Shown in pieces: positions 1-64,000 of a stretch of 64,000 bases of DNA. Within the stretch, counting starts at the first letter, position 1. Each line of letters opens with the position of its first letter. The notes beneath the pieces are model-generated. The model was not told the DNA's origin and did not search any database. It saw only the letters and a program-made list of their open reading frames with translations. Made by a program: the position numbers and the translations under genes. The stretch lies in contig CBDDPY010000002.1 in assembly GCA_965232515.1 (NCBI GenBank), positions 320,001 to 384,000 of the forward strand. The letters run 5' to 3'. Source of the stretch: Alphaproteobacteria bacterium (GTDB taxonomy: Bacteria > Pseudomonadota > Alphaproteobacteria > GCA-2731375).

Positions 1-621
1 GCCATCGTCATCAAGGGCAATGGCGGTCATTTCTGCGCCGGCGGCGACATCACCACGATGACCGATCTCGACCCGGTCGCGGCGCGGGCGCGCATGAAGA
101 GCGGCCATCGCTTGGTGCGCATGCTCTACGAGGCGGAGAAACCCATCGTTGCCGCCGTCGAGGGCTTCGCCGTCGGCGCCGGGGCGGGGCTGGCGATGTC
201 GGCCGACTCGATCGTCATGGGCGAGGGCGCCACCATGGGCTTCCCGTTCTTCCGTCTCGGCCTGGTGCCCGACTGGGCCATCCTCTACTACCTGCCGCGC
301 CGCGTCGGCGTCGGCCGGGCAAAGCAGATCCTGCTCGAGGCGGCCATGGTCAAGGCGCCGCAGGCGGTCGAACTCGGCATGGCCGACCACATGGTCGCCG
401 ACGACAGCGTCGTCGCGCACGCCGTCGGCCTCGCCGAAACCTATGCCCGCCAGCCGCGCCACGCCTTCGCCATCGTCAAACGCCAGCTCCACCTCTACCC
501 CACCGGTTTCGACGAAGCGCTCGAAATGGAGGCCATGGCCCAGTCGCTCGGCTTCAGTACCGCGGACTTCGAGGAAGGCCGAAGCGCGTTCCTGGAGAAG
601 CGGAAGCCAGAGTTCGGCTGA
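1..621 (+). CDS. Enoyl-CoA hydratase/isomerase (crotonase) family protein, 5' end outside window
   Basis: Frame is open from base 1 (AIVIKGNGGHFCAGGDI). Crotonase motifs FCAGGD, KPIVAAVEGFAVGAG, LGLVPD and C-terminal DFEEGRSAFLEKRKP. Confidence 0.92.
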   Translation, partial: AIVIKGNGGHFCAGGDITTMTDLDPVAARARMKSGHRLVRMLYEAEKPIVAAVEGFAVGAGAGLAMSADSIVMGEGATMGFPFFRLGLVPDWAILYYLPRRVGVGRAKQILLEAAMVKAPQAVELGMADHMVADDSVVAHAVGLAETYARQPRHAFAIVKRQLHLYPTGFDEALEMEAMAQSLGFSTADFEEGRSAFLEKRKPEFG

Positions 622-630
622 GCAAAGGCT

Positions 631-707
631 GCCCTCATCCTCCCACGCGACTGCCGTCGCGCGGATCCCTCCCTCTCCCGCAAGCGGGAGAGGGTTGGGG
701 TGAGGGC
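631..707. repeat. Intergenic palindromic (REP/RPE-like) element between convergent genes
   Basis: Outer arms GCCCTCATCC...GGGGTGAGGGC enclose hairpins CGCGAC-TGCC-GTCGCG and CCCTCTCCCGC-AA-GCGGGAGAGGG, the form of a common alphaproteobacterial short repeat. May also act as a terminator. Confidence 0.75.
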
Positions 708-714
708 TGGTTTG

Positions 715-2169
715 TTAGTCGTATCCCGGCGGCGCCACGAACCCGCCAATCTCTTGCGCCAGCAGGCGGCTGAACTCGATTGCCGTGCGGTCGTGCAGAT
801 GCGGTGCGATGGCCTGTGCGCCAACCGGCAAGCCGGACGCCGTCAAACCGGCGGGGCTGACGGTCGACGGCAGGTAGACCACGCCGCTGATGCCGGCCCA
901 GAACAGCTGGTCCGTCGTCGGCACCGGATGGCCGTTGACGTCAATCGTCCGGTCGTGCCGCTCGCCTTCCTGGTCGTGCGGCCAGGCGGCCGACGCCGCC
1001 GCCGGGCAGAGCAGGATGTCCCAGTCCTCGAAGAACCCGGCCCAGCTTATCCGCATCTGCGTCCGCTCGTTGTGGAGCGGCAGCCAGTCCCTGTGCCGCA
1101 GCGTGTTGCCGCGCGACATGCGGGCGAGATAGGACGTGTCGTCGGCGCTGGTTTCCTCGGCGATCTGCAGCGACCGTGCGTAGACCTCCGGCGACATCCG
1201 GCCGGAGGTCGCGGCCCGCAGCAACAGCACGTAAACTTCATGCGCCCGCCGCGTATCGATGTCGGGGTGCGCGGTATCGCTCACCGTGGCGCCTGCCTTG
1301 GCGAGCGCGTCGGCGACGGCCTGCAGCCGGTCGGCATATTCGCCGTCGACCTCGGAATTCGGATCGCTCAGCTTCACCGCGACCCGGAAGTCCTTCAGCG
1401 TCGTCCGCTTCGGCGCCGGCAGCTCCAGCCGCCAACCATCCGCCTCCAGCGGGTCCGGGCCGGCCATGGCGTCGAGCGCCAGGCCCAAGTCCTCGGCGCT
1501 GCGGGCAAGCGGCCCGATTGCAGAGATATCGGCCGACGTCACGACGCCCGGCAGGGCGTGGCCGCGCGTCGGCAGGATGCCGTAGGTCGGCTTCAGGCCG
1601 AAGACGCCGCAATAATGTGCCGGGTTGCGGATCGAGGCGCCGATATCGCTGCCCGAGTCGATACCGGTCAGGCCGGCCGCCAAGGCGGCCGCCGAGCCGC
1701 CGGACGAGCCGCCCGGTGTCAGTTCGGTATTCCAGGGGTTGTTGGTGGTGCCGTAGATGGCGTTGAAACTCTGCCAGTCGGCGAGGTTGAGCGGCACGTT
1801 GGTCTTCCCGAACAGCACCACGCCCGCGGCCAGCATCCGGTCCACCGACAGGGCGTTCTTCGCCGCGATATTGTCCTTCATCTCCGGGATGCCCCAGGTC
1901 GTCGGCGACCCGGCGACGTCGTAGGATTCCTTGATCGTCATCGGCACGCCGTGCAGCGGACCCCAGATCTCGCCCTTGGCGAGCGCCGCGTCGGCCGCCC
2001 GCGCCCGCGTCCGCGCGTTGTCGACATCCATCCAGATGATGGCGTTCAGCGCCGGGTTATACTGCTCGACCCGACTCAGGTAATGGTCGAGCAGTTCCAG
2101 ACAGCCGATCTCGCGATCCCGGATCATGGCCGCGAGCTCGCTGGCCGATTTGTAGTGAATGGCGCTCAT
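715..2169 (-). CDS. Amidase (amidase-signature family)
   Basis: GPLHGVPMTIKE (catalytic Lys), TPGGSSGGSAAALAAG, GSDIGASIRNPAHYCGVFGLKPT. Confidence 0.95.
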   Translation of the reverse strand: MSAIHYKSASELAAMIRDREIGCLELLDHYLSRVEQYNPALNAIIWMDVDNARTRARAADAALAKGEIWGPLHGVPMTIKESYDVAGSPTTWGIPEMKDNIAAKNALSVDRMLAAGVVLFGKTNVPLNLADWQSFNAIYGTTNNPWNTELTPGGSSGGSAAALAAGLTGIDSGSDIGASIRNPAHYCGVFGLKPTYGILPTRGHALPGVVTSADISAIGPLARSAEDLGLALDAMAGPDPLEADGWRLELPAPKRTTLKDFRVAVKLSDPNSEVDGEYADRLQAVADALAKAGATVSDTAHPDIDTRRAHEVYVLLLRAATSGRMSPEVYARSLQIAEETSADDTSYLARMSRGNTLRHRDWLPLHNERTQMRISWAGFFEDWDILLCPAAASAAWPHDQEGERHDRTIDVNGHPVPTTDQLFWAGISGVVYLPSTVSPAGLTASGLPVGAQAIAPHLHDRTAIEFSRLLAQEIGGFVAPPGYD

Positions 2170-2253
2170 GAAGATTCTTCCTTTCGCTGATCAGCGACGA
2201 TGTTCCCGTGCCGCCGCGCCGAAGGCAAGCGCGCAAGCCATGATCGACCACGC

Positions 2254-3483
2254 ATGAAGGCCGAAACGCAGGCCATGGACGGCGCGGCGACGCATCCGTT
2301 TCGCTGGGCGATGCTGGCCGGCGTCTGGCTGATCTATCTCTGTTTCGGGCTGACCATCGCCGCCATGGCGCCAATGGTCGGCACCGTGACGCAGGAACTG
2401 GGCATCAGCAACTCCGCCATGGGCAGCGTGCTCGGCGCCTGGCCGCTGGTCTATATCTTCTCGGCCATTCCCTGCGGCGCGCTGCTGGACCGCATCGGGC
2501 CGCGCTGGGGACTGCTGCTGGCCGCCGTGATCATGGCCGCGTCCGGCGGCCTGCGCGGGCTCGCCGACGGCCATCTCGATCTATTCCTGGCGACCGCGCT
2601 GTTCGGTCTCGGCGGTCCGTTGATCTCGGTCGGCGCGCCCAAGGTGATTGCGCTCTGGTTCGAGGGCAAGGAGCGGGGGCTGGCCATGGGCATTTACATT
2701 ACCGGTCCGGCGCTCGGCGGCATCGCCGCGCTGTCGCTCACCAACAGCGTGGCCATGCCGGCATTCGGCGGCGACTGGCGGCTGGTGCTGGTGGTCTATG
2801 CCGCCGTGGTGCTGATCAGCGCCGCGGTCTGGCTCGGCATCAGCGCGCATCCGGCCGCCCGCGCCGTCGAGCGCGATCTCGCGGCCGCGCCCAGGCGTTC
2901 GCAATTCGCCGTCTTCGCCGACCTGATTGGTCTGCGCAGCGTGCAGATCATGCTGGTGATGGCGGTCGGCATCTTCTTCTTCAACCACTCGATCAGCAAC
3001 TGGCTGCCCGAGATGTTGCGCAGCGGCGGCATGGATGCGCGCAGCGCCGGCTATTGGGCGTCGGTGTCGGTCGCGGCCGCGATTGTCGGCTCGCTGCTGA
3101 TCCCCCGGCTCGCGGTGCCGTCGCGCCGCCTGATCATCATGTTCCTGCTGGTGCTGAGCGCCGGTGTGGCGACCTTGCTGATCCCACAGCCGCCGGGCGC
3201 CCTGCTGGCCACCGGATTGATCCTGCAGGGCATCACCCGCGGCTCGATGATGACCATCGCCATCCTGATCCTGGTCGAGACGCCCGAGGTTGGCGCCCGC
3301 AATGCCGGTTCGGCCGGCGGGCTGTTCTTTTCGGCCGCCGAGATCGGTGGCGTGCTCGGCCCGCTGACCGTCGGCTATCTTTCCGACGTGACGGGCGGCT
3401 TTGGCGCGGCCCTGCATCTGCTGACCGGCATCTGCGCGGCGCTGATGCTGCTCCTCGCCCTGCTGCGACGGCAGCACGGCTAG
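2254..3483 (+). CDS. MFS transporter (CynX/NimT-like)
   Basis: About 12 hydrophobic segments, motif A GALLDRIGPRW, WFEGKERGLAMG. Start is approximate (ATG 2254 or 2275). Confidence 0.88.
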   Translation: MKAETQAMDGAATHPFRWAMLAGVWLIYLCFGLTIAAMAPMVGTVTQELGISNSAMGSVLGAWPLVYIFSAIPCGALLDRIGPRWGLLLAAVIMAASGGLRGLADGHLDLFLATALFGLGGPLISVGAPKVIALWFEGKERGLAMGIYITGPALGGIAALSLTNSVAMPAFGGDWRLVLVVYAAVVLISAAVWLGISAHPAARAVERDLAAAPRRSQFAVFADLIGLRSVQIMLVMAVGIFFFNHSISNWLPEMLRSGGMDARSAGYWASVSVAAAIVGSLLIPRLAVPSRRLIIMFLLVLSAGVATLLIPQPPGALLATGLILQGITRGSMMTIAILILVETPEVGARNAGSAGGLFFSAAEIGGVLGPLTVGYLSDVTGGFGAALHLLTGICAALMLLLALLRRQHG

Positions 3484-3487
3484 ATCG

Positions 3488-6400
3488 CTACAGGTTGACG
3501 ACTTCGACGAACACGGGCCGCCGGCGGCTGTCCCGCCCGCGGCTGTCGGTCAGATGCTCCTCGTATTCGGCGATCAACAGGCGGTAGCGGTTCTTCGTCG
3601 CCGGCCGATCCGGCAGCGTGATGCTGCCCTGCCAGATGCTCGGCGGCCGGATCACGTCGAAGATCACCGGATCGCGCAGCACCGCCTTGAAATCGCCCTT
3701 CGCGACCAGCCGCTCGCCGTCGACCTTGGCGCGTTTGATGGCCGTCGCGGTGGGTTTGCGCCGGCCTGTCTCGGTCACCAGCGAGAGTGTGCCCCGGTCC
3801 CGCGTTGGCCGGATATCGGCGACCTTCTGCCAGCCGAGATCGGTACCGATCGTCTCGTTCATTTTCTCCAGCGTCACCTCGATGACGGTCTGGCGCGCCA
3901 CGGTGCTGTTTTCGCGCGAACCTGTGGACTGGCTGTAGCGGTGGCCGAAGACGCCGATCTTGCGCACCAGCGGATTTCGCCGGTCAGGGGTGACGACGAC
4001 GGACCGGTCCGGCGTCAACTGCATGAACTCGGCCAGCACGATCTGCGACAGGTTCATCCGGTAGACCGAAACCGGGTGATAGCGCGCCAGCGCCAGCCGG
4101 ACGAAGGGGTAATAGACCGTGCCGGGCCGGATCACGATGTCGCAGAAATAGAGATCCCGGTCCGCGTCGTAGCCGACCTCGTGCGGCACCACGTCGAGGT
4201 GCAGATTGCCCTGAGCGGCGTCGGGATGCGGCAACTGCGACGTTGGGAAGGGACCCGGCCGCAATTCCAGCTCTTCCGGCGGCATGAAATCGGGCCGGTA
4301 GGGGCCGAGATCGTCGCGGTCCGCGACGCGCAGCGGGAACCGGTTCGGCCGAGGCGCCGCCGTCTTGATCGTCGCCCCGCCCCAGATCGGATCGGTGCCC
4401 CATTGCGTGACGAAGGGCTTGTACGCGCCGTCGATCGCCGTCGTCGAGGCGTTTTCCGGCGGCAGCACGACGCCCAGCATCTCGCCCCAGCCGGATGTGT
4501 ACCAGGGCCGGTCGAGATAGACGCGCAGACCGCCGCCGCCGCGCCAGCTCGTGCGGCCGCCGCGGCCAATCTTGTCGCGGCTCCAGCCGAAGGTCGGCAC
4601 CACGTAAAGCACTTCCGGCGCCGGTGGCTGCGCGGCGTTCGCGGCCCAGACGGTCTGTTCGTCCGAGACCACCTTGATCGCCGCGTTGTCGGGCACCGCC
4701 TTGATGGCTTCCGGCATGTATTCCCGGAACCGGGTCGTGGCCTCGGCGTGATAGGTGATCCGCCGGTAGCGCGTGTCGCCGAACTCGTGTCGTCCCTGCA
4801 CCGACAGGATACCGCTCTCGGCCTCGGTGCGGCGGATCCGGCGCTCGAACGCATGCCCGGCCATGGCCAGGTTTCGCGGCGAGCCGGCGGCGGGCCGGTC
4901 CTGCGGCTCGTTCCACTGCCCCAGCAGGTCCAGCTTCAGCGTGCTCTTGGCATGGATCGGCGTGCGGAAGGTGGGCCGCGCCCAGGTCGCGTTGGCCTGC
5001 CGCGACACCGTCAGAAGGCTGACATCGGGCGTGACCAGCGGCTTCTGCACGGCATGCACCAGTGTCAGCGTGCGCCACGGCGTGAACATCCAGTGCTGGC
5101 CGCGCTCGATGCGCGCGCGCAACGTATCCACCTGATCCGGCGTCAACCCGGCGGTAGCCCATTCCCACAGGCCCATCTGTTCCAGCGCGCCGGCCGGCAG
5201 CAGGCAGCTCAGCCGCAGCTTCGCCACCTCCGCCTTCGGCAGCGGCACGTTCAGCGTGCGCGTGCCGGCGTCGTAGCCCGCTGTCGCCCCGTCCTGCTCG
5301 AAGATATGGATCTTGAAGGGCAGGGCGTCCGGCCAGGGCGAGGCGGCATCGACGAACAGCGCCGGGATCAGGTCGTTCGGGTCCTGGCCTGGCAGATCAA
5401 AGATTCGCGCCACGGCGGCCTCGGCGAACGGATCGGCCAGATACGGCAGGCCGCTCGTTTCCGGCAGCACGGCATAGGTCACCGGCACCAACGGCGATGC
5501 CGGCGTCGGGCCTGGCGTCATGAAGTCGACCGCTTCCAGCACGCCGTCGCGCGTCGACAGCAGTTGGAAGCTCGCCGGATCGAGCTTGCCGCCGGTATCC
5601 AGCATGCTGTGTTGAATAATCTGCGACTGCTTGATGTTGTTCGGCAGGGCCAACCGATCGGCCTGTTCGGCCGCCGGAATGCTGTTGTCGGCCTCGGTCG
5701 CGTTATAGCTGCGGATCGCGACGATGGACATGGACTCGCCCGGCCCCGGCTCCGTCACCGGCGGTCCGTCCTTGATCAGCGCCAGCGCCGGCGCTTCCAC
5801 CGGTTCGAACCGCAGATAGCGCTCGGGATTGCTGGCGGTGTTGGGGGTGCCGATCTCGTCCTCGGTGAAGGGCAGGGAATTGCCGGCCAGATCGACGATG
5901 CGCGCCCGCAGCCGATAGTCCCGGCCGAACCTGAGCGACGGCAGAGAACCGGGATGCGCCTCGAAATTCGCTTCCAGGCCGATGCCGTCCGGCGCCTGGT
6001 TGTCCAGGCTCTTCGGCTGGTCCTCGGGATCGATGGTCAGGCCCGGCATCGGCGCCGACAGGCTCCAGCCGCTCCAGGTGAAGACGCCCTCGTGCAGCTT
6101 GACGATGTCGTCGTTGACGCCGTCCTCGGGCGTGGTGGTGGCGCCCAGACGGACCATGCCCTCTTCGTCCGACGTCTGCAGCAGATCGCTGGTGCGGGTC
6201 AGGCGATAGGCGCCGTCGCGCCGGCACAGGGACTGCCACTGCCCGGTCGTCTTGTCGTGAATGTCGATGCGGAAGCCGCGGATCAGGTCCTCGGCATAGA
6301 CCAGCACATCCTGGTTGCTGTTGGCCTGGTTCTGGAAATCGGCGGCGTTCTGGATCGCCGTTTCCAGCGCGCCGCCGCGGCCCTCCTCGGCCAGTGTCAG

Positions 6401-7582
6401 GCCCGATGTGCGGAGGCTCGGCGCGCCGTCACGGCGAACCTGGTCCTTCTCCTCCTCGGTCGTATTGTCCGACAGCGGCAGGGTGCGCAACGACGCGCCG
6501 AAGCCCAGAGACTTCATCACCATGCCGTCGACATCGACCTGCAACAGCCGGAAGTTGTCGTCGGCCAGCCGCAGCATGCGGCCTTCAATGGGCGTGCTGG
6601 CATTGCGCGGCCGCGGTTCGAAACCGTCCGGCGTCAGGCGCGTGCGCGTGAACGGCAGGATATCCGGATCGGCGACGACGCCGGCGCCCGTGTCGCTCGC
6701 CGGCGCCCAATCGACCTTGACCGACAGCCAATGCTCCGTCGGGCCGGCTGGCAGGGCGCGGCGCGGCACCGTCAGGTCGACCACCAGGCCCAGCAGCCGC
6801 AGCAGCACCGGATACTGGTTCATGGCCGAGACGATCTGGTGGAAGTCGATCAGGTCCTTGAAGTCTTCCGGCTTCGGCATGGCGACCTGCTTGAAGGTCG
6901 ACCATTTTGCGTCTTCCCGCGGGTCGTCCGGACCCTTGTTCTGATAGCTGCTCTGCGCCGGCAGCGACAACGGGGTGTGATAGGCCGAGAACTTCGTCAG
7001 CGGTTCGAACAAGGGTCGGATCGAGGCGAAATTGGACCCCGGGAAGTCCTCCTTGTCGCGCAGGGAGTCGAAATAGCGAAACCCGAACGGCCGTTGCTGT
7101 TTGTGCTCGGTCTGGCCGCGGAAATTGGTGAAGTCCCTGATTTCGCCCAGCAATTGGTTCAGATCGCGTGTCGGCGGCAGCTCGTCATCGGCGGTCTGCA
7201 ACAGGTTGACGTAGAGGTCCTGAAAGGCGTCGTGCAGCTTTGCCAACGGATAGGACACGACCTTGGCGTCCGTCAGGTCCTCGAAATCGTAGGGCCGCAC
7301 GAAGGTCTCGGGCGCGAAGATCGCCCGCCAGACCGTCGGGTCCGGCGCGCTGATTCGGCTGGCCTCGACCGTATCGGCGCCGAAACTGACCTGGAAAGAC
7401 GTGTTCGCCAGCGTTGCCGGCCAGTCCACGAAGTCCGGAAACTGTGCCAGCTCGAACGCGCCGGCCGCCTGGGTCAGCCGCAGGCGCGGCGAGACCAGCA
7501 CGGAGAGCTGCAGCAATTCACCGCCGTCCGACACGCCGTTCGGCAGGCAGGTCCACAGCACTTGTTGGTTCTTGTTTGCCAT
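3488..7582 (-). CDS. Large hypothetical protein (1364 aa), probably multi beta-sandwich
   Basis: Long ORF with normal GC3-biased codons and a GGGGGG-type RBS 10 bp after the upstream stop. FN3/Ig-like strand motifs (LRFGRDYRLRARIVDLAGN, IRPGTVYYPFVRL). No signal peptide or enzyme motif recognised. Confidence 0.85.
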   Translation of the reverse strand: MANKNQQVLWTCLPNGVSDGGELLQLSVLVSPRLRLTQAAGAFELAQFPDFVDWPATLANTSFQVSFGADTVEASRISAPDPTVWRAIFAPETFVRPYDFEDLTDAKVVSYPLAKLHDAFQDLYVNLLQTADDELPPTRDLNQLLGEIRDFTNFRGQTEHKQQRPFGFRYFDSLRDKEDFPGSNFASIRPLFEPLTKFSAYHTPLSLPAQSSYQNKGPDDPREDAKWSTFKQVAMPKPEDFKDLIDFHQIVSAMNQYPVLLRLLGLVVDLTVPRRALPAGPTEHWLSVKVDWAPASDTGAGVVADPDILPFTRTRLTPDGFEPRPRNASTPIEGRMLRLADDNFRLLQVDVDGMVMKSLGFGASLRTLPLSDNTTEEEKDQVRRDGAPSLRTSGLTLAEEGRGGALETAIQNAADFQNQANSNQDVLVYAEDLIRGFRIDIHDKTTGQWQSLCRRDGAYRLTRTSDLLQTSDEEGMVRLGATTTPEDGVNDDIVKLHEGVFTWSGWSLSAPMPGLTIDPEDQPKSLDNQAPDGIGLEANFEAHPGSLPSLRFGRDYRLRARIVDLAGNSLPFTEDEIGTPNTASNPERYLRFEPVEAPALALIKDGPPVTEPGPGESMSIVAIRSYNATEADNSIPAAEQADRLALPNNIKQSQIIQHSMLDTGGKLDPASFQLLSTRDGVLEAVDFMTPGPTPASPLVPVTYAVLPETSGLPYLADPFAEAAVARIFDLPGQDPNDLIPALFVDAASPWPDALPFKIHIFEQDGATAGYDAGTRTLNVPLPKAEVAKLRLSCLLPAGALEQMGLWEWATAGLTPDQVDTLRARIERGQHWMFTPWRTLTLVHAVQKPLVTPDVSLLTVSRQANATWARPTFRTPIHAKSTLKLDLLGQWNEPQDRPAAGSPRNLAMAGHAFERRIRRTEAESGILSVQGRHEFGDTRYRRITYHAEATTRFREYMPEAIKAVPDNAAIKVVSDEQTVWAANAAQPPAPEVLYVVPTFGWSRDKIGRGGRTSWRGGGGLRVYLDRPWYTSGWGEMLGVVLPPENASTTAIDGAYKPFVTQWGTDPIWGGATIKTAAPRPNRFPLRVADRDDLGPYRPDFMPPEELELRPGPFPTSQLPHPDAAQGNLHLDVVPHEVGYDADRDLYFCDIVIRPGTVYYPFVRLALARYHPVSVYRMNLSQIVLAEFMQLTPDRSVVVTPDRRNPLVRKIGVFGHRYSQSTGSRENSTVARQTVIEVTLEKMNETIGTDLGWQKVADIRPTRDRGTLSLVTETGRRKPTATAIKRAKVDGERLVAKGDFKAVLRDPVIFDVIRPPSIWQGSITLPDRPATKNRYRLLIAEYEEHLTDSRGRDSRRRPVFVEVVNL

Positions 7583-7592
7583 GCCGCCCCCC

Positions 7593-10500
7593 TCAGGCGA
7601 ACGCCGCGCAGTAACGCTGCCAGGTGGCGGCGTCCGGAATGAGCTCGATGAAGCGCGGATCGGCGTTCGAGCCGGCGAACTTGCGTTCGACCTTGACCGT
7701 GACCGAGGTGCTGAAGAACAGGATCTCGATCTCGACCTTCAGCGAGGCCTGGCCGCGCAGTTCCGATTTCTGGTTCGCCTTGTGATAGCTGAGCGACAGG
7801 TGGAAGGTCAGCGACACCGAGATCAGGCCCAGCACCGACAGCTCGCCGCCCATCTCGACGAAGCCCTCGAACAGCACGGATTCATCCGGGCCCTGCACCT
7901 GCCAGCGGAAATAGAAGCCGGCCTTCACATAGACGCCGCCCGACGCGACGCCGAGATTGATCGAGATCGAGGCGCCGAACTCGAACTGGGCTTCGACAAG
8001 CTCGACGCCTTCGGATGAGATGCCGAGCCCGAAGAAGCCGCCGCCGCCGAACAGCGAGACCGTCAGGTTGAAGGTGTTGTGCCGTTCGCCGAAGTTGAAC
8101 CGGACGACCGCCTTCTGGCCGGTGAACGGCAGCTCGAACCCGGCGCCCAGCGAGATGTTCTGCAACGCCGCGATGCCGACCGCCACGTCTGGCAGGCTCA
8201 GCGCGTAGCTCGCCTTCAGCCCGGTCGGCGAGATCGCCAGGTCGGGCGGATCGGAGAAGCCGTTGCTGGGGATGAACTTGCGCAGCTCGTTCACGAACTC
8301 CAACGGCCCGCCGAACGTGACCGCGTCGACGGGATCGAGATTGACGTCGACGTCGGGCTTCTTGCCGGCCTCGACCGAGAACACCAGTTCCCGGAACCAG
8401 ATGTGCACGAAGCCGAACAGGTTGATCTTAAAGTTCGTCAGCTTGGCGTCGGTGAAGCTCTGTGGCGCGCCCGGCGTGCCTGTGGGATCGATGGGCGTCA
8501 CCACTTTCGAGGTCAGGTCCAGCACGCTGGTGCCGCCGGCATTGGCGACGAACAGCGGCTTGCCGCCGTCGCCCAGATCGTCGCGGTACCAGCGGTAGCG
8601 CGCTTCGATCTTGTCCGGCAGCTCGAAGGTCTTGAGCTGCGGCACACTGCTGTCGCCGGTGGCGAACGAAATCAGCGAGAACAGATCTCCCAGGCTGACC
8701 CCGCCCAGGATGGTGACGTCCTTCAGCGCCGCCAGCGGGTCGAAGTCGCCGCCCGCGAAGGTGCCGACATCGCCGGCCACCGTGCCGAAGCTGCGCGACA
8801 GGCCGGAGATATCCATGTTCGGCGCGATGAAGCCGCCGACCTTGTCGCTCGTGTTGCCGGCGCCGAATGTCAGGGGCAGGGCGTTCGACAGCTCCAGGAA
8901 GATTTGGCCGGGATTGCTCGGCCCGAATTCGTCGTTCAGATAGCCCTGGAAGAACTTGACGGCGACGGTCTGGCCCTGGCCCAGCAGCCGGTCGAGCGAG
9001 CCGACATTGACGTCGGCTTCGTCGAACGCGGGATAGAATTGCGGCCGGTTGCTCGGCACCGAACCCGCCGGCTTCGCGCCCAGGAACGAGACGGCCTGCG
9101 TCGCGAAGGTGGTGTCGCCCTCGCTGTCGCCGGCGACCTCCTGGCTGGCGTAGCGGACGGTGGCGCCGCCCAAATCGGCCTTGCGCAGATCGGCCTTGGC
9201 GGCAAACGCGTCGGCCACGTCGTCGACGCCGGCCGGGATCTTGTTGACGATCTCCGACATGAAGATCAGCGGCATGGCGAAGGCGATCCGGTTGCCCGCC
9301 TTGTCCGTCGCCAACAGGTCGAACTTGAAGAAGTCGCCGCTGACCCGCGGCCAGAACGCCATGCGGCGTTTGATGCCGTTGTAACTGAGGTGCGGTTCCA
9401 GGCCGCTGGCGCCGACGCCGGGTTGCGCCAGGTTCGGCGTGACCTTGGTCAGCACCTCGACTTTCTCGAAGGGGAAATCGAGCGCGCCGTAAGCCTGCTT
9501 CGGGCCGGGATAGGTTTTCACCGGCTCGCGCACGACGATGAAGTAGCGCTGCCGCAGATAGGCCGCCCGGCCGGCGTTCTGCGGCATGTTTTGGAACTTG
9601 CGCTCGGTCACCTTGACCAGCGAGGCGGCGTGGCCGAAGGGATAGAGGAACCCGGCATAGATCACACGGACGTAGTAGTCGCGGGCCATGGCCGCCCGGT
9701 GCGTCCAAGATTCCAGATCGACCGCTTCCGGCCGGATGTTCCAATTGCCCTCGCTGTCGAGCCAGCCGCCGAGCGTGCTCAGCATCAGGCGTTTGGCCTG
9801 CGTCGGCTTCGGCGTGTACGCCGTGTTGCCGCCGGTCGGATTCGCCAGGTCCTGGCCCCAGTCGGCCGTCAACTGCACCAGCATCTTGCGGTCGAGTTGG
9901 GTCAGCGACATGCGGAACGGCACCTGCCCGTCGCTGGGATTGGGGTTCGGATAGTCGGGCGACCAGATTGCCCGCAGCATCGGCCGCGCCGGCCCGTCCT
10001 CGATCACCTCGCCGTCGTCCTTGCGGCCGAGCCGCGTGTGCCACAGCTCGGTGCGGTTCGCGTGCGCGACCGGCAGGTCGCTGTGCGTAAAGCCCGCCGG
10101 CTGGATCGGCGATTGGATCAGGCGATAGGGCAACTCGATCGCGGTGACGTGCTTCGGCGGCTCGTGCGGTGTCAGGATCAGCGGCAGCAGCGGCACGACG
10201 GACAGGTCGATGGCGTCGACCTCGAAACGGCCCGCCGTGACCTCGGTTGCCACGCGGCTGGCCACCTCAAGCTCGAGCAGCGACCGCGCACGGCTTTTAT
10301 CGGTATCGTCGAGACCACCCGGCAGGCCACGCAGGCCGGCAGACAGCTCCCGTTCGACAAGCGTGTTGATCGTCTTCGCATCGATGGCGCCCCGACCGGC
10401 CGAGAGTTGCTTCACGACGGCGTCGGCAACCCGGCCGCCGGCGCGGGTCATCAGTGTGCCGAGCTCCGCCGCGTCCGACGTCGTCAGGTCGCTGCGGATC

Positions 10501-11114
10501 TTTTCGAATGCCGGTTGCAGGAATGTCGACGATGCGACGCTCAGCAGGCTCTCGATCCGGAATCGTCGGCCGCTGTCGTCGGAGAAACCGGGCGGCAATG
10601 GTGCGGCCGTCCAGTCCAGGCTCAGCGGCCAGGTGCGGCAGGCGGCCAGCAGCGCGTCCAGCGTATAGGGGACCTCGCTCACCTGCATCGGCATAACGAC
10701 GACCAGCCGGCTGCGGCCGGCCATGCGCGTCTTCGCCAGCGCCGGTGGCGTCGGCAGGTTCTCCGACGGCTCGTCCGGCAGATCCGTATTGCCGACTTCA
10801 GGCGCTTCTTCCAGGAAGGCTTCGTCGGCAATGGCCTGCGGCGGAAACTCGACAATCAGCCGGGATGGACGCGACGGGTTCTTGCGCACCAGCTTCGGCG
10901 GGCCCGACGTGTCCAGGTCCATATTGTTGAAGATGAAGTCCAGCACCAGCAGGTCGTCGGCGCGGACGATGCGCTTGCGAAACTCCTGCGGGGTGACGAA
11001 GACGTCGCTGAAATCGAACAGCGTACTGCGGTCGAGGATCGGTGTGATGCGGCGGGCCGAAATCGTACGACCACCGCGCCGCATGGAAACGACCACACGC
11101 CTGGAATCCGCCAT
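7593..11114 (-). CDS. Large hypothetical protein (1173 aa) with Gly/aromatic amphipathic beta-strand C-terminus (DUF6603-like in character)
   Basis: Long ORF, AGGGGGG upstream of ATG. C-terminal strand array FNLTVSLFGGGGFFGLGI, FEFGASISINLGVASGGVYVKAGFYF, GELSVLGLISVSLTFHLSLSY, GQASLKVEIEILFFSTSVTVKVERKF. Confidence 0.85.
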   Translation of the reverse strand: MADSRRVVVSMRRGGRTISARRITPILDRSTLFDFSDVFVTPQEFRKRIVRADDLLVLDFIFNNMDLDTSGPPKLVRKNPSRPSRLIVEFPPQAIADEAFLEEAPEVGNTDLPDEPSENLPTPPALAKTRMAGRSRLVVVMPMQVSEVPYTLDALLAACRTWPLSLDWTAAPLPPGFSDDSGRRFRIESLLSVASSTFLQPAFEKIRSDLTTSDAAELGTLMTRAGGRVADAVVKQLSAGRGAIDAKTINTLVERELSAGLRGLPGGLDDTDKSRARSLLELEVASRVATEVTAGRFEVDAIDLSVVPLLPLILTPHEPPKHVTAIELPYRLIQSPIQPAGFTHSDLPVAHANRTELWHTRLGRKDDGEVIEDGPARPMLRAIWSPDYPNPNPSDGQVPFRMSLTQLDRKMLVQLTADWGQDLANPTGGNTAYTPKPTQAKRLMLSTLGGWLDSEGNWNIRPEAVDLESWTHRAAMARDYYVRVIYAGFLYPFGHAASLVKVTERKFQNMPQNAGRAAYLRQRYFIVVREPVKTYPGPKQAYGALDFPFEKVEVLTKVTPNLAQPGVGASGLEPHLSYNGIKRRMAFWPRVSGDFFKFDLLATDKAGNRIAFAMPLIFMSEIVNKIPAGVDDVADAFAAKADLRKADLGGATVRYASQEVAGDSEGDTTFATQAVSFLGAKPAGSVPSNRPQFYPAFDEADVNVGSLDRLLGQGQTVAVKFFQGYLNDEFGPSNPGQIFLELSNALPLTFGAGNTSDKVGGFIAPNMDISGLSRSFGTVAGDVGTFAGGDFDPLAALKDVTILGGVSLGDLFSLISFATGDSSVPQLKTFELPDKIEARYRWYRDDLGDGGKPLFVANAGGTSVLDLTSKVVTPIDPTGTPGAPQSFTDAKLTNFKINLFGFVHIWFRELVFSVEAGKKPDVDVNLDPVDAVTFGGPLEFVNELRKFIPSNGFSDPPDLAISPTGLKASYALSLPDVAVGIAALQNISLGAGFELPFTGQKAVVRFNFGERHNTFNLTVSLFGGGGFFGLGISSEGVELVEAQFEFGASISINLGVASGGVYVKAGFYFRWQVQGPDESVLFEGFVEMGGELSVLGLISVSLTFHLSLSYHKANQKSELRGQASLKVEIEILFFSTSVTVKVERKFAGSNADPRFIELIPDAATWQRYCAAFA

Positions 11115-11263
11115 TACGCGCCCCCCTGTTGTTGTCGTTGGTCGTTCGGCAGGACCTAGACGAGGGAAAAAATCCCACCAAACGACACTAAAAGCCTAGC
11201 GCGGGGTGCGTTTCAGGGCCGAGGGACCATTCTGTGACCGCCATCAAGGGCGGCCGGCGGTGG

Positions 11264-12265
11264 TCAGCCCGTGCGGATAAATTTCTGGAAGGCGTGGCAG
11301 GTCAGCGGCGCGAAATGATCGATCGCACCCGATGCCTTTACCACTTCGCCGACATAAAGATCGCCGCGCGAGTCCGCCCAGATACCGTGCGGCGCGATGA
11401 AGTTGCCCGGCAGCACCGGGTTGTAGCCGCCGAACCGCGTCTGGATGTTGCCGTCCAGATCGCAGATCGTCACGCGCGCGATCGGCTCGTGTCCGATCGG
11501 CGGGCAATGCATCATGCAGAAGTGCGGCCGGTCCGTCGGCACCGGCGTCGACCAGCCCAGCTCGGCGATATAGAGGTTCTCCTGCTCGTCGATGAACAGG
11601 TCGTCTGGCCGGCTGACCCAGTCCCAGGTCGTGATCAGCGCGCCGTCGGCCGAGAAGATCTGGATGCGTGAATTCTCGCGGTCGGCCACGAAGACCCGGT
11701 TCGACCGGTCGACGGCGATGGCGTGCGGCAGGTTGAACTCGCCCGGACCGCTGCCCGGCTGGCCCCAGGACGCCAGCAACTGCCCGTCGGCTGAAAACCG
11801 GTGCACGCGCGCGTTGCCGTAGCCGTCGGCGATGAACATCTCGCCGTTGGCGCCGGTCGCGACGTTCGTCACCATGTTGAACGGGCCCGACGAATACTGC
11901 ACCGGCGAGACGCCTTCCTTGAAACCGGTGTTGGCGGGCTCGTTCGGCTCGCCCAGCGTCATCAGCAATTCGCCGTCGGTGGTGAACTTGCGCACCGTGT
12001 GGTCGAAATTGTCGGCGCAATAGATGTTGTCGTCGCGGTCGATGAAGATGCCGTGCGCGTTGGTGAAAATGTCCTCGCCCCAGGCATTGAGGAACTGGCC
12101 TTCCTTGTCGAATACGATGACCGGATGGTCGCCGCGGTTGAACACATAGACCCGGTCCTGCGAGTCGACCGCGACGCCGGCCACTTCCACGAACGACCAG
12201 CCCTCGGGCAGCTGCTCCCAGCCCTCCAGTACCTCGTATTCCAGCCTGTGCTCGCCCCACGCCAT
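11264..12265 (-). CDS. NHL-repeat beta-propeller protein, peptidyl-alpha-hydroxyglycine alpha-amidating lyase (PAL)-like
   Basis: ATG 12265 follows RBS GGGAGG. NHL repeats (GVAVDSQDRVYV, GEFNLPHAIAVD). PAL-type motifs ADGYGNARV and ADRENSRIQ. Confidence 0.88.
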   Translation of the reverse strand: MAWGEHRLEYEVLEGWEQLPEGWSFVEVAGVAVDSQDRVYVFNRGDHPVIVFDKEGQFLNAWGEDIFTNAHGIFIDRDDNIYCADNFDHTVRKFTTDGELLMTLGEPNEPANTGFKEGVSPVQYSSGPFNMVTNVATGANGEMFIADGYGNARVHRFSADGQLLASWGQPGSGPGEFNLPHAIAVDRSNRVFVADRENSRIQIFSADGALITTWDWVSRPDDLFIDEQENLYIAELGWSTPVPTDRPHFCMMHCPPIGHEPIARVTICDLDGNIQTRFGGYNPVLPGNFIAPHGIWADSRGDLYVGEVVKASGAIDHFAPLTCHAFQKFIRTG

Positions 12266-12300
12266 GGTTCGTCCCTCCCGTTCGGTCGCGGTTATTGTTG

Positions 12301-13188
12301 TTACGCCACCTGCACCTCGGTCACGCCGGCGTCCACGTCCGACACCGTGGTGCGATGCATCACGCGGCGGTGTTGTGAATTCCAGGGCTTGCCGCGGTGC
12401 ATGACGCTGCGGTTGTCCCAGATCACCAGGTCGCCGGCGCGCCATTTGTGGCTGTAGACGAAGCGGTCCTGCACGCACCATTCGTTGATCCGCCGCAGCA
12501 ACGCCCGGCTCTTGTCGATGTCCCAACCCAGGATGTGCGAAGCGTGGCTGCCGACATAGAAGCTCCTGCGGCCCGTCACCGGATGCGTGCGGATCAGCTT
12601 CTGCCGCACCGGCGGCATGGCGCGCTTCTCGTCGTCGCTAAAAATGTCGCCGACGATCAGGCTGCGGGAATAGACGATCGAATGCTCGCAGATGCAGTTG
12701 TCCAGATCCGCCTTGGCGATGCCGTCGGTCTCGTCGGGCCAGGCGTCATAGGCGGCGCGCGCGTCGGCGAACTCGGTCTCGCCGCCCTCGGGCGGCACCT
12801 CGCGGCCCGACAGGATCGAATACATCGCCGGCACCGGCTTGAACGAGCTGTCGATATGCCAGAGCTGGTTGCCCTTCATGTAGGTCGCGTGCGCGTCGTC
12901 GGCGGCCAGCAGCTTGTCGCCGTCGCCCACGTTCGAAAGGCGCGTTACCTGGCCGTGCACGCCGCCATACTGGTCGCGCGGCAGCGGCACCTCCAGCGGC
13001 CCGAAGCGCTCGGTGAAGTCGACCTGCTGCTGGTCGCTCAGGCGCTGGTCGCGGAACAGCAGCACGGCGTGCTCCGCCGCGGCCCGCGCGATCGCATCGA
13101 ATGTGGCGTCGTTGAGCGGCCGGCTCAGATCGATGCCGCCGATCTCGGCGGCGAAGACGGGTGTCAGTCTGGTTTGCTCGATCGTCAT
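12301..13188 (-). CDS. TauD/TfdA family Fe(II)/2-oxoglutarate dioxygenase (TfdA/SdpA-like)
   Basis: FAAEIGGIDL, NQLWHIDSSF (HxD), GGETEFAD, WRAGDLVIWDNRSVMHRG. Confidence 0.93.
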   Translation of the reverse strand: MTIEQTRLTPVFAAEIGGIDLSRPLNDATFDAIARAAAEHAVLLFRDQRLSDQQQVDFTERFGPLEVPLPRDQYGGVHGQVTRLSNVGDGDKLLAADDAHATYMKGNQLWHIDSSFKPVPAMYSILSGREVPPEGGETEFADARAAYDAWPDETDGIAKADLDNCICEHSIVYSRSLIVGDIFSDDEKRAMPPVRQKLIRTHPVTGRRSFYVGSHASHILGWDIDKSRALLRRINEWCVQDRFVYSHKWRAGDLVIWDNRSVMHRGKPWNSQHRRVMHRTTVSDVDAGVTEVQVA

Positions 13189-13313
13189 TTGCTTTCTTTG
13201 TCCGGTTATCGGCGCCCCGGGGTAAGGCCACGGTCTCGGCAATAAGGATAACCATTCACGCACGGCCGTTATAGTGTCGGCGGACGCTTCGAATTTGTGA
13301 GGTTGAATTCCGG

Positions 13314-13835
13314 ATGTTCGGCGTCGTCAACCTGCTCGACCGCATGATCCGGGGCTTCGGACTTTTCGTGGCCTGGGGGCTGCTGCCGCCGCTCATCCTG
13401 ATGCGCGCCTACGATATCGTGGCCAAGCAGTTTTTTGCCGTACCGTCGGCGCTGTTCCAGGTGTTGGAGTGGAACGCCTTCTTTCTGCTGGCGCTACTGA
13501 CGATCGGCTTCACCTACCTGCAGGATGGTCATGTCCGGATCGACGTCGTGCGCGACCGCCTATCGGCCCGCGCCAAGGCCTGGATCGAGATCGTCGGCTT
13601 CCTGTTCGCCTGCCTGCCGTTCTGTCTCGTGCTGATCTTCTATGGCGGGCAGTTCGCGATGATTTCCTATGGCGATCAGGAACCCTGGTTGTTCCCTGGC
13701 GTCGGCCTTTGGCTGAAGAAGGCGATGTTGCCGTTCGGCGGACTGCTGCTGCTCACCGCGGGCACCCTGACCACAGCGCGCAACGCGCTCTTTCTTTACG
13801 GGCGCGCCCCATCGCCCGCGCCCAACGGCGACTAG
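13314..13835 (+). CDS. TRAP transporter small permease (DctQ-like)
   Basis: Four TM segments, GHVRIDVV motif. Confidence 0.9.
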   Translation: MFGVVNLLDRMIRGFGLFVAWGLLPPLILMRAYDIVAKQFFAVPSALFQVLEWNAFFLLALLTIGFTYLQDGHVRIDVVRDRLSARAKAWIEIVGFLFACLPFCLVLIFYGGQFAMISYGDQEPWLFPGVGLWLKKAMLPFGGLLLLTAGTLTTARNALFLYGRAPSPAPNGD

Positions 13836-13853
13836 CACGGCGTCGGGCCGATC

Positions 13854-15227
13854 ATGATTTCGACATTCGTCGCCGAAAATCTCGCGCTGCTGATGCTGTT
13901 GGCCTTCGCCGTGCTGTTGTTCAGCGGCTATCCGGTCGCGCTGATTCTGGCCGGCGTCGGCCTCGCCTTCGCCTTCATCGGCTATCTCGTCGATTTGTTT
14001 CCGCTGGTCGCGTTCTACAATGTCCCGTTGCGGGTCTATGGCAGTATCAACAACAGTTTCATCTATCCCGCCGTGCCGATGCTGCTGTTCATGGGCGTGG
14101 CGCTGGAGAAGTCGGGCGTCGCCCGTGACATGCTGTTATGTCTGCGCCTGCTGCTCGGCCGGACACCGGGCAGCCTTGCCATCGGCGTCACGCTGCTGGG
14201 CATCCTGTTGGCGCCGGCGGCCGGGCTGATCGGCGCTTCGGTCGCGACACTGGCCCTGGTGGCGCTGCCGACCATGCTGGAGCACGGCTATCGGCCGACT
14301 GTCGCCACCGGTTCGGTGGCCGCCGCCGGCACGCTCGGCATCGTCCTGCCACCGGGGCTGATGCTGTTCTTCCTGGCCGAGCTGATGCGCGTTTCGGTGG
14401 GGCAGATGTTCCTCTCCACCATCGTCCCCGGCCTGATGCTGGCGCTGCTGTATATCGGCTACTACCTCATCCGCGGCCGGGCCGATCCCGGCATGTCGGC
14501 GCGCCGCGCCGATGCCACGATCGCCGCGGACGGCAACCTTCCGTTCTATATCCTGCGCAGCCTGGCCCTGCCGGCGCTGTTGATCGGTCTGGTGTTGGGC
14601 TCGATCATCGCCGGCTGGGCGACGCCGCCGCAATCGGCGGCCGTCGGCGCTGTCGGCAGCGTCGTGCTGATGGCGCTGAACCGGCGGTTCGAGCTTCGGT
14701 TGCTGCACGAGGTGGTGGTCAGCACGACGGTGATGACATCCATGGTGTTCTTCGTGGTCATCGCGGCGACGATCTTTTCCTACCCGTTTCGCTTCTTCGG
14801 AGGTGACGACCTGATCGGCGATTTTCTACAGGCGCTCGGCTTCGGTGACTGGGGCGTTCTTGTCGTCATTCTGCTGACGATCTTCCTGCTTGGGTTCTTC
14901 ATCGACTGGATCGAGATCACCATCATCACACTGCCCATATTTTATCCGGTGCTGGCCGGTCTCGATTTTTCCGCTCATGTCGGCGGCGCCGGGCCGGCCT
15001 TCGTTTGGATGGCTGTGCTGATCGCACTTGTCCTGCAGACCTCGTTCCTGACGCCGCCCTTCGGTTTCGCTCTGTTCTTCCTGAAGGGCGCGGCGCCGCC
15101 GTCGGTCCGGCTGACCGAAATCTATCTGGGCGTCGTGCCGATCGTGCTGCTGCAGTTGTCCGGCATCGCGCTCGTCATGACGCTGCCACTATTGGCAACC
15201 GCCCTGCCTCAGGCGCTGCTTCCGTAG
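13854..15227 (+). CDS. TRAP transporter large permease (DctM-like)
   Basis: AVPMLLFMGVALEKSG, AAGTLGIVLPP, LGFFIDWIEI, QTSFLTPPFGFALFFLKG. Confidence 0.93.
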   Translation: MISTFVAENLALLMLLAFAVLLFSGYPVALILAGVGLAFAFIGYLVDLFPLVAFYNVPLRVYGSINNSFIYPAVPMLLFMGVALEKSGVARDMLLCLRLLLGRTPGSLAIGVTLLGILLAPAAGLIGASVATLALVALPTMLEHGYRPTVATGSVAAAGTLGIVLPPGLMLFFLAELMRVSVGQMFLSTIVPGLMLALLYIGYYLIRGRADPGMSARRADATIAADGNLPFYILRSLALPALLIGLVLGSIIAGWATPPQSAAVGAVGSVVLMALNRRFELRLLHEVVVSTTVMTSMVFFVVIAATIFSYPFRFFGGDDLIGDFLQALGFGDWGVLVVILLTIFLLGFFIDWIEITIITLPIFYPVLAGLDFSAHVGGAGPAFVWMAVLIALVLQTSFLTPPFGFALFFLKGAAPPSVRLTEIYLGVVPIVLLQLSGIALVMTLPLLATALPQALLP

Positions 15228-15239
15228 ACGGGTCGGCGC

Positions 15240-15860
15240 TTAGGGGCCGCGTTCGACGATGTCGTAGATCCAGGGCCGCGCCGCGCGGTCGCGAGCCTGG
15301 AAGGTACGGATCTCCTCCATCCGGCGGCGCGTGACGTCGATCTCGTCCAGGCCCTCCAGCAACGCCTCGCGCTGGGCCGGCGGCACCTCGAACGCGATCG
15401 CCTCGCGATTGGGCGGTCTGATCGTGCCGGCGGCGAGATCGATGGTCGTCGGGCCGGCCGCCGAGGCGGCGGCCAGCGCCTCGACCGTCTTCTCGTCCAG
15501 CACGATCGGCAGCACGCCGTTCTTGAAGCAATTGTTGTAGAAGATGTCGCCGAAGCTGGGCGCGATGACGACACGGATGCCCATGCCCTGCAGGGCCCAG
15601 ACCGCGGTTTCGCGCGAGCTGCCGCAGCCGAAGTTGCGCCCGGCGATCAGGATCGGCGCGCCGCGATAGGCCGGTTGGTGCAGCGGAAAGTCCGGGTTCT
15701 CGCTGCCGTCGGCGCGAAACCTCAGCGGCTCCAACGCGAACTGGCCCAGTGCGTCGCGCTCGTTGTCCAGCATGCGCTGCATCGGAATGATGGTGTCGGT
15801 ATCGACGTTTTGTCGCAGCAGTGGCGCGGCCGGGCCGATGACTGTGGTGAACTTTTCCAT
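15240..15860 (-). CDS. leuD: 3-isopropylmalate dehydratase-like small subunit
   Basis: NVDTDTIIP, GRNFGCGSSRETA, APSFGDIFYNNCFKNG. May be a paralog. Confidence 0.88.
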   Translation of the reverse strand: MEKFTTVIGPAAPLLRQNVDTDTIIPMQRMLDNERDALGQFALEPLRFRADGSENPDFPLHQPAYRGAPILIAGRNFGCGSSRETAVWALQGMGIRVVIAPSFGDIFYNNCFKNGVLPIVLDEKTVEALAAASAAGPTTIDLAAGTIRPPNREAIAFEVPPAQREALLEGLDEIDVTRRRMEEIRTFQARDRAARPWIYDIVERGP

Positions 15861-15863
15861 GGC

Positions 15864-17264
15864 TCAGGCCCCCAGCTTGCGCACATCGGCGATATGGCCG
15901 CTGACGGCGGCGGCCGCCGCCATCGCCGGGCTGGCGAGATGCGTACGGCTGCCAGGCCCCTGCCGACCGACGAAGTTGCGGTTCGAGGTCGAGATACAGC
16001 GCGCGCCCGGCGCCACCCGGTCGCCGTTCGCCGCCACGCACATGGAGCAGCCCGGCGCCCGCCATTCGAAGCCGCTGTCCAGGAAGACCTTGTCCAACCC
16101 CTCGGCCTCGGCGGCGCGCTTCACTGCCTCGCTGCCCGGCACCACCCAGGCCTCGACGTGCTCGGCGACCTTGCGGCCCTTGGCAACGCGGGCGGCGTCG
16201 CGCAAATCGCTGATCCGGCTGTTCGTGCAGGAGCCGATGAAGACCCGGTCGACCTTGACGCCCTCGATCGGTGTCCCGGGCGTCAGATCCATATAGTCGA
16301 GGGCGGCTTCGATCGCCGGCCGCCGGTCCGGCGCCGCCGTCGCGGGATCGGGGATGCGTCCGTCGACCGGCAGCACGTCCTGCGGGCTGTTGCCCCAGGT
16401 GATCTGCGGCCTGACGGCGGCGGCGTCGATCGTCACTTCCCGGTCGAACACGGCATCGTCGTCGCTCGGCAGTTTGCGCCAGTCGGCCACGGCCCGGTCC
16501 CACAGGGCGCCCGTCGGCGCGAAACGCCGGCCCGCCAGGTATTCGAACGTGCTGTCATCAGGCGCCATCATGCCGATCTTGGCGCCGAACTCGATCGACA
16601 GGTTGCAGATCGTCAGGCGGCCTTCGATCGGCATCTGCCGGATGGCCGAGCCGGCATATTCGATGGCGTAGCCGACGCCGGCCGCGGCGCCGATCTCGCC
16701 GATCAGATACAGCACCAGGTCCTTGGCCGAGACGTGATCGTCGAGGCGGCCATCGAGCGTGATGCGCATGCGTTTCGGCCGCCGTTGCAGGATGGTCTGC
16801 GTCGCCAGGACGTGCGCCACCTCGCTCGAGCCGATGCCCCAGGACAGCGCGCCCAGACCGCCATGCGTACAGGTATGGCTGTCGCCGCAGAGCAGCAGGA
16901 CGCCGGGCAGCGTGATGCCCATCTCCGGACCGATCACATGCACGATGCCCTGGCCATCCTGTTCCAGGTCGAACAGCCGGATGCCGCAGGCCGCGCAGCT
17001 TTCGCGCAGCCCGTTGACGAGTTTCTTGCCGGCATAGTCTTCCAGGCCGGCGCGGCCGGGCTCGGTCGAAACCGCGTGATCCGGCGTCGCGAAACAGAGC
17101 TCGGGGTTGGCGACCTTGAGATTGCGCTGTCGCAGGTCCAGCAGGCCGCGGCCGCCGCTCAGGTCATGCAGCAGGTGTCGGTCGACATGCAGCAGATACT
17201 GGTCGTCGCCCAGATCGGCGATCACATGGGCATCCCAAACCTTATCGAACAACGACCGACCCAT
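15864..17264 (-). CDS. leuC: 3-isopropylmalate dehydratase-like large subunit (aconitase family, probable paralog)
   Basis: QGIVHVIGPE, CGDSHTCTHG, FIGSCTNSR, GCSMC, STSNRNFVGRQG. The N-terminal motif reads HDLSG instead of canonical HEVTSP. Confidence 0.85.
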   Translation of the reverse strand: MGRSLFDKVWDAHVIADLGDDQYLLHVDRHLLHDLSGGRGLLDLRQRNLKVANPELCFATPDHAVSTEPGRAGLEDYAGKKLVNGLRESCAACGIRLFDLEQDGQGIVHVIGPEMGITLPGVLLLCGDSHTCTHGGLGALSWGIGSSEVAHVLATQTILQRRPKRMRITLDGRLDDHVSAKDLVLYLIGEIGAAAGVGYAIEYAGSAIRQMPIEGRLTICNLSIEFGAKIGMMAPDDSTFEYLAGRRFAPTGALWDRAVADWRKLPSDDDAVFDREVTIDAAAVRPQITWGNSPQDVLPVDGRIPDPATAAPDRRPAIEAALDYMDLTPGTPIEGVKVDRVFIGSCTNSRISDLRDAARVAKGRKVAEHVEAWVVPGSEAVKRAAEAEGLDKVFLDSGFEWRAPGCSMCVAANGDRVAPGARCISTSNRNFVGRQGPGSRTHLASPAMAAAAAVSGHIADVRKLGA

Positions 17265-17409
17265 CGTCCGGCATCTCCTCGCAATCCTTGATTTGCCGAA
17301 GCTTAGCACGCCGTTTGCGTATTTCTACGCAAGGGGAAGTCCGGATTCCGGCGCCGATGGCGCTTGCTTAAGTAGTTGGGCAACAAAGACCCAATCGGAG
17401 GCGCGGGCA

Positions 17410-17595
17410 ATGGAACTGCAGGAAATCCAGATTGCGACACCGGGCGGCGAGACGCTTTTCGCCGATCGCCAGGGTGAACTGCGCAAGCGGCGCCGCAAGC
17501 TTCGGCACGAGATGCTGGCGCTGAACAATGCGCTCGCCCGCGTGCAGAACGATTTGGCCCGCGTCGAGAACGAGTTGGGCGCGTATCCGCGTTAA
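17410..17595 (+). CDS. Small hypothetical coiled-coil protein (61 aa)
   Basis: GGAGG RBS before ATG 17410. Heptad pattern LRHEMLALNNALARVQNDLARVENEL. Confidence 0.6.
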   Translation: MELQEIQIATPGGETLFADRQGELRKRRRKLRHEMLALNNALARVQNDLARVENELGAYPR

Positions 17596-17609
17596 CCAAT
17601 GGGACGCGA

Positions 17610-17631
17610 CTGTGACCAAACCCGGTCACAG
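17610..17631. promoter_or_regulatory. Inverted repeat CTGTGACC-N6-GGTCACAG (operator or hairpin)
   Basis: Perfect 8-bp arms in the intergenic gap upstream of the MlaC-like gene. Confidence 0.4.
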
Positions 17632-17695
17632 CGTGATTTCTGGTCAATTCGACTGTGCCGCCGTCAGGCTTGAACAACGTCAAGAACAACGAACC

Positions 17696-18280
17696 ATGAA
17701 ACTGCTTCGTCGCATCGGGGTCATCGCAGCGCTGCTTTTCGCCAGCAGCGCACTGGCCGATTCCCATCCGCACGACGCGGCTGGCTTCGTTTCGTCGTTC
17801 GGCAGCAAGGCGGAGACCATCCTCAAGGCGGCCGAGCTGTCCGATGGCGAGCGTGACGCCCGCCTGCGTCTGCTGCTCACCGACTCCATCGATTTGCAAC
17901 GCCTCAGCCGTTTCGCGCTCGGCCGGTTCTGGGATCGCGCCACGCCCAACCAGAAAGCCGACTACCAGGCGTTGTTCTCGAACTTCGTCGTCAGCACCTA
18001 TGTCGACCTGCTGGCCTCCCAGGACGCCCAGAAGTTCGACGTGCTGGGCATGCGGCCACAGCCCGGGGCCGATGCGCTGGTGAAAACGCGCATCGAACGG
18101 CCGTCGGGCGAGGTGATCGACGCCGATTGGCATATCGGCCGCAACGGCGCCGGCTACCGGGTCTACGACATCACCACCGATGGCATCAGCATGGCCGAGA
18201 CCTACCGCTCGGCCGTCAGCTCCGTTGTCGCCGTTGGCGGCATGCCATCGCTGCTGGCCGTGCTGCGCGCACGGCAGTAG
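17696..18280 (+). CDS. MlaC/Ttg2D family periplasmic lipid-binding protein
   Basis: Signal peptide (ASSALA/D), LSRFALGRFW, YRVYDITTDGISMAETYRS. Confidence 0.85.
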   Translation: MKLLRRIGVIAALLFASSALADSHPHDAAGFVSSFGSKAETILKAAELSDGERDARLRLLLTDSIDLQRLSRFALGRFWDRATPNQKADYQALFSNFVVSTYVDLLASQDAQKFDVLGMRPQPGADALVKTRIERPSGEVIDADWHIGRNGAGYRVYDITTDGISMAETYRSAVSSVVAVGGMPSLLAVLRARQ

Positions 18281-18471
18281 CGCTTTAACGCCGATCTCAA
18301 CGACAAGAATCAAGAGGGCATCAGCGGCGTACGACGGCAGTTTCCGGCGGGAGTGATCCTCTCTGCATTCCCGCCGGGGCTGTCTTTTGCAGTCTGTCCA
18401 ACAATTCCGACAACAATTGCGGCTAGACTGGGCCGATGGTGGGTCGCCGATCGCGCAAGGGGAGGCATGTC

Positions 18472-19653
18472 ATGCGGCGCCGGTTTCACGTTACGATCGT
18501 TTCCACCTGCCTGGTGGGGTTTCTGGCGCCGGCGTCACTGTCGGCGCAAGGCAACCTGGGCGATCTTCTGCAAAAGCAATTGAAAGGCGCGCCGGGCGAC
18601 GCGGATGACGGCGCCAAGGGCGGCTTCGACCTGCAGGCGCTGCAGTCGCAGATCCAGCAGCTTCAACGGCAATTGACGGCGAGCGAAGGCGAAGTTGGCA
18701 GGCTCAATGGCGATGTTTCGAGCCTGACGGGCGCGCTCGATCGGTCGAAGGCCGAAAACCAATCGCTGACCGGCTTGCTCGGCCAGAAGGACGGCGAGCT
18801 GTCGGCGAGCCTCGGCCGCATCGGCGACCTGTCCAAGGCGCTCGACGCCAGCGAGTCCGAGAACGTCTCGTTGATCGATCAAATCGGCCTGAAGGACAAC
18901 GAGCTGTCCGCCAGCCTCGGCCGCATTGCCGACCTGCGCGATCAGCTGACGACGGCCTCCGCGGCGCTGGCGGCGAGCGAAGCTGAAAACGGCGGTTTGC
19001 TGGCGCGGTTGACGGCGGCGCAGGATGCGTTGGCCAGCCGGGAAGGCGAGATGTCGGGCCTGTCCGCCCAGATCGCGCAATTGACGGACAGCGTTGCCGG
19101 CAGCGAAACCAAGATCGGCGGATTGCTCGCCGATCTCGAGAGCATGCGGTCGCAGCTCGCCAGCCGCGCGGCCGATGTTGTCCGGCTGACGGACAGCCTG
19201 CGGTCGAGCGAGCAATCCGGCCTGCGGTTGAGCGAGAAGCTCGCCGCCGCCACGGCCGCGCTCGGCGAGCGTGACCGGGCATTGGCGGATGCCGGTGGCG
19301 AGAAGGCGGTTCTGATCCGCCAGCTGGCGGCGGCCGACACTGTTGTGCAGACCTGGGAAGCCAAGCTGACGGATGCGGACGCTGCCCTGGAAGAGCGCGA
19401 CCGCACCATCGTCGAACGGACCTCGCAGCTGGCGGCGGCCGAAACGGCGCTGTCCCAATCGGAGGCCGAGCTGGCCGCCGCGTTGACCGATCTGGAACGA
19501 ACGCAGACCGAGCGTCAGGACCTTTCGGACCTGAACGGCCGGCAGGCGGCACGGGTCGAAACGCTGACGCTGCAGCGAAACTTCGGGTTCGGCCTCTTTG
19601 TGCTCAGCTTGATCGGCATGTTCTTCTTCTGGCGCCGCGGCAGGTCGGTCTGA
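18472..19653 (+). CDS. Exported long coiled-coil protein with C-terminal TM anchor
   Basis: GGAGG RBS, signal peptide (ASLSA/QG), continuous heptads, internal 35-aa repeat, C-terminal FGFGLFVLSLIGMFFFW-RRGR. Confidence 0.82.
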   Translation: MRRRFHVTIVSTCLVGFLAPASLSAQGNLGDLLQKQLKGAPGDADDGAKGGFDLQALQSQIQQLQRQLTASEGEVGRLNGDVSSLTGALDRSKAENQSLTGLLGQKDGELSASLGRIGDLSKALDASESENVSLIDQIGLKDNELSASLGRIADLRDQLTTASAALAASEAENGGLLARLTAAQDALASREGEMSGLSAQIAQLTDSVAGSETKIGGLLADLESMRSQLASRAADVVRLTDSLRSSEQSGLRLSEKLAAATAALGERDRALADAGGEKAVLIRQLAAADTVVQTWEAKLTDADAALEERDRTIVERTSQLAAAETALSQSEAELAAALTDLERTQTERQDLSDLNGRQAARVETLTLQRNFGFGLFVLSLIGMFFFWRRGRSV

Positions 19654-19744
19654 AGGCGCGATTGACGGAAAGCTCGCGACCGTTCACGAAAGGCAGGCTA
19701 CACTGGCCTCACGACGTCGGACATCCGCCAATCGGGAGGTCCCC

Positions 19745-21070
19745 GTGATGCAACGGCTGCTCAGATCCCTCTCGTCCATCTGCGTTGTCGCGCTGGTCGT
19801 GCCGCTTCTCGCCTGTGCCCAGGACGGCGTTGGCGAGGCCTGGCAAACCAGGACCAAGCCCGTCGAAGACCCCGTCAAAACGGCCATGCAGCGGCAGTTG
19901 CGAGACCTGCAGCATCGGTTGCAAGAGAGCCGCGTCGAGACCGCGAAAGCCCGACGGGACGCCAAGACTCTGGCCACGTCGCTCAGAGCCTCCAACATCG
20001 ACAACGAAACCCTGCGCGAAACCCTGCGCGCGGCGAAAGCCGATCTCAAGGCCGAGCGGGCGCGCAATGCGGCGCTGGCGGCGCGCATCGACGGCGAGAC
20101 GGCCGCCGATGACACGGCCGCGCGGCGCCATGCCGCCCTGTCGTCCCGCCTTGAAAAGGCAACTGTCGAGATCGAGGGCTTGACCGGTGAAATCGCTGAG
20201 CTGCGGACGACGATCAAGGACGGCGAAACGCGGATCGACAATCAGCAGGCGCGGCTGGTCGAGACGCGGGCTCAGCTCGACCAGCGGACGGCCGATGTGG
20301 ACGCCCTTCGCGCGGCGCTGAACGACAGCCGGGAGGAGGCCGACGGGCTGCTGCAGGCCCGTTGGGCCGACGCCAATACGATCGCCGAGCTACGGGCAAA
20401 GCTGTTGGCGGCGGACAAGGACCTGGCCGCGCGGAAGACCGAGATCGAACGTCAGGCCGCGGTTCTGGAGGAACGTCGGGCCACGCTGTCGGCCGATCGC
20501 GCCGAAATCGCCGAGCTGTCGTCGCGCATCGAGCCGCTGGAGGCCAAGATCGTACGGTTGGCCGACGCCGTCACCGCCAGCGAGCAGACCAACGCCCGGC
20601 TCTCGGCCGCCCTGGCGACGGCGAACGACCGGCTGGCGGAGAAATCGGCCGAGGTGGATCGGCTCAACGCCGCGGTCGCCGACTTGAGGACGAGCCGGCA
20701 GGACAGCGCCGACAAGGCGCAGCGCCTGGCGCGCGAGACGGGCGCGTTGACCGCCGCATTGAATTCCAGGGACGCCGATTTCGTCAGCCTGAATGACGAG
20801 GTGGCGATGCTGTCGCAGGAACTGGCGGCGGCCGCCGGCGCGAAGCTGCAGGTCGAAGATCGCCTGCAAACGATGAATGCGGAGATCGCGCGTCTGCGTG
20901 CCGCGCTCGCGGACCGCGAGGCCGCGCTCGATGCGCGCGATGGCCAACTCGTGCTGCTGAATGACGAGGTCGCCGCGCTGTCGCGGGAGTTGGCGCGGGC
21001 GACGTTGGAGATCGAGCGCCTGCGCGCGCTCGAGACGCAGGCCGCCATTGCGGGGCGCGCGGATGGTTAG
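19745..21070 (+). CDS. Exported long coiled-coil protein
   Basis: GGAGG RBS, signal peptide ending LLACA/QD (possible lipoprotein Cys), about 400 aa of heptad repeats. Confidence 0.82.
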   Translation: MMQRLLRSLSSICVVALVVPLLACAQDGVGEAWQTRTKPVEDPVKTAMQRQLRDLQHRLQESRVETAKARRDAKTLATSLRASNIDNETLRETLRAAKADLKAERARNAALAARIDGETAADDTAARRHAALSSRLEKATVEIEGLTGEIAELRTTIKDGETRIDNQQARLVETRAQLDQRTADVDALRAALNDSREEADGLLQARWADANTIAELRAKLLAADKDLAARKTEIERQAAVLEERRATLSADRAEIAELSSRIEPLEAKIVRLADAVTASEQTNARLSAALATANDRLAEKSAEVDRLNAAVADLRTSRQDSADKAQRLARETGALTAALNSRDADFVSLNDEVAMLSQELAAAAGAKLQVEDRLQTMNAEIARLRAALADREAALDARDGQLVLLNDEVAALSRELARATLEIERLRALETQAAIAGRADG

Positions 21071-21137
21071 ATTGGACCGCCATTCCCGGCGGATCGGGGC
21101 GGGCGGTCGCGGTTGAGTATGGTTGAAGGGAGCGGAC

Positions 21138-22178
21138 ATGAAACTCGGTCTTTTTCTCGGCTATTCCGGCGCGCATATGGATCTGCCGGTGGCGCGCGTC
21201 CAGCGGGCCGAGGAGCTTGGCTACGACTCGGTCTGGACGGCCGAGGCCTATGGCTCTGATGCGATCACGCCGCTCGCCTATCTCGCTGCCAAGACCGAGC
21301 GTATCCGCCTTTGCACCGCGATCATGCAGCTCGCCGCCCGCACGCCGGCGAATGCGGCCATGTCGGCTGCCACCATCGACGCCATGGCCGGCGGCGGCCG
21401 CTTCATCGCCGGCATCGGCGTCTCCGGCCCGCAGATCGTCGAGGGCTGGTACGGCCAGCCCTGGGGCAAGCCCTATTGGCGCATCAAGGACTATGTCGCC
21501 ATCATGCGCAAGATCTGGGCGCGCGAGACGCCCGTCACCCATGACGGCCGCGAGATCTCGCTGCCTTATGCGGGCGAGGGCGCGCTCGGCGTCGGCAAGC
21601 CGTTGAAGTCGATCCTGCACATGAACCCGGACATTCCGATCTTCCTCGGCACCGGCAATGAAGCGACCGTGCGCCTGACCGGGGAGATCGCCGACGGCTG
21701 GCTGCCGCTCGGTTTTGTGCCCGGCACGCTGCCGGAATACCTGCCCTGGCTCGAGGAAGGCTTCAAACGGGCCGGCAATGGCAAGTCGCTCGCCGACTTC
21801 GAGATCTTCCCCAACGCCCATGTCGAGGTGAACGACGATGTCGGCGCGGCGTTGAAGAGGTTGAAGCCTGAGACCGCGCTCTACGTCGGCGGCATGGGCC
21901 ATCGCGACAAGAACTTCCACAAGGACATGCTGATCCGGCGCGGCTACGGCGATGCCGCCGAGCGCATCCAGGAGCTCTATCTCGCCGGCCGCAAGGACGA
22001 GGCCGCCGACGCCGTGCCCGACGAATGGGTCGACACCAAGTCGCTGGTCGGCCCGCCGGCCCGCATCATCGAGCGCTTCCGCGCCTGGGCCGATTCCGGC
22101 ATCACCGGCTTCGGCGTCCGCACCCAGCAGGACGAAGCCGTCGAGGTCATGGCCAAGGCGGTGCGGCTGAACAGCTAG
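21138..22178 (+). CDS. LLM-class (luciferase-like, probably F420-dependent) oxidoreductase
   Basis: AEELGYDSVWTAEAYGSDA, RTPANAAM, GIGVSGPQIVEGWYG, GEIADGW. Confidence 0.9.
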   Translation: MKLGLFLGYSGAHMDLPVARVQRAEELGYDSVWTAEAYGSDAITPLAYLAAKTERIRLCTAIMQLAARTPANAAMSAATIDAMAGGGRFIAGIGVSGPQIVEGWYGQPWGKPYWRIKDYVAIMRKIWARETPVTHDGREISLPYAGEGALGVGKPLKSILHMNPDIPIFLGTGNEATVRLTGEIADGWLPLGFVPGTLPEYLPWLEEGFKRAGNGKSLADFEIFPNAHVEVNDDVGAALKRLKPETALYVGGMGHRDKNFHKDMLIRRGYGDAAERIQELYLAGRKDEAADAVPDEWVDTKSLVGPPARIIERFRAWADSGITGFGVRTQQDEAVEVMAKAVRLNS

Positions 22179-22203
22179 GGCTGTCGGCGGTCATACCGCG
22201 CGA

Positions 22204-22950
22204 TCACGCCTGCGCGCGTCGCCGCTGACGGGCGCGGCGGGCGAGGATGTTCAGGCCTTCGACCAGGGCCGAGAAAGCCATGGCGAAATAGATGTAGCCC
22301 TTGGGCACATGCACCCCGAAGCCCTCGGCGATCAGCATGGTGCCGATCAGCAACAGGAAACTGAGGGCCAGCATCACCACGGTCGGATTGGCGTTGACGA
22401 ACCTGCCCAGCGGATCAGCCGCCAGCAGCATCGCGGCGACAGCGGCAATCACGGCGATTACCATGATCGGCACATGCGGCGTCATGCCGACCGCGGTGAT
22501 GATGCTGTCGATCGAGAACACCAGATCGAGCGCCAGGATCTGCGCCACGATAGCGCCAAAGCTGACGGCGGCGGCACCCGGCGCGAACACGGTCGGGCCG
22601 GGATCGGGATCGACGCTGTGATGGATCTCCTTGGTCGCCTTCCAGACCAGGAACAGGCCGCCGGCGATCAAGATCAGATCGCGCCATGACAGGCCGAGAT
22701 CGAAGATGAAGAACACCGGCTGGGTCAGCTGGATGATGAAAGCCACCGTGGTCAACAGACCGAGCCGCAAGACCAACGCGCCGCCGATGCCGACGCGCCG
22801 CGCCCGCGAACGCTGCGCCTCGGGCAGCTTGTTGGTCAGGATCGAGATGAAGATCAAATTGTCGATCCCCAGCACGATCTCCATCACCACCAGTGTCGCG
22901 AGCGCGACCCAGGCGGCGGGATCGGTCACAAGTATCGCAAGGCTTTCCAC
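22204..22950 (-). CDS. TerC family membrane protein
   Basis: [45 protein letters not shown] start after AGGAGG. Confidence 0.93.
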
Positions 22951-23162
22951 GGTCGATGCCCTCCTGAACCTTCATCGTTGTTGATCGGCGTCCCGATCCG
23001 CGGTCGGGTGCGCGAACGGCATAGTTGTACATCGCCGACGATACCGGCCGATGACTGTTTTGACCCTATGCTCGACCCGCGTTACGACAATCCACTTACG
23101 TCAAGCCGTGACGGCTTGGATGTAACGTCCGCCGCTTGGGCTGGTCGCCATGGGAGTTGTCG

Positions 23163-24137
23163 ATGCCAAAGCAGGAAGGGTTGATCTACGCCTATCGTCT
23201 GGACGGGCAGGGGGGTGGGCAGCCGCTCGACTGGCACGCGTTGCAAGTTACCGACGCGATGCGGGGCGTGCTGTGGGTGCATCTGTATCGCGACGATGAC
23301 GCGGCGCAGCGCTGGCTCACAGAAGCAAGCGGCGTCGACGCGCTGGTCTCTGACGCGCTGCTGGCCGAGGAGACGCGGCCGCGCTGCACCAATCTCGATC
23401 AGGGCGTTCTGCTGAACCTGCGCGGCGTCAACCTGAACCCCGATGCCGATCCCGAGGACATGGTCTCGATCCGCCTATGGATCGAGGCCGACTGCATCAT
23501 CAGCGTGCGCATGCGCCGGCTGCTGGCGGTCGAGGATATGCACGAGGCGATCGCTGCCGGCCGGGGTCCGAAAAACGTCGGCGACTTCGTCGTCGATCTC
23601 GCTGACAAGCTGATCGAACGCATGGAGCCGGTGATCGGCGAACTCGACGACGACGTCGACCGGCTCGAGGACAACGTGGTGACCTCTGCCAGCCAGGATC
23701 TGCGCGGGCAACTGGCCAGCCTGCGGCGACGGGCCATCCTGCTGCGCCGTTACATCGCGCCGCAGCGCGAGGCGTTGTCGCGTCTGATTGCGGAGAATGT
23801 GGACTGGCTCGACCAGTGGCAGCGCGGCCGGCTGCGCGAGGTTGCCGATCGCGTCACCCGCTACGTCGAGGACCTGGATGCGGCGCGCGAGCGGGCGGCC
23901 GTGATCCACGACGAACTGACCGGCCGGCTCGCCGAGCAGATGAACCGGACCATGTACGTACTGTCCGTCGTGGCCGCGATCTTCCTGCCGCTCGGCTTGG
24001 TGACCGGCCTGCTCGGCATCAATGTCGGCGGCATTCCCGGCGTCGACAGCCCCTGGGCTTTCGCCGCCGTCACCGCCGGCCTGGTCTTGTTCGGCCTGAT
24101 CGAGCTCTGGCTATTCCGCCGCTTGAAGTGGCTTTAG
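23163..24137 (+). CDS. zntB: Zinc transporter ZntB (CorA family)
   Basis: ALLAEETRPR, LRGVNLNP, PEDMVSIRLW, TGLLGINVGGIPG. Confidence 0.9.
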   Translation: MPKQEGLIYAYRLDGQGGGQPLDWHALQVTDAMRGVLWVHLYRDDDAAQRWLTEASGVDALVSDALLAEETRPRCTNLDQGVLLNLRGVNLNPDADPEDMVSIRLWIEADCIISVRMRRLLAVEDMHEAIAAGRGPKNVGDFVVDLADKLIERMEPVIGELDDDVDRLEDNVVTSASQDLRGQLASLRRRAILLRRYIAPQREALSRLIAENVDWLDQWQRGRLREVADRVTRYVEDLDAARERAAVIHDELTGRLAEQMNRTMYVLSVVAAIFLPLGLVTGLLGINVGGIPGVDSPWAFAAVTAGLVLFGLIELWLFRRLKWL

Positions 24138-24146
24138 CCGGTCCGG

Positions 24147-25259
24147 TCAGCAGACGCCGGCCGCGATCAGGCGGTCGATGCGCTCGAGGATGGCCGGGCC
24201 GTTCAGTACCAGGCGGATCAGATCGGCCTGCCGGCCCACGCCGGTCTTGGCAAAGATCGCCCGCAGGTGGCTGCGAACGGTTTCCCGCGATACGCCGAGT
24301 GACCGCGCGCAGACGTCCAGCGTGTCGCCGGCGACCAGCCGGTCCAGCACCCGCGCTTCGGCTTCGGTCAGGCCATAGAGCGCCTGCAGCGCCGGGATCG
24401 ACAGTGCTGGCGTGGCGTCGGCCGGCGCCAGCATCACGGCGGCGACCGGCGCCGGATCCTCGCCCCATGCGCTTGGCGGCGCCATCAGCTCGGCGCGGAT
24501 CTGCAGGCAGGCATCGCCTGTCCGTTCCAGCATCGACAGATAGCTTCGCGTGCCGGTGGTTCGCCAGTGATCGAACGCGGCGGCGGCAATGCGCCTGGTC
24601 AACGTGGTGCCCATCGCGTTGATCGGGCCGACGATCTTCCGCGCGGCCCGGTTGCAGGCCAGAACGGCGCCGGATTCGGCCGCGATCAGCAGGCCTTGCG
24701 GCATCAGATCCAGTACCCACTCGATCCGCGCCAGCCGGCCATCCTCGGCCTTCGTGGCCGCCGCCAGACGGAACGCGCGCGACAGATGCGGCATCAGCCG
24801 TTCGTAGCAGCGGATCTCGTCGTCGACGAACGGTCCGGCGTGATGCGGGCGGAACAGCCGCAGGCCGAATATGCGTGCGCCGTCGTCATGCAGGAAGGCG
24901 CCGAGCGCATGCTCCGTGCCCAGCTTGGTATAGAGCTCACGGTAGGCACGGCTGTTCCGATAGGCATCGTAGTCGTCGATCATGGTATCGGTGCGCAGCG
25001 TGCCGACCGGGTGGCGCAGCAGGTCGTTCAGCCGCAGGTCGTCCTCCCGCAGGTCTTCGACGTAGAGGCGGCGGTAGTCCTGGGCCAAACCGTTTTCGTC
25101 GGAAAACCGCAGTTCGCCGGTCCGCTGATCGTTGATCACCAGCACGCCGCTCTCGGCGCCGCATTGCCGGCAGATATCGGCCACCACAGACGCCCAGCTA
25201 TCGCTGCCGAGCCCAGCGTCGTAGATCCTGTCGATCACCGTTTCCAGGGCTTGCCCCAT
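24147..25259 (-). CDS. LuxR-type HTH transcriptional regulator with GAF/PAS-like sensory region
   Basis: C-terminal YGLTEAEARV...LGVSRETVRSHLRAIFAKTGVGRQADL. Divergent from the TRAP operon. Confidence 0.88.
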   Translation of the reverse strand: MGQALETVIDRIYDAGLGSDSWASVVADICRQCGAESGVLVINDQRTGELRFSDENGLAQDYRRLYVEDLREDDLRLNDLLRHPVGTLRTDTMIDDYDAYRNSRAYRELYTKLGTEHALGAFLHDDGARIFGLRLFRPHHAGPFVDDEIRCYERLMPHLSRAFRLAAATKAEDGRLARIEWVLDLMPQGLLIAAESGAVLACNRAARKIVGPINAMGTTLTRRIAAAAFDHWRTTGTRSYLSMLERTGDACLQIRAELMAPPSAWGEDPAPVAAVMLAPADATPALSIPALQALYGLTEAEARVLDRLVAGDTLDVCARSLGVSRETVRSHLRAIFAKTGVGRQADLIRLVLNGPAILERIDRLIAAGVC

Positions 25260-25483
25260 TGTCCCAAGACCTTTCCCGTGCCCCTTGTCGACCGCCGGTC
25301 CGGCAGGATTGCGAATAGTGCGTCGCATTTGTGGTCGGCGCAAGTAATACTACAGCAAAAATTTGTGAAATACCCTCCGGCCGGGTGATGCGGGCGGCCC
25401 GGACCGGTTGCTATCGTGGCGCGCGGTCTGCCGGCATGGCGGTCGCGGGGTGCCGAATAGAAAACGCTCAGGGGAGATATGGG

Positions 25484-26530
25484 ATGCCGAAGCGATTGAT
25501 TTCCATGCGCCTGCCGCACGTGCTGGCCGGCCTGTTCGCGCTGATCGCCTGGCTCGGCCTGGCGGCCGGACCGGCCGCGGCCGAAGCACAGTTCAAGTGG
25601 CGCATGCAGACGCTGTGGGCGGCCGGTTCGATCAATATGAAAGTGTTCGAGGACTTCTGCCGCACGGTGTCGGAAATGAGCGGCGGCCGGCTGGAGATCG
25701 AGCCCTTGCCGAACGGCACGGTCGTCGGGCCGCTGGAGCTGTTCGATACCGTCGCCCAGGGCATTCTCGACGGCCAGAACGGCGGCGGCGGCTACGCGGC
25801 CAGCAAGGACGTGGCGTTTGTCATGCTGGGCGACCTGGCCGGCGCCTACGAGCGGCCGGATCAGATGCAGGCCTGGTACGAGTACGGCGGCGGCAAGGAA
25901 TTGGCGCGCGAGCTCTACGCGAAATACAACACCTATCACGTCGGCCTGGTCTGGCACGGCATGGAGTCGATCCCGTCCAAGGTCGCCGTCGCCGGCACCG
26001 CCGACTTCAAGGGCGTCAAGATGCGCGCGCCCACCGGCGCCGTCAGCAAGATCCTGGAACGCTTCGGTGCCGCGCCCGTCAACCTGCCGGGCAGCGAGGT
26101 CTATACGTCGCTCGAGCGCGGTGTCATCGATGCGACCGACTGGGGCACGCTGTCGATGAATGTCGACCTCGGGTTCCAGAAAATCGCGAAGTACCAGATC
26201 TATCCCGGATTTCATTCCATGCCGGCGACCGACATCGTCGTCAACATGGATCGCTGGAACGAGCTGCCGGACGACTTGAAATCGGTCCTGACGGTCGCGA
26301 CCCGAGACTTCGGCCGGGATATGTACCAGCGGCTGATGATCGAGGACGCCAAAATCGCCGCCGCGGCCGAGTCGCAGGGTATCGTCCTTGTCAACTGGGA
26401 AGACGGCGAGCGGCGGCGGTTCCGCGAGGTCGCGGCCGAAGTCTGGCAGGATCTTGCGAAGGACTCCGACATGGCGCGGAAGATCGTCGACAGCCAAACG
26501 TCGTTCCTGCGGCAGATCGGATTGCTGTAA
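25484..26530 (+). CDS. TRAP transporter substrate-binding protein (DctP/TakP-like)
   Basis: Signal peptide, KWRMQT, SGGRLEIE, FKGVKMRAP, EVYTSLERGVIDATDW. Confidence 0.92.
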   Translation: MPKRLISMRLPHVLAGLFALIAWLGLAAGPAAAEAQFKWRMQTLWAAGSINMKVFEDFCRTVSEMSGGRLEIEPLPNGTVVGPLELFDTVAQGILDGQNGGGGYAASKDVAFVMLGDLAGAYERPDQMQAWYEYGGGKELARELYAKYNTYHVGLVWHGMESIPSKVAVAGTADFKGVKMRAPTGAVSKILERFGAAPVNLPGSEVYTSLERGVIDATDWGTLSMNVDLGFQKIAKYQIYPGFHSMPATDIVVNMDRWNELPDDLKSVLTVATRDFGRDMYQRLMIEDAKIAAAAESQGIVLVNWEDGERRRFREVAAEVWQDLAKDSDMARKIVDSQTSFLRQIGLL

Positions 26531-26546
26531 GGACGTCGCGCCTACT

Positions 26547-26579
26547 GCCGCGGTCCCGGCCTTGTGCGGGGACCGCGGC
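26547..26579 (+). terminator. GC-rich hairpin after dctP (mRNA stabiliser or attenuator)
   Basis: 11-bp stem GCCGCGGTCCC / GGGACCGCGGC, no U-tract. Confidence 0.55.
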
Positions 26580-26600
26580 GCGCGGGATGATACGCGCGGG

Positions 26601-27080
26601 ATGTCGCAAAAAGATCCCATGAGCCGGCTATCGGCCGCCGTCGGCGCCTGGCTGAGCCCGTTGTTTCTGCTCTGCGTGGCGATCAGCGTCTACGAGGTCG
26701 CGATGCGCTACCTCTTCAACGCGCCGACCGTCTGGGTGCACGAGACGACCGTCTTGTTGAGTGCGGTCGCCTTCATTGTCAGCGGCCTCTACGCCCTCGA
26801 GCGGCGCGAGCACATCCGCATCACCGTGCTCTCGGACCGTCTGCCGGCCTGGATGCGGCCGCTTCTGCGGATCTTGAACCTGTCGTTGGCGGTCGTCTTT
26901 CTCGGCGCCGTCGCCTGGGGCGGGTTCAATCTGGGCTGGCAGGCGTTGAGCAACTGGCAGACGACGCAGTCGGCGTTCAACTCGCCGACACCGGCGATCC
27001 TGAAGCCGCTTCTGGTCGTAACCGCGGCGCTGATGATCGTGCAGGTGGTCGTGCAGTTCCTTCGCGGTCGCGACGGCTAG
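26601..27080 (+). CDS. TRAP small permease (DctQ-like)
   Basis: YEVAMRYLFNAPTVWVHE, EHIRI, four TM segments. Confidence 0.9.
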   Translation: MSQKDPMSRLSAAVGAWLSPLFLLCVAISVYEVAMRYLFNAPTVWVHETTVLLSAVAFIVSGLYALERREHIRITVLSDRLPAWMRPLLRILNLSLAVVFLGAVAWGGFNLGWQALSNWQTTQSAFNSPTPAILKPLLVVTAALMIVQVVVQFLRGRDG

Positions 27081-27088
27081 ACGCCGGC

Positions 27089-28387
27089 ATGGAAATTGCC
27101 GAGATCACGGCCCTGATGGGCGCCGCCATCGTCGTCCTGATGATGCTCGGCATGCCGCTGGTCTTCGTTACCGGCGCGGTCGCCGTGGTGACCTTGCTGC
27201 TCAGCTTCGGTCCGAACGGCCTGCCGCTGATCTCCAGCCGGATCTACGCGCTGGTCAACAACTACGTGCTTGTCGCGGTGCCGATGTTCATCCTGATGGC
27301 GTCGATCCTGGAACGCGCCGGCATTGCCCGCGATCTCTATGACGCCATGCATGTCTGGGCCGGGCGGGTGCGCGGCGGCGTCGCCCTGCAAACCATGGTC
27401 GCCGCCGTGCTGATGGCGTCCATGACCGGCATCGTCGGTGGCGAGGTGGTGCTGCTGGGGCTGGTCGCGCTGCCGCAGATGCTGCGTCTCGGCTATGACC
27501 GCAAGCTGGCGATCGGGACGATCTGCGCCGGCGGTGCGATGGGCACGATGATCCCGCCCTCGCTGGTGCTGATCGTCTATGGGCTGACCGCCAGTGTGTC
27601 GATCGGCGATCTGTTCCTGGCCGCGATCGGCCCCGGCCTGATGCTGGCGGGGCTCTATCTCGGCTATATCGCCCTGCGCTGCCGCCTCGATCCGACGCTC
27701 GGTCCGGTCGCCGCCGAGCTCGACGGCATGCCGCTGCGCGAAAAGCTCGGACAGCTTCGCAAGCTGGTGCTGCCCATGGCCGTCGCCGCCGCCGTGCTGG
27801 GCAGCATCTATGCCGGCGTCGCCTCGGTCAGCGAGGCCGCCGCCGTTGGCGTCGCCGGCGCCATGCTGTCCGCCTGGGCGCGCGGGCGTTTGAACCTCGA
27901 CATGCTGTGGCAGGCCTCGCTGCAGACCATGCGGACCTGCGGCATGATCCTCTGGCTCACCTTCGGCGCGGCGGCGCTGATCGGCGTTTACGGCCTGATC
28001 GGCGGCACCCGGTTCGTTTCCGATTTGATGACGAACCTGCCGATTTCGCCGCTGGGCGTGATCGCCGTGATGATGCTGATCGTCTTCGTGCTCGGCACGG
28101 TGATGGACTGGATCGGCATCTGCCTGCTGACCATGCCGATCTTCGTGCCGATCATCACGCAGCTCGGCTTCGACCCGATCTGGTTCGGTGTTCTGTTCAG
28201 CCTTAACGTCCAGGCCGCCTACCTCAGTCCACCGTTCGGACCGGCGGCCTTTTTCCTGAAGGGTGTCGCGCCGCCAGACGTGACGCTGCAGGAGATCTTC
28301 GCCGCGCTGTTGCCATTCATCGGACTGCAGCTCATCGCGCTCGGGCTGCTGCTGTTCTTTCCGCAGATCGCGCTGTGGCTCGTCTAG
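27089..28387 (+). CDS. TRAP large permease (DctM-like)
   Basis: LVAVPMFILMA, GTMIPPSLVLIVYG, YLSPPFGPAAFFLKG. Confidence 0.93.
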   Translation: MEIAEITALMGAAIVVLMMLGMPLVFVTGAVAVVTLLLSFGPNGLPLISSRIYALVNNYVLVAVPMFILMASILERAGIARDLYDAMHVWAGRVRGGVALQTMVAAVLMASMTGIVGGEVVLLGLVALPQMLRLGYDRKLAIGTICAGGAMGTMIPPSLVLIVYGLTASVSIGDLFLAAIGPGLMLAGLYLGYIALRCRLDPTLGPVAAELDGMPLREKLGQLRKLVLPMAVAAAVLGSIYAGVASVSEAAAVGVAGAMLSAWARGRLNLDMLWQASLQTMRTCGMILWLTFGAAALIGVYGLIGGTRFVSDLMTNLPISPLGVIAVMMLIVFVLGTVMDWIGICLLTMPIFVPIITQLGFDPIWFGVLFSLNVQAAYLSPPFGPAAFFLKGVAPPDVTLQEIFAALLPFIGLQLIALGLLLFFPQIALWLV

Positions 28388-28434
28388 TGGACGGGTCACG
28401 GCCGCTGCGCCCCGCTTAACGCAAGGGAGTCGTC

Positions 28435-29265
28435 ATGAGACTTAACGAAGCTCAGGTCGCCGAATACCAGGAGAAGGGCTACGTCCTGGTTCCCGGCCTG
28501 CTGTCGCCGGAGGAACTGAAAGTGCTGGACGTGGCGGTCGGCGATCTCGCCCGCCATGACGGCCCGGAGGTCGCCCGCGAGCGCGACGGCACGCCGCACG
28601 TCGTCTACGGCGTGCATCTGCTGGACGACAGGCTGAAGACGCTGTCCCGGCATCCCCGGCTGGTCGGGCCGGCCGAGCAATTGCTGGGCGACAAGATATT
28701 CGTGCATCAGTCGCGCATGAACGCCAAGCAGATGGGCGGCGCGATTGTCGATTGGCATCAGGACTTCGGCACCTACCACCGGGTCGACGGTCTGCCGGAG
28801 CCGAAGGGCTTGATGATCTCGATTTTTCTGGACGAGGTCACCGCCTGCAATGCGCCGCTGATGCTGGTGCCCGGCACCCAGCATGCCGGCATCGTGCAGG
28901 AAGCGCGTGTAAACGAGGCGGCCGAGGACCATGCCCAGGCGGCCCAGTACCGCTACGACATTCCGCTCGATACGCTGGACCGATTGGTCAAGGCCCACGG
29001 CCTGGAGGCGATCACCGGTCCGGCTGGATCGATCCTGTTCATGAACATGAACGTGGTGCACGGCTCGACCGTCAACATCACGCCGCTGCGCCGCGTGATC
29101 GTCTATTTCAACGTCAGCACGGTCGACAACAGGGGCGAGACCTTCGCCCGGCCGCCTTATCTGGCGGCGCGCGATTTTGCGCCGATTGAACCGTTGGACG
29201 AGGGCTGCCTGACCCGGTTCACCACGGCCGTGGACAAGCCTGTCGAGGAGCGACGCGATGCGTGA
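28435..29265 (+). CDS. Phytanoyl-CoA dioxygenase (PhyH) family Fe/2OG hydroxylase, EctD/proline-4-hydroxylase-like
   Basis: HQSRMNAK, WHQDFGTYHRVDGLP (HxD), NAPLMLVPGTQ, VVHGSTVN, RRV. Confidence 0.88.
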   Translation: MRLNEAQVAEYQEKGYVLVPGLLSPEELKVLDVAVGDLARHDGPEVARERDGTPHVVYGVHLLDDRLKTLSRHPRLVGPAEQLLGDKIFVHQSRMNAKQMGGAIVDWHQDFGTYHRVDGLPEPKGLMISIFLDEVTACNAPLMLVPGTQHAGIVQEARVNEAAEDHAQAAQYRYDIPLDTLDRLVKAHGLEAITGPAGSILFMNMNVVHGSTVNITPLRRVIVYFNVSTVDNRGETFARPPYLAARDFAPIEPLDEGCLTRFTTAVDKPVEERRDA

Positions 29266-30031
29266 CAATCCGGTCAAAGCAACCCTGGCCGCTGGCGGTC
29301 GCACCTTCGGTACCATGGTCTTCGAGTTCACCAGCGCCGGACTGCCGGCGATCCTGACCGCCGCCGGCGCCGACTACGTGCTCTACGACATGGAGCACAG
29401 CGGCATCTCCATGGCCGAGATGAAGCTGCAGCTGGCGCATGCCCGCGGGCTTGGGCTCGTGCCGATCGTCCGGCCGCCGGCCAAGACCTACGACGCTGTC
29501 GCGCGGCTGCTCGACCTCGGCGCCATGGGGTTGATGCTGCCGATGGTCGAGTCGCGGGCCGAGGCCGAAGAGATCGTCGCCTGGACCCGCTATCCGACCG
29601 AGGGCGTGCGCGGGGCCATGTTCGGCGGCGCGCACGACGACTATGCCGGCGGCGATATCGCCGAGAAGATACGTATCGCGCATGAGCGCACGCTGGTGTT
29701 GGCGATGATCGAGACCGCCAAGGGCGTCGAGAATGTCGACGAGATCGTCGGCGTGCCCGGCATCGACGCGGCGCATCTCGGCCAGTTCGATCTGTCGCTC
29801 TCCCTCGGCATTCCAGGTCAGACCGGCCACGCGCGGATCGAGGCCGCGATCGACCAACTGCTGCAGGCCTGCGAACGGCACGGCAAGACGCCCGCCTGCA
29901 TGGCGCCGACCGTGGAGATCGGCCGCGACTGGCTGCAGCGCGGCTTTCGAATGGTGTCCTACTCTTACGATATCGGCCTGCTGACCGATCGCCTGCAGGA
30001 AGGATTAACGGCCCTGCGCGCCGTCGACTAG
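29258..30031 (+). CDS. HpcH/HpaI class II aldolase family protein
   Basis: DMEHS, RLLDLGAMGLMLPMVES, YPTEGVRG, MIETAKGVENVDEI, DLSLSLG. Overlaps the upstream stop. Confidence 0.9.
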   Translation: MRDNPVKATLAAGGRTFGTMVFEFTSAGLPAILTAAGADYVLYDMEHSGISMAEMKLQLAHARGLGLVPIVRPPAKTYDAVARLLDLGAMGLMLPMVESRAEAEEIVAWTRYPTEGVRGAMFGGAHDDYAGGDIAEKIRIAHERTLVLAMIETAKGVENVDEIVGVPGIDAAHLGQFDLSLSLGIPGQTGHARIEAAIDQLLQACERHGKTPACMAPTVEIGRDWLQRGFRMVSYSYDIGLLTDRLQEGLTALRAVD

Positions 30032-30258
30032 CCGACCCGGTCGCGGCCGATGCCGGTGCGGCGACAGACGATCTTCAGGTATTCGTCGTCGCGCAGCGAC
30101 CGGCCCAATGCCGTGCCGGCGAAATAGGCCTGGGACTGCATGCCGCAGGCGATCTCGTTGCTGGCGTCCGGGCCGCTGATGACGTCGATGGCGTTGTTGA
30201 ACTGACAATCGCGCGGCGCGATGCCGGCGGCGCAGACAAGCAGCATGACCTTGAACAT
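30028..30258 (-). CDS. Small Cys-containing hypothetical protein (about 76 aa)
   Basis: AAGGA RBS, hydrophobic N-terminus, four Cys (LVC...DC...AC...IVC). Follows the xox cluster on the same strand. Confidence 0.6.
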   Translation of the reverse strand: MFKVMLLVCAAGIAPRDCQFNNAIDVISGPDASNEIACGMQSQAYFAGTALGRSLRDDEYLKIVCRRTGIGRDRVG

Positions 30259-30401
30259 TCGGGGTCCTTCGTGGTCGTCGCCGGTGTGCACCCGTCCATG
30301 CGTGCGGCCCGACAGTGGACGGCGACGCTAGGCAGCGATGGTAAACGAGAGGTTAACGTCCCGCCCAGCGCCGTTCTGTGATCGGCCTCACTTGGAAAAT
30401 C

Positions 30402-30908
30402 CTAGCGTTTCTCGGCCGTGTCGTCGCGCAGCAGGCGGTTGCGCAACAGATACGACACGCCGCGCCGCCACGATTCGTCGGTATTGCCGCGGATGTCGAC
30501 GCTCATGGCGCGCTGGCGTTCGCCGGTCTCGGCATCGCGGACATAGAGGTTGATGTTGAGGATCAGGTTGCTGACCTTCTGCACCGTACCGGTGATCGCC
30601 AGCGCCGCGCCGAGCTCGCGCGCGATGTCGGCCTCGCAGCCGTTGCAGCCATAGAGATAGCCGGCTTCCTCGACGGCGGCCGCGGCCGGAAGCATGTCGA
30701 CCAGGTCGTAGCGCGCCGAGGCCGCGATCCGCTCGCGCAGCTGTTCGCTGATCGCCCGCAAGCGGCGTTGTTCGTCGGCGCGGTCACCCTCCAGGCTGGT
30801 GTCGATCAGCTCGAAGTCGAACACGGCGACGCGTACCGGCGGTTCCGCGACCGCCGGCATGGCCATCGCGATCGATACCCCGGCGATCACGCTTCGGGGA
30901 ATGCGCAT
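30402..30908 (-). CDS. DUF3280/DUF2380-type periplasmic protein
   Basis: Signal peptide, VAVFDFELIDTS, CNGC, VQKVSNLILNIN, VDIRGNTDESW. Confidence 0.8.
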   Translation of the reverse strand: MRIPRSVIAGVSIAMAMPAVAEPPVRVAVFDFELIDTSLEGDRADEQRRLRAISEQLRERIAASARYDLVDMLPAAAAVEEAGYLYGCNGCEADIARELGAALAITGTVQKVSNLILNINLYVRDAETGERQRAMSVDIRGNTDESWRRGVSYLLRNRLLRDDTAEKR

Positions 30909-30915
30909 TTGCCCG

Positions 30916-31737
30916 CTACTGGCTGATCGGGTCGCCGTTGTCGTCCAGCAGGGGCACGCCGTAATCCAGTAGCACCGCGTTGATCTCCGGCCGTATCTTG
31001 GCGATCAGACCGTCGATTTCCGCCTTCCATTCCGGCTCGCGGTAGCGCACGCCCATGGAAATCTGAAACGCCATCGGCATGTCGTCCGGGATCTGCGCAA
31101 TGGGCGTCACCCGCAGTTGCGGGTCCTTCTGCTTCGCGTAGTAGCCGGCGATCGGTCCCCAGAGGACGCCGATGTCGATCTCGCCGGCGGCGACGTCCTC
31201 GACCATGCGCTGGCCCGGCTGTTCGTGCCGGGTGTCGACGACCAGCGGGTAGGGGCGGGCATTGGCCATCAGGCCGTACCGCGCCAGCAGGTCGCCGGGC
31301 GGCGTGCCGGCGACGACGCCGATCTTCAATCCCTTCAGGCGCGGATCGTCCAGGCGGCGGATCTCCTCGCCGGCGCCCGGTCGTGCCACCAGCGTGTAGG
31401 TCGACCGGTAATAAGGCGTGGTGTTCTTCAGCAATTCGTGCGGCGCCGCGATGCCGATCACCAGATCGCATTTTCCCGCGCGCAGCGTGTTGCGGATGAA
31501 GCCCATGGCCTGCGGGAACCAGGTATAGCGCACCGGCACGCCGAGCTTGGCCGCCATCAGTTCGGCGATCCGGTTCTCGAAACCCGCGCCGTCCCGGTTC
31601 GAGAACGGCAGGTTGTTCGGATCGGCGCAGACCCGAAGTGCCGTCCGGTCGACGGCGTCCGCGCGTGCCGCCGGCGGCGTCAGCGCGGCGACGGCCAGTG
31701 TCAGCGCCCAGACCGTTATCGTTCTCAGGCCGATCAT
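30916..31737 (-). CDS. xoxJ: XoxJ/MxaJ-type periplasmic binding protein of methanol oxidation
   Basis: LRVCADPNNLPFSN, GFENRIAE, GFIRNTL, WGPIAGYYA. Downstream of xoxFG. Confidence 0.88.
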   Translation of the reverse strand: MIGLRTITVWALTLAVAALTPPAARADAVDRTALRVCADPNNLPFSNRDGAGFENRIAELMAAKLGVPVRYTWFPQAMGFIRNTLRAGKCDLVIGIAAPHELLKNTTPYYRSTYTLVARPGAGEEIRRLDDPRLKGLKIGVVAGTPPGDLLARYGLMANARPYPLVVDTRHEQPGQRMVEDVAAGEIDIGVLWGPIAGYYAKQKDPQLRVTPIAQIPDDMPMAFQISMGVRYREPEWKAEIDGLIAKIRPEINAVLLDYGVPLLDDNGDPISQ

Positions 31738-31754
31738 CCACGTGCTCCTTTGCG

Positions 31755-32219
31755 CTAGCTCATGCAGGCGTCGTCGCGTTCCTTAGCTTCAACGGGCTTC
31801 GCCTGTTTTTTCGGCCGGCCACGACCCAGTGCGCCGTCGGCGCGCGCTTTCAGATAGGCGAAGATGTCGTCGACAAAGCACATCACGTTCAGATTGTCGG
31901 CGAAGGCCGGCATCTTGCTCTGCTGCGCGGCGCCGACTTTCTCGCGGCCGTTGACGACGACGTCGAGATAGTCGTCGTAGGCCATGGACTTCATCGAATC
32001 CAGCAGGGCCGGCGCGAAGGTGCTGCCAAGCCCGTCCGGGCCGTGACAGACATGGCACTCCGAGTGATAGCGGCGAAAGCCGCTGAAGGTGTACCAGTCG
32101 ACGACGCCGTCCTCGATCACATAGGGCTTTTCGTCATCAGCCGCCGCCGCGCCGCCGCTGCAAAGGGCGACCGCGGCGGCGGCGAGGAGCAAGGTCGCTC
32201 CCCGCCGTCGCCCCGTCAT
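31755..32219 (-). CDS. xoxG: Cytochrome c electron acceptor of XoxF
   Basis: Signal peptide, GFRRYHSECHVCHG (CxxCH), MPAF, YLKARADG. Confidence 0.85.
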   Translation of the reverse strand: MTGRRRGATLLLAAAAVALCSGGAAAADDEKPYVIEDGVVDWYTFSGFRRYHSECHVCHGPDGLGSTFAPALLDSMKSMAYDDYLDVVVNGREKVGAAQQSKMPAFADNLNVMCFVDDIFAYLKARADGALGRGRPKKQAKPVEAKERDDACMS

Positions 32220-32258
32220 GACACATACCTCCGGCTTACAGGTTCTGCGAAGCGCCCA

Positions 32259-34052
32259 TCAGTCCGGCAGGCTGAACACGGTCAGCACGCCGCCGAGCTG
32301 GGTGTAGTTGCTCAGCGCCTTGTAGGCGCCGACCGCGCCCAGACCGGCCGTGTCCTCGGTCAGCCCGGCCGCGAGGCCGATGCCGGCCCAGCCGCCGACA
32401 CCCGACAGCACGGCGACATATTGCTTGCCGTTGTGCTCGTAGGTGTTGACGTTGCCGATGATCCCGGACGGGGTCTTGAACTTGAACAGCTCCTCGCCGG
32501 TCTTGGCGTCGACCGCTTTCAGAAAACCTTCCAGCGTGCCGTAAAACACGACGTCGCCGGCTGTCGCCAGCGCGCCGCTCCAGACCGAGAACGGCTCTTC
32601 GTTCGACCAGACGATCTCGCCCTTGTTGGCATCCCAGGCGATAAAGTTGCCGAGATGCGTGCCGCCCGGCGCCGGATACATGCTCAGCGTCGCGCCGACA
32701 TAGGGTTGACCGGCCGTGTACGACACCCGGAACGGCTCGTAGTCCATGCAGACATGGTTCGTCGGCACGTAGAACAGACCGGTGCGCGGCGAATAGGCCG
32801 CCGGCTGCTGGTCCTTGGTGCCGAGCGCCGCCGGGCAGATGCCCTTGGTGTTGACGTCTTCGCCGCCCTGGGCGGTCGAGTATTTCGCCACGACCTGCGG
32901 CCGTCCGGTCTCCATGTCCACATGCGTCGCCCAGTTCACCGCCGGATCGAACTTCTCGGCCACCAGCAGTTCGCCGGTTTCCCGGTCCATGGTGTAGCCG
33001 AAGCCGTTGCGGTCGAAGTGCACGAGCGCCTTGCGAGTTTCGCCCTTGACCTCCATGTCGACCAGGATCATCTCGTTGACGCCGTCGTAGTCCCACTCGT
33101 CGTGCGGCGTCATCTGATAGACCCACTTGGCCATGCCGGTGTCCGGGTCGCGGGCGAAGATGGTCATCGACCAGGCGTTGTCGCCGGGCCGCTGCGCCGG
33201 GTTCCAGGTGCTCGGGTTGCCGGTGCCGTAATAAATCAGGTTCAGATCCGGATCGTAGGCATACCAGCCCCACGTGGTGCCGCCGCCGATCTGCCACTGA
33301 TCGCCTTCCCAGGTTGCGGTGCCGGAATCCTTGCCCACCGGCTCGCCCAGATGCGTGGTCTTCTCGGGATCCATCAGGGTGTCGGAATCCGGCCCCATGG
33401 AATAGGCCCGCCAGACCTGCTCGCCCGTGTTCAGGTCATAGGCAGTCATGCTGCCGCGTACGCCGAACTCGCCGCCGCTGATGCCGATAAAGACCTTGTC
33501 CTTGACGATCATCGGCGCGCTGGTGCCGGTCTCGCCCTTCTTCGGATCGCCGTTCACGGCCTTCCACAGCACCTTGCCGGTCTTGGCGTCCAGCGCCACC
33601 ACCGTGGTGTCGGCCTGATGCAGGATGATCTTGTCCTCGGCATAGGCGACGCCGCGGTTCACGGTATCGCAGCACATCACCGGAATGGTGTCGGGATCCT
33701 GCTTCGGCTCGTACTTCCAGATCACGCGGCCGTTGTCGTTCAGGTCCAGCGCGAACACCGGATTGGGAAACGGCCCATGGATGTACATCGTGTCGCCCAT
33801 GACCAGCGGGCCGCCCTCATGCCCGCGCAGCACGCCGGTCGAGAAGGTCCAGGAGACCTGCAGGTCGCCGACATTGTCGCGATTGATCTGATCCAGCTTG
33901 CTGAACCGTGTATTGGCGTAGTCGCCGGTCGGCATGATCCAGTTCGCTGGATCCTCCTGCAGCGACAGCAACTCCTTGTTGGCCGACGCCGATGCCGGCA
34001 GCAGCAGGGCCGCCGCCGCGACGGGGAATAGGTTTCGGAATAAGGCACGCAT
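32259..34052 (-). CDS. xoxF: Lanthanide-dependent PQQ methanol dehydrogenase (XoxF5-like)
   Basis: [11 protein letters not shown], vicinal [31 protein letters not shown]. The D-Y-D carries the extra Ln-binding Asp, whereas Ca-type MxaF has D-Y-A. No mxaI nearby. Confidence 0.95.
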
Positions 34053-34463
34053 CGCTTTCCTCCCGCGTTATGGTTATGCGCCGCACGCGGACAGGGGTCA
34101 GCCCGTGGCCCCCCGGTCACCGCACGACGCGTCGCTACAAAAACGATGGCTACGAGCAAACATGCCGCTGCACGGCGTTTTAACGCCTCCGCGGCTTAGC
34201 CCTCTTCCAGACCGGATCAGAACCGGCCCGCCCTCGACTATCCGCCTGACCGACCGCTTTCGGGCTGACTTGCTCGTTATCGTCACGCCGGTCGGCTGGA
34301 CGCGACCAAAATCGCCGCGTCCCGGCAGACATGCCATAGGAAAACTCTAGGCCGCGCTGCGGGGGCCGACAAGTCACATTTCGCCGGTGGCGCTTGACAG
34401 CGGCGCGGCATCGCGCGTTGATGGTGGCGACGGGCGCAATCTGGACAACGGAGGTTGTCTGCC

Positions 34464-35255
34464 ATGATAGCGCGTCTAGTCGTTCCTCTGTTTGCGATAT
34501 CGATTGGCATCGGTGCGGCCACGGCCGCCGACCTGACTGTGGCGGAACTCCGGTCGTTGTTGGCGGACGCCGACCGCGCCGCGCCGATCGATCTGACGTC
34601 GAGGGACCTGTCCGGCCTCGGTTTGTCGGGTCTCGACTTCAAGGCGGCCAATCTGACGGGCGCCGATCTCAGCGGCGCCGATCTGACGGCGGCGGATCTC
34701 AGAGGCGCCGTGCTCAAGGGCGCGACGCTTAGCGATGCGCGGCTGACGCGGGCCAATCTCGATCTGGCGATCCTGCGCGACGCCGATCTGCGCCGCGCCG
34801 ACTTGAGTTTCGTCAGCGCCTTCTCGACTGTCTTCGCCGGCGCGGATCTGCGGGCGGCCGATCTTGCCGGCGCGCGTCTGGTCGGCAATTTCGAGCGGGC
34901 CGATCTGTCGGAGGCAAAGCTGGTGGGCGCCATGATGGCGGCCGATATGCGCAATCAGCCGATGGGCCTGATGCGGGTATCGCTGCGCAAGGCGCGTCTG
35001 GTCGGGGCCGATTTGTCAGGCGCCGATCTGTCCCGCGGCATGCTGGAGTTCGCCGACTTCACCGGCGCCAGGCTCAGGCGGACCAAGCTGATGCGCGTCG
35101 ACGCCGCCGCCGCCAGCTTCGTCGACGCCGACCTGACCGGTGCGGATTTCGAATTGGCGGACGTACAGGACGCGCGCTTCGCCGGCGCCATCGGCACCGA
35201 GAAAATGCGCGGGTTCGAGACGGCGAAGAACCGCGAGACGGCCAGCTTCGACTAG
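34464..35255 (+). CDS. Exported pentapeptide-repeat protein
   Basis: GGAGG RBS, signal peptide, many A(D/N)L(S/T)G repeats, DMRNQPMGLMR insert. Divergent from xoxF. Confidence 0.9.
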   Translation: MIARLVVPLFAISIGIGAATAADLTVAELRSLLADADRAAPIDLTSRDLSGLGLSGLDFKAANLTGADLSGADLTAADLRGAVLKGATLSDARLTRANLDLAILRDADLRRADLSFVSAFSTVFAGADLRAADLAGARLVGNFERADLSEAKLVGAMMAADMRNQPMGLMRVSLRKARLVGADLSGADLSRGMLEFADFTGARLRRTKLMRVDAAAASFVDADLTGADFELADVQDARFAGAIGTEKMRGFETAKNRETASFD

Positions 35256-35587
35256 AAGCAGCGTTTCGAGGACTCGGCCTGGGCCCGCGTCAGGTCGTCG
35301 ATGACAACCTGCACATGCGGCGGGTCCCGGAAGATCGCCGTCTTCTCGCCGCCGACGCGCCGCATGCGCAGTGTCGTCTCGGCCTGCAGATACCGCTCGT
35401 AGGACACCCTTGCCGCGATTACGTCGATGCTGCAGGAACAGCGGCGCAGCATGTCCTGCGTCTGGCCGTTGCGCGCCATGCACTGGATGACATAGTCGGC
35501 GCGCGCTTCCGTCGGATAATCGTTGGCGGCGGTGCCGCCGGCCGGCAGTGCACAAAACGCGAGAACGGCTAGCCATGGCTTGCGCAT
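35252..35587 (-). CDS. Small exported protein of the type found near PQQ dehydrogenase/methylotrophy genes
   Basis: GGAGG RBS, signal peptide, NDYPTEARADYVIQCM, CSCSIDVIA, terminal CF. Confidence 0.75.
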   Translation of the reverse strand: MRKPWLAVLAFCALPAGGTAANDYPTEARADYVIQCMARNGQTQDMLRRCSCSIDVIAARVSYERYLQAETTLRMRRVGGEKTAIFRDPPHVQVVIDDLTRAQAESSKRCF

Positions 35588-35649
35588 GACATCCCTCCGT
35601 TCCCCCCAACTCGGACACAGTGTAGCACACCCCGACGTGCCAGATTTTC

Positions 35650-36336
35650 TTATCGGGGATCGGTATCCGTCGACGCCTTGAACCGGTCGGCATCGCTCAG
35701 TTGGGAAACCAGCGTCTCCTGAAGAATTTTCCGCTTCAGCGCGGCGTGGAAGTCCGCGACATCGTCAATCTCGATGACAAAGCCATTGACGACCTTCTGC
35801 TTGTAGTAGCGTTTCAGGTCGTATTGCGTTCGCCCGCTAATGACCAGGCCGTTGATCTCGATGCCCGATGCCGTCGCCGCCGCGCGTCGTCGTTCAAGAA
35901 GCACCGAGTCGCGGTTTTCCTGCCCGTCGCCCGAGACATCGATGACACGCCGACCCTGTTTTTCGTCCAGCAGCGCCAGCGCCGCGCCCAGGCCGTGGCC
36001 GATGCCGGTGCCGCCGCGCGTGCCGGGCGCGGTCATAGCGGCCGCATACCGCGCCGCGGCGTCCGGCGCGGTCGTCCATGGCACGATGATCGTCGCCGTG
36101 CTGTCGAATTCGACGATGGCGACAGCCGTGTCTTTCAGCGCACGCACGATCTTGCCGTCGTTCAAAACGTCGACATAGGCCTGTCGCTGCAGATGCAATT
36201 CGTCCGCGTCGATCGAATTCGAACGATCGACGACCAGCACCAGCCAGTCGACCGCCTGAACCGGCGCCGGCAGGGATACAAGCGCGAGCGCGCCGCAAAG
36301 CATGAGCACGAAGCGGCTCGACATGAGGACGCGCAT
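35650..36336 (-). CDS. DUF1194 (vWA-fold) exported protein
   Basis: MIDAS-like LVVDRSNSID, GGTGIG, RRVIDVSGDG, INGLVI. Start is approximate. Confidence 0.8.
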   Translation of the reverse strand: MRVLMSSRFVLMLCGALALVSLPAPVQAVDWLVLVVDRSNSIDADELHLQRQAYVDVLNDGKIVRALKDTAVAIVEFDSTATIIVPWTTAPDAAARYAAAMTAPGTRGGTGIGHGLGAALALLDEKQGRRVIDVSGDGQENRDSVLLERRRAAATASGIEINGLVISGRTQYDLKRYYKQKVVNGFVIEIDDVADFHAALKRKILQETLVSQLSDADRFKASTDTDPR

Positions 36337-36428
36337 CCGACGGAGGCGCCTGCCGAAGCCGGCCTGATTGATGGTGCCGACAGTCATTTGACCAAAGACA
36401 CAAGACCGCATGATCGATAGACCGTCCA

Positions 36429-36462
36429 GGAAAAGGGCGGGGACCTTTACCGGTCCCCGCCC
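36429..36462 (-). terminator. Rho-independent terminator of the quinohemoprotein ADH gene
   Basis: Stem GGGCGGGGACC / GGTCCCCGCCC followed on the minus strand by TTTT. Confidence 0.75.
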
Positions 36463-36487
36463 GAAGCGTCTTGCGCCTTCGGCGCCC

Positions 36488-38599
36488 TTATTGCGGCTGG
36501 CGGACCGCGTCGGCGGTCGCCTGGATGAAGGCGCGGATCTGTATCACCTCATCCGACGTCAGTCTGCCGTCGAAGTTGGGCATACCGCCGTCGACCCAGG
36601 CGCCCGACAGGACAAGGTCGGGCAGGCTGCGCAGCGTGTCGGCGGTGGTGAAGCCCAGATTCGGCACATTGCCGCCGTTGTTGACGCCGGGAACGCCGTG
36701 GCACTGGGCGCAGCTCGAGACGTAGAGGCCGGTGCCCGGCGCAACGTGATCAGGGTTGAACTCGACGCCCGCGACCAGCTCGCCCTTCGGCGCGATCACG
36801 TCCTCCGGCATCGTCGCGTCGCCGCCGACCACGAAGGTGTAGATGCGGCCGGGACCGACACGGTCTGTCGCCCGCTGGGCGATGCCATAGACGCCGCCCC
36901 AGCCGACGGCAATCGACACATACTGCTTGCCGTCGACCTCGTAGGTCGAGGGGCCGGCCACGACGCCGGAGCCGACCGGCACCTGCCATAGCGCGACACC
37001 GGTCGTCGCGTCATAGGCCACGAAACGGCCGTCGGCGGTACCCTGGAACACCAGATTGCCGGCTGTCGCCAGCGTGCCGCCGTTCCACGGCGACAGGTAT
37101 TCCTGCCGCCAGACCTCGCGTTGGGCGACCGGATCCCAGGCGATCAGCGAGCCGAAAGGCTTCGCCTCGGGCGCCACCGCGTTAAGCGCGAAACCCAGGT
37201 TCCAGCCGGAATTGCTACCGAACTTCAACGGCTGATGCCGGCCCTGTTCGAAGTCCTTCTCCGGCGTGTGTGTCAGCGGAATGCCCTGCGCCGGGATATA
37301 GACCAGCCCGGTCTGCGGGCTGTATGACATCGGGTGCCAGTTGTGCGCACCATAGGCGCTGGGGATGGTTTCCCAGGTCTTGTCCTTGTCGCGCGCTTCC
37401 GGCACTTCGATGGGACGGCCGTTCGCGTCGAAGCCCTCGGCCCAATTCACCTCGACGAAGTTCTCGGCCGAGATGAATTCGCCGTCGGTCCGGTCGACGA
37501 CGAAGAAGAAGCCGTTCTTCGGCGCGTGCATGATGACCTTGCGTTCCCGGCCGTCGATCATCAGATCCGCCAGCATCAGCGGCTGCGTCGAGGTGTAGTC
37601 CCAGTGATCGCCCGGCGTTTCCTGATAGTGCCAGACATATTCGCCGGTATCGGGATTGAGCGCGACGATCGAGGCGAGATACAGATTGTCGCCGCCGCCA
37701 GGGCTTCTGATATCGCGGTTCCAGGGATTGCCGTTGCCCGTGCCGACATACATCAGGTTCAGCTCGGGATCGAACACCATGCTGTCCCACATGGTGCCGC
37801 CGCCACCGGCTTCCCAATACTTGCCGGACGGATCCCAGGTCAGCGCGGCGCGCGCCATGGACTCGTCCTCGAACGGCTTCGACGGGTCGCCCGGCACGGC
37901 GAACCAGCGCCAGGCCTGATTGCCGGTCGCGGCGTCATAGGCGGTGATATAACCGCGCACGCCGTACTCGGCGCCGCCGTTGCCGATAATGACCTTGCCG
38001 TTGAAGACACGCGGCGCGCCGGTGATCGTGTAGGCCTTCGAGCGGTCGATGATGGTGTCGACTTCCCATACCGGTGTGCCGGACACGGCGTCGAGCGCGA
38101 CCAGACGGCCGTCATAGGTGCCGACGAAAATCTTGCCTTCGTAGAGCGCGACGCCGCGGTTGACGATGTCGCAGCAGCCTTTCTCGGCATAGTCCCGTGG
38201 GACCTGCGGATCGTAGGTCCAGATCTCCTCGCCGGCGCGCACGTCGATCGCGTGCACGATGCTCCACGACGAGGTCACGTACATGATGCCGTCGACCACC
38301 AGCGGCGTCGCCTCGACACCACGCCGGGAGTTCAAATCGTAGTGCCAGGCCAGGCCCAGGTCGCGGACGGTTGCGGTGTTGATTTCGGTGAGCTTGCTGA
38401 ACCGGGTCTCGGCATAGTCGAGCCCGTAGTTGAGCCAATCCTTGGTGTCGGCGGCGTTGGCTATGATCGCCGCTTTGTTCACCGCGCCGGTGGCAGCCTT
38501 GATCTTGTCGGCCGACACGGTTTGTGAAACCGCGGATGATGACGCCAGCATCACAGCCGTCGCCAAAACCGCGGCCGCGCAACTCTTACTTGAATGCAT
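36488..38599 (-). CDS. Type II quinohemoprotein alcohol dehydrogenase (PQQ + heme c)
   Basis: RGVEATPLV, GCCDIVNRG, GGAEYGVRG, WDYTSTQP (no extra Asp, Ca-type), GAHNWHPMS, C-terminal CAQCHG. Confidence 0.93.
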   Translation of the reverse strand: MHSSKSCAAAVLATAVMLASSSAVSQTVSADKIKAATGAVNKAAIIANAADTKDWLNYGLDYAETRFSKLTEINTATVRDLGLAWHYDLNSRRGVEATPLVVDGIMYVTSSWSIVHAIDVRAGEEIWTYDPQVPRDYAEKGCCDIVNRGVALYEGKIFVGTYDGRLVALDAVSGTPVWEVDTIIDRSKAYTITGAPRVFNGKVIIGNGGAEYGVRGYITAYDAATGNQAWRWFAVPGDPSKPFEDESMARAALTWDPSGKYWEAGGGGTMWDSMVFDPELNLMYVGTGNGNPWNRDIRSPGGGDNLYLASIVALNPDTGEYVWHYQETPGDHWDYTSTQPLMLADLMIDGRERKVIMHAPKNGFFFVVDRTDGEFISAENFVEVNWAEGFDANGRPIEVPEARDKDKTWETIPSAYGAHNWHPMSYSPQTGLVYIPAQGIPLTHTPEKDFEQGRHQPLKFGSNSGWNLGFALNAVAPEAKPFGSLIAWDPVAQREVWRQEYLSPWNGGTLATAGNLVFQGTADGRFVAYDATTGVALWQVPVGSGVVAGPSTYEVDGKQYVSIAVGWGGVYGIAQRATDRVGPGRIYTFVVGGDATMPEDVIAPKGELVAGVEFNPDHVAPGTGLYVSSCAQCHGVPGVNNGGNVPNLGFTTADTLRSLPDLVLSGAWVDGGMPNFDGRLTSDEVIQIRAFIQATADAVRQPQ

Positions 38600-38823
38600 G
38601 AATTCTGACCCTCCCGTTGTCGTGTCTTGTATTAGGTATTTCTTTTGCAAGACCTGGGAGTATTTCAGCATCGCGCCGAGCGCAGGTCAACGCATGGTGG
38701 TTTCGCTTCGCCAGTATCGGCCTGCCAACCGGATGCACGCTGAGAGACGTTCACGCAGTCGTCTGAACTCTAGGGAGCCGATCGTCACTACGCACAAAGC
38801 TGGAAATCGGGTTCAGACGATCG

Positions 38824-39918
38824 TTAGGCCGTAGCTGGCCCATCTGACTGACGCGCGACCAGCTTGGGCGTCAGCATGTGCTGTTTGGGCGCTGCCGCGC
38901 GGCCGTCGACCTGTGGCAGGATCAGGTCGGCAAGCAGCCGGCCGATCTCGGCCACCGGCATGGCGAAGGTGGTCAGCGGCGGCGTCAGGTGCGCGGCGCC
39001 CGGAATATCCTGGCTGCCGATTACCGCGACGTCGCGGCCCGGCGTCAGGCCGGCCTCCGCCAGCGCCCGATAGACGCCGAACGCCATCATGTCGGCGACG
39101 CAGACGATGGCCGTCGGCCGTCTGTCGCCGGCGGCCAGCAGATCGCGGGCGGCGGCATATCCCTCGGCCTCGGTCGGTTCCACCGTTCGCATCAGGCCCG
39201 GATCCGGTCGTAGGCCGGCCTGCGCCAGACCAGCCTCGAAACCGGCCCGGCAACTGGCGGCGTACATCATGTTCTCGGGCGCGTTCAGCAGGGCAATCCG
39301 CCGATGGCCGCCCGCCGTCAGCCGCTCTGCGGCGATGCGGCCGATCTCGCTGTGGTCGACATCGACCCAATTGTAGGGCCTGGATGTCTCACTGCGTCCG
39401 ATGGTGGCAAACGGCAGGCCCGTTTCCATGAGAAAATCCACGCGTTCGTCCGCGATCCGCGTACGGCCCAGCACCAGCGCGTCGACATGGTTCTCGGCCA
39501 CCAGTTCGCGGATCGTGTCGAGCTCGCTCTCGCGGCTTTCGGCCGCCGTCACCAGCAGCAGTTTGCCGGCCCGGCGCAGTTCCGTGTTCAGGCTGCCGAG
39601 CACGCCCAGAAAGAACGGCGTCGCGTAATCCATCTGCGGCGGCGACAGCAGAAAGCCGATTGTGTCGTTGGTCTGCCGGCGCAACCGCCGGCCGGCGCTG
39701 TTCAGCTTGAAGCCGCTGGCCCTGGCCGCGCTCAGCACCCGTTCGCGGGTCTCGGCGTTGACGTTCGGATGGTCGTTCAGCGCCCGCGACACGGTCGAGA
39801 TCGACAGGCCCAGCCGCTGGGCGAAATCGCGGATGTTGGACGGGCGGTCGCGGTCGTCGCCAGAGGTCGGCTCTGCCGCGGTGGTTTCACCATTCGTTGT
39901 CCCGTCGTAATCGGTCAT
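38824..39918 (-). CDS. LacI family transcriptional regulator
   Basis: HTH IRDFAQRLGLSISTVSRALND, GHRRIA, PTAIVC, LTPPLTT. Confidence 0.93.
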   Translation of the reverse strand: MTDYDGTTNGETTAAEPTSGDDRDRPSNIRDFAQRLGLSISTVSRALNDHPNVNAETRERVLSAARASGFKLNSAGRRLRRQTNDTIGFLLSPPQMDYATPFFLGVLGSLNTELRRAGKLLLVTAAESRESELDTIRELVAENHVDALVLGRTRIADERVDFLMETGLPFATIGRSETSRPYNWVDVDHSEIGRIAAERLTAGGHRRIALLNAPENMMYAASCRAGFEAGLAQAGLRPDPGLMRTVEPTEAEGYAAARDLLAAGDRRPTAIVCVADMMAFGVYRALAEAGLTPGRDVAVIGSQDIPGAAHLTPPLTTFAMPVAEIGRLLADLILPQVDGRAAAPKQHMLTPKLVARQSDGPATA

Positions 39919-39984
39919 TCGCAGTGCTGTCGCGTTTCCCTCTAGCGTCTCAACGAGAGCGACATTGCCACAGGAATCGTGTTT

Positions 39985-40021
39985 TGCAAACGTTTGCATT
40001 GACGTTGAAAACGTTTTCAAC
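39985..40021. promoter_or_regulatory. Two tandem LacI-type operators
   Basis: Perfect palindromes TGCAAACGTTTGCA (39985-39998) and GTTGAAAACGTTTTCAAC (40004-40021) with central CG, flanking a TTGACG -35-like hexamer, between the LacI gene and the ABC operon. Confidence 0.85.
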
Positions 40022-40077
40022 AATCATTTGGAAGATCAAAACAGGCCGCTGGCGGCGGCCGTCAAGGGAGGGGTGTC

Positions 40078-41307
40078 ATGAAATTCAGGACCAGTATCGC
40101 CACGTTGGCCGGGCTGACGCTCGGTGCCGGCGTCGCGCTGGCCGAGACCACCAAGGTCGACGTCTGGCACGTGTTCAATATCGAAACCGACATGATCCAT
40201 GCCGGCATCGCGGCCTTCAACGCCGCCCATGCCGATATCGAGGTGGCGCCGCGCGTGCTGCCGTTCGCACAGCTCCGGGCCGAGCTGGTCAAGGCGGTCG
40301 CCACCGGCGACGTGCCCGACGTCGTGGTCATGGACAATCCCGTCACCGCCAGCTTCGCGCACCAGGGCGCGCTCGAGGACATCACCGACCTCGTCGCCGC
40401 CTCCCAGGTCATCGACGACAAGGCCTATTTCGCCGGCCCCTGGGCGTCGGTCACCTGGGACGGCCGCATCTACGGCGTGCCACGGGCCAGCAACACCATC
40501 GCGCTCTACTACAACGCCGACATGTTCAAGGCGAAGGGCCTCGATCCCGACCGGCCGCCCCGGACCTGGTCGGCGCTGATGGACACGGCCGCCAAGCTCA
40601 CCGACAAGGCGAACGGCGTCTACGGCATCGCCTTTTCCGCCGTGCAGTCCGAGGAGGCGACCTTTCAGTGGCTGCCCTGGCTCTATCAGGCCGGCGGCGC
40701 GCTCGACCGGCTCGACGGGCCCGAGGCGGCCGAAGCGCTCGGCTATTGGGTCAGCCTCGTGAAGCAGGGCTATGCCTCGCGCGACGTCGTCAACATGCGC
40801 CAGTACGAGGGCACCAACACCATGATCGCCGGCAACGCCGCCATGGCGATCAGCGGGCCGTGGGAGCTGCCGCGCATCGACAAGGAAGCCAAGTTCGATT
40901 GGCGCGTCGCCACGCTACCGCTTCACGACGACCGCCAGACCGGCGCGTCGGCGCTGGGCGGCTTTAACTGGGCCATCCCCAAGGGCGCCCAGGACAGGGA
41001 CGCGGCCTTCAAGTTCATCGAGTTCATGTCCAGCCAGCCGGTGCTGGAGAACGCCTGGAACACCGGCCGGCTGCCCAGTCGCGACGGCATCGCCATCAAG
41101 GACCCGAACTGGCCGGCCGCGCTCGCCGTGTTTCAGGAGCAGATGAAGTCCGCCCGGGCGCGCGGGCCGCATCCGGAATGGCCGGAGATTTCGAAGGCGC
41201 TGCAGGTCGCGATCCAAGAGGCGCTGGTCGGCGCCAAGACGCCGGAAGCAGCGCTCAGCGACGCCGCGGTCAAGGTCAAGCCGATCCTGGCCCGCATTCC
41301 GCTTTAG
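40078..41307 (+). CDS. Carbohydrate ABC transporter substrate-binding protein (CUT1)
   Basis: Signal peptide, DGRIYGVP, ALYYNADMF, GPWELP, SALGG. Confidence 0.92.
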   Translation: MKFRTSIATLAGLTLGAGVALAETTKVDVWHVFNIETDMIHAGIAAFNAAHADIEVAPRVLPFAQLRAELVKAVATGDVPDVVVMDNPVTASFAHQGALEDITDLVAASQVIDDKAYFAGPWASVTWDGRIYGVPRASNTIALYYNADMFKAKGLDPDRPPRTWSALMDTAAKLTDKANGVYGIAFSAVQSEEATFQWLPWLYQAGGALDRLDGPEAAEALGYWVSLVKQGYASRDVVNMRQYEGTNTMIAGNAAMAISGPWELPRIDKEAKFDWRVATLPLHDDRQTGASALGGFNWAIPKGAQDRDAAFKFIEFMSSQPVLENAWNTGRLPSRDGIAIKDPNWPAALAVFQEQMKSARARGPHPEWPEISKALQVAIQEALVGAKTPEAALSDAAVKVKPILARIPL

Positions 41308-41329
41308 TATTGGAAGCATTGGGCCAGAA

Positions 41330-41363
41330 GAAGGACGTGGCGCGGGTCGGCGCCACGTCCTTC
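41330..41363 (+). terminator. 14-bp-stem hairpin after the SBP gene (mRNA stabiliser)
   Basis: GAAGGACGTGGCGC-N6-GCGCCACGTCCTTC. Confidence 0.6.
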
Positions 41364-41388
41364 GCCAACCTCAGTTAATGGCGTAGCC

Positions 41389-42273
41389 ATGCCGCACGGG
41401 CGACATCCGGTTCTCTGGCTGATGCTGGCGCTGCCGGTGGCCTATCTCATGTTCTTCGTCGGCTATCCGGTGCTCTACAACTTCGCGATGAGCTTCCAGC
41501 AGGTGACGCTGGGCAACATCGCGACGGTCTGGCGGCCGTTTGTCGGGCTCGAGAATTACCGTTACCTGTTCGCCGACCCCGTCTTCACGAAGGTGCTGAC
41601 CAACAGCGCGCTCTTCGTCGCCGGCAACGTCGTCATGCAGCTGATGCTCGGCCTGGCGCTGGCGCTGCTGTTCTCGCTCCGCTTTCCCGGCGCCGGCTAC
41701 TTCCGCGGCCTGGTGCTGGCCGGCTGGATGCTGCCGCCGCTGGTTATCGGCGCGCTCTGGAAGTGGATGTTCGCCACCGAGTTCGGCGTCGTGAACTATC
41801 TTCTCGCCGCCCTCGGCATCGCCGCCGAGCCGGTCTACTGGCTCGCCGATCCGGCGACCGCGCTCTTCGCCGTCACGGCCGCCAACATCTGGTTCGGCCT
41901 GCCGTTCAACATGATCCTGATCGCCGCCGGCCTGAACAACATTCCCGATGAGCTTTACGAGGCAGCCTCCCTCGACGGTGCCGGCCGCATCCGGCGCTTC
42001 TGGTTCGTGACGCTGCCACTCCTGCGCGCGACGCTTTTGGCCGTGGTCTGCCTCTCGACGATCTACACCATGCGCGCCTTCGACCTGATCTGGGCCATGA
42101 CCAAGGGCGGGCCGGTCGACAGCACCAATGTCTTTCCACTCTGGTCCTATCAGCTCTCGTTCGACTTCTTCCGCTTCGGGCCGGGCTCGGCCGTGGCCAC
42201 GCTCAGCTTCGTCGTCGTGTTCTGCGTCAGCCTGCTCTACATCCGCAGCCTCAAACGGGAGGAGAACGCGTGA
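41389..42273 (+). CDS. Carbohydrate ABC permease
   Basis: FVGLENY, EAA motif ELYEAASLDGA. Confidence 0.93.
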   Translation: MPHGRHPVLWLMLALPVAYLMFFVGYPVLYNFAMSFQQVTLGNIATVWRPFVGLENYRYLFADPVFTKVLTNSALFVAGNVVMQLMLGLALALLFSLRFPGAGYFRGLVLAGWMLPPLVIGALWKWMFATEFGVVNYLLAALGIAAEPVYWLADPATALFAVTAANIWFGLPFNMILIAAGLNNIPDELYEAASLDGAGRIRRFWFVTLPLLRATLLAVVCLSTIYTMRAFDLIWAMTKGGPVDSTNVFPLWSYQLSFDFFRFGPGSAVATLSFVVVFCVSLLYIRSLKREENA

Positions 42274-43148
42274 CCGTGCAGCAGACCGCCGTTCACCGCG
42301 GCCTCCGAGTCGAGTGGCGCGCCCGCTGGGTCGAATGGCAGCCCTACATGCTGTCGGCCGTCGCCGTCGCCATCGTCGTCGCCTACCTGTTCCCGATCTA
42401 CTGGATGTACATCTCGGGCCTGAAGCTCAGCAGCGAGATCTTCGCCCGCCCGCCCACCTTCGTGCCGGCCGAGCCGACGCTCGAGTCCTACCGCTGGATC
42501 TTCGAGCGCGAGAACGTGCTGGTCTACCTACGCAACAGCTTGATCATCGCCACCGCGACCACCGCGCTGACGCTGGTGCTGGGCTGCCTCGGCGCCTATG
42601 CCTTGAGCCGCCTGCGCAGCCGGCTGGTCGATGTCGCCATCGTCTTCATCCTGATCATGCAGACGTTTCCGGAGTCGCTGCTGGCGACGCCGATGTTCGT
42701 GATCTTCCGCGGCCTCGACCTGCTCAACACGCTGACGGCCGTGGTGCTGGCGACGACGAGCAAAACACTGGCGTTCGCGCTCATCATCCTGCGGCCGATC
42801 TTCCGCCAGGTGCCGTTCGAGCTGGAGGAGGCGGCCATGGTCGACGGCTGCAACCGCATCACCGCGTTCCTGTTCATCGTGCTGCCGGTCGCCCGCTCCG
42901 GGATCATCGTCGTCGGCGCGCTCGCCTTTCTGATGGCCTACGGCGAGTTCGTCTATCCCGCCTCGCTGCTGACCCGGCAGGAGCTGCAGCCCGCCACCGT
43001 CGGGCTCTACAGCTTCGTCGGCGCCGAATACGCCGACTGGCATCACGTGATGGCCTTCGCCTCCGTGTTCGTCACGCCGGCCGTCATCCTGTTCCTGCTG
43101 CTGCAACGCAAGATCGTCGCCGGGCTCACCGCCGGCGCTCTCAAATAG
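42270..43148 (+). CDS. Carbohydrate ABC permease
   Basis: ELEEAAMVDG, C-terminal QRKIVAGLTAGALK. Confidence 0.93.
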   Translation: MTVQQTAVHRGLRVEWRARWVEWQPYMLSAVAVAIVVAYLFPIYWMYISGLKLSSEIFARPPTFVPAEPTLESYRWIFERENVLVYLRNSLIIATATTALTLVLGCLGAYALSRLRSRLVDVAIVFILIMQTFPESLLATPMFVIFRGLDLLNTLTAVVLATTSKTLAFALIILRPIFRQVPFELEEAAMVDGCNRITAFLFIVLPVARSGIIVVGALAFLMAYGEFVYPASLLTRQELQPATVGLYSFVGAEYADWHHVMAFASVFVTPAVILFLLLQRKIVAGLTAGALK

Positions 43149-43157
43149 GACGCATCC

Positions 43158-45545
43158 ATGACCCTCGTGCTGGCTTCCGACGCCTTCGACCGTTTCGCCC
43201 GCGCCGTCACCACCCGCGACATCGCCGGCGCGCCCGACGGCCTGACCGCGACGATCGATCTCGACGACGGCCGCGCGCTGCCGCTGGTCATGCGGCTGAG
43301 CGAGGGCGGTGTCGTGCGCGTCTCGATCGGCGACCGGCGGGCCGCGATGACCCTGCCGGACGTGGATGTCGACGCGCCCGTCGGCATTGCCGTTGACGTG
43401 CGTTCGGATGACGAGACGGTCACGGTCACGGGCGACCGACTCGGCGTATGCCTGCACCGCGACGGCTTCGCCATCACGATCTTCCGTGTCGCCAACAACG
43501 AAACGCTCTGGCGCACCAGCCTCGACGATCAGGACCAGAAGGGCCGCTTGCGCGTCCTGCCGCTCGGCCTCGCGCGCGACGGCGAGCCCCGGCTGACGGC
43601 GGCCTTCGAGGCCGACGCCCACGACCACTATCTCGGCTTCGGCGAGAAGTTCTGCGCCGTCGACAAGCGCGGCCTGACCATCGAGTCCGTCAACCGCAAC
43701 GCCTACGGCGCCACTTCGGAGCGCGCCTACAAGAACGTGCCCTTCTTCCTGTCGCCGCGCGGCTACGGCCTGTTCATCAACACGTCGGCGCATTTACGGC
43801 ACGATGTCGTGAACCCGGTGATCTCCTCGCAATCCTACGTGCTCGCGGCCGAAGCGGGCGGCCTTGAATTCTTCCTCATCGACGGTCCCGAGCCGAAAAC
43901 CGTGCTCAAGCGTTACAGCGAGCTCACTGGCTTCGCTCCCGTGCCGCCGCTCTGGAGCTTCGGCGTCTGGATCTCGCGCTTCTACTTCGAAAACTGGGAG
44001 AGCCTCGAGGCCGCCTGCGACGGCATGCGCACCCGCGACCTGCCGGCCGACGTCGTCAATGTCGACACCTACTGGATGGCCGGCGATCGCCTGTCGGACC
44101 TGCAGTGGGACGAGGACCGTTTCCCCGACCCGGCGGCGCATCTGAGCGCGCTGCGCGACATGGGCTATCGGTTCTGCGTCTGGGAATACCCCTATCTCTC
44201 GCACGCATCGCCCCTCTGGCAGGACGCCTGGGACAACGGCTATCTCGTCCGCACCCGCGACGGCGAGCCGGCCGATGTGCAGACCACGCTGCCGGTGCCG
44301 ACGCATCATCTGCCGGGCTTCCGCGGCGTCGGCTCGCTGCAGAACATCTACGAGCAGAAGCTGGTCGAACCCGGCACGCTTATCGATTTCACCAACCCCG
44401 CCGCGGTCGCCTGGTGGCAGGACCTGCACCGCGCGCGCCTCGCCGACGGCGTCGCCGTGTTCAAGACCGACTTCGGCGAGGACGTGCCGGCCGATGCCGT
44501 GTTCCACGACGGCCGCACCGCCGCCGAGGTGCACAACATCTATCCGCTCATGTTCCAGAAGGCGGCCTACGACGTGACGCTCGAGGTGACCGGCGAGCAC
44601 ATGATCTGGGGCCGCTCGGGCTGGGCCGGCGGCCAGAAATACCCGGTGCACTGGGGTGGCGATCCGACCACGACGTTTCTCTCCATGGCCGGCACGCTGC
44701 GCGGCGCGCTCAGCTACGGCCTCTCGGGCGTGCCGTTCTGGAGCCACGACGTCGGCGGCTTCGCCGGCACCCCAGACCCGACGCTCTACGCGCGCTGGGC
44801 CCAGTTCGGCCTGTTTTCCTCGCACGTGCGCTGCCACGGCTGCACGCCGCGCGAGCCCTGGGAGTTCGGCGGGGAGGCCGAGGCGATCTTCCGGCGCTAC
44901 GCCAAGCTGCGTTACCGCATGCTGCCCTACTATCTGAAGCTCGCGCACGAAGCCGCGGCCGACGGTCTGCCGCTCATGCGGCACATGGCTCTGGAGTTCC
45001 CCGACGATCCCTCGACCACCGGCATCGAGAGCCAGTACATGCTGGGCGCCGACCTGCTGGTGGCGCCGGTCTTCAACGACCGCGGCGACGCCGACGTCTA
45101 TCTGCCTGCCGGCCGCTGGGCCGACTGGTGGACGGGCGAACTGCACGACGGCGGCCGCTGGCTGCGCCACCGCGGCCTGCCGCTCGATGTCATGCCGCTC
45201 TATCTGCGCGAGGGCGGCGTCATCCCGCTGCTACCGGATATGCCACATTCCGACGCCGCCGACTGGTCCGACTGGACCTTCGTGATCCATGCGGCGGACA
45301 CGCTGTCACACAGCTTTGCCATGCCGGCTGGCGGTACGCTCGCCATCACCGGCGCGCGCGACGGCGCCATGCGGCGCTTGACCATCGAGGGCGACACCAA
45401 GCGCGTCGGTTTGCGCATCCTCGGCGAAACCGTCGCAGGGGCCGACATCGAATTCGGCACCGGCAGCCTCGCCATCGAAGACGGCGCCGTGACGATCGCC
45501 GATCCGTCGTCCCGCCTTACCGTGGCGCTGTCGCTCACCGCCTGA
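43158..45545 (+). CDS. Glycoside hydrolase family 31 (alpha-xylosidase YicI-like)
   Basis: AYKNVPF, nucleophile FKTDFGE, acid/base HWGGD, WSHDVGGF, PREPW, QYMLG. Confidence 0.9.
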   Translation: MTLVLASDAFDRFARAVTTRDIAGAPDGLTATIDLDDGRALPLVMRLSEGGVVRVSIGDRRAAMTLPDVDVDAPVGIAVDVRSDDETVTVTGDRLGVCLHRDGFAITIFRVANNETLWRTSLDDQDQKGRLRVLPLGLARDGEPRLTAAFEADAHDHYLGFGEKFCAVDKRGLTIESVNRNAYGATSERAYKNVPFFLSPRGYGLFINTSAHLRHDVVNPVISSQSYVLAAEAGGLEFFLIDGPEPKTVLKRYSELTGFAPVPPLWSFGVWISRFYFENWESLEAACDGMRTRDLPADVVNVDTYWMAGDRLSDLQWDEDRFPDPAAHLSALRDMGYRFCVWEYPYLSHASPLWQDAWDNGYLVRTRDGEPADVQTTLPVPTHHLPGFRGVGSLQNIYEQKLVEPGTLIDFTNPAAVAWWQDLHRARLADGVAVFKTDFGEDVPADAVFHDGRTAAEVHNIYPLMFQKAAYDVTLEVTGEHMIWGRSGWAGGQKYPVHWGGDPTTTFLSMAGTLRGALSYGLSGVPFWSHDVGGFAGTPDPTLYARWAQFGLFSSHVRCHGCTPREPWEFGGEAEAIFRRYAKLRYRMLPYYLKLAHEAAADGLPLMRHMALEFPDDPSTTGIESQYMLGADLLVAPVFNDRGDADVYLPAGRWADWWTGELHDGGRWLRHRGLPLDVMPLYLREGGVIPLLPDMPHSDAADWSDWTFVIHAADTLSHSFAMPAGGTLAITGARDGAMRRLTIEGDTKRVGLRILGETVAGADIEFGTGSLAIEDGAVTIADPSSRLTVALSLTA

Positions 45546-45576
45546 CGGACACCGGCGGAGCACTGCGCAATCCGGG

Positions 45577-46344
45577 CTATGCCGGTTTGATGCCCAGGTT
45601 GCGGCGCGCGCCGATGACGCCGAAGAAAATCAGGAAGGCGTAGAGGCCGAGAAAAAGAAACGCCCGTCCCCATGTCTCCAGCTCAGGGATCGTGGTTTCC
45701 GACGTGTCGTCCGGCGCATAGAGAATGTCGATACGGTCGCCGCGCGAGACTTTCGCCATGAACGATCGCGGCACCTGGATTTCCCCGCGAATGGTCTGGC
45801 CATCGGGGGTCTTGAAGCGATAGGCCAGGAAGGACTGGTATTGCCGGCTGTCGGACGGATCCTGTGCGCGCCAGGTCTTCTCCACGACCGCCGTCGCCTG
45901 TTGGCCGGAAATCCGAAGCGGCAGATGGTCGGCGATGTCGAGAAGCGACATGAACATCGCATAACCGGCCCACAGTGCGGCGATGCCAAAGCCCAGGCCG
46001 GCGACGAGGCGGCCGCCGCTGGTTTCCGCGTCGACGATCTCGTCCTGCGGCAGGCCGTTGCGGATCCGTCGATACAGGCCGCGCAAACCCAGGATCACCA
46101 GAACCAGACCGCCGAGAAAAAACAGAATGCCGATCGCGAAAACGTCCCAAGCCGCGAGATAGTCGAGGTCGCGTGTTGGGTTGAATCCTTCCGCGTTCGA
46201 GAACAGGGATTCCTGGCGTTTGATAGTAGAGTCGATGATGTAGAGATAGATGAATGGGCCGACCCCGCGGACGATCAGAACCGCCCCGATGGCCGTGCAG
46301 GCCAGGTTCACGAAGATCGTGATCAGATAGCGCAAAACAGGCAT
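45577..46344 (-). CDS. Membrane protein with DUF3592-like C-terminal domain
   Basis: Four hydrophobic segments, ATAVV...YRFKTPDG...GDRIDILYAPDD pattern. Confidence 0.65.
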   Translation of the reverse strand: MPVLRYLITIFVNLACTAIGAVLIVRGVGPFIYLYIIDSTIKRQESLFSNAEGFNPTRDLDYLAAWDVFAIGILFFLGGLVLVILGLRGLYRRIRNGLPQDEIVDAETSGGRLVAGLGFGIAALWAGYAMFMSLLDIADHLPLRISGQQATAVVEKTWRAQDPSDSRQYQSFLAYRFKTPDGQTIRGEIQVPRSFMAKVSRGDRIDILYAPDDTSETTIPELETWGRAFLFLGLYAFLIFFGVIGARRNLGIKPA

Positions 46345-46443
46345 CAGCGACCGCCCCAATCAATTTATGCTAGGGGACTATCGCGGCTATTCGTAAAGAA
46401 CCTGTTTCGCGAAAGAGCTGGCCGTCCTCTGCCGGCGGGGATG

Positions 46444-48123
46444 CTATTCGGCGGCGTCGCCCACGCCAGCGGCCTTCGGCCCGCTCTCGGCCGTTGCGGC
46501 CGGCGCCAGGTCGATCCCGGCATAGCCGTCCGCCACGACCTGGTTGATGATGGAGACGTATTTCGGGGCGCCGCCGTTGTAGACGAAATAGCGGATCCGG
46601 CCCTGCTCGTGGCCGGGGACGTTCGAGTTGTAGCCGGTGAACCAGGACTTGGCCTTCCGCATCAGCATGGTGGCGTACATCTTGGTCACATGCCCGGTCC
46701 AACGTTCCTCGGCCACCTGCGTCGCTTCGGCCCTAACGCGGCCCTCCGCCCATAGGTATTGCAGTAAATCGGTGCACCAGTTGACGCCGGTCTCGATGCC
46801 GCGCGGATAGTTCGACGACGCCGAGCCGCTCTGCGGACCGGCCGGCATGAACATGTTCGGGAAGCCGTGGACCATCATGCCGAGATATGTCGACGGGCCG
46901 TCGCGCCACCTGTCGCGCAATCGCGCCCCGCCGACGCCCTGGATGTCGATATGATCGAACGCGCCGGTCATCGCGTCGAAGCCGGTCGCATAGACGATGA
47001 TGTCGAAATCGTAGTCGCGTTCGCTGGTCCGCAGGCCGGTTTCGGTCACCCGCTCGATCGGCGTTTCGCCGATATCGACGAGGTGCACGTTGTCGCGGTT
47101 GTAGGCCTCCAGGTAATGGGTCTCCAGGGGCACCCGCTGCACGCCGAACCCGTGGTCGCGGGGGATCAGCTTCTCCGCTGTGCCTGCGTCCTTGACGCGC
47201 TGGCGGATGCGGTCGGCGACATAGGCGGAGAACTCGGCGTTGGCGTCCTCGTCGGTGAAGATCTCGCGGAAGTTCTGCAGCCAGATGCCGAATCCGGGCT
47301 CGTCGTAGAGCCGGTCCCACATCGCCACACGTTCCTCGCGCGGGACCTCCCAGAAGCCGCGCCGGTCCGGCTCGTGCTCGAAGCCGCCCGGCGTGCGGGC
47401 GCAGGCGGCGAAGATCTCGTCATAGCGCGCCCGGATGTCGCTCATCTCCGCCTCGGAGATCGGGCTGTTGTTCAGCGGCGCGCACCAGTTCGGCCGGCGC
47501 TGGAACACGGTCAGCTCGGCGGCCTCGCGCGCGACCTCGGGGATGAGCTGGATCGCCGTGGCGCCGGTGCCGATGACCGCGACCTTCTTGCCGGCCAGCT
47601 CGACCGGCTCGTGCGGCCAATAAAAGGTATGGAACGAGCGGCCTTTGAAGCTGTCCATGCCGTCGTAGCGCGGGAGCGTCGGCGTCGACAGCAGACCGAG
47701 CGCCATGATCACGAACCGGCAGGTCAGCTCCCGGCCGTCACTGACGGTCAGCCGCCACCGGCATTCGGCCTCGTCGAAGTGTGCCGCCTCGACCCGGCAA
47801 TTGAACTGCATGTGCCGGCGCAGATCGAACTTGTCGGCAACGAAATTCAGATAGCGCAGGTTCTCGGGCTGACCGGAGAAGCGCTCCTTCCAGTGCCACT
47901 CGTTCAGCACCTCCTTCGAAAAGGAATAGCCATAGGTGTAGCTCTCGGAATCGAATCGGGCGCCCGGATACCGGTTCCAATACCAGGTCCCGCCCAGATC
48001 GCCGCCGGCCTCGAGCACCGTGGCATCCACGCCGAGGTCGACCAGCCGCTTGATCTGATAGATCCCCGCCACCCCGGCGCCGATGACGATCACCTCATAA
48101 TCAGAACCGGTCGTGCCACTCAT
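46444..48123 (-). CDS. Type I Baeyer-Villiger monooxygenase
   Basis: GAGVAG, GGTWYWNRYPGARFD, fingerprint FKGRSFHTFYWP, GTGATA, ATGFDA. Confidence 0.95.
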   Translation of the reverse strand: MSGTTGSDYEVIVIGAGVAGIYQIKRLVDLGVDATVLEAGGDLGGTWYWNRYPGARFDSESYTYGYSFSKEVLNEWHWKERFSGQPENLRYLNFVADKFDLRRHMQFNCRVEAAHFDEAECRWRLTVSDGRELTCRFVIMALGLLSTPTLPRYDGMDSFKGRSFHTFYWPHEPVELAGKKVAVIGTGATAIQLIPEVAREAAELTVFQRRPNWCAPLNNSPISEAEMSDIRARYDEIFAACARTPGGFEHEPDRRGFWEVPREERVAMWDRLYDEPGFGIWLQNFREIFTDEDANAEFSAYVADRIRQRVKDAGTAEKLIPRDHGFGVQRVPLETHYLEAYNRDNVHLVDIGETPIERVTETGLRTSERDYDFDIIVYATGFDAMTGAFDHIDIQGVGGARLRDRWRDGPSTYLGMMVHGFPNMFMPAGPQSGSASSNYPRGIETGVNWCTDLLQYLWAEGRVRAEATQVAEERWTGHVTKMYATMLMRKAKSWFTGYNSNVPGHEQGRIRYFVYNGGAPKYVSIINQVVADGYAGIDLAPAATAESGPKAAGVGDAAE

Positions 48124-48411
48124 ATCCGCTCCTCGCCCGCTCGCCACTACCTAACGCACGTTAGTTTAAGGCAAATGCGACCCGAATGGTCGAGAAGAGA
48201 TTGCCGTCAGCGATATCGTGTCACAATGATGCCGGAATTGTCGACGCGATGTTAGCGGAACAGAAGGGCCACTTTGGTCTGGTAAGCCTGCTAAGGACTC
48301 CTTTGAATACGTTCCTAGTTCACTGGCGGTCTGCCGGAGCCACCAAAATTGCACGATCTATCAATTCGTGTAAATGTGGCGTGAAATTCGCCAAATGAAA
48401 GCTGTGGTAAC

Positions 48412-51400
48412 GTGCCGGATTCCGATGTGGTGGTCGCCGCTGACAGTGACGAACAGCTAAGCATCAAAGAGCTTCCTCTTGCTGACCTACCGCACCTTGC
48501 GGAGCATCACTGGTCTCAAGCCGAAGAAGCGACGGCCCGCGATCAGTTCAATGCTGCGGCAGGCTCTCTGCCATATGGACAGCTTTCCGACACCGGCTTC
48601 GAGCGCCTCTGTTTTCACCTCCTCCTTGCAGAGGGCCACGCACCGCGGTTCTGGGGACGGCGCGGAGACGCTCAGCAAGGTATCGACCTGATCATCTCAA
48701 ATGGAAGCGCTGCCACCGTTTACCAATGCAAGAACCACGCAAGCTTTGACGTGCCGAAGTTACAAAAGGCCCTCAACAAGTTCCGAACCGATTGGCTAGA
48801 GGCAAGGCCGGAACTCGGGCGGCCAGAGAACTTCGTCCTTTGTACCTCGGCGGAGCTCAAGGAAACGGCCAAGTGGGAGGAGTGCAAACGCGCATTCAGA
48901 GCGGAGACCCGTGTGGGCGTCGTGGAATGGCCTCGCGATAGGCTTGACGCCAAGCTTCGAGATCAGCCCGGCATCGTGGCTGATCTGTTCGGCGAACGGG
49001 TCGCGGAGCAGTTCTGCGGGCCAGGGCGAGGCTCGGCCTGGGACCTGGGGTTGTTTCGCCGGCTGGCGCCTGGTTCAGGCGAGAAACGCGTCGACCGCTT
49101 TCTTGAGCTGCGCGACGCCGGCCAGATCGTGCGCCTTGATCGTGAGGCACAGCGATTTGAGGCCATTCTTGGCGGACACCGCCGCATCCTTATCTGTGGC
49201 CTGGCCGGCACCGGCAAGACGATGTCTGCTCTCGAACTTTCCTCGTTTTTTGATGGTGGTTCTTGGCGTGTGTTTTACCTGTGCCCAGACGATACGCACA
49301 ACATCGATCATCTGGTCGAGGGCATCCGGAGCCGAGCGTTTCGCAAGGGCGTCTTTGTGCTGGACGATTGTCATCTGGACTTTGGTAGGGTCGAGCGGCT
49401 TGCCGGACGGATCGCTGCTATCGACAACCCGAATATAAAGCTCGTCCTGACCGCCCGGACACCGCCCAAAGGCCTGGATTTCCTCGACCCTGAAGCAGGT
49501 CACTTCGTGCACGAGCTGCGCGAAGCCGAACAAGCTGTCGAGGTCGCGGCTGATGTCGAGCGTTATCGTGCGATCATGAACCTTCGTCGTCCTAATTGGC
49601 GCGACCCGCCGATCGACCGCTTGATGGCGTGGACGGGCCACGACTTGGCAATACTCGATTTGATCCTCGACGTCACCGAGCAGGACGACATCCGTGAGGT
49701 CGAAAAGATCGACGATCTCTTCGATCAGATCTTGCGCGAAATCTTCAAGGCTCACTCGGCGCAGGCATTCAACCTAAAGCGGCTCGCGGCCGTCGCGCAG
49801 TTCGACCTTGACTTGCCGAGAAACATCTTTCCCGAGCCGTTCGAGCCGAAACCCAATGAAAACGGAGCGGCACAGCGGTTCGTTGTCGTCGGCGGCCGCC
49901 CGCCCGCCGCAAAATTCGGTCATGCCTCGGCGGCAGAGCTGATCTATCGGTTACTGGCATGGGCGCATGGCGAAGAGGATATGCATTTCGCTGCTGCCCG
50001 CGATTGCGCCGACGTCCTCGAATTGTGTCAGCCGGAGCATGCCCTGGGCGAGCTCCTGCCACGCCTGCTTCGCGCCCGCCTGAAGCTCGCCGACGATGGG
50101 GCTATCAAGCGAGAGCTCCTGACTGAGGGACGCGTTTTAGCTCTCCTAGGCGCTGAGCCCGAGTGGGTTCCGACCGCGGTCCTATTCATCTCTGCATTAC
50201 TCTGCCGCAGCCTGCCGACACCGCCTCCTTTCGCGATATGGCTCGCAGAGCGCTTGGAAAGCTGGGCGGAGAACCCTGAGACCGCGGACGATTTTTCGGT
50301 CATCGGCGGTTGCCTCAGAGCGCTCGCCCTGGCCAACGCCTCCGCGCAGCGCGATGTCGAGCTTCGGATCGGCCCGGACCGCTTCGCGGAACTCATCGCC
50401 GCCCGCGGCACGCTTGTCGAGCTGCTGAACGTTTTGCAGCACAGCACGTCGGGATTCGCCGCCGAGCTGTCGCGTGGGTTCAACCGGGAAGGGGTGGCGG
50501 AGCTGCTCGAGCGAACGATCCGCGAAGAGAGGTCGATCGGCACGCTCCACTTCGCGCTGCGAGGCCTCGGCAAACGTCCCTTGCCGGGCGAAGCGGGCCG
50601 CACGCAGCTCCATCTCTTCGAGGAAACGCTCGGTGGGACAGCGATGGCGCGGCTCATCGTCGCCCGCGGCACGCTTGTCGAGCTGCTGAAAGTTTTGGAG
50701 CACAGCACGTCGGGATTCGCCGCCGAGCTGTCGCGTGGGTTCAACCGGGAAGGGGTGGCGGAGCTGCTCGAGCGAACGATCCGCGAAGAGAGGTCGATCG
50801 GCACGCTCCACTTCGCGCTGCGAGGCCTCGGCAAACGTCCCTTGCCGGGCGAAGCGGGCCGCACGCAGCTCCATCTCTTCGAGGAAACGCTCGGTGGGAC
50901 AGCGATGGCGCGGCTCATCGTCGCCCGCGGCACGCTTGTCGAGCTGCTGAAAGTTTTGGAGCACAGCACGTCGGGATTCGCCGCCGAGCTGTTGCGTGGG
51001 TTCAACCGGGAAGGGGTGGCGGAGCTGCTCGAGCGAACGATCCGCGAAGAGAGGTCGATCGGCACGCTCAGCTTCGCGCTGCGAGACCTCGGCAAACGTC
51101 CCTTGCCGGGCGAAGCGGACCGCACGCAGCTCCATCTCTTCGAGGAAACGCTCGGTGGGACAGCGATGGCGCGGCTCATCGCCGCCCGCGGCACGCTTGT
51201 CGAGCTGCTGAAAGTTTTGGAGCACAGCACGTCGGGATTCGCCGCCGAGCTGTTGCGTGGGTTCAACCGGGAAGGGGTGGCGGAGCTGCTCGAGCGAACG
51301 ATCCGCGAAGAGAGGTCGATCGGCACGCTCCACTTGGCGCTGCGAGACCTCGGCAAACGTCCCTTGCCGGGCGAAGCGGACCGCACGCAGCTCCATCTCT

Positions 51401-52788
51401 TCGAGGAAACGCTCGGTGGGACAGCGATGGCGCGGCTCATCGCCGCCCGCGGCACCCTTTTCGAGCTGCTGAAGGTCTTGCAGTACAGCACGTCGGATTT
51501 TGCCGCCGAGCTGTTGCGTGCGTTCAACCGGGAAGGGGTGGCGGAGCTGCTCGAGCGAACGATCCGCGAAGAGAGGTCGATCGGCACGCTCGACTTCGCG
51601 CTGCGAGACCTCGGCAAACGTCAGTTGCCTGGCGAAGCGGACCGCACGCAGCTCCAACTCTTCGAGGAAACGCTCGGCGTCGCCGGCTTTTGGCGGCTCG
51701 TCCTCGGCACCGGCAATCTAAATCATCTTGCCTTCATTCTAGACGCGCTCAGCCCCGCCTTCCGGATTCGCTTACTTTCGGCTGAGCATGCGCCTTCGTC
51801 CGACGGTTGGAAGACGCTGGCTAGCGCAGGCAGCATCTACGACCAAGCCCGCTTTGCGCACGATAGCTTGGCTTTGCTGCCCAACGAGACGGCCAGGCGG
51901 TTTCAGAAAGCGATCGAAGCCACCGCGGCAACTATCGCGGAGACGAGCAGCTGGGACGCACTCGGCGCCGGTCTGGCGATGGCGGAGCTGATCTCGGATG
52001 AACGCGTGCGTTCGGTGCTTCTAGACGGGGTCAACCGGCGCATCGATGCCACCCACCTCGCCACGCTCCGACCGGACGACTACGAATCGGCGACGGGGGC
52101 GCTTTCGTTGCTCTGGCGAGAACGCCCGGGTCTGCGCGCTCAGCTTGGCGCGGCGCTTTGGCGGCTGCTGCCGGACCAAGTGCATTGGCCGCGCACACAC
52201 CGTCTGATCGTTAAGGCCCGTTTCGTCCTCACGGTCGCTCGATCCGAACACGTAAACCAAGACGACGCGCTGCGCACGCTTCGGGCATTCGCACCGCTTG
52301 GCCTCGACATCGCCATTGATCCGAAATCCGCACGCTATCATGCGTTGTTCCTTTGGAATCTATATGCGCTGTGGTTCGAGCGCGGCCTCGATTTGTCCGG
52401 AGACTTCCGACGCTTGCAGCATGACAAAACCTGGGTGCGGTTCGTCGACGTGGTGAAGCGGCGGCTGAGCCTCCGCTGGAATAATGACAAGCTGGATACG
52501 CTGCAACTCGCCGGTGCCCTGGTGTTCCTCGTTCCCGAAATGCGGCCGCGACTGGCTGAGTTGATCAAAGGAAATATCAAAGGTATCAAATATCTAGCCG
52601 ACTTTTCTGACAATGAGTTGAAATTCATCCCTGCGTTTCTCGCATTCAAAGGCATGGCGCTGAGCGCGCCGGAGAGCGCGATTTTCTCGCCAGAGCGTGT
52701 GCGCCTTCTGCTCGATAAATCGGCGGCCTACGATGACCGCGGTCCTGCGATCGAGCATGTCTGCGAATGGTTGAAGGAGCGCCTGTAA
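48412..52788 (+). CDS. Restriction-endonuclease-like domain + STAND-like P-loop NTPase + helical tandem repeats (putative NLR-like defence protein)
   Basis: N-terminal FERLC...QQGIDLI...VYQCK (Mrr-like PD-(D/E/Q)xK), Walker A GLAGTGKT, Walker B VFVLDDCH, sensor-1 LVLTAR, five 87-aa repeats. Codon usage is less GC3-biased than the neighbours. Confidence 0.82.
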   Translation: MPDSDVVVAADSDEQLSIKELPLADLPHLAEHHWSQAEEATARDQFNAAAGSLPYGQLSDTGFERLCFHLLLAEGHAPRFWGRRGDAQQGIDLIISNGSAATVYQCKNHASFDVPKLQKALNKFRTDWLEARPELGRPENFVLCTSAELKETAKWEECKRAFRAETRVGVVEWPRDRLDAKLRDQPGIVADLFGERVAEQFCGPGRGSAWDLGLFRRLAPGSGEKRVDRFLELRDAGQIVRLDREAQRFEAILGGHRRILICGLAGTGKTMSALELSSFFDGGSWRVFYLCPDDTHNIDHLVEGIRSRAFRKGVFVLDDCHLDFGRVERLAGRIAAIDNPNIKLVLTARTPPKGLDFLDPEAGHFVHELREAEQAVEVAADVERYRAIMNLRRPNWRDPPIDRLMAWTGHDLAILDLILDVTEQDDIREVEKIDDLFDQILREIFKAHSAQAFNLKRLAAVAQFDLDLPRNIFPEPFEPKPNENGAAQRFVVVGGRPPAAKFGHASAAELIYRLLAWAHGEEDMHFAAARDCADVLELCQPEHALGELLPRLLRARLKLADDGAIKRELLTEGRVLALLGAEPEWVPTAVLFISALLCRSLPTPPPFAIWLAERLESWAENPETADDFSVIGGCLRALALANASAQRDVELRIGPDRFAELIAARGTLVELLNVLQHSTSGFAAELSRGFNREGVAELLERTIREERSIGTLHFALRGLGKRPLPGEAGRTQLHLFEETLGGTAMARLIVARGTLVELLKVLEHSTSGFAAELSRGFNREGVAELLERTIREERSIGTLHFALRGLGKRPLPGEAGRTQLHLFEETLGGTAMARLIVARGTLVELLKVLEHSTSGFAAELLRGFNREGVAELLERTIREERSIGTLSFALRDLGKRPLPGEADRTQLHLFEETLGGTAMARLIAARGTLVELLKVLEHSTSGFAAELLRGFNREGVAELLERTIREERSIGTLHLALRDLGKRPLPGEADRTQLHLFEETLGGTAMARLIAARGTLFELLKVLQYSTSDFAAELLRAFNREGVAELLERTIREERSIGTLDFALRDLGKRQLPGEADRTQLQLFEETLGVAGFWRLVLGTGNLNHLAFILDALSPAFRIRLLSAEHAPSSDGWKTLASAGSIYDQARFAHDSLALLPNETARRFQKAIEATAATIAETSSWDALGAGLAMAELISDERVRSVLLDGVNRRIDATHLATLRPDDYESATGALSLLWRERPGLRAQLGAALWRLLPDQVHWPRTHRLIVKARFVLTVARSEHVNQDDALRTLRAFAPLGLDIAIDPKSARYHALFLWNLYALWFERGLDLSGDFRRLQHDKTWVRFVDVVKRRLSLRWNNDKLDTLQLAGALVFLVPEMRPRLAELIKGNIKGIKYLADFSDNELKFIPAFLAFKGMALSAPESAIFSPERVRLLLDKSAAYDDRGPAIEHVCEWLKERL
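50392..51696 (+). repeat. Intragenic tandem repeat, 5 x 261 bp (87 aa)
   Basis: Units start at 50392, 50653, 50914, 51175 and 51436 (CTCATCG(C/T)CGCCCGCGGCAC...). Near-identical, with unit 5 more diverged. Confidence 0.97.
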
Positions 52789-53023
52789 TGCCGGAAACGA
52801 CGACGGCGAAACTGTCGCACTGTCATCGGCGTTAGCGCCGCTAAGTTGGTCGTCCGGCTCGACTGCGGCGAAGTCGACTTGCGACCGATTCGGGACATAT
52901 TTGGACTGATCGTTGGCGCTGCCGGAAGTCCCGTTATCGTCGGTCAACGGCCGTTGAAGCGTGTCGGTGCCTCGTCAATGAGGCCACGACCCGACACCCA
53001 GGCTCTCGGTTCTGATCCTGTCG

Positions 53024-53779
53024 TCAGTGCTCCAGCATGTGCCAGAGCTTGCGTTTGACCGCCAGCAGGTCTTCGGAGAGGCGCATCTCGCCGGTGCGGG
53101 GGCGGGGCAGGTCGACGTCCTCGACGTGCCGGACCCGGCCGGGGCGGGCGGACAAGACGACGATCCGGTCGGCCAGGAAGATCGCTTCTTCCAGGTCGTG
53201 GGTCACGAAGACCACGGTCTTGTTCGTAACCTGCCAGAGCTCCTGCAGATCGGCCTGCATGCGTTCCTTGGTCTGGGCGTCCAGCGCGCCGAACGGCTCG
53301 TCCATCAGCAGCACCTCGGGATCGTTGGCGTAGACCCGGCCGATATCGACCCGCTTGCGCATGCCGCCCGAGAGCTCGCGCGGCCAGCGGTCCTCGAAGC
53401 CCTTCAAGCCGACAAGCTCGACCCACTTCTTCTCGATCTCGGCGCAGGCCTTGCGGGATGCGCCATGCAGGCGCGGACCGTAGGAGATGTTCTTCGCCAC
53501 CGTCATCCAGGGAAAGACGGCGTCCTGCTGAAAGACCATGCCGCGCTCGCGGCCAGTGCCCTTGATCTCGTTGCCGTCGAGCGTGATCCGACCGTCGCTC
53601 GGGGCGTAGAGGCCCGCCATCATCTTCAAGAGCGTGGACTTGCCGCAGCCGGACGTGCCGACGATCGCGTTGAAGCTGCCGGAGCGAAACGCGAGATTGA
53701 TGTCGTCCAACACCGTGAGCGCGACGGGCGTGCCCTTGCCAAAGGTGTGGCTGAGCTTGTCGACGATGATCTCGGACAT
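53024..53779 (-). CDS. ABC ATPase, NitT/TauT (SsuB/TauB-like) family
   Basis: GTSGCGKST, LSGGMRKR, LLMDEPFGALD, VTHD. Confidence 0.95.
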   Translation of the reverse strand: MSEIIVDKLSHTFGKGTPVALTVLDDINLAFRSGSFNAIVGTSGCGKSTLLKMMAGLYAPSDGRITLDGNEIKGTGRERGMVFQQDAVFPWMTVAKNISYGPRLHGASRKACAEIEKKWVELVGLKGFEDRWPRELSGGMRKRVDIGRVYANDPEVLLMDEPFGALDAQTKERMQADLQELWQVTNKTVVFVTHDLEEAIFLADRIVVLSARPGRVRHVEDVDLPRPRTGEMRLSEDLLAVKRKLWHMLEH

Positions 53780-54555
53780 TATTCGCGGGTCTCCGACCAG
53801 CGGGTCAGGCGGGTCTGTATGGTCCGGAAAATCCGGTCCATCGTAAAGGCGCAGGCGCCGATGATGACGATGATCATCATCACCTGGTCGGTCAGGAAGT
53901 AACGCCGTCCCTCTTGCAGCAGGAAGCCGAGCCCGCTCGGCGCGGCGATCAGTTCGGCCGCGACCAGCGTCGTCCAGGCGGCCGCCAGCGCGATGCGCAG
54001 CCCGGTAAAGATGAATGGCGTGGCCGCGGGAATGGCGACGGTCCGAAAAATCTGAAAGCGCGACGCGCCCATGGTCGACGCGGCGTCCACATAGACCTGC
54101 GGCACGTTCTTCATGCCGGCGATGACGTTGATGATGCAGACCAGGAAACAGGCGATGGTGATCAACAGGACGCGGCTGAACTCCTCGATGCCGAACCAGA
54201 TGATGACGATCGGGATGTAAGCGAGCGGCGGGATCGGGCGGATCGCCTCGATCAGCGGATCGAACAGGTATTCGATCGTCTTGTACCAGCCGATCAGGCA
54301 GCCCAGCACCAGCGCCAGGCTGGTGCCGATCAGGAAGCCCTGCACGATCCGCGACAGGCTGGCGAACAGCGCGTCGAACAGCGTGCCGCTGGTGATGTTG
54401 GTATAGAACGCCGTGCCGATATTGCTGATCGGCGGCAGCAGCGACGGATTGTTGTCCGGCTGGTTCGTCACCAGGACATAGGCGCCGATCACCACGGCAA
54501 TGGAAAGGGCGCCCAGGACCAGGCGCCCTCTCAGTTGCGGACGCAGCCAGCGCAT
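53779..54555 (-). CDS. ABC permease, NitT/TauT (SsuC/TauC-like)
   Basis: RPIPPLAYIP, DAASTMGAS, WTTLVAAELIAA. Confidence 0.93.
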   Translation of the reverse strand: MRWLRPQLRGRLVLGALSIAVVIGAYVLVTNQPDNNPSLLPPISNIGTAFYTNITSGTLFDALFASLSRIVQGFLIGTSLALVLGCLIGWYKTIEYLFDPLIEAIRPIPPLAYIPIVIIWFGIEEFSRVLLITIACFLVCIINVIAGMKNVPQVYVDAASTMGASRFQIFRTVAIPAATPFIFTGLRIALAAAWTTLVAAELIAAPSGLGFLLQEGRRYFLTDQVMMIIVIIGACAFTMDRIFRTIQTRLTRWSETRE

Positions 54556-54560
54556 CGGCG

Positions 54561-55589
54561 TCAGATCTGTTTGACGATCTGATCGCTGACCAGCGCCTCG
54601 ACGTCCGGCATCGAATCCAGCTTGCCTTTCGACACCAGGAACTCGGCCTGCGTCCTGGCGGAGTTCAGCAGCAATCCCTTGGCGAACAGGTCTTTGATCT
54701 CGGCGGTGTCGAGATAGCCCCAGTCATTGAAGATCGCCGCCACATCCTCGCGCGTAACCTTGGCGTTGCCGAGCCCCTGCTGCCAGCGCTGCATGGCGTC
54801 GATCGCCTTGTCGTTTTCGTTGCGCTGGAAGGCGACGGTCGGCCCATGGAATGCCGCGACCAGATCGACCAGCATCGCCTCGTTGGCGTCCATGTATGGC
54901 TGCGTCGTCATGATCACGTCCATGATGCTGGGGAAGTCTGCCGGCAGCTTGCCGCCATCGACGGTCAGAACCGCATCCGGCCGGGCCTGGAAGATCAGCG
55001 CGCGCGACGTTGCCAACGGCACGCAGGCGTCGACCGCGCCGGCGACGAACGCGGACTGGCCCTCGATCGGCTCCATGTTCACGCGCTCGAAGGGCATGTC
55101 GGACAGCCCGGCGGCGGCGAGCGCGGAATCCAGGAAGAAGTCGAAGTTCGATCCGGAGGTCACCGCGACCCGTTTGCCCTCGAGGTGTTCGATGGAGTCC
55201 ATGCCGGGCGCGCCGACGACGACGAACAGCGGCGTCGCATCGCCGCAGACCGAGAACTCGCGAAAGTCGGCGACCTTGCGCGCCATCGCCGCCAGCGGCG
55301 GCACGGACCCCACCGTCAGCACGTCGATGCTGCCGCCGACCATCGCCTCGATGCCGGGCGGGCCCGAGGGAAACACGCGCATATCAAGTTCGATGTCGCG
55401 TTCGGCCAGGAACCCCTGGTCCTGCGCCAGCCAGTACATGCCGAAGGAATAGGCCGGAATGATTCCGAGCTTGATCTTCCGGGTCGCCGCCTTCGCCGGC
55501 CGCATGAAGAAATAGGGCGTCGCCAGGGCAGCGGTGGCGCCGGCGGTTCCCTTCAGGACGGTCCGCCGCGTCAGTGACTTGGACGTCAT
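54561..55589 (-). CDS. ABC substrate-binding protein (SsuA/TauA-like) with Tat signal
   Basis: Twin-arginine LTRRTVLKG, FPSGPPGIEAMVGGSID, LEGKRVA. Confidence 0.88.
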   Translation of the reverse strand: MTSKSLTRRTVLKGTAGATAALATPYFFMRPAKAATRKIKLGIIPAYSFGMYWLAQDQGFLAERDIELDMRVFPSGPPGIEAMVGGSIDVLTVGSVPPLAAMARKVADFREFSVCGDATPLFVVVGAPGMDSIEHLEGKRVAVTSGSNFDFFLDSALAAAGLSDMPFERVNMEPIEGQSAFVAGAVDACVPLATSRALIFQARPDAVLTVDGGKLPADFPSIMDVIMTTQPYMDANEAMLVDLVAAFHGPTVAFQRNENDKAIDAMQRWQQGLGNAKVTREDVAAIFNDWGYLDTAEIKDLFAKGLLLNSARTQAEFLVSKGKLDSMPDVEALVSDQIVKQI

Positions 55590-55672
55590 GTCGAATTCCT
55601 CCCCAATTTTTTTCCGCTCGGAATTGGATTCCGGCTTGTCAGGAAACGGTAGGGCCGTAGCTGATGCTTGTC

Positions 55673-55695
55673 AATCTAGTAGTTACTAGAATATA
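55673..55695. promoter_or_regulatory. Palindromic operator, copy 1 (probably for the GntR/HutC regulator)
   Basis: AATCTAGTAGTTACTAGAATATA in the divergent SBP/sulfatase promoter. Its reverse complement matches 60212-60234 at 20/23 positions. Confidence 0.78.
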
Positions 55696-55748
55696 CCTTT
55701 TAGAACCGACAGCCGCGGACGGCATGTCGGAACGCGAAGGAGGCCGGC

Positions 55749-57248
55749 ATGAACATCATCCTCATCCTCGTCGACAGCCTGAACAAACACCGCCTGGCGG
55801 CCTACAACGCCGACACGCCGTGCAAGACGCCCGTGCTCGACGCCTTCGCCGCGCGCGCGCAGGTCTTCGAGAACCATTATGTCGGCAGCCTGCCCTGCAT
55901 GCCGGCAAGGCGGGAGATCTTCGCCGGGCGCAAGGAGTTCATGTGGCGCCCCTGGGGACCGCTCGAGGTCTTCGATCCGCGCCTGCCCGTAATCGTCCGG
56001 CAGGCGGGCTACAACACCGGGATCGTCACCGACCACTATCACTACTGGGAGGAGATGGCGAACGGCTACATGCAGGGCTTCTCGTCGGCCGAGTTCATCC
56101 GCGGGCACGAGACGGATTACTGGAAGCTGCCCGAGACCGGGCCGGTGCCGCGCTGGGTCGAAAAGGTCGCCGAATTCCGTTCCGCCGTTCACCCGCGCCA
56201 GTACTACGCCAACGTCAAGGACTTCCAGGGCGAGGAAGACTACTTCCCCGCCAAGGTCTTCACAAAGGCCGCCGAATGGCTGGACGAGAACGCGGCCAAG
56301 GGCCCGTTCTTCCTGCATGTCGAGAACTTTGACGTGCATGAGCCCTACGACGTGCCCGCGCCGTACGACAAGATGTACACCGACGGCTCGAAGGACGATT
56401 TCAACATCTGGCCGCCGTACCAGGTCTATGCCGATCTCGACGCCTTCATGGCCCAGGCGACATCGGCCGATCTGGATTTCCTGAAGGCCCAGTACATGGG
56501 CAAGATCAGCATGGTCGACAAATGGCTGGGCGTGTTCTTCGACAAGCTGTCGGCGCTCGATCTCTGGGACGACACGATGGTGATTTTCACCACCGACCAC
56601 GGCCATGATTTCGCCGAGCGCGGCGTCTTCGGCAAGCAGTTCCCGCACTACGACAGCCACGCCAACATCCCGATGATGATCTGGCATCCCGGGCATGCGC
56701 CGGGGCGGGTGGAGGCGCTGACCCAGACCGTCGATATGTTCGCGACGATTATCGAGACCGCCGGCGGTACGGTCCCGGACGAGAACCGGCATTCCCGCGA
56801 CCTGTCGCCGGTGCTGAGCGGCGGCGCCACGCGCGACGCCGTCCTCTACGGCACGTTCGGGCAGGGTGTCTGCCTGTCGGACGGCGACTGGACGCTGTTC
56901 AAGTCGCCGGTTGCGGGCAAGCCGCTGTTTGCGTATTCAACCATGATCAATCGCCCGCTGATCGTCGACAATCCGGTTGACGGCCGCGTCGGCCGGATGC
57001 CCGATCCGCCCGTCGATCAGGGACAATTCGATCCGACGATCCCACTGCCGCTCTGGAAGATGCCCATCAAGATCGATCCCCGAAAAGACGAAGACTTCCT
57101 GTATCACAGGGCGGAAGATCCCGGCCAGATCCGCAATCTGTGGGATGATGCACCGGACCAGCGCGACCGCCTGCTGAACCTGATGCGGGACATGATTGTC
57201 GAGGAGGGCGCGCCGCCGGAACAGTTGGCCCGGCTGGGCCTCGATTAA
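55749..57248 (+). CDS. Sulfatase-family hydrolase (Cys-type, cytoplasmic)
   Basis: IILILVDSL, TPVLD, CMPARR (CxPxR), FDVHEP, FTTDHG. No signal peptide. Confidence 0.9.
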   Translation: MNIILILVDSLNKHRLAAYNADTPCKTPVLDAFAARAQVFENHYVGSLPCMPARREIFAGRKEFMWRPWGPLEVFDPRLPVIVRQAGYNTGIVTDHYHYWEEMANGYMQGFSSAEFIRGHETDYWKLPETGPVPRWVEKVAEFRSAVHPRQYYANVKDFQGEEDYFPAKVFTKAAEWLDENAAKGPFFLHVENFDVHEPYDVPAPYDKMYTDGSKDDFNIWPPYQVYADLDAFMAQATSADLDFLKAQYMGKISMVDKWLGVFFDKLSALDLWDDTMVIFTTDHGHDFAERGVFGKQFPHYDSHANIPMMIWHPGHAPGRVEALTQTVDMFATIIETAGGTVPDENRHSRDLSPVLSGGATRDAVLYGTFGQGVCLSDGDWTLFKSPVAGKPLFAYSTMINRPLIVDNPVDGRVGRMPDPPVDQGQFDPTIPLPLWKMPIKIDPRKDEDFLYHRAEDPGQIRNLWDDAPDQRDRLLNLMRDMIVEEGAPPEQLARLGLD

Positions 57249-57265
57249 CAGTAGAGAAGGCGCAC

Positions 57266-57916
57266 GTGGCCGAAACCGAACTTTCGAAACGCAAGTCGAT
57301 CATCGCGCATTGTCTCGAGATGAATGCGTCGGGGCTCAATCAGGGCACCTCGGGCAATATCAGCATCCGCCACAAGGACGGCCTGCTGATCACGCCGACC
57401 TCGATGCCCTACGACCAGATGAAGCCCAAGGACATCGTCTATCTCGACGCCTCGGGCAAGCCGCAGGGCGAGGGCAGGCCGTCCAGCGAATGGCGCTTTC
57501 ACCACGACATCCTGGCTGCCCGCCCTGAGGTCAACGCCGTCGTTCACACGCACGCCACCTACTGCACGACGCTGTCGATCATGGGGCTGAAGATCCCGCC
57601 GCTGCACTACATGATCGCCGTCGCCGGCGGTCACGACATCCGCCTCGCGCCCTATGCCATCTATGGCTCGCAGGAACTTTCCGACCATGTCGTCAAGGCG
57701 CTGAAGGACCGCAAGGCCTGCCTGATGGACCATCACGGCATGATCGCGGTTGGATCGTCTTTGCCGCAGGCCATGTGGCTCGCCGTCGAGGTCGAGACGC
57801 TGGCGCGCCAGTACCACGGCTGTCTGGCGCTCGGCAGGAAGCCGCCGCTGTTGACGAAGAAGCAGGTTCAGGCCGTGATCGACAAGATCGGCGGCTACGG
57901 CCGGACGGACGATTGA
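57266..57916 (+). CDS. Class II aldolase, L-fuculose-phosphate aldolase-like
   Basis: GTSGNIS, LITPT, PSSEWRFH, VVHTH, DHHG. GTG start. Confidence 0.9.
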   Translation: MAETELSKRKSIIAHCLEMNASGLNQGTSGNISIRHKDGLLITPTSMPYDQMKPKDIVYLDASGKPQGEGRPSSEWRFHHDILAARPEVNAVVHTHATYCTTLSIMGLKIPPLHYMIAVAGGHDIRLAPYAIYGSQELSDHVVKALKDRKACLMDHHGMIAVGSSLPQAMWLAVEVETLARQYHGCLALGRKPPLLTKKQVQAVIDKIGGYGRTDD

Positions 57917-58767
57917 TGTCTGAGGCAGTGGGTAATGGCGTGACGAACACCGTCAAGGCGCGCCGGCCGGGCCGGCCGACATACGATCTCGCCGACCGCT
58001 CGGCGGCCGCCCAGTTCGAGGCCATTCGTCGCGACATCCGTCTCGACAAGGCATCGAAGCGTCCGCTCTGGCGGCAGATTTCCGAAGCGCTGGAAGCCGC
58101 CGTGCGCGGCGGCGGCCTGGCGCCGCGCTCGCGCCTGCCGTCGGAGGAGGCGCTGGCCGCGATGTTCGGCGTCTCCCGGCCCGTCGTGCGCAACGCGCTG
58201 CAGGCGCTGGCCGGCCGCGGCCTCGTCGTCAAGTTGCACCGCAAGGGCATCTTTGTGGGCGACCCGCCGCCCGAGACCGGGTTCATCACCACCAACCTCG
58301 CCGCCTATGACGACCTCGTCGCCCGCGGCCACAAGGTCACCACCCAAACGTTCGAGCTGTACAGAAGCGCGCCGGACCCTGACGAGCGCGCCGCGCTGCA
58401 GCTCGACGACGCCGATACCGTGGTCCGCATCGGCCGGGTCTTCTTCATGGACGGCAAGCCGATCACCCATGCCCGCATCTCCTTCCACGGCGCCAAGGTG
58501 CCGGGGTTCGAGCATGAAGACATGGAAGGCCGCCCGATCCTGCGTCATATCCAGGACCGCTACGGCCGCTCGCTGTCGCGCGCCGAGCGCTGGTTCAAGG
58601 CCGTGATGCCGCCCGCGGATGTCGCCGACGCCATGGACCTCGGCCCCGACACGCCGGTGATCTGGATCGAGTCGATCGCCTACGAGGCCGACAACACGCC
58701 GCTCGAATACTACCGAGCGCACTACAATTCCGAGACCGCCCTGGTCCACCTCTCGGTCATCGGCTAG
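57916..58767 (+). CDS. GntR family regulator (HutC/UTRA subfamily)
   Basis: PLWRQI, LPSEEALAAMFGVSRPVVRNAL, KGIFV, UTRA-like C-terminus. TGATG coupling to the aldolase gene. Confidence 0.9.
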   Translation: MSEAVGNGVTNTVKARRPGRPTYDLADRSAAAQFEAIRRDIRLDKASKRPLWRQISEALEAAVRGGGLAPRSRLPSEEALAAMFGVSRPVVRNALQALAGRGLVVKLHRKGIFVGDPPPETGFITTNLAAYDDLVARGHKVTTQTFELYRSAPDPDERAALQLDDADTVVRIGRVFFMDGKPITHARISFHGAKVPGFEHEDMEGRPILRHIQDRYGRSLSRAERWFKAVMPPADVADAMDLGPDTPVIWIESIAYEADNTPLEYYRAHYNSETALVHLSVIG

Positions 58768-58850
58768 CCGGCTGGCGAAATAGTTTGATAGCGCGGCTGA
58801 CCATCCCTCGAGACAGCCGCTGACGGGACGTCCTAAGGCTTCCCCATGTC

Positions 58851-58934
58851 GTCATTGCCGGACTTGATCCGGCAATCCAGGCAGCTCTTGTCCCAGGCAC
58901 GGTTCTGGATCACCGGGTCAAGCCCGGTGATGAC
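58851..58934. repeat. Alphaproteobacterial RPE/REP-like palindromic element
   Basis: GTCATTGCCGGACTTGATCCGGCAATCC...GGATCACCGGGTCAAGCCCGGTGATGAC: two hairpins with complementary outer ends, inside further inverted arms spanning about 58764-59054. Confidence 0.8.
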
Positions 58935-59068
58935 AAAGCGGTAGCTAACACATTGAATGCAAGGGATTGATTTCGAGTCAGACTCTGATGAGACGCGAAG
59001 CGTCGTCTCGAAGCATGCTGGTACCGAATTCGCGGTATTTTCAACGGCCTGCTAGCCGGGCTTGAGCG

Positions 59069-60109
59069 TCAGCACGGGTTCAGCGGCGGCTCGCCGGCGA
59101 GATAACGGCGCACGTCCTCGGTCGCCTGTTCTGCGGCGTACGCGACGGTGCGCACCGAAGCGCCGGCGATATGCGGGGTGAGCGTCACGTTGGGCAACTT
59201 GAGCAGCGGCGTGTCAGCCGGGACGGGCTCGGTCGTGAACGTGTCGATCGCGGCGGCGGCGAGAGGGCCTTCGGTCAATGCGCGATACATGGCATCGTCG
59301 TCGCAGAGTGAACCGCGCGTGGTGTTGATCAGCACCGCGCCGTCGCGCATTCGTGCGAACGCCGCCGCGTCCATCATGCCGATCGTCTCTGGCGTCACCT
59401 TGGGGTGCAGCGTGACGACATCCGATTGCGCCAGCAGCGTGTCCATGTCGACGGTGTCGACGCCGGCCGCCATGTCTTCGTCGACAAGTTCGGCATAGGG
59501 GTCGTGGACGACGATGCGGCAGCCGAAGGCGCGCAGCAGCTGGACGACGCGGCGGCCGATGGCGCCATAGCCGACAACGCCCACCGTCATCTCGGACAGC
59601 TCGCGCCCCGTGGTGTCCGCGCGATAGAGGTCGTCGCGCCAGATCCCCTGCCGGAGCGCTTCATGCCCCTCGCGGATCTTCCGCGTCTCCGCCAGGATCG
59701 CGCCGATGGTGAACTCGGCCACGGCTGAGGCGTTTCGCGCCGGCGTGTTCGTCACCAGAATGCTCCGCTCGCGGCAGGCCTCGACGTTGATGTTTACAGG
59801 GCCGCCCCGCGACACCGCGATCATGCGCAAGTGAGGCAGGTCGTCCAGCATCGCTCGCGACACCGGCGCCAGGTGCGTGACCAGGATTTCCGCATCGCCG
59901 ATGATGCCGAGGACCGCGTCTGCGGTGCCGAAATATTCCTTCAGCCCGTCCATGCCCGCCGTCGTGTGGCCGTGCACCAGCGGCTCGCCCGGCCAGTTGT
60001 TCCGGTGCAGCCGAATGTCCAGACCGTCGCCGACCGCCGCGATCAGCCGGTCGCGAAACATCTCCGGCAGCATGAAATTGTCGCCGATGATGATGATCTT
60101 GCGGGACAT
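59069..60109 (-). CDS. D-isomer-specific 2-hydroxyacid dehydrogenase family protein (probable polyol-phosphate dehydrogenase)
   Basis: SRGGPVN, RNASAVAEF, GYGAIG, INTTRG, LTPHIAG. Confidence 0.88.
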   Translation of the reverse strand: MSRKIIIIGDNFMLPEMFRDRLIAAVGDGLDIRLHRNNWPGEPLVHGHTTAGMDGLKEYFGTADAVLGIIGDAEILVTHLAPVSRAMLDDLPHLRMIAVSRGGPVNINVEACRERSILVTNTPARNASAVAEFTIGAILAETRKIREGHEALRQGIWRDDLYRADTTGRELSEMTVGVVGYGAIGRRVVQLLRAFGCRIVVHDPYAELVDEDMAAGVDTVDMDTLLAQSDVVTLHPKVTPETIGMMDAAAFARMRDGAVLINTTRGSLCDDDAMYRALTEGPLAAAAIDTFTTEPVPADTPLLKLPNVTLTPHIAGASVRTVAYAAEQATEDVRRYLAGEPPLNPC

Positions 60110-60211
60110 CTACTGTTCCTTATCCAAGTCAGGCAGCGCATTCTCAATCCCGATGACGGGGTCATGTTGCCTGCTTGCGGCGTCGACCGGTAGTCATTGG
60201 CATTGAATGGA

Positions 60212-60234
60212 TATATTCTAGTAATTACAAGAAT
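60212..60234. promoter_or_regulatory. Palindromic operator, copy 2
   Basis: TATATTCTAGTAATTACAAGAAT in the divergent dehydrogenase/kinase promoter. Confidence 0.78.
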
Positions 60235-60272
60235 TATGCGATCCGCGACAAGAACATTGCGAAGGCCAATCC

Positions 60273-61742
60273 ATGCTGCATCTCGGGATTGACGTCGGCA
60301 CCACCTCGGTCAAGGCCGCCGTCTACGACCGGTCCGGCGAAAAGCACGCCATGGCCAGGGTCGCGGCCGAGACCCTCATGCCGCATCCCGGCTGGTCGGA
60401 ACAGGACATGGCGGCCGCCTGGTCGAATGTCGTCGCCGTCATCCGCGAGATCGCTGGTTCGGTAAACGGCAGCGACATCGCCTCGATCGGCGTGTCGGGG
60501 CAGGGCGATGGCCTCTGGGCGCTCGACGCCGATCGCCGGCCCGTGCGCAACGCCATCCTCTGGAACGATCAGCGGGCAAGCGACATCGTCTCGCGATGGT
60601 CGGACGACGGCGTCGTCGACGCGATCGCAAAATCGTGCCGAACGGCCCTGTGGCCGGGCACCAATGCGGCCATCTATGCCTGGCTCAGGGCGAACGATCC
60701 CGACGCGGCGGGCCGCATCGATGTGATCGTCAATGCGAAGGACTGGATCGGCCATTTGCTGACGGGCGAGCTCGCAACGGACTACGCCGATGCCAGCATC
60801 GCCTTTCTGGATCTGCAATCGAAAACCTATTCGGACAGCGCGTTTGAGCGTTGCGGCGTGTCCGAGCTCGCCGGCAAGCTCCTGCCGCCCCGCCCGTCCG
60901 CCGAGCCCTTGGGCCGGCTCCGGGATGCCGTCGCCGGCGACCTCGGCCTGAAGGCCGGCACGCCCGTCGCGGTCGGCGCCCTCGACATCGCCGCCATGCA
61001 TGTCGGGGCCGGCCTGAACGATGTCGGCGATGCCCTGTTGATTCTGGGCACAACGGCTGTGGTCAGCACGGTGACGTCGCCGTCGCCGCCGCGTGACCGG
61101 ATCGTCGGCGCGACGGTGGTCCACGCCACCGGCGACCGCTGGCTCAACGTCCAGGCGCCGCAATCGGGCACCTCGGCGCTCGACTGGTTCTGCGAACGGT
61201 TCCACGACCTGTTCCCCGGGGGCGCGCCGGATCTCGTCGCGCTGGCCGAGACCGCGCCGCCGGGCGCGAACGGCGTGTTATTCCTGCCCTATCTCACGGG
61301 CGAACGCGCGCCCTTCGTGGCGCCGGACGCCACCGGATCGTTCCTGGGCCTTCGCGCCACCAGCACATCAGCCGACATGGCCCGTGCCGTCCTGGAAGGC
61401 GTCGCCTTCAGCCTGCGCCATTGCCTGGACGAAACCGGCATCGCCGAAAGGGCCGGCTTCGTCGTCACCGGCGGCGGCGCCCGCAGCGACCTCTGGCGCC
61501 AGATCCTCGCCGATGTGATGGGCGTGACGATCCGCAGTCCCGCCGAAGATGAACTCGGCCTCCTCGGCGCCGCCCGCCTCGGCGCCCACGCCGCCGGCGT
61601 GCTGGACGCCTTCACCGCCCATGCGCCAACGAACACGGCAGTCGCCGCGCGCGAACCGGACCCGGATGCGGTCACCTGCATGGAGTCGCACTACGCCGGA
61701 TACCGCGCCGCCATCGACGCGCTGGCGCCAGGCTGGTCATGA
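60273..61742 (+). CDS. FGGY family carbohydrate/polyol kinase
   Basis: LGIDVGTTSVK, SGQGDG, AILWNDQR, FLPYLTGERAP, RAVLEGVA, GGGARS. Confidence 0.93.
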   Translation: MLHLGIDVGTTSVKAAVYDRSGEKHAMARVAAETLMPHPGWSEQDMAAAWSNVVAVIREIAGSVNGSDIASIGVSGQGDGLWALDADRRPVRNAILWNDQRASDIVSRWSDDGVVDAIAKSCRTALWPGTNAAIYAWLRANDPDAAGRIDVIVNAKDWIGHLLTGELATDYADASIAFLDLQSKTYSDSAFERCGVSELAGKLLPPRPSAEPLGRLRDAVAGDLGLKAGTPVAVGALDIAAMHVGAGLNDVGDALLILGTTAVVSTVTSPSPPRDRIVGATVVHATGDRWLNVQAPQSGTSALDWFCERFHDLFPGGAPDLVALAETAPPGANGVLFLPYLTGERAPFVAPDATGSFLGLRATSTSADMARAVLEGVAFSLRHCLDETGIAERAGFVVTGGGARSDLWRQILADVMGVTIRSPAEDELGLLGAARLGAHAAGVLDAFTAHAPTNTAVAAREPDPDAVTCMESHYAGYRAAIDALAPGWS

Positions 61743-61914
61743 TCGACACGCGGGACCAGGGATCGGTGTCCTAAATCACCTCACGCCTCGCGACAGCCGT
61801 CACGTCACTGCCGTGCGTCCGCTGTCGCTTGGTCGGAAATTTGGGCCTGCCGCGTCAGTTCGTGTTTGCCGCGATACGTGGAAGGCGATCGACCATCTGG
61901 CTAAGACGCCGCCG

Positions 61915-62245
61915 GCTTCGATGTGCCGGCAAAATTGCGCCGGGCCGGGCCGCCCTACGGCCTTTCGCCGGGCGATCTGATGGCATCGACCATGGTGACA
62001 TCCGGCACCATGACGAACCGCATCGACCAGCTCGAGAAGGCGGGCCTGGCGGCCCGGCAGCCAAGCCCCGACGACCGCCGCAGCTTCCGCATCTCGCTCA
62101 CCAAAAAAGGCTTCCGCGTCATCGACGCCGCCGTCACCGCCCACATCCAGGCCCAACAAAACTGGTATCGGGCCTGTCCAAAGACGAACGCCGCCAACTC
62201 GACGCGCTGCTGAAGAGGTTCTTGGAAGACTTCAAAACCGACTGA
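61915..62245 (+). pseudogene. Truncated, frameshifted MarR-family (PecS-like) regulator
   Basis: FDV-AKLRRAGPPYGLSPGDL...TSGTMTNRIDQLEKAG...DDRRS..ISLTKKG in one frame, continuing as LVSGLSKDERRQLDALLKRFL in another after about 62155. No recognisable N-terminal helix or start. Confidence 0.75.
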
Positions 62246-62755
62246 GCGCCGAGCCTATCAACCCGTCAACGCGTGCCGCGCGACCACGAAGGTTCACATC
62301 GTGAGCGATGCCAAAGACGTTTCGATCGCGTCGTCTACGAGGCGTAATCCCACTGTTTGCAGGTCCGGCAGTGCAACGCGCATGTGCGAGTGCCGTATCT
62401 CTAGGCATTCGATAGGTTGTCGAGGCCGACGTTCCGCTGCCTTCGCATCTGGGTCCGCAACACAAACAACCCACAATGCCAGTTCCGCATTGTTGTCTGC
62501 TGTCGGCGCACTAGCAGCCGCATTGCGTTGAGAGACTTAACAGCCGAGATTAACAAGGAGCGGTGTAGTATCGATTTTGCCACAACCAGCAACTAGGCGG
62601 ACCAATTCGACTTTCGCAGGGCGGCAGAATTCTGTTGGGGACGTCGGAATCCAATCATTTGTTGCGGAGTGATGGAGTGTTCACTCCAACACATCCAGCA
62701 GCGCTCGGCTACGCCACTAGAAAAACTTTTCAGCCTGATCCGGGTGGTATTCGCT

Positions 62756-64000
62756 CTAGCCAAGCATCTCGTTGTAGATCTCGAACACCCGCTCGGCGCA
62801 ATCCAGAGTTTCCACAATATCCGCTTCGTCACCTTCCAAGACTTGTGGGTTGCGGATCAACCAATCGGCGGGTCGGTAATGGTTATACTCGGGTATATTA
62901 TTCGGCAAGAGCCGGAAGTATGCTTCTGCTTGTTTAACTTGCCTTGGCGCCCCCTCTGCCTCAACCAACTTGTCTGCCGAGAGGGCGTGTTCTTCCTGGA
63001 GCGAATACGCTCCGTTGATGATCCGACAAAAGAGCTGTGGGTGCATTATGTCCTCAACGTCGGCCTCGTCCTGATTGAGTAGTTCAGCAATGGTGTGCAG
63101 TCTCTCAGCTGCCAAGATCTCGCTCCGGCGGATACGTTCTATCTTGCCCTTATCACCCTGACCTTGATCAGACAGAACAGCCACATTTAAGTGGTTCCCG
63201 TGAAACAACGATACAAACGGGCGAATATTGTCAATGCCCCCGGCGGGGCACATGGTCCACCTCGCGTCTAAGCCCTTCCGCCCCCGACATTCGAGCTCAT
63301 TGGACAGCGCTTGCAAATACAAAATGTCCGAAGGTCCCTCGACAAGAAGGCTGTTTTCGCCAACGAACAATGACTGCGTGACGGAGTAGCCGAGCGCACC
63401 CTGTAGAGGAAAGAGGGTGTCTTTGTCGGTGCTCATCACGTCTTGTGTGATCTTCGTGCCCTCTGACTGTGGACGCGCAGGTTTCTCGTAAGTGATCACG
63501 TCTTCGACCACCCGGCAATCGGCCAGCCGTTTTGGAGGAACCATAAACGGCGAATGAGTTGAGTAGATCACCTGGTGCGACGGCAGCAATTGCTCCTCAA
63601 TGTATCGCAACAGGTCCTCTTGAGCTTTGCCGTGGAGCGTCAGGCCTGGCTCGTCAAGCAAGATAATCACATTGTCCGTTTCGCGTCGCATCATCGCGAA
63701 TTGTACGAGAAACGAAAAGAACCAAACAAAGCCAGCACTTCTCTCGGAGAATGGAACGCTTGCGCGATGGAGCTGATTGTAAACGCGCGCACGTGCGACT
63801 GCGCCCACGTTGAAAGGTGCTGGATCTTCTGATCGTCCTTCGTTCAGTTCCACCTTCACCTCAAGGTGCTTGTTCTGTGACCAATACTCAAAGATTTGAT
63901 CAGTAATGTCCGCAGATGCGGCTTCACACTTCGCATTCAACTCTTCATAGCGCGGCGATCCTTTCAGGTCCTCAAGATCGGTGCCGGAAAGTCGAAGAAA
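62756..64000 (-). CDS. OLD-family ATP-dependent nuclease (ABC ATPase + TOPRIM), 5' end outside window
   Basis: Frame is open to base 64000. RSAGFVWFFSF, ILLDEPGLTLH, YSTHSPFM, TOPRIM LLVEGPSDILY, AGG, DVED. Lower GC than the flanks. Confidence 0.88.
   Translation of the reverse strand, partial: FLRLSGTDLEDLKGSPRYEELNAKCEAASADITDQIFEYWSQNKHLEVKVELNEGRSEDPAPFNVGAVARARVYNQLHRASVPFSERSAGFVWFFSFLVQFAMMRRETDNVIILLDEPGLTLHGKAQEDLLRYIEEQLLPSHQVIYSTHSPFMVPPKRLADCRVVEDVITYEKPARPQSEGTKITQDVMSTDKDTLFPLQGALGYSVTQSLFVGENSLLVEGPSDILYLQALSNELECRGRKGLDARWTMCPAGGIDNIRPFVSLFHGNHLNVAVLSDQGQGDKGKIERIRRSEILAAERLHTIAELLNQDEADVEDIMHPQLFCRIINGAYSLQEEHALSADKLVEAEGAPRQVKQAEAYFRLLPNNIPEYNHYRPADWLIRNPQVLEGDEADIVETLDCAERVFEIYNEMLG

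What the first reader, a model, noticed from the sequence alone, without database searches (positions are those of the whole stretch)
3488..11114. Operon of two giant uncharacterised proteins (1173 aa + 1364 aa): candidate undescribed two-component complex
Seen: 7.6 kb encoding two co-oriented ORFs 10 bp apart, each preceded by a GGGGGG RBS-like run, with no signal peptide, TM helix or catalytic motif I recognise, inserted among unrelated catabolic genes. Both carry Trp/Arg/Gly-rich blocks typical of conserved families (ELWHTRLG, LSTLGGWLD, RDYYVRVIYAGFLYPFGHAASLVKVTER; WTCLPNG, WSGWSLSAP, GGGLRVYLDRPWYTSG, YYPFVRLALARY). I recall similar tandem hypothetical pairs in scattered phyla but cannot verify this here. 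Inference: an obligate heteromeric assembly, such as a membrane-targeting toxin/pore, lipid-transfer conduit or defence module.
Basis: partly seen in the sequence, partly recalled or inferred. Interest (0 to 1): 0.82.

Follow-up and report, generated by a model that had tools for sequence, protein, structure and literature searches.

The report
Paired giant genes of unknown function
Two very large neighbouring genes that match no described protein family always travel together as a two-gene unit through scattered bacteria of many phyla, so they probably build one unknown two-part machine whose function still has to be found.

Summary
Two minus-strand genes, A (11114..7593, 1173 aa) and B (7582..3488, 1364 aa), lie 10 bp apart and are truly coding. 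Neither matches Pfam, NCBIfam, PADLOC, PHROGs or any PDB sequence. Both families are large: at least 4512 A cluster representatives, and B relatives in 556 of 185,579 species genomes. They are strictly coupled. A sits directly upstream of B in 74 of 74 testable loci from more than 12 phyla. In 301 Acidobacteriota genomes the same 7 carry both, and 294 carry neither. No third gene is conserved, and the neighbours are unrelated housekeeping genes. A same-genus genome has an empty site, with 403 bp in place of the 7784 bp. New clues: about a quarter to a third of A homologs carry a twin-arginine (Tat) export signal, while B has none in any locus read. Two loci carry a tatA gene next to the pair. 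A's Gly-rich C-terminal beta-module weakly resembles DUF6603. Best reading: an obligate, horizontally mobile A+B complex, exported by Tat "hitchhiking" in some lineages, cytoplasmic here, and possibly acting on the envelope or membrane.

The parts
3482..11265 (.). Segment present in the window but absent from a same-genus genome (presence/absence polymorphism)
   Evidence: In G001 contig C633, the sequence matching window 695-3481 ends 403 bp before the sequence matching window 11266-12366. Those 403 bp show no similarity to window 3200-11500. The window's two borders share no direct or inverted repeat of 9 nt or more.
11115..11263 (-). 149-bp upstream intergenic region of gene A, presumed to hold the promoter
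   Evidence: It lies between the stop of the NHL-propeller gene and A's ATG. The scans found no sigma-70 consensus and no Rfam family.
11121..11126 (-). GGGGGG run 6 nt before A's ATG (ribosome-binding-site-like)
   Evidence: Sequence read.
7593..11114 (-). Gene A, 1173 aa (P0001), member of a large family with no Pfam model
   Evidence: ORF and translation; GC3 0.89; 4512 cluster representatives at E<=1e-3; no curated family.
10980..11114 (-). A residues 1-45: variable N-terminal tail, with no export signal in this window
   Evidence: This tail is the least conserved part of A. Among 62 complete homologs it is plain in 31, a Tat signal in 17, Lys-rich in 11 and Pro/aromatic repeats in 3. The window's copy fails the Tat rule.
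10620..10979 (-). A residues 46-165: conserved N-module (RxDDLL...FPPQxIAxEAF...SRL)
   Evidence: Alignment A2 consensus and conservation profile.
10200..10619 (-). A residues 166-305: poorly conserved, gap-rich linker
   Evidence: Conservation 0.15-0.27 and gap fraction 0.31-0.46.
8625..10199 (-). A residues 306-830: conserved core with nearly invariant His/Glu/Arg/Asp/Trp (TAIExPYRL, ELWHTRLG, GRDxYVRVxYxGFLxPFGHxASLVKVTERKF)
   Evidence: Giant homologs carry a 500-900-aa insertion after HMM position ~750, near the end of this core.
7596..8417 (-). A residues 900-1173: Gly-rich C-terminal module of amphipathic beta-like strands (LFGGGGFF, EFGA, GVASGG, VLFFSxSV, ends AFA)
   Evidence: This is the most conserved part of A. 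By hhalign it matches the C-terminal half of DUF6603 over 97-148 columns at 30-33% identity, probability 34-64%, E about 1e-4. A reversed control gives 0.2%.
7583..7592 (-). 10-nt A/B junction GGGGGGCGGC (RBS-like run directly after A's TGA)
   Evidence: In 71 of 74 related loci a B start codon lies no more than 13 residues before the conserved WTxLPNG motif, usually -1 to +42 nt after A's stop.
3488..7582 (-). Gene B, 1364 aa (P0002), member of a second family with no Pfam model; conserved along its whole length
   Evidence: ORF and translation; GC3 0.88; at least 1031 full-length relatives; 556 species genomes; no curated family even when 28 members were scanned at E<=10; no internal repeats; conservation is even except at residues 151-200 and 1251-1300.

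Best explanation
SHOWN: A and B are the only two parts of a self-contained, horizontally mobile two-gene module built from two undescribed protein families. They are co-oriented and a few bases apart, presumably one bicistronic operon. They are inherited, lost and transferred only together.

INFERRED (my estimate about 0.65): the two proteins assemble in the cytoplasm into one heteromeric complex of about 280 kDa per A+B pair. In a quarter to a third of lineages, A carries a twin-arginine signal and B carries none. In those lineages the folded complex would be exported by the Tat pathway with B as a 'hitchhiker'. In this window neither protein has a signal, so the complex would stay in the cytoplasm unless it is released another way.

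SPECULATIVE (about 0.25): the complex acts on a cell envelope or membrane, as a binary toxin or pore-like weapon or protection device. A would supply the variable N-terminal 'address' and a Gly-rich amphipathic beta-module, DUF6603-like, as the inserting or contacting part. B, which is conserved evenly along its length, would be the working core.
For: Both genes are real coding sequence.

Coupling:
- A lies directly upstream of B on the same strand in 74 of 80 loci chosen through B alone. The other 6 loci (L023, L035, L037, L045, L050, L072) start inside B at a contig end.
- In 301 Acidobacteriota genomes, A is in 7 and B is in the same 7, adjacent each time.
- 17 of 18 plasmid records with B also hold A next to it.
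- A and B pairwise identities correlate at r=0.95 over 2016 pairs from 64 loci.

No third part: the next most frequent flanking family is a generic ABC ATPase, found in 11 of 81 sources. The 112 nearest neighbours carry 142 Pfam families, and none occurs in more than 2.

Mobility:
- 0 of 60 relatives have B.
- A same-genus genome has an empty site.
- The pair occurs on Bacillus cereus-group, Rhizobium, Streptomyces and Cupriavidus plasmids.

Tat link:
- 17 of 62 complete A ORFs and 53 of 150 A representatives have an RR motif plus a hydrophobic region.
- B begins no more than 13 residues before its conserved motif in 71 of 74 loci, which leaves no room for a signal.
- All 4 giant plasmid variants have a Tat signal on the A-like protein and none on the B-like protein.
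- tatA lies 50 bp after the B-like gene on S. meliloti pC. One of three tatA paralogues lies about 270 bp before A in L064.
- Tat export of signal-less partners has precedent: PMC4273604 and PMC10924467, of which I saw only the abstract starts in the listing.

Envelope hints:
- Rare fusions of A homologs to Peptidase_S8 (1/30), an Rv2525c-like glycoside-hydrolase-like domain (1/30) and CarboxypepD_reg (1/18).
- Small Sec-signal proteins follow all 4 giant variants.
- A's last ~150 residues show an alternating hydrophobic/polar strand pattern (read).
Against: - No physical interaction was tested.
- Half of the complete A ORFs (31 of 62), including this window's, have no signal. Another 11 of 62 have Lys-rich histone-like tails, which fit a cytoplasmic, polyanion-binding location better than export.
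- A+B (about 280 kDa) would be larger than any Tat cargo I can recall; this size comparison is from memory.
- tatA adjacency was seen in only 2 loci.
- Canonical loci have no conserved immunity-like gene.
- No toxin, pore or enzyme domain was detected.
- Both proteins are acidic and soluble, with no clear membrane segment.
- The DUF6603 similarity is weak (probability 34-64%), and DUF6603 itself has no known function.
- The many invariant His/Asp/Glu/Arg/Trp residues fit an enzyme equally well.
Confidence: 0.4

Rival explanations
1. The pair is a two-subunit enzyme, for example a hydrolase or lyase acting on a polymer or on cell-wall material. It would work in the cytoplasm in some lineages and in the periplasm (through Tat) in others, as some enzyme families do.
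For: - Many invariant or nearly invariant His, Asp, Glu, Arg and Trp residues are spread over A's core and all of B.
- Both proteins are soluble and acidic.
- Tat typically exports folded, often multi-subunit enzymes, and signal-less subunits can hitchhike (abstract starts).
- Rare fusions to a peptidase and to a glycoside-hydrolase-like domain exist.
- B is conserved evenly along its length.
Against: - No transporter, regulator or pathway gene is linked in any of 68 loci.
- No cofactor or catalytic motif is recognised.
- Distribution is very patchy and plasmid-borne, and a same-genus relative lacks it.
- The Lys-rich and Pro/aromatic N-terminal tails would be unexplained.
Confidence: 0.25
2. 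The pair is an anti-phage or anti-plasmid defence system made of two giant proteins.
For: - It is a self-contained two-gene cassette in about 0.3% of species genomes (556 of 185,579).
- It shows horizontal mobility and plasmid carriage.
- Some plasmid copies lie beside HNH endonucleases, a helicase, a DNA methylase with a nuclease, or dpdE/dpdF.
- Lys-rich tails could bind DNA.
Against: - No PADLOC model matches A or B.
- Among 112 nearest neighbours, at most 3 hit any one defence model, and those are kinase-type PD-T4-6 models. The Pfam families of the neighbours are housekeeping.
- No NTPase, nuclease or other effector domain was found.
- Tat export of A in 17 of 62 loci puts the protein outside the cytoplasm, where most known defence systems do not act.
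Confidence: 0.12
3. B is not a stable partner. It would instead be a dedicated cytoplasmic maturation, modification or folding factor that A needs before it acts or is exported.
For: B has no signal in any locus read, even where A has one. Coupling and co-evolution are strict. The tight gene junction suggests coupled translation.
Against: A 1364-aa protein conserved along its whole length is far larger than the Tat chaperones or toxin-activating enzymes I can recall (from memory). No enzyme domain was found in B.
Confidence: 0.1
4. The genes are structural remnants of a virus-like or other selfish mobile element.
For: The pair is mobile, patchy and giant, and its genes have no cellular annotation.
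Against: - No relative was found in IMG/VR viral contigs with the A profile or in 50,697 phage records with B, and there is no PHROG hit.
- The neighbour families listed include no integrase, transposase or replication gene, and the window's borders share no repeats.
- The frames are intact and full length across phyla, which argues for a selected function.
Confidence: 0.03

Closest known systems
DUF6603 (Pfam PF20248), giant proteins of unknown function, mostly in Actinomycetota
   Same: Protein sizes are similar (about 1100-1550 aa). A's C-terminal Gly-rich module aligns with the C-terminal half of DUF6603 and shares motifs (GGFFAI/GYFAVT, EFGA/QFGA, VLFFSxSV/LLFFxIxV) over 97-148 columns at 30-33% identity, E about 1e-4. 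A reversed control gives probability 0.2%. The ESM Atlas also listed a DUF6603 cluster as a weak neighbour, score 0.78. In 4 of 4 loci examined, DUF6603 genes also lie near a second giant protein with no Pfam match.
   Different: A does not match the Pfam model at all, and an HMM search between the families finds nothing. The hhalign probability is only 34-64%. The rest of A does not align convincingly. The DUF6603 partner protein is not B-like. The 15 DUF6603 N-termini read show no Tat signal, and many DUF6603 proteins carry Kelch propellers. The function of DUF6603 is unknown, so the link explains nothing yet.
Tat 'hitchhiker' complexes (for example E. coli PaoABC; heterodimers in which only one partner has the signal)
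   Same: One partner (A, in 17 of 62 loci) has a twin-arginine signal, and the tightly linked partner (B) has none. tatA genes lie beside two loci. The precedent comes from PMC4273604 and PMC10924467, of which I saw only the abstract starts.
   Different: Known hitchhikers are cofactor-bearing redox enzymes of modest size; this description is from memory. A and B have no cofactor motif, would total about 280 kDa or more, and lack the signal in most lineages, including this window. Export was not tested.
Multi-component protein toxins made of giant subunits (Tc/ABC toxin complexes, binary toxins); functional analogy only, recalled from memory
   Same: Giant subunits are encoded side by side, are horizontally mobile and plasmid-borne (including on Bacillus cereus-group megaplasmids), and have no need for further linked genes.
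   Different: No TcA/TcB/TcC, RHS, or other toxin or pore-forming Pfam domain is present in A or B. No toxicity data exist. Immunity-like small exported proteins are seen only after the 4 giant plasmid variants.
Two-gene anti-phage defence systems catalogued in PADLOC
   Same: Cassette-like layout, patchy distribution, horizontal transfer.
   Different: There is no model match, no enrichment of defence genes among neighbours, no enzymatic effector domain, and Tat export in part of the family.

Membership tests
DUF6603 (PF20248) | Match to the Pfam model above its gathering score | tested here: not met
   hmmscan of P0001 against Pfam-A at E<=1 found 0 families. The model also finds nothing in the window's genome.
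DUF6603 (PF20248) | Profile-profile similarity of the C-terminal beta-module | tested here: inconclusive
   hhalign of A's C-terminus against 6 and then 43 DUF6603 sequences gives probability 34-64% and E 6e-5 to 4e-4 over 97-148 columns. The reversed control gives probability 0.2% and E 0.32.
Tat (twin-arginine) substrates | N-terminal S/T-R-R-x-F-L motif followed by a hydrophobic region and an AxA-type site, in the window's own protein A | tested here: not met
   The only RR match (SRRVVV, residue 4) is followed by a best 12-residue hydropathy of 0.27, against a threshold of 1.2. Homologs meet the rule in 17 of 62 complete ORFs and 53 of 150 representatives. Pfam TAT_signal hit 1 of 18 giant forms.
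Known or candidate anti-phage defence systems (PADLOC-DB 2.0) | HMM match of a component protein | tested here: not met
   0 families for A and B at E<=1.
Known or candidate anti-phage defence systems (PADLOC-DB 2.0) | Location in defence islands (neighbours enriched in defence genes) | tested here: not met
   Of 112 nearest neighbours from 68 loci, at most 3 hit any one model, and those are PD-T4-6 kinase-type models. No Pfam family occurs in more than 2 neighbours. A few plasmid copies do lie near restriction-type genes.
Tc/ABC toxin complexes and RHS/YD cocoon proteins | TcA, TcB/TcC or RHS-repeat domains | tested here: not met
   No Pfam family at E<=1 in A or B, and none in 28 B relatives at E<=10. 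Which Pfam models define Tc proteins is recalled from memory.
AsmA/TamB-like lipid-transfer proteins | AsmA/DUF490-type domain and an N-terminal membrane anchor | tested here: not met
   No Pfam or NCBIfam match. No N-terminal hydrophobic segment.
Beta-barrel pore-forming toxins | Amphipathic beta-hairpin(s) able to insert into membranes, within a recognisable pore-forming-toxin fold | tested here: inconclusive
   Several 10-13-residue stretches of strictly alternating hydrophobic and polar residues occur in A residues ~1040-1145 (read). No pore-forming-toxin family matches, and no fold could be predicted.
Phage or viral proteins | Relatives in phage genomes or PHROG families | tested here: not met
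   PHROGs gave 0 families. IMG/VR scanned with the A profile gave none. The 50,697 phage records searched with B gave no match.

The most novel reading that the evidence does not exclude
A and B form a previously unknown kind of giant two-protein machine. It would be pre-assembled in the cytoplasm. In many lineages it would be carried across the membrane by the Tat pathway, with B riding on A's signal, which would make it one of the largest Tat cargoes known. It would act on membranes or cell envelopes through a new Gly-rich beta-module shared distantly with DUF6603 proteins. That would define a new superfamily of mobile binary weapons or protection devices found from Bacillus and Streptomyces to marine Alphaproteobacteria.
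Probability: 0.25. Interest if true: 0.88.

Novelty: categorically new. Interest (0 to 1): 0.7.

Why it matters
These are two protein families of more than 1100 aa each. They comprise thousands of sequence clusters, spread over more than a dozen phyla and several plasmid types, yet have no curated domain, no solved relative and no paper found. The coupling is unusually clean: always two genes, always in the same order, with no other partner. That makes the function tractable by expressing just two genes.

If the Tat-hitchhiking reading is right, the pair would test the size limits of folded-protein export. It would also reveal a new class of exported or releasable complexes in soil and marine bacteria.

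Whatever the function proves to be, it would annotate at least 556 species genomes at once and probably give a first handle on the DUF6603 proteins.

Tried and rejected

Searches that found nothing useful:
- phmmer and profile searches of PDB sequences gave only noise at E 0.4-1.5.
- The ESM Atlas showed only 'hypothetical' clusters at 0.97-0.98. Its weak leads were DUF6603 (0.78), a beta-propeller cluster (0.81) and a PG_binding_1 cluster (0.76).
- Rfam gave no match in 3000-12500.
- The scan found no sigma-70-like promoter, and terminator-like sites were no more frequent than in shuffled sequence.

Ideas rejected:
- A and B as paralogues: hhalign probability 0.3%.
- A-B fusion proteins: the 29 longer A-like proteins (2054-3287 aa) contain no B region. 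They are A with a 500-900-aa insertion plus N-terminal extensions.
- Internal repeats in A or B: none found.
- A conserved third gene: none.
- tatA as a regular neighbour: only 1 of the 80 canonical loci and 1 of the 4 giant variants.
- The giant partner of DUF6603 genes as a B relative: probability 0.06%.
- Informative domains in long or distant forms: Pfam found almost nothing in 30 long A forms, 18 giant A forms, 5 distant B-like proteins and 5 small downstream proteins.

Literature:
- 'DUF6603' returned 0 papers.
- Three RefSeq accessions of the Bacillus pair and a neighbour returned 0 papers.
- A tatA/plasmid search returned 34 papers, and none of the 15 listed titles was relevant.
- I read no paper beyond the listings. 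Supplementary files were not consulted.

Expression:
- The raw polyA RNA runs X21 and X24 gave 0 reads, which is no test.
- Contigs from RNA libraries X5 and X18 cover A, B and both flanks at 90-99% identity and depth 2-9. The tool warns that DNA may be present in such libraries, so this is only a hint of transcription, and in a related strain.

Full report
OBSERVATION. The window holds two long ORFs on the minus strand: gene A at 11114..7593 (1173 aa) and gene B at 7582..3488 (1364 aa). The two genes are separated by 10 nt. The junction reads TGA-GGGGGGCGGC-ATG, and a second GGGGGG run lies 6 nt before A's ATG. GC at the third codon position is 0.89 and 0.88, as in the neighbouring genes. The equally long ORF on the plus strand (3554..7642) translates to an Arg/Ala-rich antisense artefact. 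Neither protein has a clear hydrophobic helix. Both are acidic, with net charges of -19 and -28. The flanking genes are an enoyl-CoA hydratase, an amidase, an MFS transporter that converges on B with its end 4 bp away, an NHL-repeat propeller, TauD, TRAP transporter subunits and aconitase subunits.

NO KNOWN FAMILY. A and B match nothing at E<=1 in Pfam-A, NCBIfam, PADLOC or PHROGs. They match nothing meaningful among PDB sequences, whether searched as single proteins or as profiles of 79 and 28 relatives. Scanning 28 B relatives one by one at E<=10 gave no recurrent Pfam family. The ESM Atlas placed both proteins among 'hypothetical protein' clusters. A and B are not related to each other, and neither has internal repeats.

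TWO LARGE FAMILIES, STRICTLY COUPLED. A has 4512 cluster representatives at E<=1e-3, of which 2292 are at E<=1e-30. B has at least 1031 relatives among the 8000 candidates scored. The best 120 are all full length and are all unnamed or 'hypothetical'. A pattern scan of one genome per species found B relatives in 556 of 185,579 species genomes. The best 80 loci carry labels from Alpha-, Gamma- and Betaproteobacteria, Acidobacteriota, Gemmatimonadota, Planctomycetota, Cyanobacteria, Actinomycetota, Chloroflexota, Armatimonadota, Nitrospirota, Myxococcota, Desulfobacterota and several candidate phyla.

In 74 of these 80 loci, which were chosen through B alone, an A relative ends just before B on the same strand. 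The other six loci begin inside B at a contig end and cannot be tested. For the converse test, a sample of 301 Acidobacteriota genomes was searched with each profile. Both searches returned the same 7 genomes, and the two genes are adjacent in every one. On plasmids, 17 of 18 records with B also carry A beside it. Pairwise identities of A and of B over 64 loci correlate at r=0.95.

No third gene belongs to the unit. Clustering all flank ORFs gave, apart from A, B and their antisense ORFs, only a generic ABC ATPase family, found in 11 of 81 sources. The 112 nearest neighbours of 68 loci carry 142 different Pfam families, and none occurs more than twice. At most 3 of these neighbours hit any one defence model.

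MOBILITY. The window's genome has one copy. None of 60 related genomes has B; 32 of them belong to the same family, including one of the same genus. In the same-genus genome G001 the two flanks are conserved at 87-91% identity but lie 403 bp apart. In the window they lie 7784 bp apart (3482-11265). The 403 bp are unrelated to the window's interior, and the window's borders share no repeats. So the cassette, together with its 149-bp upstream region, is a discrete presence/absence unit.

The pair also occurs on Bacillus cereus-group megaplasmids, on Rhizobium and Streptomyces plasmids and on the Cupriavidus metallidurans CH34 megaplasmid. No relative was found in IMG/VR contigs with the A profile or in phage records with B. 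Some near-identical pairs come from MAGs labelled with different phyla: L040 and L048 are 94% identical. This may reflect transfer or mis-binning.

ANATOMY. A consists of five parts, in P0001 numbering:
- a variable N-terminal tail (residues 1-45);
- a conserved N-module (46-165);
- a poorly conserved linker (166-305);
- a conserved core with many nearly invariant His/Glu/Arg/Asp/Trp residues (306-830);
- a highly conserved Gly-rich C-terminal module (about 900-1173) that ends in AFA.

Longer homologs add 350-600 residues at the N-terminus. Giant homologs of 2054-3287 aa add a 500-900-aa insertion just before the C-terminal module. They are not A-B fusions. B is conserved evenly along its length except in two short stretches, and it always starts a few residues before an invariant W-T-x-L-P-N-G motif. 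A's last ~150 residues contain several 10-13-residue runs of strictly alternating hydrophobic and polar residues separated by Gly-rich turns. This fits amphipathic beta-strands, which could belong to a sandwich face or to a membrane-inserting sheet.

THE TAT CLUE. A's N-terminal tail behaves like an exchangeable address. Of 62 complete A ORFs, the tail is plain in 31, a textbook twin-arginine signal in 17 (S/T-R-R-x-F/L-L, an Ala/Gly-rich hydrophobic region, then AxA), Lys-rich and histone-like in 11, and Pro/aromatic repeats in 3. Of 150 family representatives, 53 pass the same Tat rule. The window's A fails it. No locus read has room for a signal on B.

Four distant 'giant' versions occur on Rhizobiaceae and Ruegeria plasmids. 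Each has a Tat signal on the A-like protein (2278-3312 aa) and none on the B-like protein (1263-1900 aa). Each is followed by small proteins with Sec-type signals. On S. meliloti plasmid pC a tatA gene lies 50 bp after the B-like gene. In locus L064 one of the genome's three tatA paralogues lies about 270 bp before a Tat-type A.

Export of signal-less partners together with a signal-bearing one is an established Tat mechanism. The sources are PMC4273604 and PMC10924467, of which I saw only the abstract starts. The simplest reading is that A and B fold and join in the cytoplasm and that, where A has the signal, the pair leaves together.

CLOSEST CURATED FAMILY. Following the Atlas lead, I compared A with DUF6603 proteins taken from actinobacterial genomes and from the protein collection. 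HMM searches see nothing. Profile-profile alignment does match A's C-terminal module to the C-terminal half of DUF6603 over 97-148 columns at 30-33% identity and E about 1e-4, with shared motifs. The probability is only 34-64%. A reversed control gives 0.2%. DUF6603 is itself uncharacterised, and I found no paper that mentions it. In 4 of 4 loci examined its genes also lie near another giant protein with no Pfam match, but that protein is not B-like.

INTERPRETATION.

Shown: this is a two-gene, self-sufficient, horizontally mobile module of two undescribed families under purifying selection, with full-length intact frames across phyla.

Inferred (about 0.65): A and B form an obligate complex.

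Speculative (about 0.25): the complex acts on the envelope or membrane, as a toxin or pore-like device. The support is indirect:
- the Tat forms;
- rare fusions to S8 peptidase, an Rv2525c-like domain and CarboxypepD_reg;
- exported small proteins after the giant variants;
- the C-terminal strand pattern.

Evidence against this reading:
- Half of the complete homologs, including the window's, have no signal.
- Lys-rich tails suggest a cytoplasmic polyanion partner.
- Canonical loci have no immunity-like gene.
- The invariant polar residues fit an enzyme equally well.

It is not excluded, because a few plasmid copies lie among restriction-type genes.

Expression is only hinted at. Contigs from two RNA libraries of another host organism cover A, B and both flanks of a strain that is 90-99% identical, at similar low depth.

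VERDICT. The finding is real and is not explained by anything curated or published that I could find. I rate it categorically new, with interest 0.7.

Noticed in passing
window 628-713: A short element of about 62-80 bp lies between the enoyl-CoA hydratase gene and the amidase gene. It matches at least 20 different contigs of the same-genus genome G001 at 86-95% identity. It looks like a dispersed REP/MITE-like repeat.
   Followed up: no
window 11264-12265 (minus strand): An NHL-repeat six-bladed propeller gene (about 333 aa from its internal Met) lies directly downstream of the TauD gene. The listed ORF 11264..12526 over-extends into TauD. It is conserved in relatives that lack the A-B cassette, so it is not part of the cassette.
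   Followed up: partly
L096, L097, L098, L099 (actinobacterial genomes G417, G371, G389): DUF6603 genes (922-1185 aa) each lie within about 3 kb of another giant protein with no Pfam match (1309-1870 aa). These partners form their own family. This may be a second 'pair of giant dark proteins' system. Many DUF6603 proteins carry Kelch propellers.
   Followed up: partly
L092 (S. meliloti plasmid pC, 7113-21804): A giant A-like gene (3052 aa, with a Tat signal), a B-like gene (1766 aa) and a plasmid-borne tatA gene sit between the VirB-type transfer genes and traA/mobC of a conjugative plasmid.
   Followed up: partly
L094 (Ruegeria plasmid): The giant variant is flanked by a zinc-dependent phospholipase C family gene and an M35 metallo-endopeptidase gene. 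Three small genes follow it: two with Sec-type signals and one that looks like a membrane protein.
   Followed up: no
L040 vs L048; L070 vs L071; L025: MAGs labelled Synechococcus and Acidobacteriota share A and B at 94% identity, and a Silvibacterium-labelled and an alphaproteobacterial MAG share them at 75%. L025 is labelled Bifidobacterium but its locus has 69% GC. These cases reflect either recent transfer or mis-binning.
   Followed up: no
G365:C44, L091, L093: Some copies look damaged. One A has an in-frame TGA. A is annotated as two genes on a Rhizobium ruizarguesonis plasmid. The B-like gene is annotated as two genes on an Agrobacterium vitis plasmid.
   Followed up: no
window 2200-13300 in runs X5 and X18: RNA-library contigs from another labelled organism carry the same cassette with the same flanks at 90-99% identity. 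A closely related strain therefore lives with that organism.
   Followed up: partly

Follow-up and report, generated by a model that had tools for sequence, protein, structure and literature searches.

Choline-O-sulfate use in Sinorhizobium meliloti is encoded by an operon comprising BetC, an ABC importer and BetA/BetB. E. coli FucA acts on L-fuculose 1-phosphate and on D-ribulose 1-phosphate, which it cleaves to DHAP and glycolaldehyde, and has a side activity on D-erythrulose 1-phosphate. The phosphonate monoester hydrolase (PMH)/arylsulfatase group consists of promiscuous enzymes, few of which have a known natural substrate. [quoted passage not shown] Parts of PMC10733421 describe FucA as both making and cleaving D-erythrulose 1-phosphate (DHAP plus formaldehyde) and give the enzyme roles of EltD, LerK and LerI in the Mycobacterium smegmatis tetritol pathway (EltD/LerK/LerI/DerI), and HutC-type sites such as TGGTCTATACCA, together with known effectors, are listed in a portion of PMC2018728.

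The window analysed here is a stretch of 64,000 nucleotides, within which eight genes and two putative operators are arranged as follows.

53024..53779, minus strand: ABC transporter ATPase, TauB/SsuB-like (PF00005, 113.8 bits), last gene of the importer operon
53779..54555, minus strand: ABC transporter permease, TauC/SsuC-like (PF00528, 88.5 bits)
54561..55589, minus strand: periplasmic binding protein (SBP), SsuA/TauA (NMT1) family (PF09084, PF13379; twin-arginine (TAT) signal)
55674..55691, no strand: putative operator 1, TCTAGTA-N2-TACTAGA palindrome in the SBP/sulfatase divergent promoter region
55749..57248, plus strand: formylglycine-type hydrolase, sulfatase family, cytoplasmic (PF00884, 137.8 bits)
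57266..57916, plus strand: FucA-type class II (DHAP-dependent) aldolase (PF00596, 187.5 bits)
57916..58767, plus strand: GntR/HutC-subfamily regulator (PF00392 GntR, 62 bits; PF07702 UTRA, 96 bits)
59069..60109, minus strand: NAD-dependent dehydrogenase, D-2-hydroxyacid dehydrogenase family (PF02826, 194.9 bits; PF00389)
60216..60233, no strand: putative operator 2, TCTAGTA-N2-TACAAGA palindrome in the dehydrogenase/kinase divergent promoter region
60273..61742, plus strand: FGGY-family sugar/polyol kinase, XylB-like (PF00370, PF02782)

The gene families are established here: all eight calls made in an earlier note on this DNA agree with Pfam and NCBIfam profiles; the regulator start alone had to be corrected, to the ATG at 57916. 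With moderate confidence, we suggest that the eight genes form one GntR-repressor regulon, most likely one that lets the cell grow on a sulfated polyol of small size and tetritol/pentitol type. A dimer of the HutC-type repressor would bind one palindromic operator in each divergent promoter region and keep four transcription units silent as long as no pathway intermediate occupies its UTRA domain. The SsuA/TauA-family binding protein and the ABC importer would bring in an anionic ester, from which the cytoplasmic formylglycine hydrolase would strip sulfate; the polyol thus set free would be turned into a ketose 1-phosphate by the FGGY kinase together with the RbtA-like dehydrogenase, and the FucA-type aldolase would split this into DHAP and a short aldehyde. 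Four elements of this scheme are inferences: that the repressor binds the sites, that the ester is a sulfate, which of kinase and dehydrogenase acts first, and which polyol is involved. The literature searched documents no natural sulfated tetritol or pentitol (or methyltetrol sulfate) as a bacterial substrate, and the predicted organosulfate pathway is credible and previously undescribed.

The same site had been reported in two divergent promoters about 4.5 kb apart, and a recount confirms that TATATTCTAGTAACTACTAGATT (55673-55695, read as the reverse complement) and TATATTCTAGTAATTACAAGAAT (60212-60234) are identical at 20 of 23 positions. Operator 1, between the SBP start at 55589 (minus strand) and the sulfatase start at 55749, is a perfect 7+7 inverted repeat (TCTAGTA-AC-TACTAGA), and operator 2, between the dehydrogenase start at 60109 (minus strand) and the kinase start at 60273, has one mismatch (TCTAGTA-AT-TACAAGA), the common core of both being TCTAGTA-N2-TACTAGA. 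A conserved CTTGTCA box immediately precedes operator 1; a simple scan returned no sigma-70 promoter at its thresholds. As the earlier note had it, the gene situated between the two sites encodes a HutC-type GntR protein, an assignment that we base on its GntR and UTRA domains. Its ATG overlaps the stop codon of the aldolase gene, to which it is translationally coupled, and the predicted sulfatase-aldolase-regulator operon would therefore be autoregulated. Within the window, a degenerate 18-mer allowed up to three mismatches matches at the two operator places only (0.00 expected from 100 dinucleotide shuffles), and these are likewise the only places in the whole 7.39-Mb genome where TCTAGTANNTACWAGA occurs with 0–1 mismatch. 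The four further genomic places found at two mismatches are no more than chance would give, as a control with the reversed pattern returned 57 and 54 matches.

The existence of the two sites and the fact that they are unique are established here, as are conservation, synteny and orthology. The comparison covered 54 loci carrying a sulfatase orthologue. In one of these (L016, from a Stappiaceae MAG) all eight genes occur in identical order and both operators are kept, operator 2 at the same place, while the proteins of the flanking genes are 57–84% identical to those of the window and the spacers are unalignable outside the sites. As a whole, the eight-gene cluster is conserved in only 1 of the 54 loci. 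Two further loci with an orthologous regulator (L017 and L024) have one operator only, the sulfatase-side one, so that the CTTGTCAATCTAGTAATTACTAGAATATA footprint is present in 4/4 SBP/sulfatase spacers from genomes with a regulator identity of at least 62% (window, L016, L017 and L024), between flanks that cannot be aligned. Where the regulator is 44–58% identical, a variant TCTGATTATAATCAGA-like palindrome is found, often in two copies (alignment read by eye). Judged from these alignments, operator sequence co-varies with the regulator across loci, and the comparative data support the two-site regulon as real, which upholds the claim of a shared operator and a single regulon. It is hardly credible that the two sites are alike by chance, or as remnants of a duplicated promoter, without a common regulator: two sites exist in all and the kinase-side palindrome has its one mismatch, but shuffles predict none, the pair is unique in 7.39 Mb, and both were kept in L016 inside spacers that do not align elsewhere.

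The importer/hydrolase genes and the kinase, dehydrogenase and aldolase genes had been proposed to belong together, and their linkage recurs elsewhere, both in L016 and, with non-orthologous parts, in the 25 of 54 loci where the sulfatase has both a sugar kinase and an aldolase-family gene of class II nearby. Taken singly, an NMT1-type SBP is found in 31 of the 54 loci, a dehydrogenase in 39 (three families), a sugar kinase in 27 (two families) and a class II aldolase-family gene in 26. Orthologues of the ATPase (75–85% identity) adjoin the sulfatase in related loci, and the kinase is 43–48% identical to sulfatase-linked Rhodobacterales kinases. Most carriers are marine, as judged from database record titles, and versions of the putative pathway appear to recur in many marine bacteria. 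Since the sulfatase tree tracks both architecture and taxonomy, substrates may differ between clades. The importer and sulfatase could instead serve Ats-type sulfur scavenging, the kinase, dehydrogenase and aldolase being an unrelated neighbour operon that shares the regulator by chance; the pairing of an SsuA-family binding protein with a sulfatase does resemble the Pseudomonas atsRBC/atsA layout. We regard this as very unlikely, considering that the regulator is a substrate-type HutC repressor and not of CysB, Cbl or SsuR type, that, here as in L016, the carbon genes carry the same operator, that the link to kinase and aldolase was assembled from non-orthologous parts in so many loci, and that most carriers come from marine settings, where sulfate is not limiting.

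The hydrolase bears on the nature of the imported ester. It lacks a signal peptide and contains the CxPxR motif, as C50-M-P-A-R54. FGE-domain genes are present in the genome, and one lies next to the sulfatase in 19/54 loci. In place of the canonical sulfatase GKxH (motif II Lys/His) the protein has T94-D-H-Y-H, part of a TDHYHYWEE segment that is invariant in 20 members of its family, a large one without a name (2881 clusters). In the alignment this segment falls opposite GYTDT of the phosphonate monoester hydrolase 4uph. The substrate is likely to be a sulfate ester, and we grade this no more firmly because the GKxH motif is lacking. Within the same regulon, the enzyme could be a phosphodiesterase or phosphonate-monoester hydrolase acting on a small anionic polyol ester, with the released polyol or polyol phosphate feeding the same kinase, dehydrogenase and aldolase. 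The invariant segment that replaces the sulfate-binding Lys/His speaks for such an activity, as do the best partial NCBIfam match, PehA, and the top Foldseek match, a PMH; the PehA score, however, is 111 bits against a cut-off of 900, and in the fold search the hydrolase is about equally near to PMH, choline sulfatase and the SpAS sulfatases. The linked importers, moreover, are all of SsuA/TauA/NMT1 type (TTT in SAR116), that is, sulfonate/sulfate-ester and not PhnD/Ugp types, no phn or C-P lyase gene is present in the annotated loci, and removing a phosphate only to spend ATP on re-adding one would be wasteful, so that we consider a non-sulfate ester unlikely. In the window itself, the best NCBIfam match of the ATPase is the taurine ABC ATPase (228.6 bits; cut-off 357, not reached), the permease scores 188 bits with the TauC model (under the cut-off), and the SBP scores 108 bits with TIGR01728 (SsuA family; under the cut-off of 163.5) and has sulfonate, taurine and nitrate binding proteins as its nearest solved relatives (E 1e-10 to 1e-5).

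Returning to a sulfated polyol, we found that the dehydrogenase is 64.5% identical to the S. meliloti 2-hydroxyacid dehydrogenase at the rbtA position, presumably rbtA itself, judged from gene order and Geddes & Oresnik 2012, and that the aldolase shares 53–54% identity with its counterpart at the fucA1 position. Both are reciprocal best hits, and the two genes are this genome's only orthologues of that adjacent S. meliloti pair. Between the kinase and that of the S. meliloti locus, identity is only about 30%, and an EryA-like identity was rejected on that ground; it scores 317.6 bits with TIGR01312, under the equivalog cut-off of 380.25. The likeness to the rhizobial erythritol-adonitol locus suggested previously thus stands for the dehydrogenase and the aldolase and fails for the kinase, and the earlier interpretation as a whole is partly supported. 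Seven other genomes from this class have an orthologue of the dehydrogenase with an FGGY kinase alongside in 7/7 and a FucA-type aldolase in 3/7; it adjoins an ABC importer of sugar type and a regulator of the SorC family, and is accompanied by a sulfatase in 0/7. Since these genomes pair the dehydrogenase with an FGGY kinase and no sulfatase, we suggest that the window combines a neutral-polyol module with an ester importer and hydrolase. No aldose-ketose isomerase is seen in the annotated locus architectures, which fits polyol entry via oxidation.

The same regulon could also act on a sulfate ester whose alcohol part is not a plain polyol, such as the sulfate of a ketose, an aldose or a hydroxy-acid, or of a polyol or riboside with a methylthio, methylsulfinyl or comparable group, the dehydrogenase then acting on the free alcohol or 2-hydroxy-acid. 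This family of dehydrogenases usually acts on 2-hydroxy-acids, and several related loci carry additional genes, enzymes of a methyl-sulfur type among them. Acyl-CoA ligase, thiolase-like and MaoC genes occur in SAR116 and some Roseibium/Phaeobacter loci (with Ltp2-like thiolase and DUF35 among L015, L033, L041 and the SAR116 loci), and BisC-type, FMO-like or SBP56 genes are added in others: the BisC-family S/N-oxide reductase in 19/54 loci, an FMO-like monooxygenase in L009, L031, L033 and L035, and SBP56 (methanethiol-oxidase family) in L009, L024 and L035, the L024 orthologue of the dehydrogenase being flanked by BisC and SBP56, on the same strand as the importer. A plain polyol explains neither set of additions. 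The window cluster, however, is without the extra genes (BisC-like and SBP56 copies lie elsewhere in the genome), gene calls and domain search reveal no isomerase or glycosidase in it, and the S. meliloti orthologue of the dehydrogenase belongs to a polyol locus; we therefore treat a substrate of this kind as possible but doubtful.

Compared with known systems, the window shares with the S. meliloti polyol locus an orthologous dehydrogenase and aldolase, which in that locus are adjacent and likewise beside an FGGY kinase, but it is without EryB, EryC, TpiB, RpiB, LalA, RbtBC and the Mpt sugar-type importer, its regulator is HutC-type and not SorC or DeoR, and an importer for anions and a hydrolase of the sulfatase family come in addition. 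The parallel with choline-O-sulfate use would lie in ABC import of a small sulfate ester and in cytoplasmic, Cys-type desulfation followed by alcohol oxidation, as proposed for the window; the importer family, regulator and downstream enzymes are different. Choline sulfatase 6fny is among the nearest solved relatives of the hydrolase (E 1e-20, residues 2–382), although identity is only about 19–20%, motif II differs and the score with the TIGR03417 choline-sulfatase model is 108.5 bits (cut-off 433). The best sequence and fold matches of the hydrolase are in the PMH/arylsulfatase group (RlPMH 2vqr, 4uph, SpAS1/2 4upi/4upl), with which it has in common the formylglycine motif, metal ligands, His and C-terminal Lys, and a TD-containing segment replacing GKxH; identity is nevertheless at most 21%, the TM-score is about 0.6, and the invariant TDHYHYWEE is specific to its own family.

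Like the HutC-subfamily repressors NagR/YvoA, DasR, HutC, TreR and PhnF, for which an intermediate of the pathway, for instance a sugar phosphate, often serves as effector, the regulator joins a winged-helix GntR domain to a UTRA effector domain and is associated with short palindromic operators with a GT...AC core in promoter regions; new are the predicted half-site, TCTAGTA, and the set of genes under control. The aldolase resembles E. coli FucA in passing the FucA subfamily model NF005984 (270.1 bits; cut-off 264), but lies under the FucA equivalog cut-off (253 against 400), and the FucI and FucK partners are absent. Finally, the Rhodobacterales sulfatase loci encode an alcohol dehydrogenase that is Zn-dependent, a kinase of the FGGY family and an AraD-like protein of the class II aldolase family. 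EltD, LerK and LerI of M. smegmatis presumably belong to these three families, a likeness at family level; no DerI/RpiB gene was seen in the Rhodobacterales loci. In the window, the aldolase is instead FucA-type and the dehydrogenase is of the 2-hydroxyacid family.

Throughout the loci related to the window cluster, genes of the same formylglycine-hydrolase family keep company with dedicated anion importers and with catabolic enzymes of the sugar-alcohol type. All eight genes that the earlier note had called at 53024–61742 of the window were confirmed by Pfam and NCBIfam, and are arranged as follows.

53024–53779, minus strand: ATPase
53779–54555, minus strand: permease
54561–55589, minus strand: SsuA/TauA-family binding protein with a TAT signal
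55749–57248, plus strand: leaderless sulfatase-family protein, divergent from the importer genes
57266–57916, plus strand: FucA-type class II aldolase
57916–58767, plus strand: GntR/UTRA (HutC-type) regulator
59069–60109, minus strand: D-2-hydroxyacid-dehydrogenase-family gene, divergent from the kinase gene
60273–61742, plus strand: FGGY kinase

Since the start codon of the regulator gene (ATG, 57916) overlaps the stop codon of the aldolase gene, the sulfatase, aldolase and regulator genes are predicted to form one autoregulated operon. The regulator and dehydrogenase genes converge on a gap of 300 bp, within which (58851–58934) lies a 30-nt inverted repeat, 80% complementary, with its arms 24 nt apart and a small hairpin in each; this repeat is a candidate bidirectional terminator or REP-like element. 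Assignment of the regulator to the HutC subfamily held, given an N-terminal GntR winged helix (PF00392, 62.3 bits; cut-off 27) and a C-terminal UTRA effector domain of the chorismate-lyase fold (PF07702, 96.4 bits; cut-off 23.8), and its best NCBIfam matches (HutC, PhnR and PhnF) all fall under their equivalog cut-offs. The binding protein passes PF09084 and PF13379 and reaches no named specificity (SsuA_fam, 108 bits versus a cut-off of 163.5; taurine substrate-binding protein model, 48.8 versus 304). The aldolase passes the subfamily model NF005984 (270.1 bits versus 264) and stays below the equivalog TIGR01086 (253.1 versus 400.25); an OtnC-type decarboxylase was rejected as its identity (109.7 bits versus 250). 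The dehydrogenase matches PF02826 (194.9 bits) and PF00389 (64.8 bits), and the kinase matches FGGY_N (186.4 bits) and FGGY_C (113 bits) but is not assigned as the xylulokinase XylB, TIGR01312 giving 317.6 bits versus an equivalog cut-off of 380.25.

The window sulfatase protein retrieved 56 loci (designated by L-numbers), mostly from marine Alphaproteobacteria according to their record titles; counts refer to 54 of these, L055 and L061, which lack a full sulfatase orthologue, being left out. Cultured strains among the carriers include Phaeobacter sp. J2-8, Roseobacter cerasinus AI77, Halovulum marinum 2CG4, Paracoccus homiensis DSM 17862 and Nitratireductor sp. XY-223. An NMT1-type binding protein is encoded in 31 of the 54 loci, a dehydrogenase in 39, a kinase in 27 and a class II aldolase-family protein in 26, and the last two occur together in 25, so that the two modules are linked elsewhere. 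Where at least 5 kb is available on both sides (39 loci), the corresponding numbers are 25, 31, 23 and 22, with kinase and aldolase-family genes together in 21. The full eight-gene cluster, conservation of which the earlier note had proposed as a check, recurs in the window's order in L016. The sulfatase-family loci extend beyond this order, in five layouts (A–E).

Layouts of the sulfatase-family loci
Layout A (window and L016; partly L017 and L024): FucA-type aldolase, 2-hydroxyacid-family dehydrogenase and FGGY kinase
Layout B (7 loci): the FucA-type aldolase of layout A, PfkB kinase and SDR
Layout C (18 Rhodobacterales loci): formylglycine-generating enzyme (FGE), SorC regulator, AraD-like class II aldolase-family protein, Zn-dependent alcohol dehydrogenase, FGGY kinase (43–48% identical to the window kinase) and BisC-family molybdoenzyme
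Layout D (Geminicoccales and others): importer and SDR only
Layout E (SAR116): sulfatase followed by the SDR orthogroup of layout B; TTT transporter and acyl-CoA genes

The pairing recurs with non-orthologous parts, and hydrolase and importer have therefore been joined to a dehydrogenase, kinase and aldolase repeatedly. The sulfatase tree follows architecture and taxonomy together, and it is therefore possible that different clades have related but different substrates.

The hydrolase has the PF00884 fold (137.8 bits), the metal-binding Asp/His residues and the C-terminal Lys of the S1 formylglycine-dependent sulfatases, and no signal peptide. Its formylglycine motif, C50-M-P-A-R54, is invariant in 20/20 family members, as are D9, H197, D283-H284 and K296 in the 20 aligned. 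Sulfatase motif II (G-Y-x-T-x-x-x-G-K-x-H, or GKxH), the Lys and His of which contact sulfate in sulfatases, is absent from the hydrolase and TDHYH stands in its place: when GYNTGIVTDHYH of the hydrolase is aligned with GYYTALSGKMHF of choline sulfatase, Asp occupies the Lys position and Tyr the His position. The segment T94-D-H-Y-H-Y-W-E-E102 is invariant in 20/20 family members (alignment A2) and, as judged from sequence, marks a distinct formylglycine-hydrolase subfamily. Of 8000 scored, no fewer than 2881 sequence clusters reach an E value of 1e-60 or lower and make up the family; the 120 best are each 61% identical or more, and their names are generic only.

The hydrolase itself is remote from every characterised enzyme, its best PDB matches being 4uph (a phosphonate monoester hydrolase, PMH; 102 bits, partial) and 6fny (choline sulfatase; 77 bits), and the choline sulfatase BetC was rejected as its identity (TIGR03417, 108.5 bits versus an equivalog cut-off of 433.45). 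A fold search with the AlphaFold model (pLDDT 76, pTM 0.83) found PMH, choline sulfatase and the sulfatases SpAS about equally near (TM about 0.6, probability 1.00) and did not separate a sulfatase from a phosphonate-ester hydrolase. As the importers are of the sulfonate/sulfate-ester type and a kinase comes next, the predicted activity is read most economically as hydrolysis of a sulfate ester. Genes with an FGE domain are present in the window genome, and lie beside the sulfatase gene in 19 of the 54 related loci.

The two matching sites described in the earlier note are present exactly as claimed, with 20/23 positions identical. Operator 1, in the divergent spacer between the binding-protein and sulfatase genes (55673–55695, minus strand, TATATTCTAGTAACTACTAGATT), carries the inverted repeat TCTAGTA-AC-TACTAGA, and operator 2, in the divergent dehydrogenase/kinase spacer (60212–60234, plus strand, TATATTCTAGTAATTACAAGAAT), the inverted repeat TCTAGTA-AT-TACAAGA. 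When tested for a GT...AC core the sites were found to contain GTAACTAC and GTAATTAC, and they are predicted operators. They are the only matches in the 64-kb window to a degenerate 18-mer when as many as three mismatches are tolerated (0.00 expected, 100 shuffles), and in the whole 7.39-Mb genome TCTAGTANNTACWAGA with at most one mismatch occurs at these two sites only; four further places match it with two mismatches, which is the level of chance, since a control with the pattern reversed matched 57 and 54 times. A CTTGTCA box immediately precedes operator 1. By eye, and against an alphaproteobacterial consensus, we take CTTGTC and GAATAT around operator 1 to be −35-like and −10-like elements, with the operator presumably occupying both the spacer and the −10 region of a putative sulfatase promoter. 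A simple scan of 52700–62400 for sigma-70 promoters returned 0 sites at its thresholds, and an Rfam search of 52000–63000 gave no match.

A perfect copy of the palindrome lies about 70 bp upstream of the sulfatase gene in all three loci (3/3) in which the regulator is at least 62% identical to that of the window, namely L016 (a Stappiaceae MAG), L017 (Nitratireductor) and L024 (a Rhizobiaceae MAG), and L016 has a second copy in its dehydrogenase/kinase spacer. In the spacer alignment CTTGTCAATCTAGTAATTACTAGAATATA alone is conserved, the flanks being unalignable. Where the HutC regulator is 44–58% identical and encoded downstream of the importer, a variant palindrome takes the place of this one (TCTGATTATAATCAGA-like, by eye) and is often duplicated within the spacer; L009, L015, L031, L032, L033 and L035, with regulators 46–58% identical, have two copies in each binding-protein/sulfatase spacer. 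That regulator and site change together points to the local regulator as the predicted binder of the palindromes.

A further palindrome, TGTCAT-(A/T-rich)-TGACA followed by CTTGTCAA, lies about 80 bp upstream of the sulfatase gene in SorC-carrying loci (L023, L038–L042, L044, L052, L053 and L058), and is a candidate SorC operator before the sulfatase and importer genes. TGTCA-N7-TGACA, sought before the Rhodobacterales catabolic operon, was found only upstream of the sulfatase gene (10 loci), in DNA that mostly excludes the region upstream of the BisC gene.

Several relatives encode proteins that a plain polyol would leave unexplained. A molybdopterin S/N-oxide reductase of the BisC family (797 bits with TIGR00509, the cut-off of which is 1017) is found in 19/54 loci (L018, L020, L022, L023, L039–L042, L046–L053 and L060, e.g. 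L048:14696–17146; also L024 and L035:1576–4026). In the Rhodobacterales of layout C its gene shares one operon with the sulfatase-linked kinase, dehydrogenase and aldolase-family genes, and in two other layouts it adjoins the importer operon; L024 has, in single-strand order, importer, BisC, dehydrogenase orthologue and SBP56. The last, a protein of the methanethiol-oxidase family, is encoded in L024 (about 521–1900), L035 (208–1563) and L009 (about 14142), and an FMO-like monooxygenase gene follows the SDR gene in L033 (16019–17461), L009 (11874–13289), L031 and L035. These SBP56, FMO-like and BisC neighbours hint that the substrate of some lineages may include a methylated-sulfur moiety. Between the sulfatase and the FucA-type aldolase, L015, L033 and L041 encode an acyl-CoA ligase, an Ltp2-like thiolase, a DUF35 (ChsH2-like) protein and a MaoC hydratase, the acyl-CoA ligase/thiolase-type gene sets being located at

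L033: 9511–13521
L015: 9566–13555
L041: 3–1800
L014: 2860–7927

and SAR116 loci have ligase, thiolase-like, HutC regulator and nucleoside-hydrolase-family genes divergent from the sulfatase–SDR pair. The window cluster contains no BisC, SBP56, FMO-like or acyl-CoA-type genes, and BisC-like and SBP56 genes are present elsewhere in its genome.

Orthologues of the sulfatase or the dehydrogenase were found in none of 32 other genomes of the same order, and the genes flanking the cluster look defence-related; the cluster therefore looks acquired, and is probably an acquired island. The flanks hold a 1458-aa ORF with a weak STAND-NTPase match (48412–52788, plus strand) and an OLD-family (AAA_15 and TOPRIM) nuclease-like gene (62756–64000, minus strand). 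The G+C content of the region is 0.59–0.67 and is not deviant. Among 400 other genomes sampled from the class, 7 have a dehydrogenase orthologue (57–69% identity), with an FGGY kinase gene in the locus in 7/7, adjacent in 6/7, and a FucA-type aldolase gene following in 3/7; an ABC importer of the sugar type, with two ATPases, and a SorC regulator are encoded alongside, and the sulfatase is absent from all seven genomes.

Three RNA-seq libraries labelled as another organism (X4, X11 and X12) contain contigs, at low depth, of a relative 90–99% identical, which cover 30/30, 28/30 and 26/30 bins of the cluster, respectively. One contig of 1683 nt (56344–58026) bridges the sulfatase gene, the aldolase gene and the start of the regulator gene, although contigs do not prove single transcripts. 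These contigs are compatible with expression of the cluster but do not count as evidence for it, DNA carry-over being possible. The poly-A raw-read run X21 has 0 reads on the cluster and is no test of expression. Coral and marine metagenome runs also showed small shares of words, on which no habitat claim is based.

The likeness to the rhizobial erythritol–adonitol locus proposed in the earlier note extends to the dehydrogenase and the aldolase, which are orthologous, but not to the kinase. In particular, the erythritol/adonitol/L-arabitol locus of Sinorhizobium meliloti encodes orthologues of the window dehydrogenase (64.5%) and aldolase (53%), as a pair between the locus kinase and an EryB-like dehydrogenase. 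The S. meliloti dehydrogenase, which from the order of gene names in PMC3599248 we take to be rbtA, is a reciprocal best hit, matching the window gene at 491.8 bits and the next gene of the window genome at 156.2. The S. meliloti aldolase likewise matches the window gene at 233 bits and the next at 63. In contrast, the kinase at the eryA position is 29.9% identical to the window kinase over 441 residues and failed the orthology test. According to PMC3599248, lalA–rbtABC serve the use of adonitol and L-arabitol in S. meliloti, eryA also serves both, and fucA1 is dispensable.

We suggest a pathway in which a small anionic ester would be brought in by the ABC importer and its sulfate removed in the cytoplasm by the formylglycine hydrolase; the kinase and the RbtA-like dehydrogenase would then turn the freed polyol into a ketose 1-phosphate, which the FucA-type aldolase would cleave to DHAP and a short aldehyde, and a pathway intermediate may free the HutC repressor from both operators. 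A pentitol route via D-ribulose 1-phosphate and a tetritol route via D-erythrulose 1-phosphate would both fit known FucA chemistry; for D-erythrulose 1-phosphate this chemistry is given in PMC10733421. Rhamnose or fucose sulfate was rejected as the substrate, no isomerase being encoded and the Rhodobacterales 'aldolase' (222–230 aa) not being a fused RhaD.

It is conceivable, though on present evidence doubtful, that the cluster represents the first recognisable genetic signature of the bacterial catabolism of a natural sulfated polyol, carried out by a new TDHYHYWEE subfamily with a wide distribution among genomes of the Roseobacter group, SAR116, Stappiaceae and Geminicoccales, and that the substrates of the BisC/FMO/SBP56-linked lineages may also carry methylated (or similar) sulfur. 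If so, sulfated polyols would be a class of organosulfates not yet mapped in marine dissolved organic matter, and the pathway would tie the cycling of organosulfates to that of methyl-sulfur compounds. Within the organic sulfur of sea and soil, sulfate esters have been charted poorly. The size of the hydrolase family, its occurrence, judged by record titles, mainly in abundant marine Alphaproteobacteria and its steady pairing of importer and catabolic genes argue for an abundant substrate. In full-text literature searches neither a pathway of this kind nor the use of sulfated tetritols or pentitols by bacteria was found described, and the names of polyol sulfates led to atmospheric-chemistry and materials papers only. 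The cluster is widespread, coherent and directly testable: its enzyme set suggests a handful of assays by which the pathway, and with it a new sulfatase specificity, would be defined, and the two-operator regulon is a possible biosensor, in which a reporter fused to either promoter and the repressor could serve to find the inducer in algal exudates or aerosols.

Finally, considering known systems, there is nothing unusual in a HutC repressor that responds to a substrate and has palindromic operators, and an ABC importer acting with a cytoplasmic sulfatase is known from the use of choline sulfate, to our knowledge the sole sulfate ester of a small molecule for which a bacterial carbon pathway is well described. 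The novelty lies in combining a distinct hydrolase subfamily, importers of the organosulfate type and enzymes of a polyol locus.
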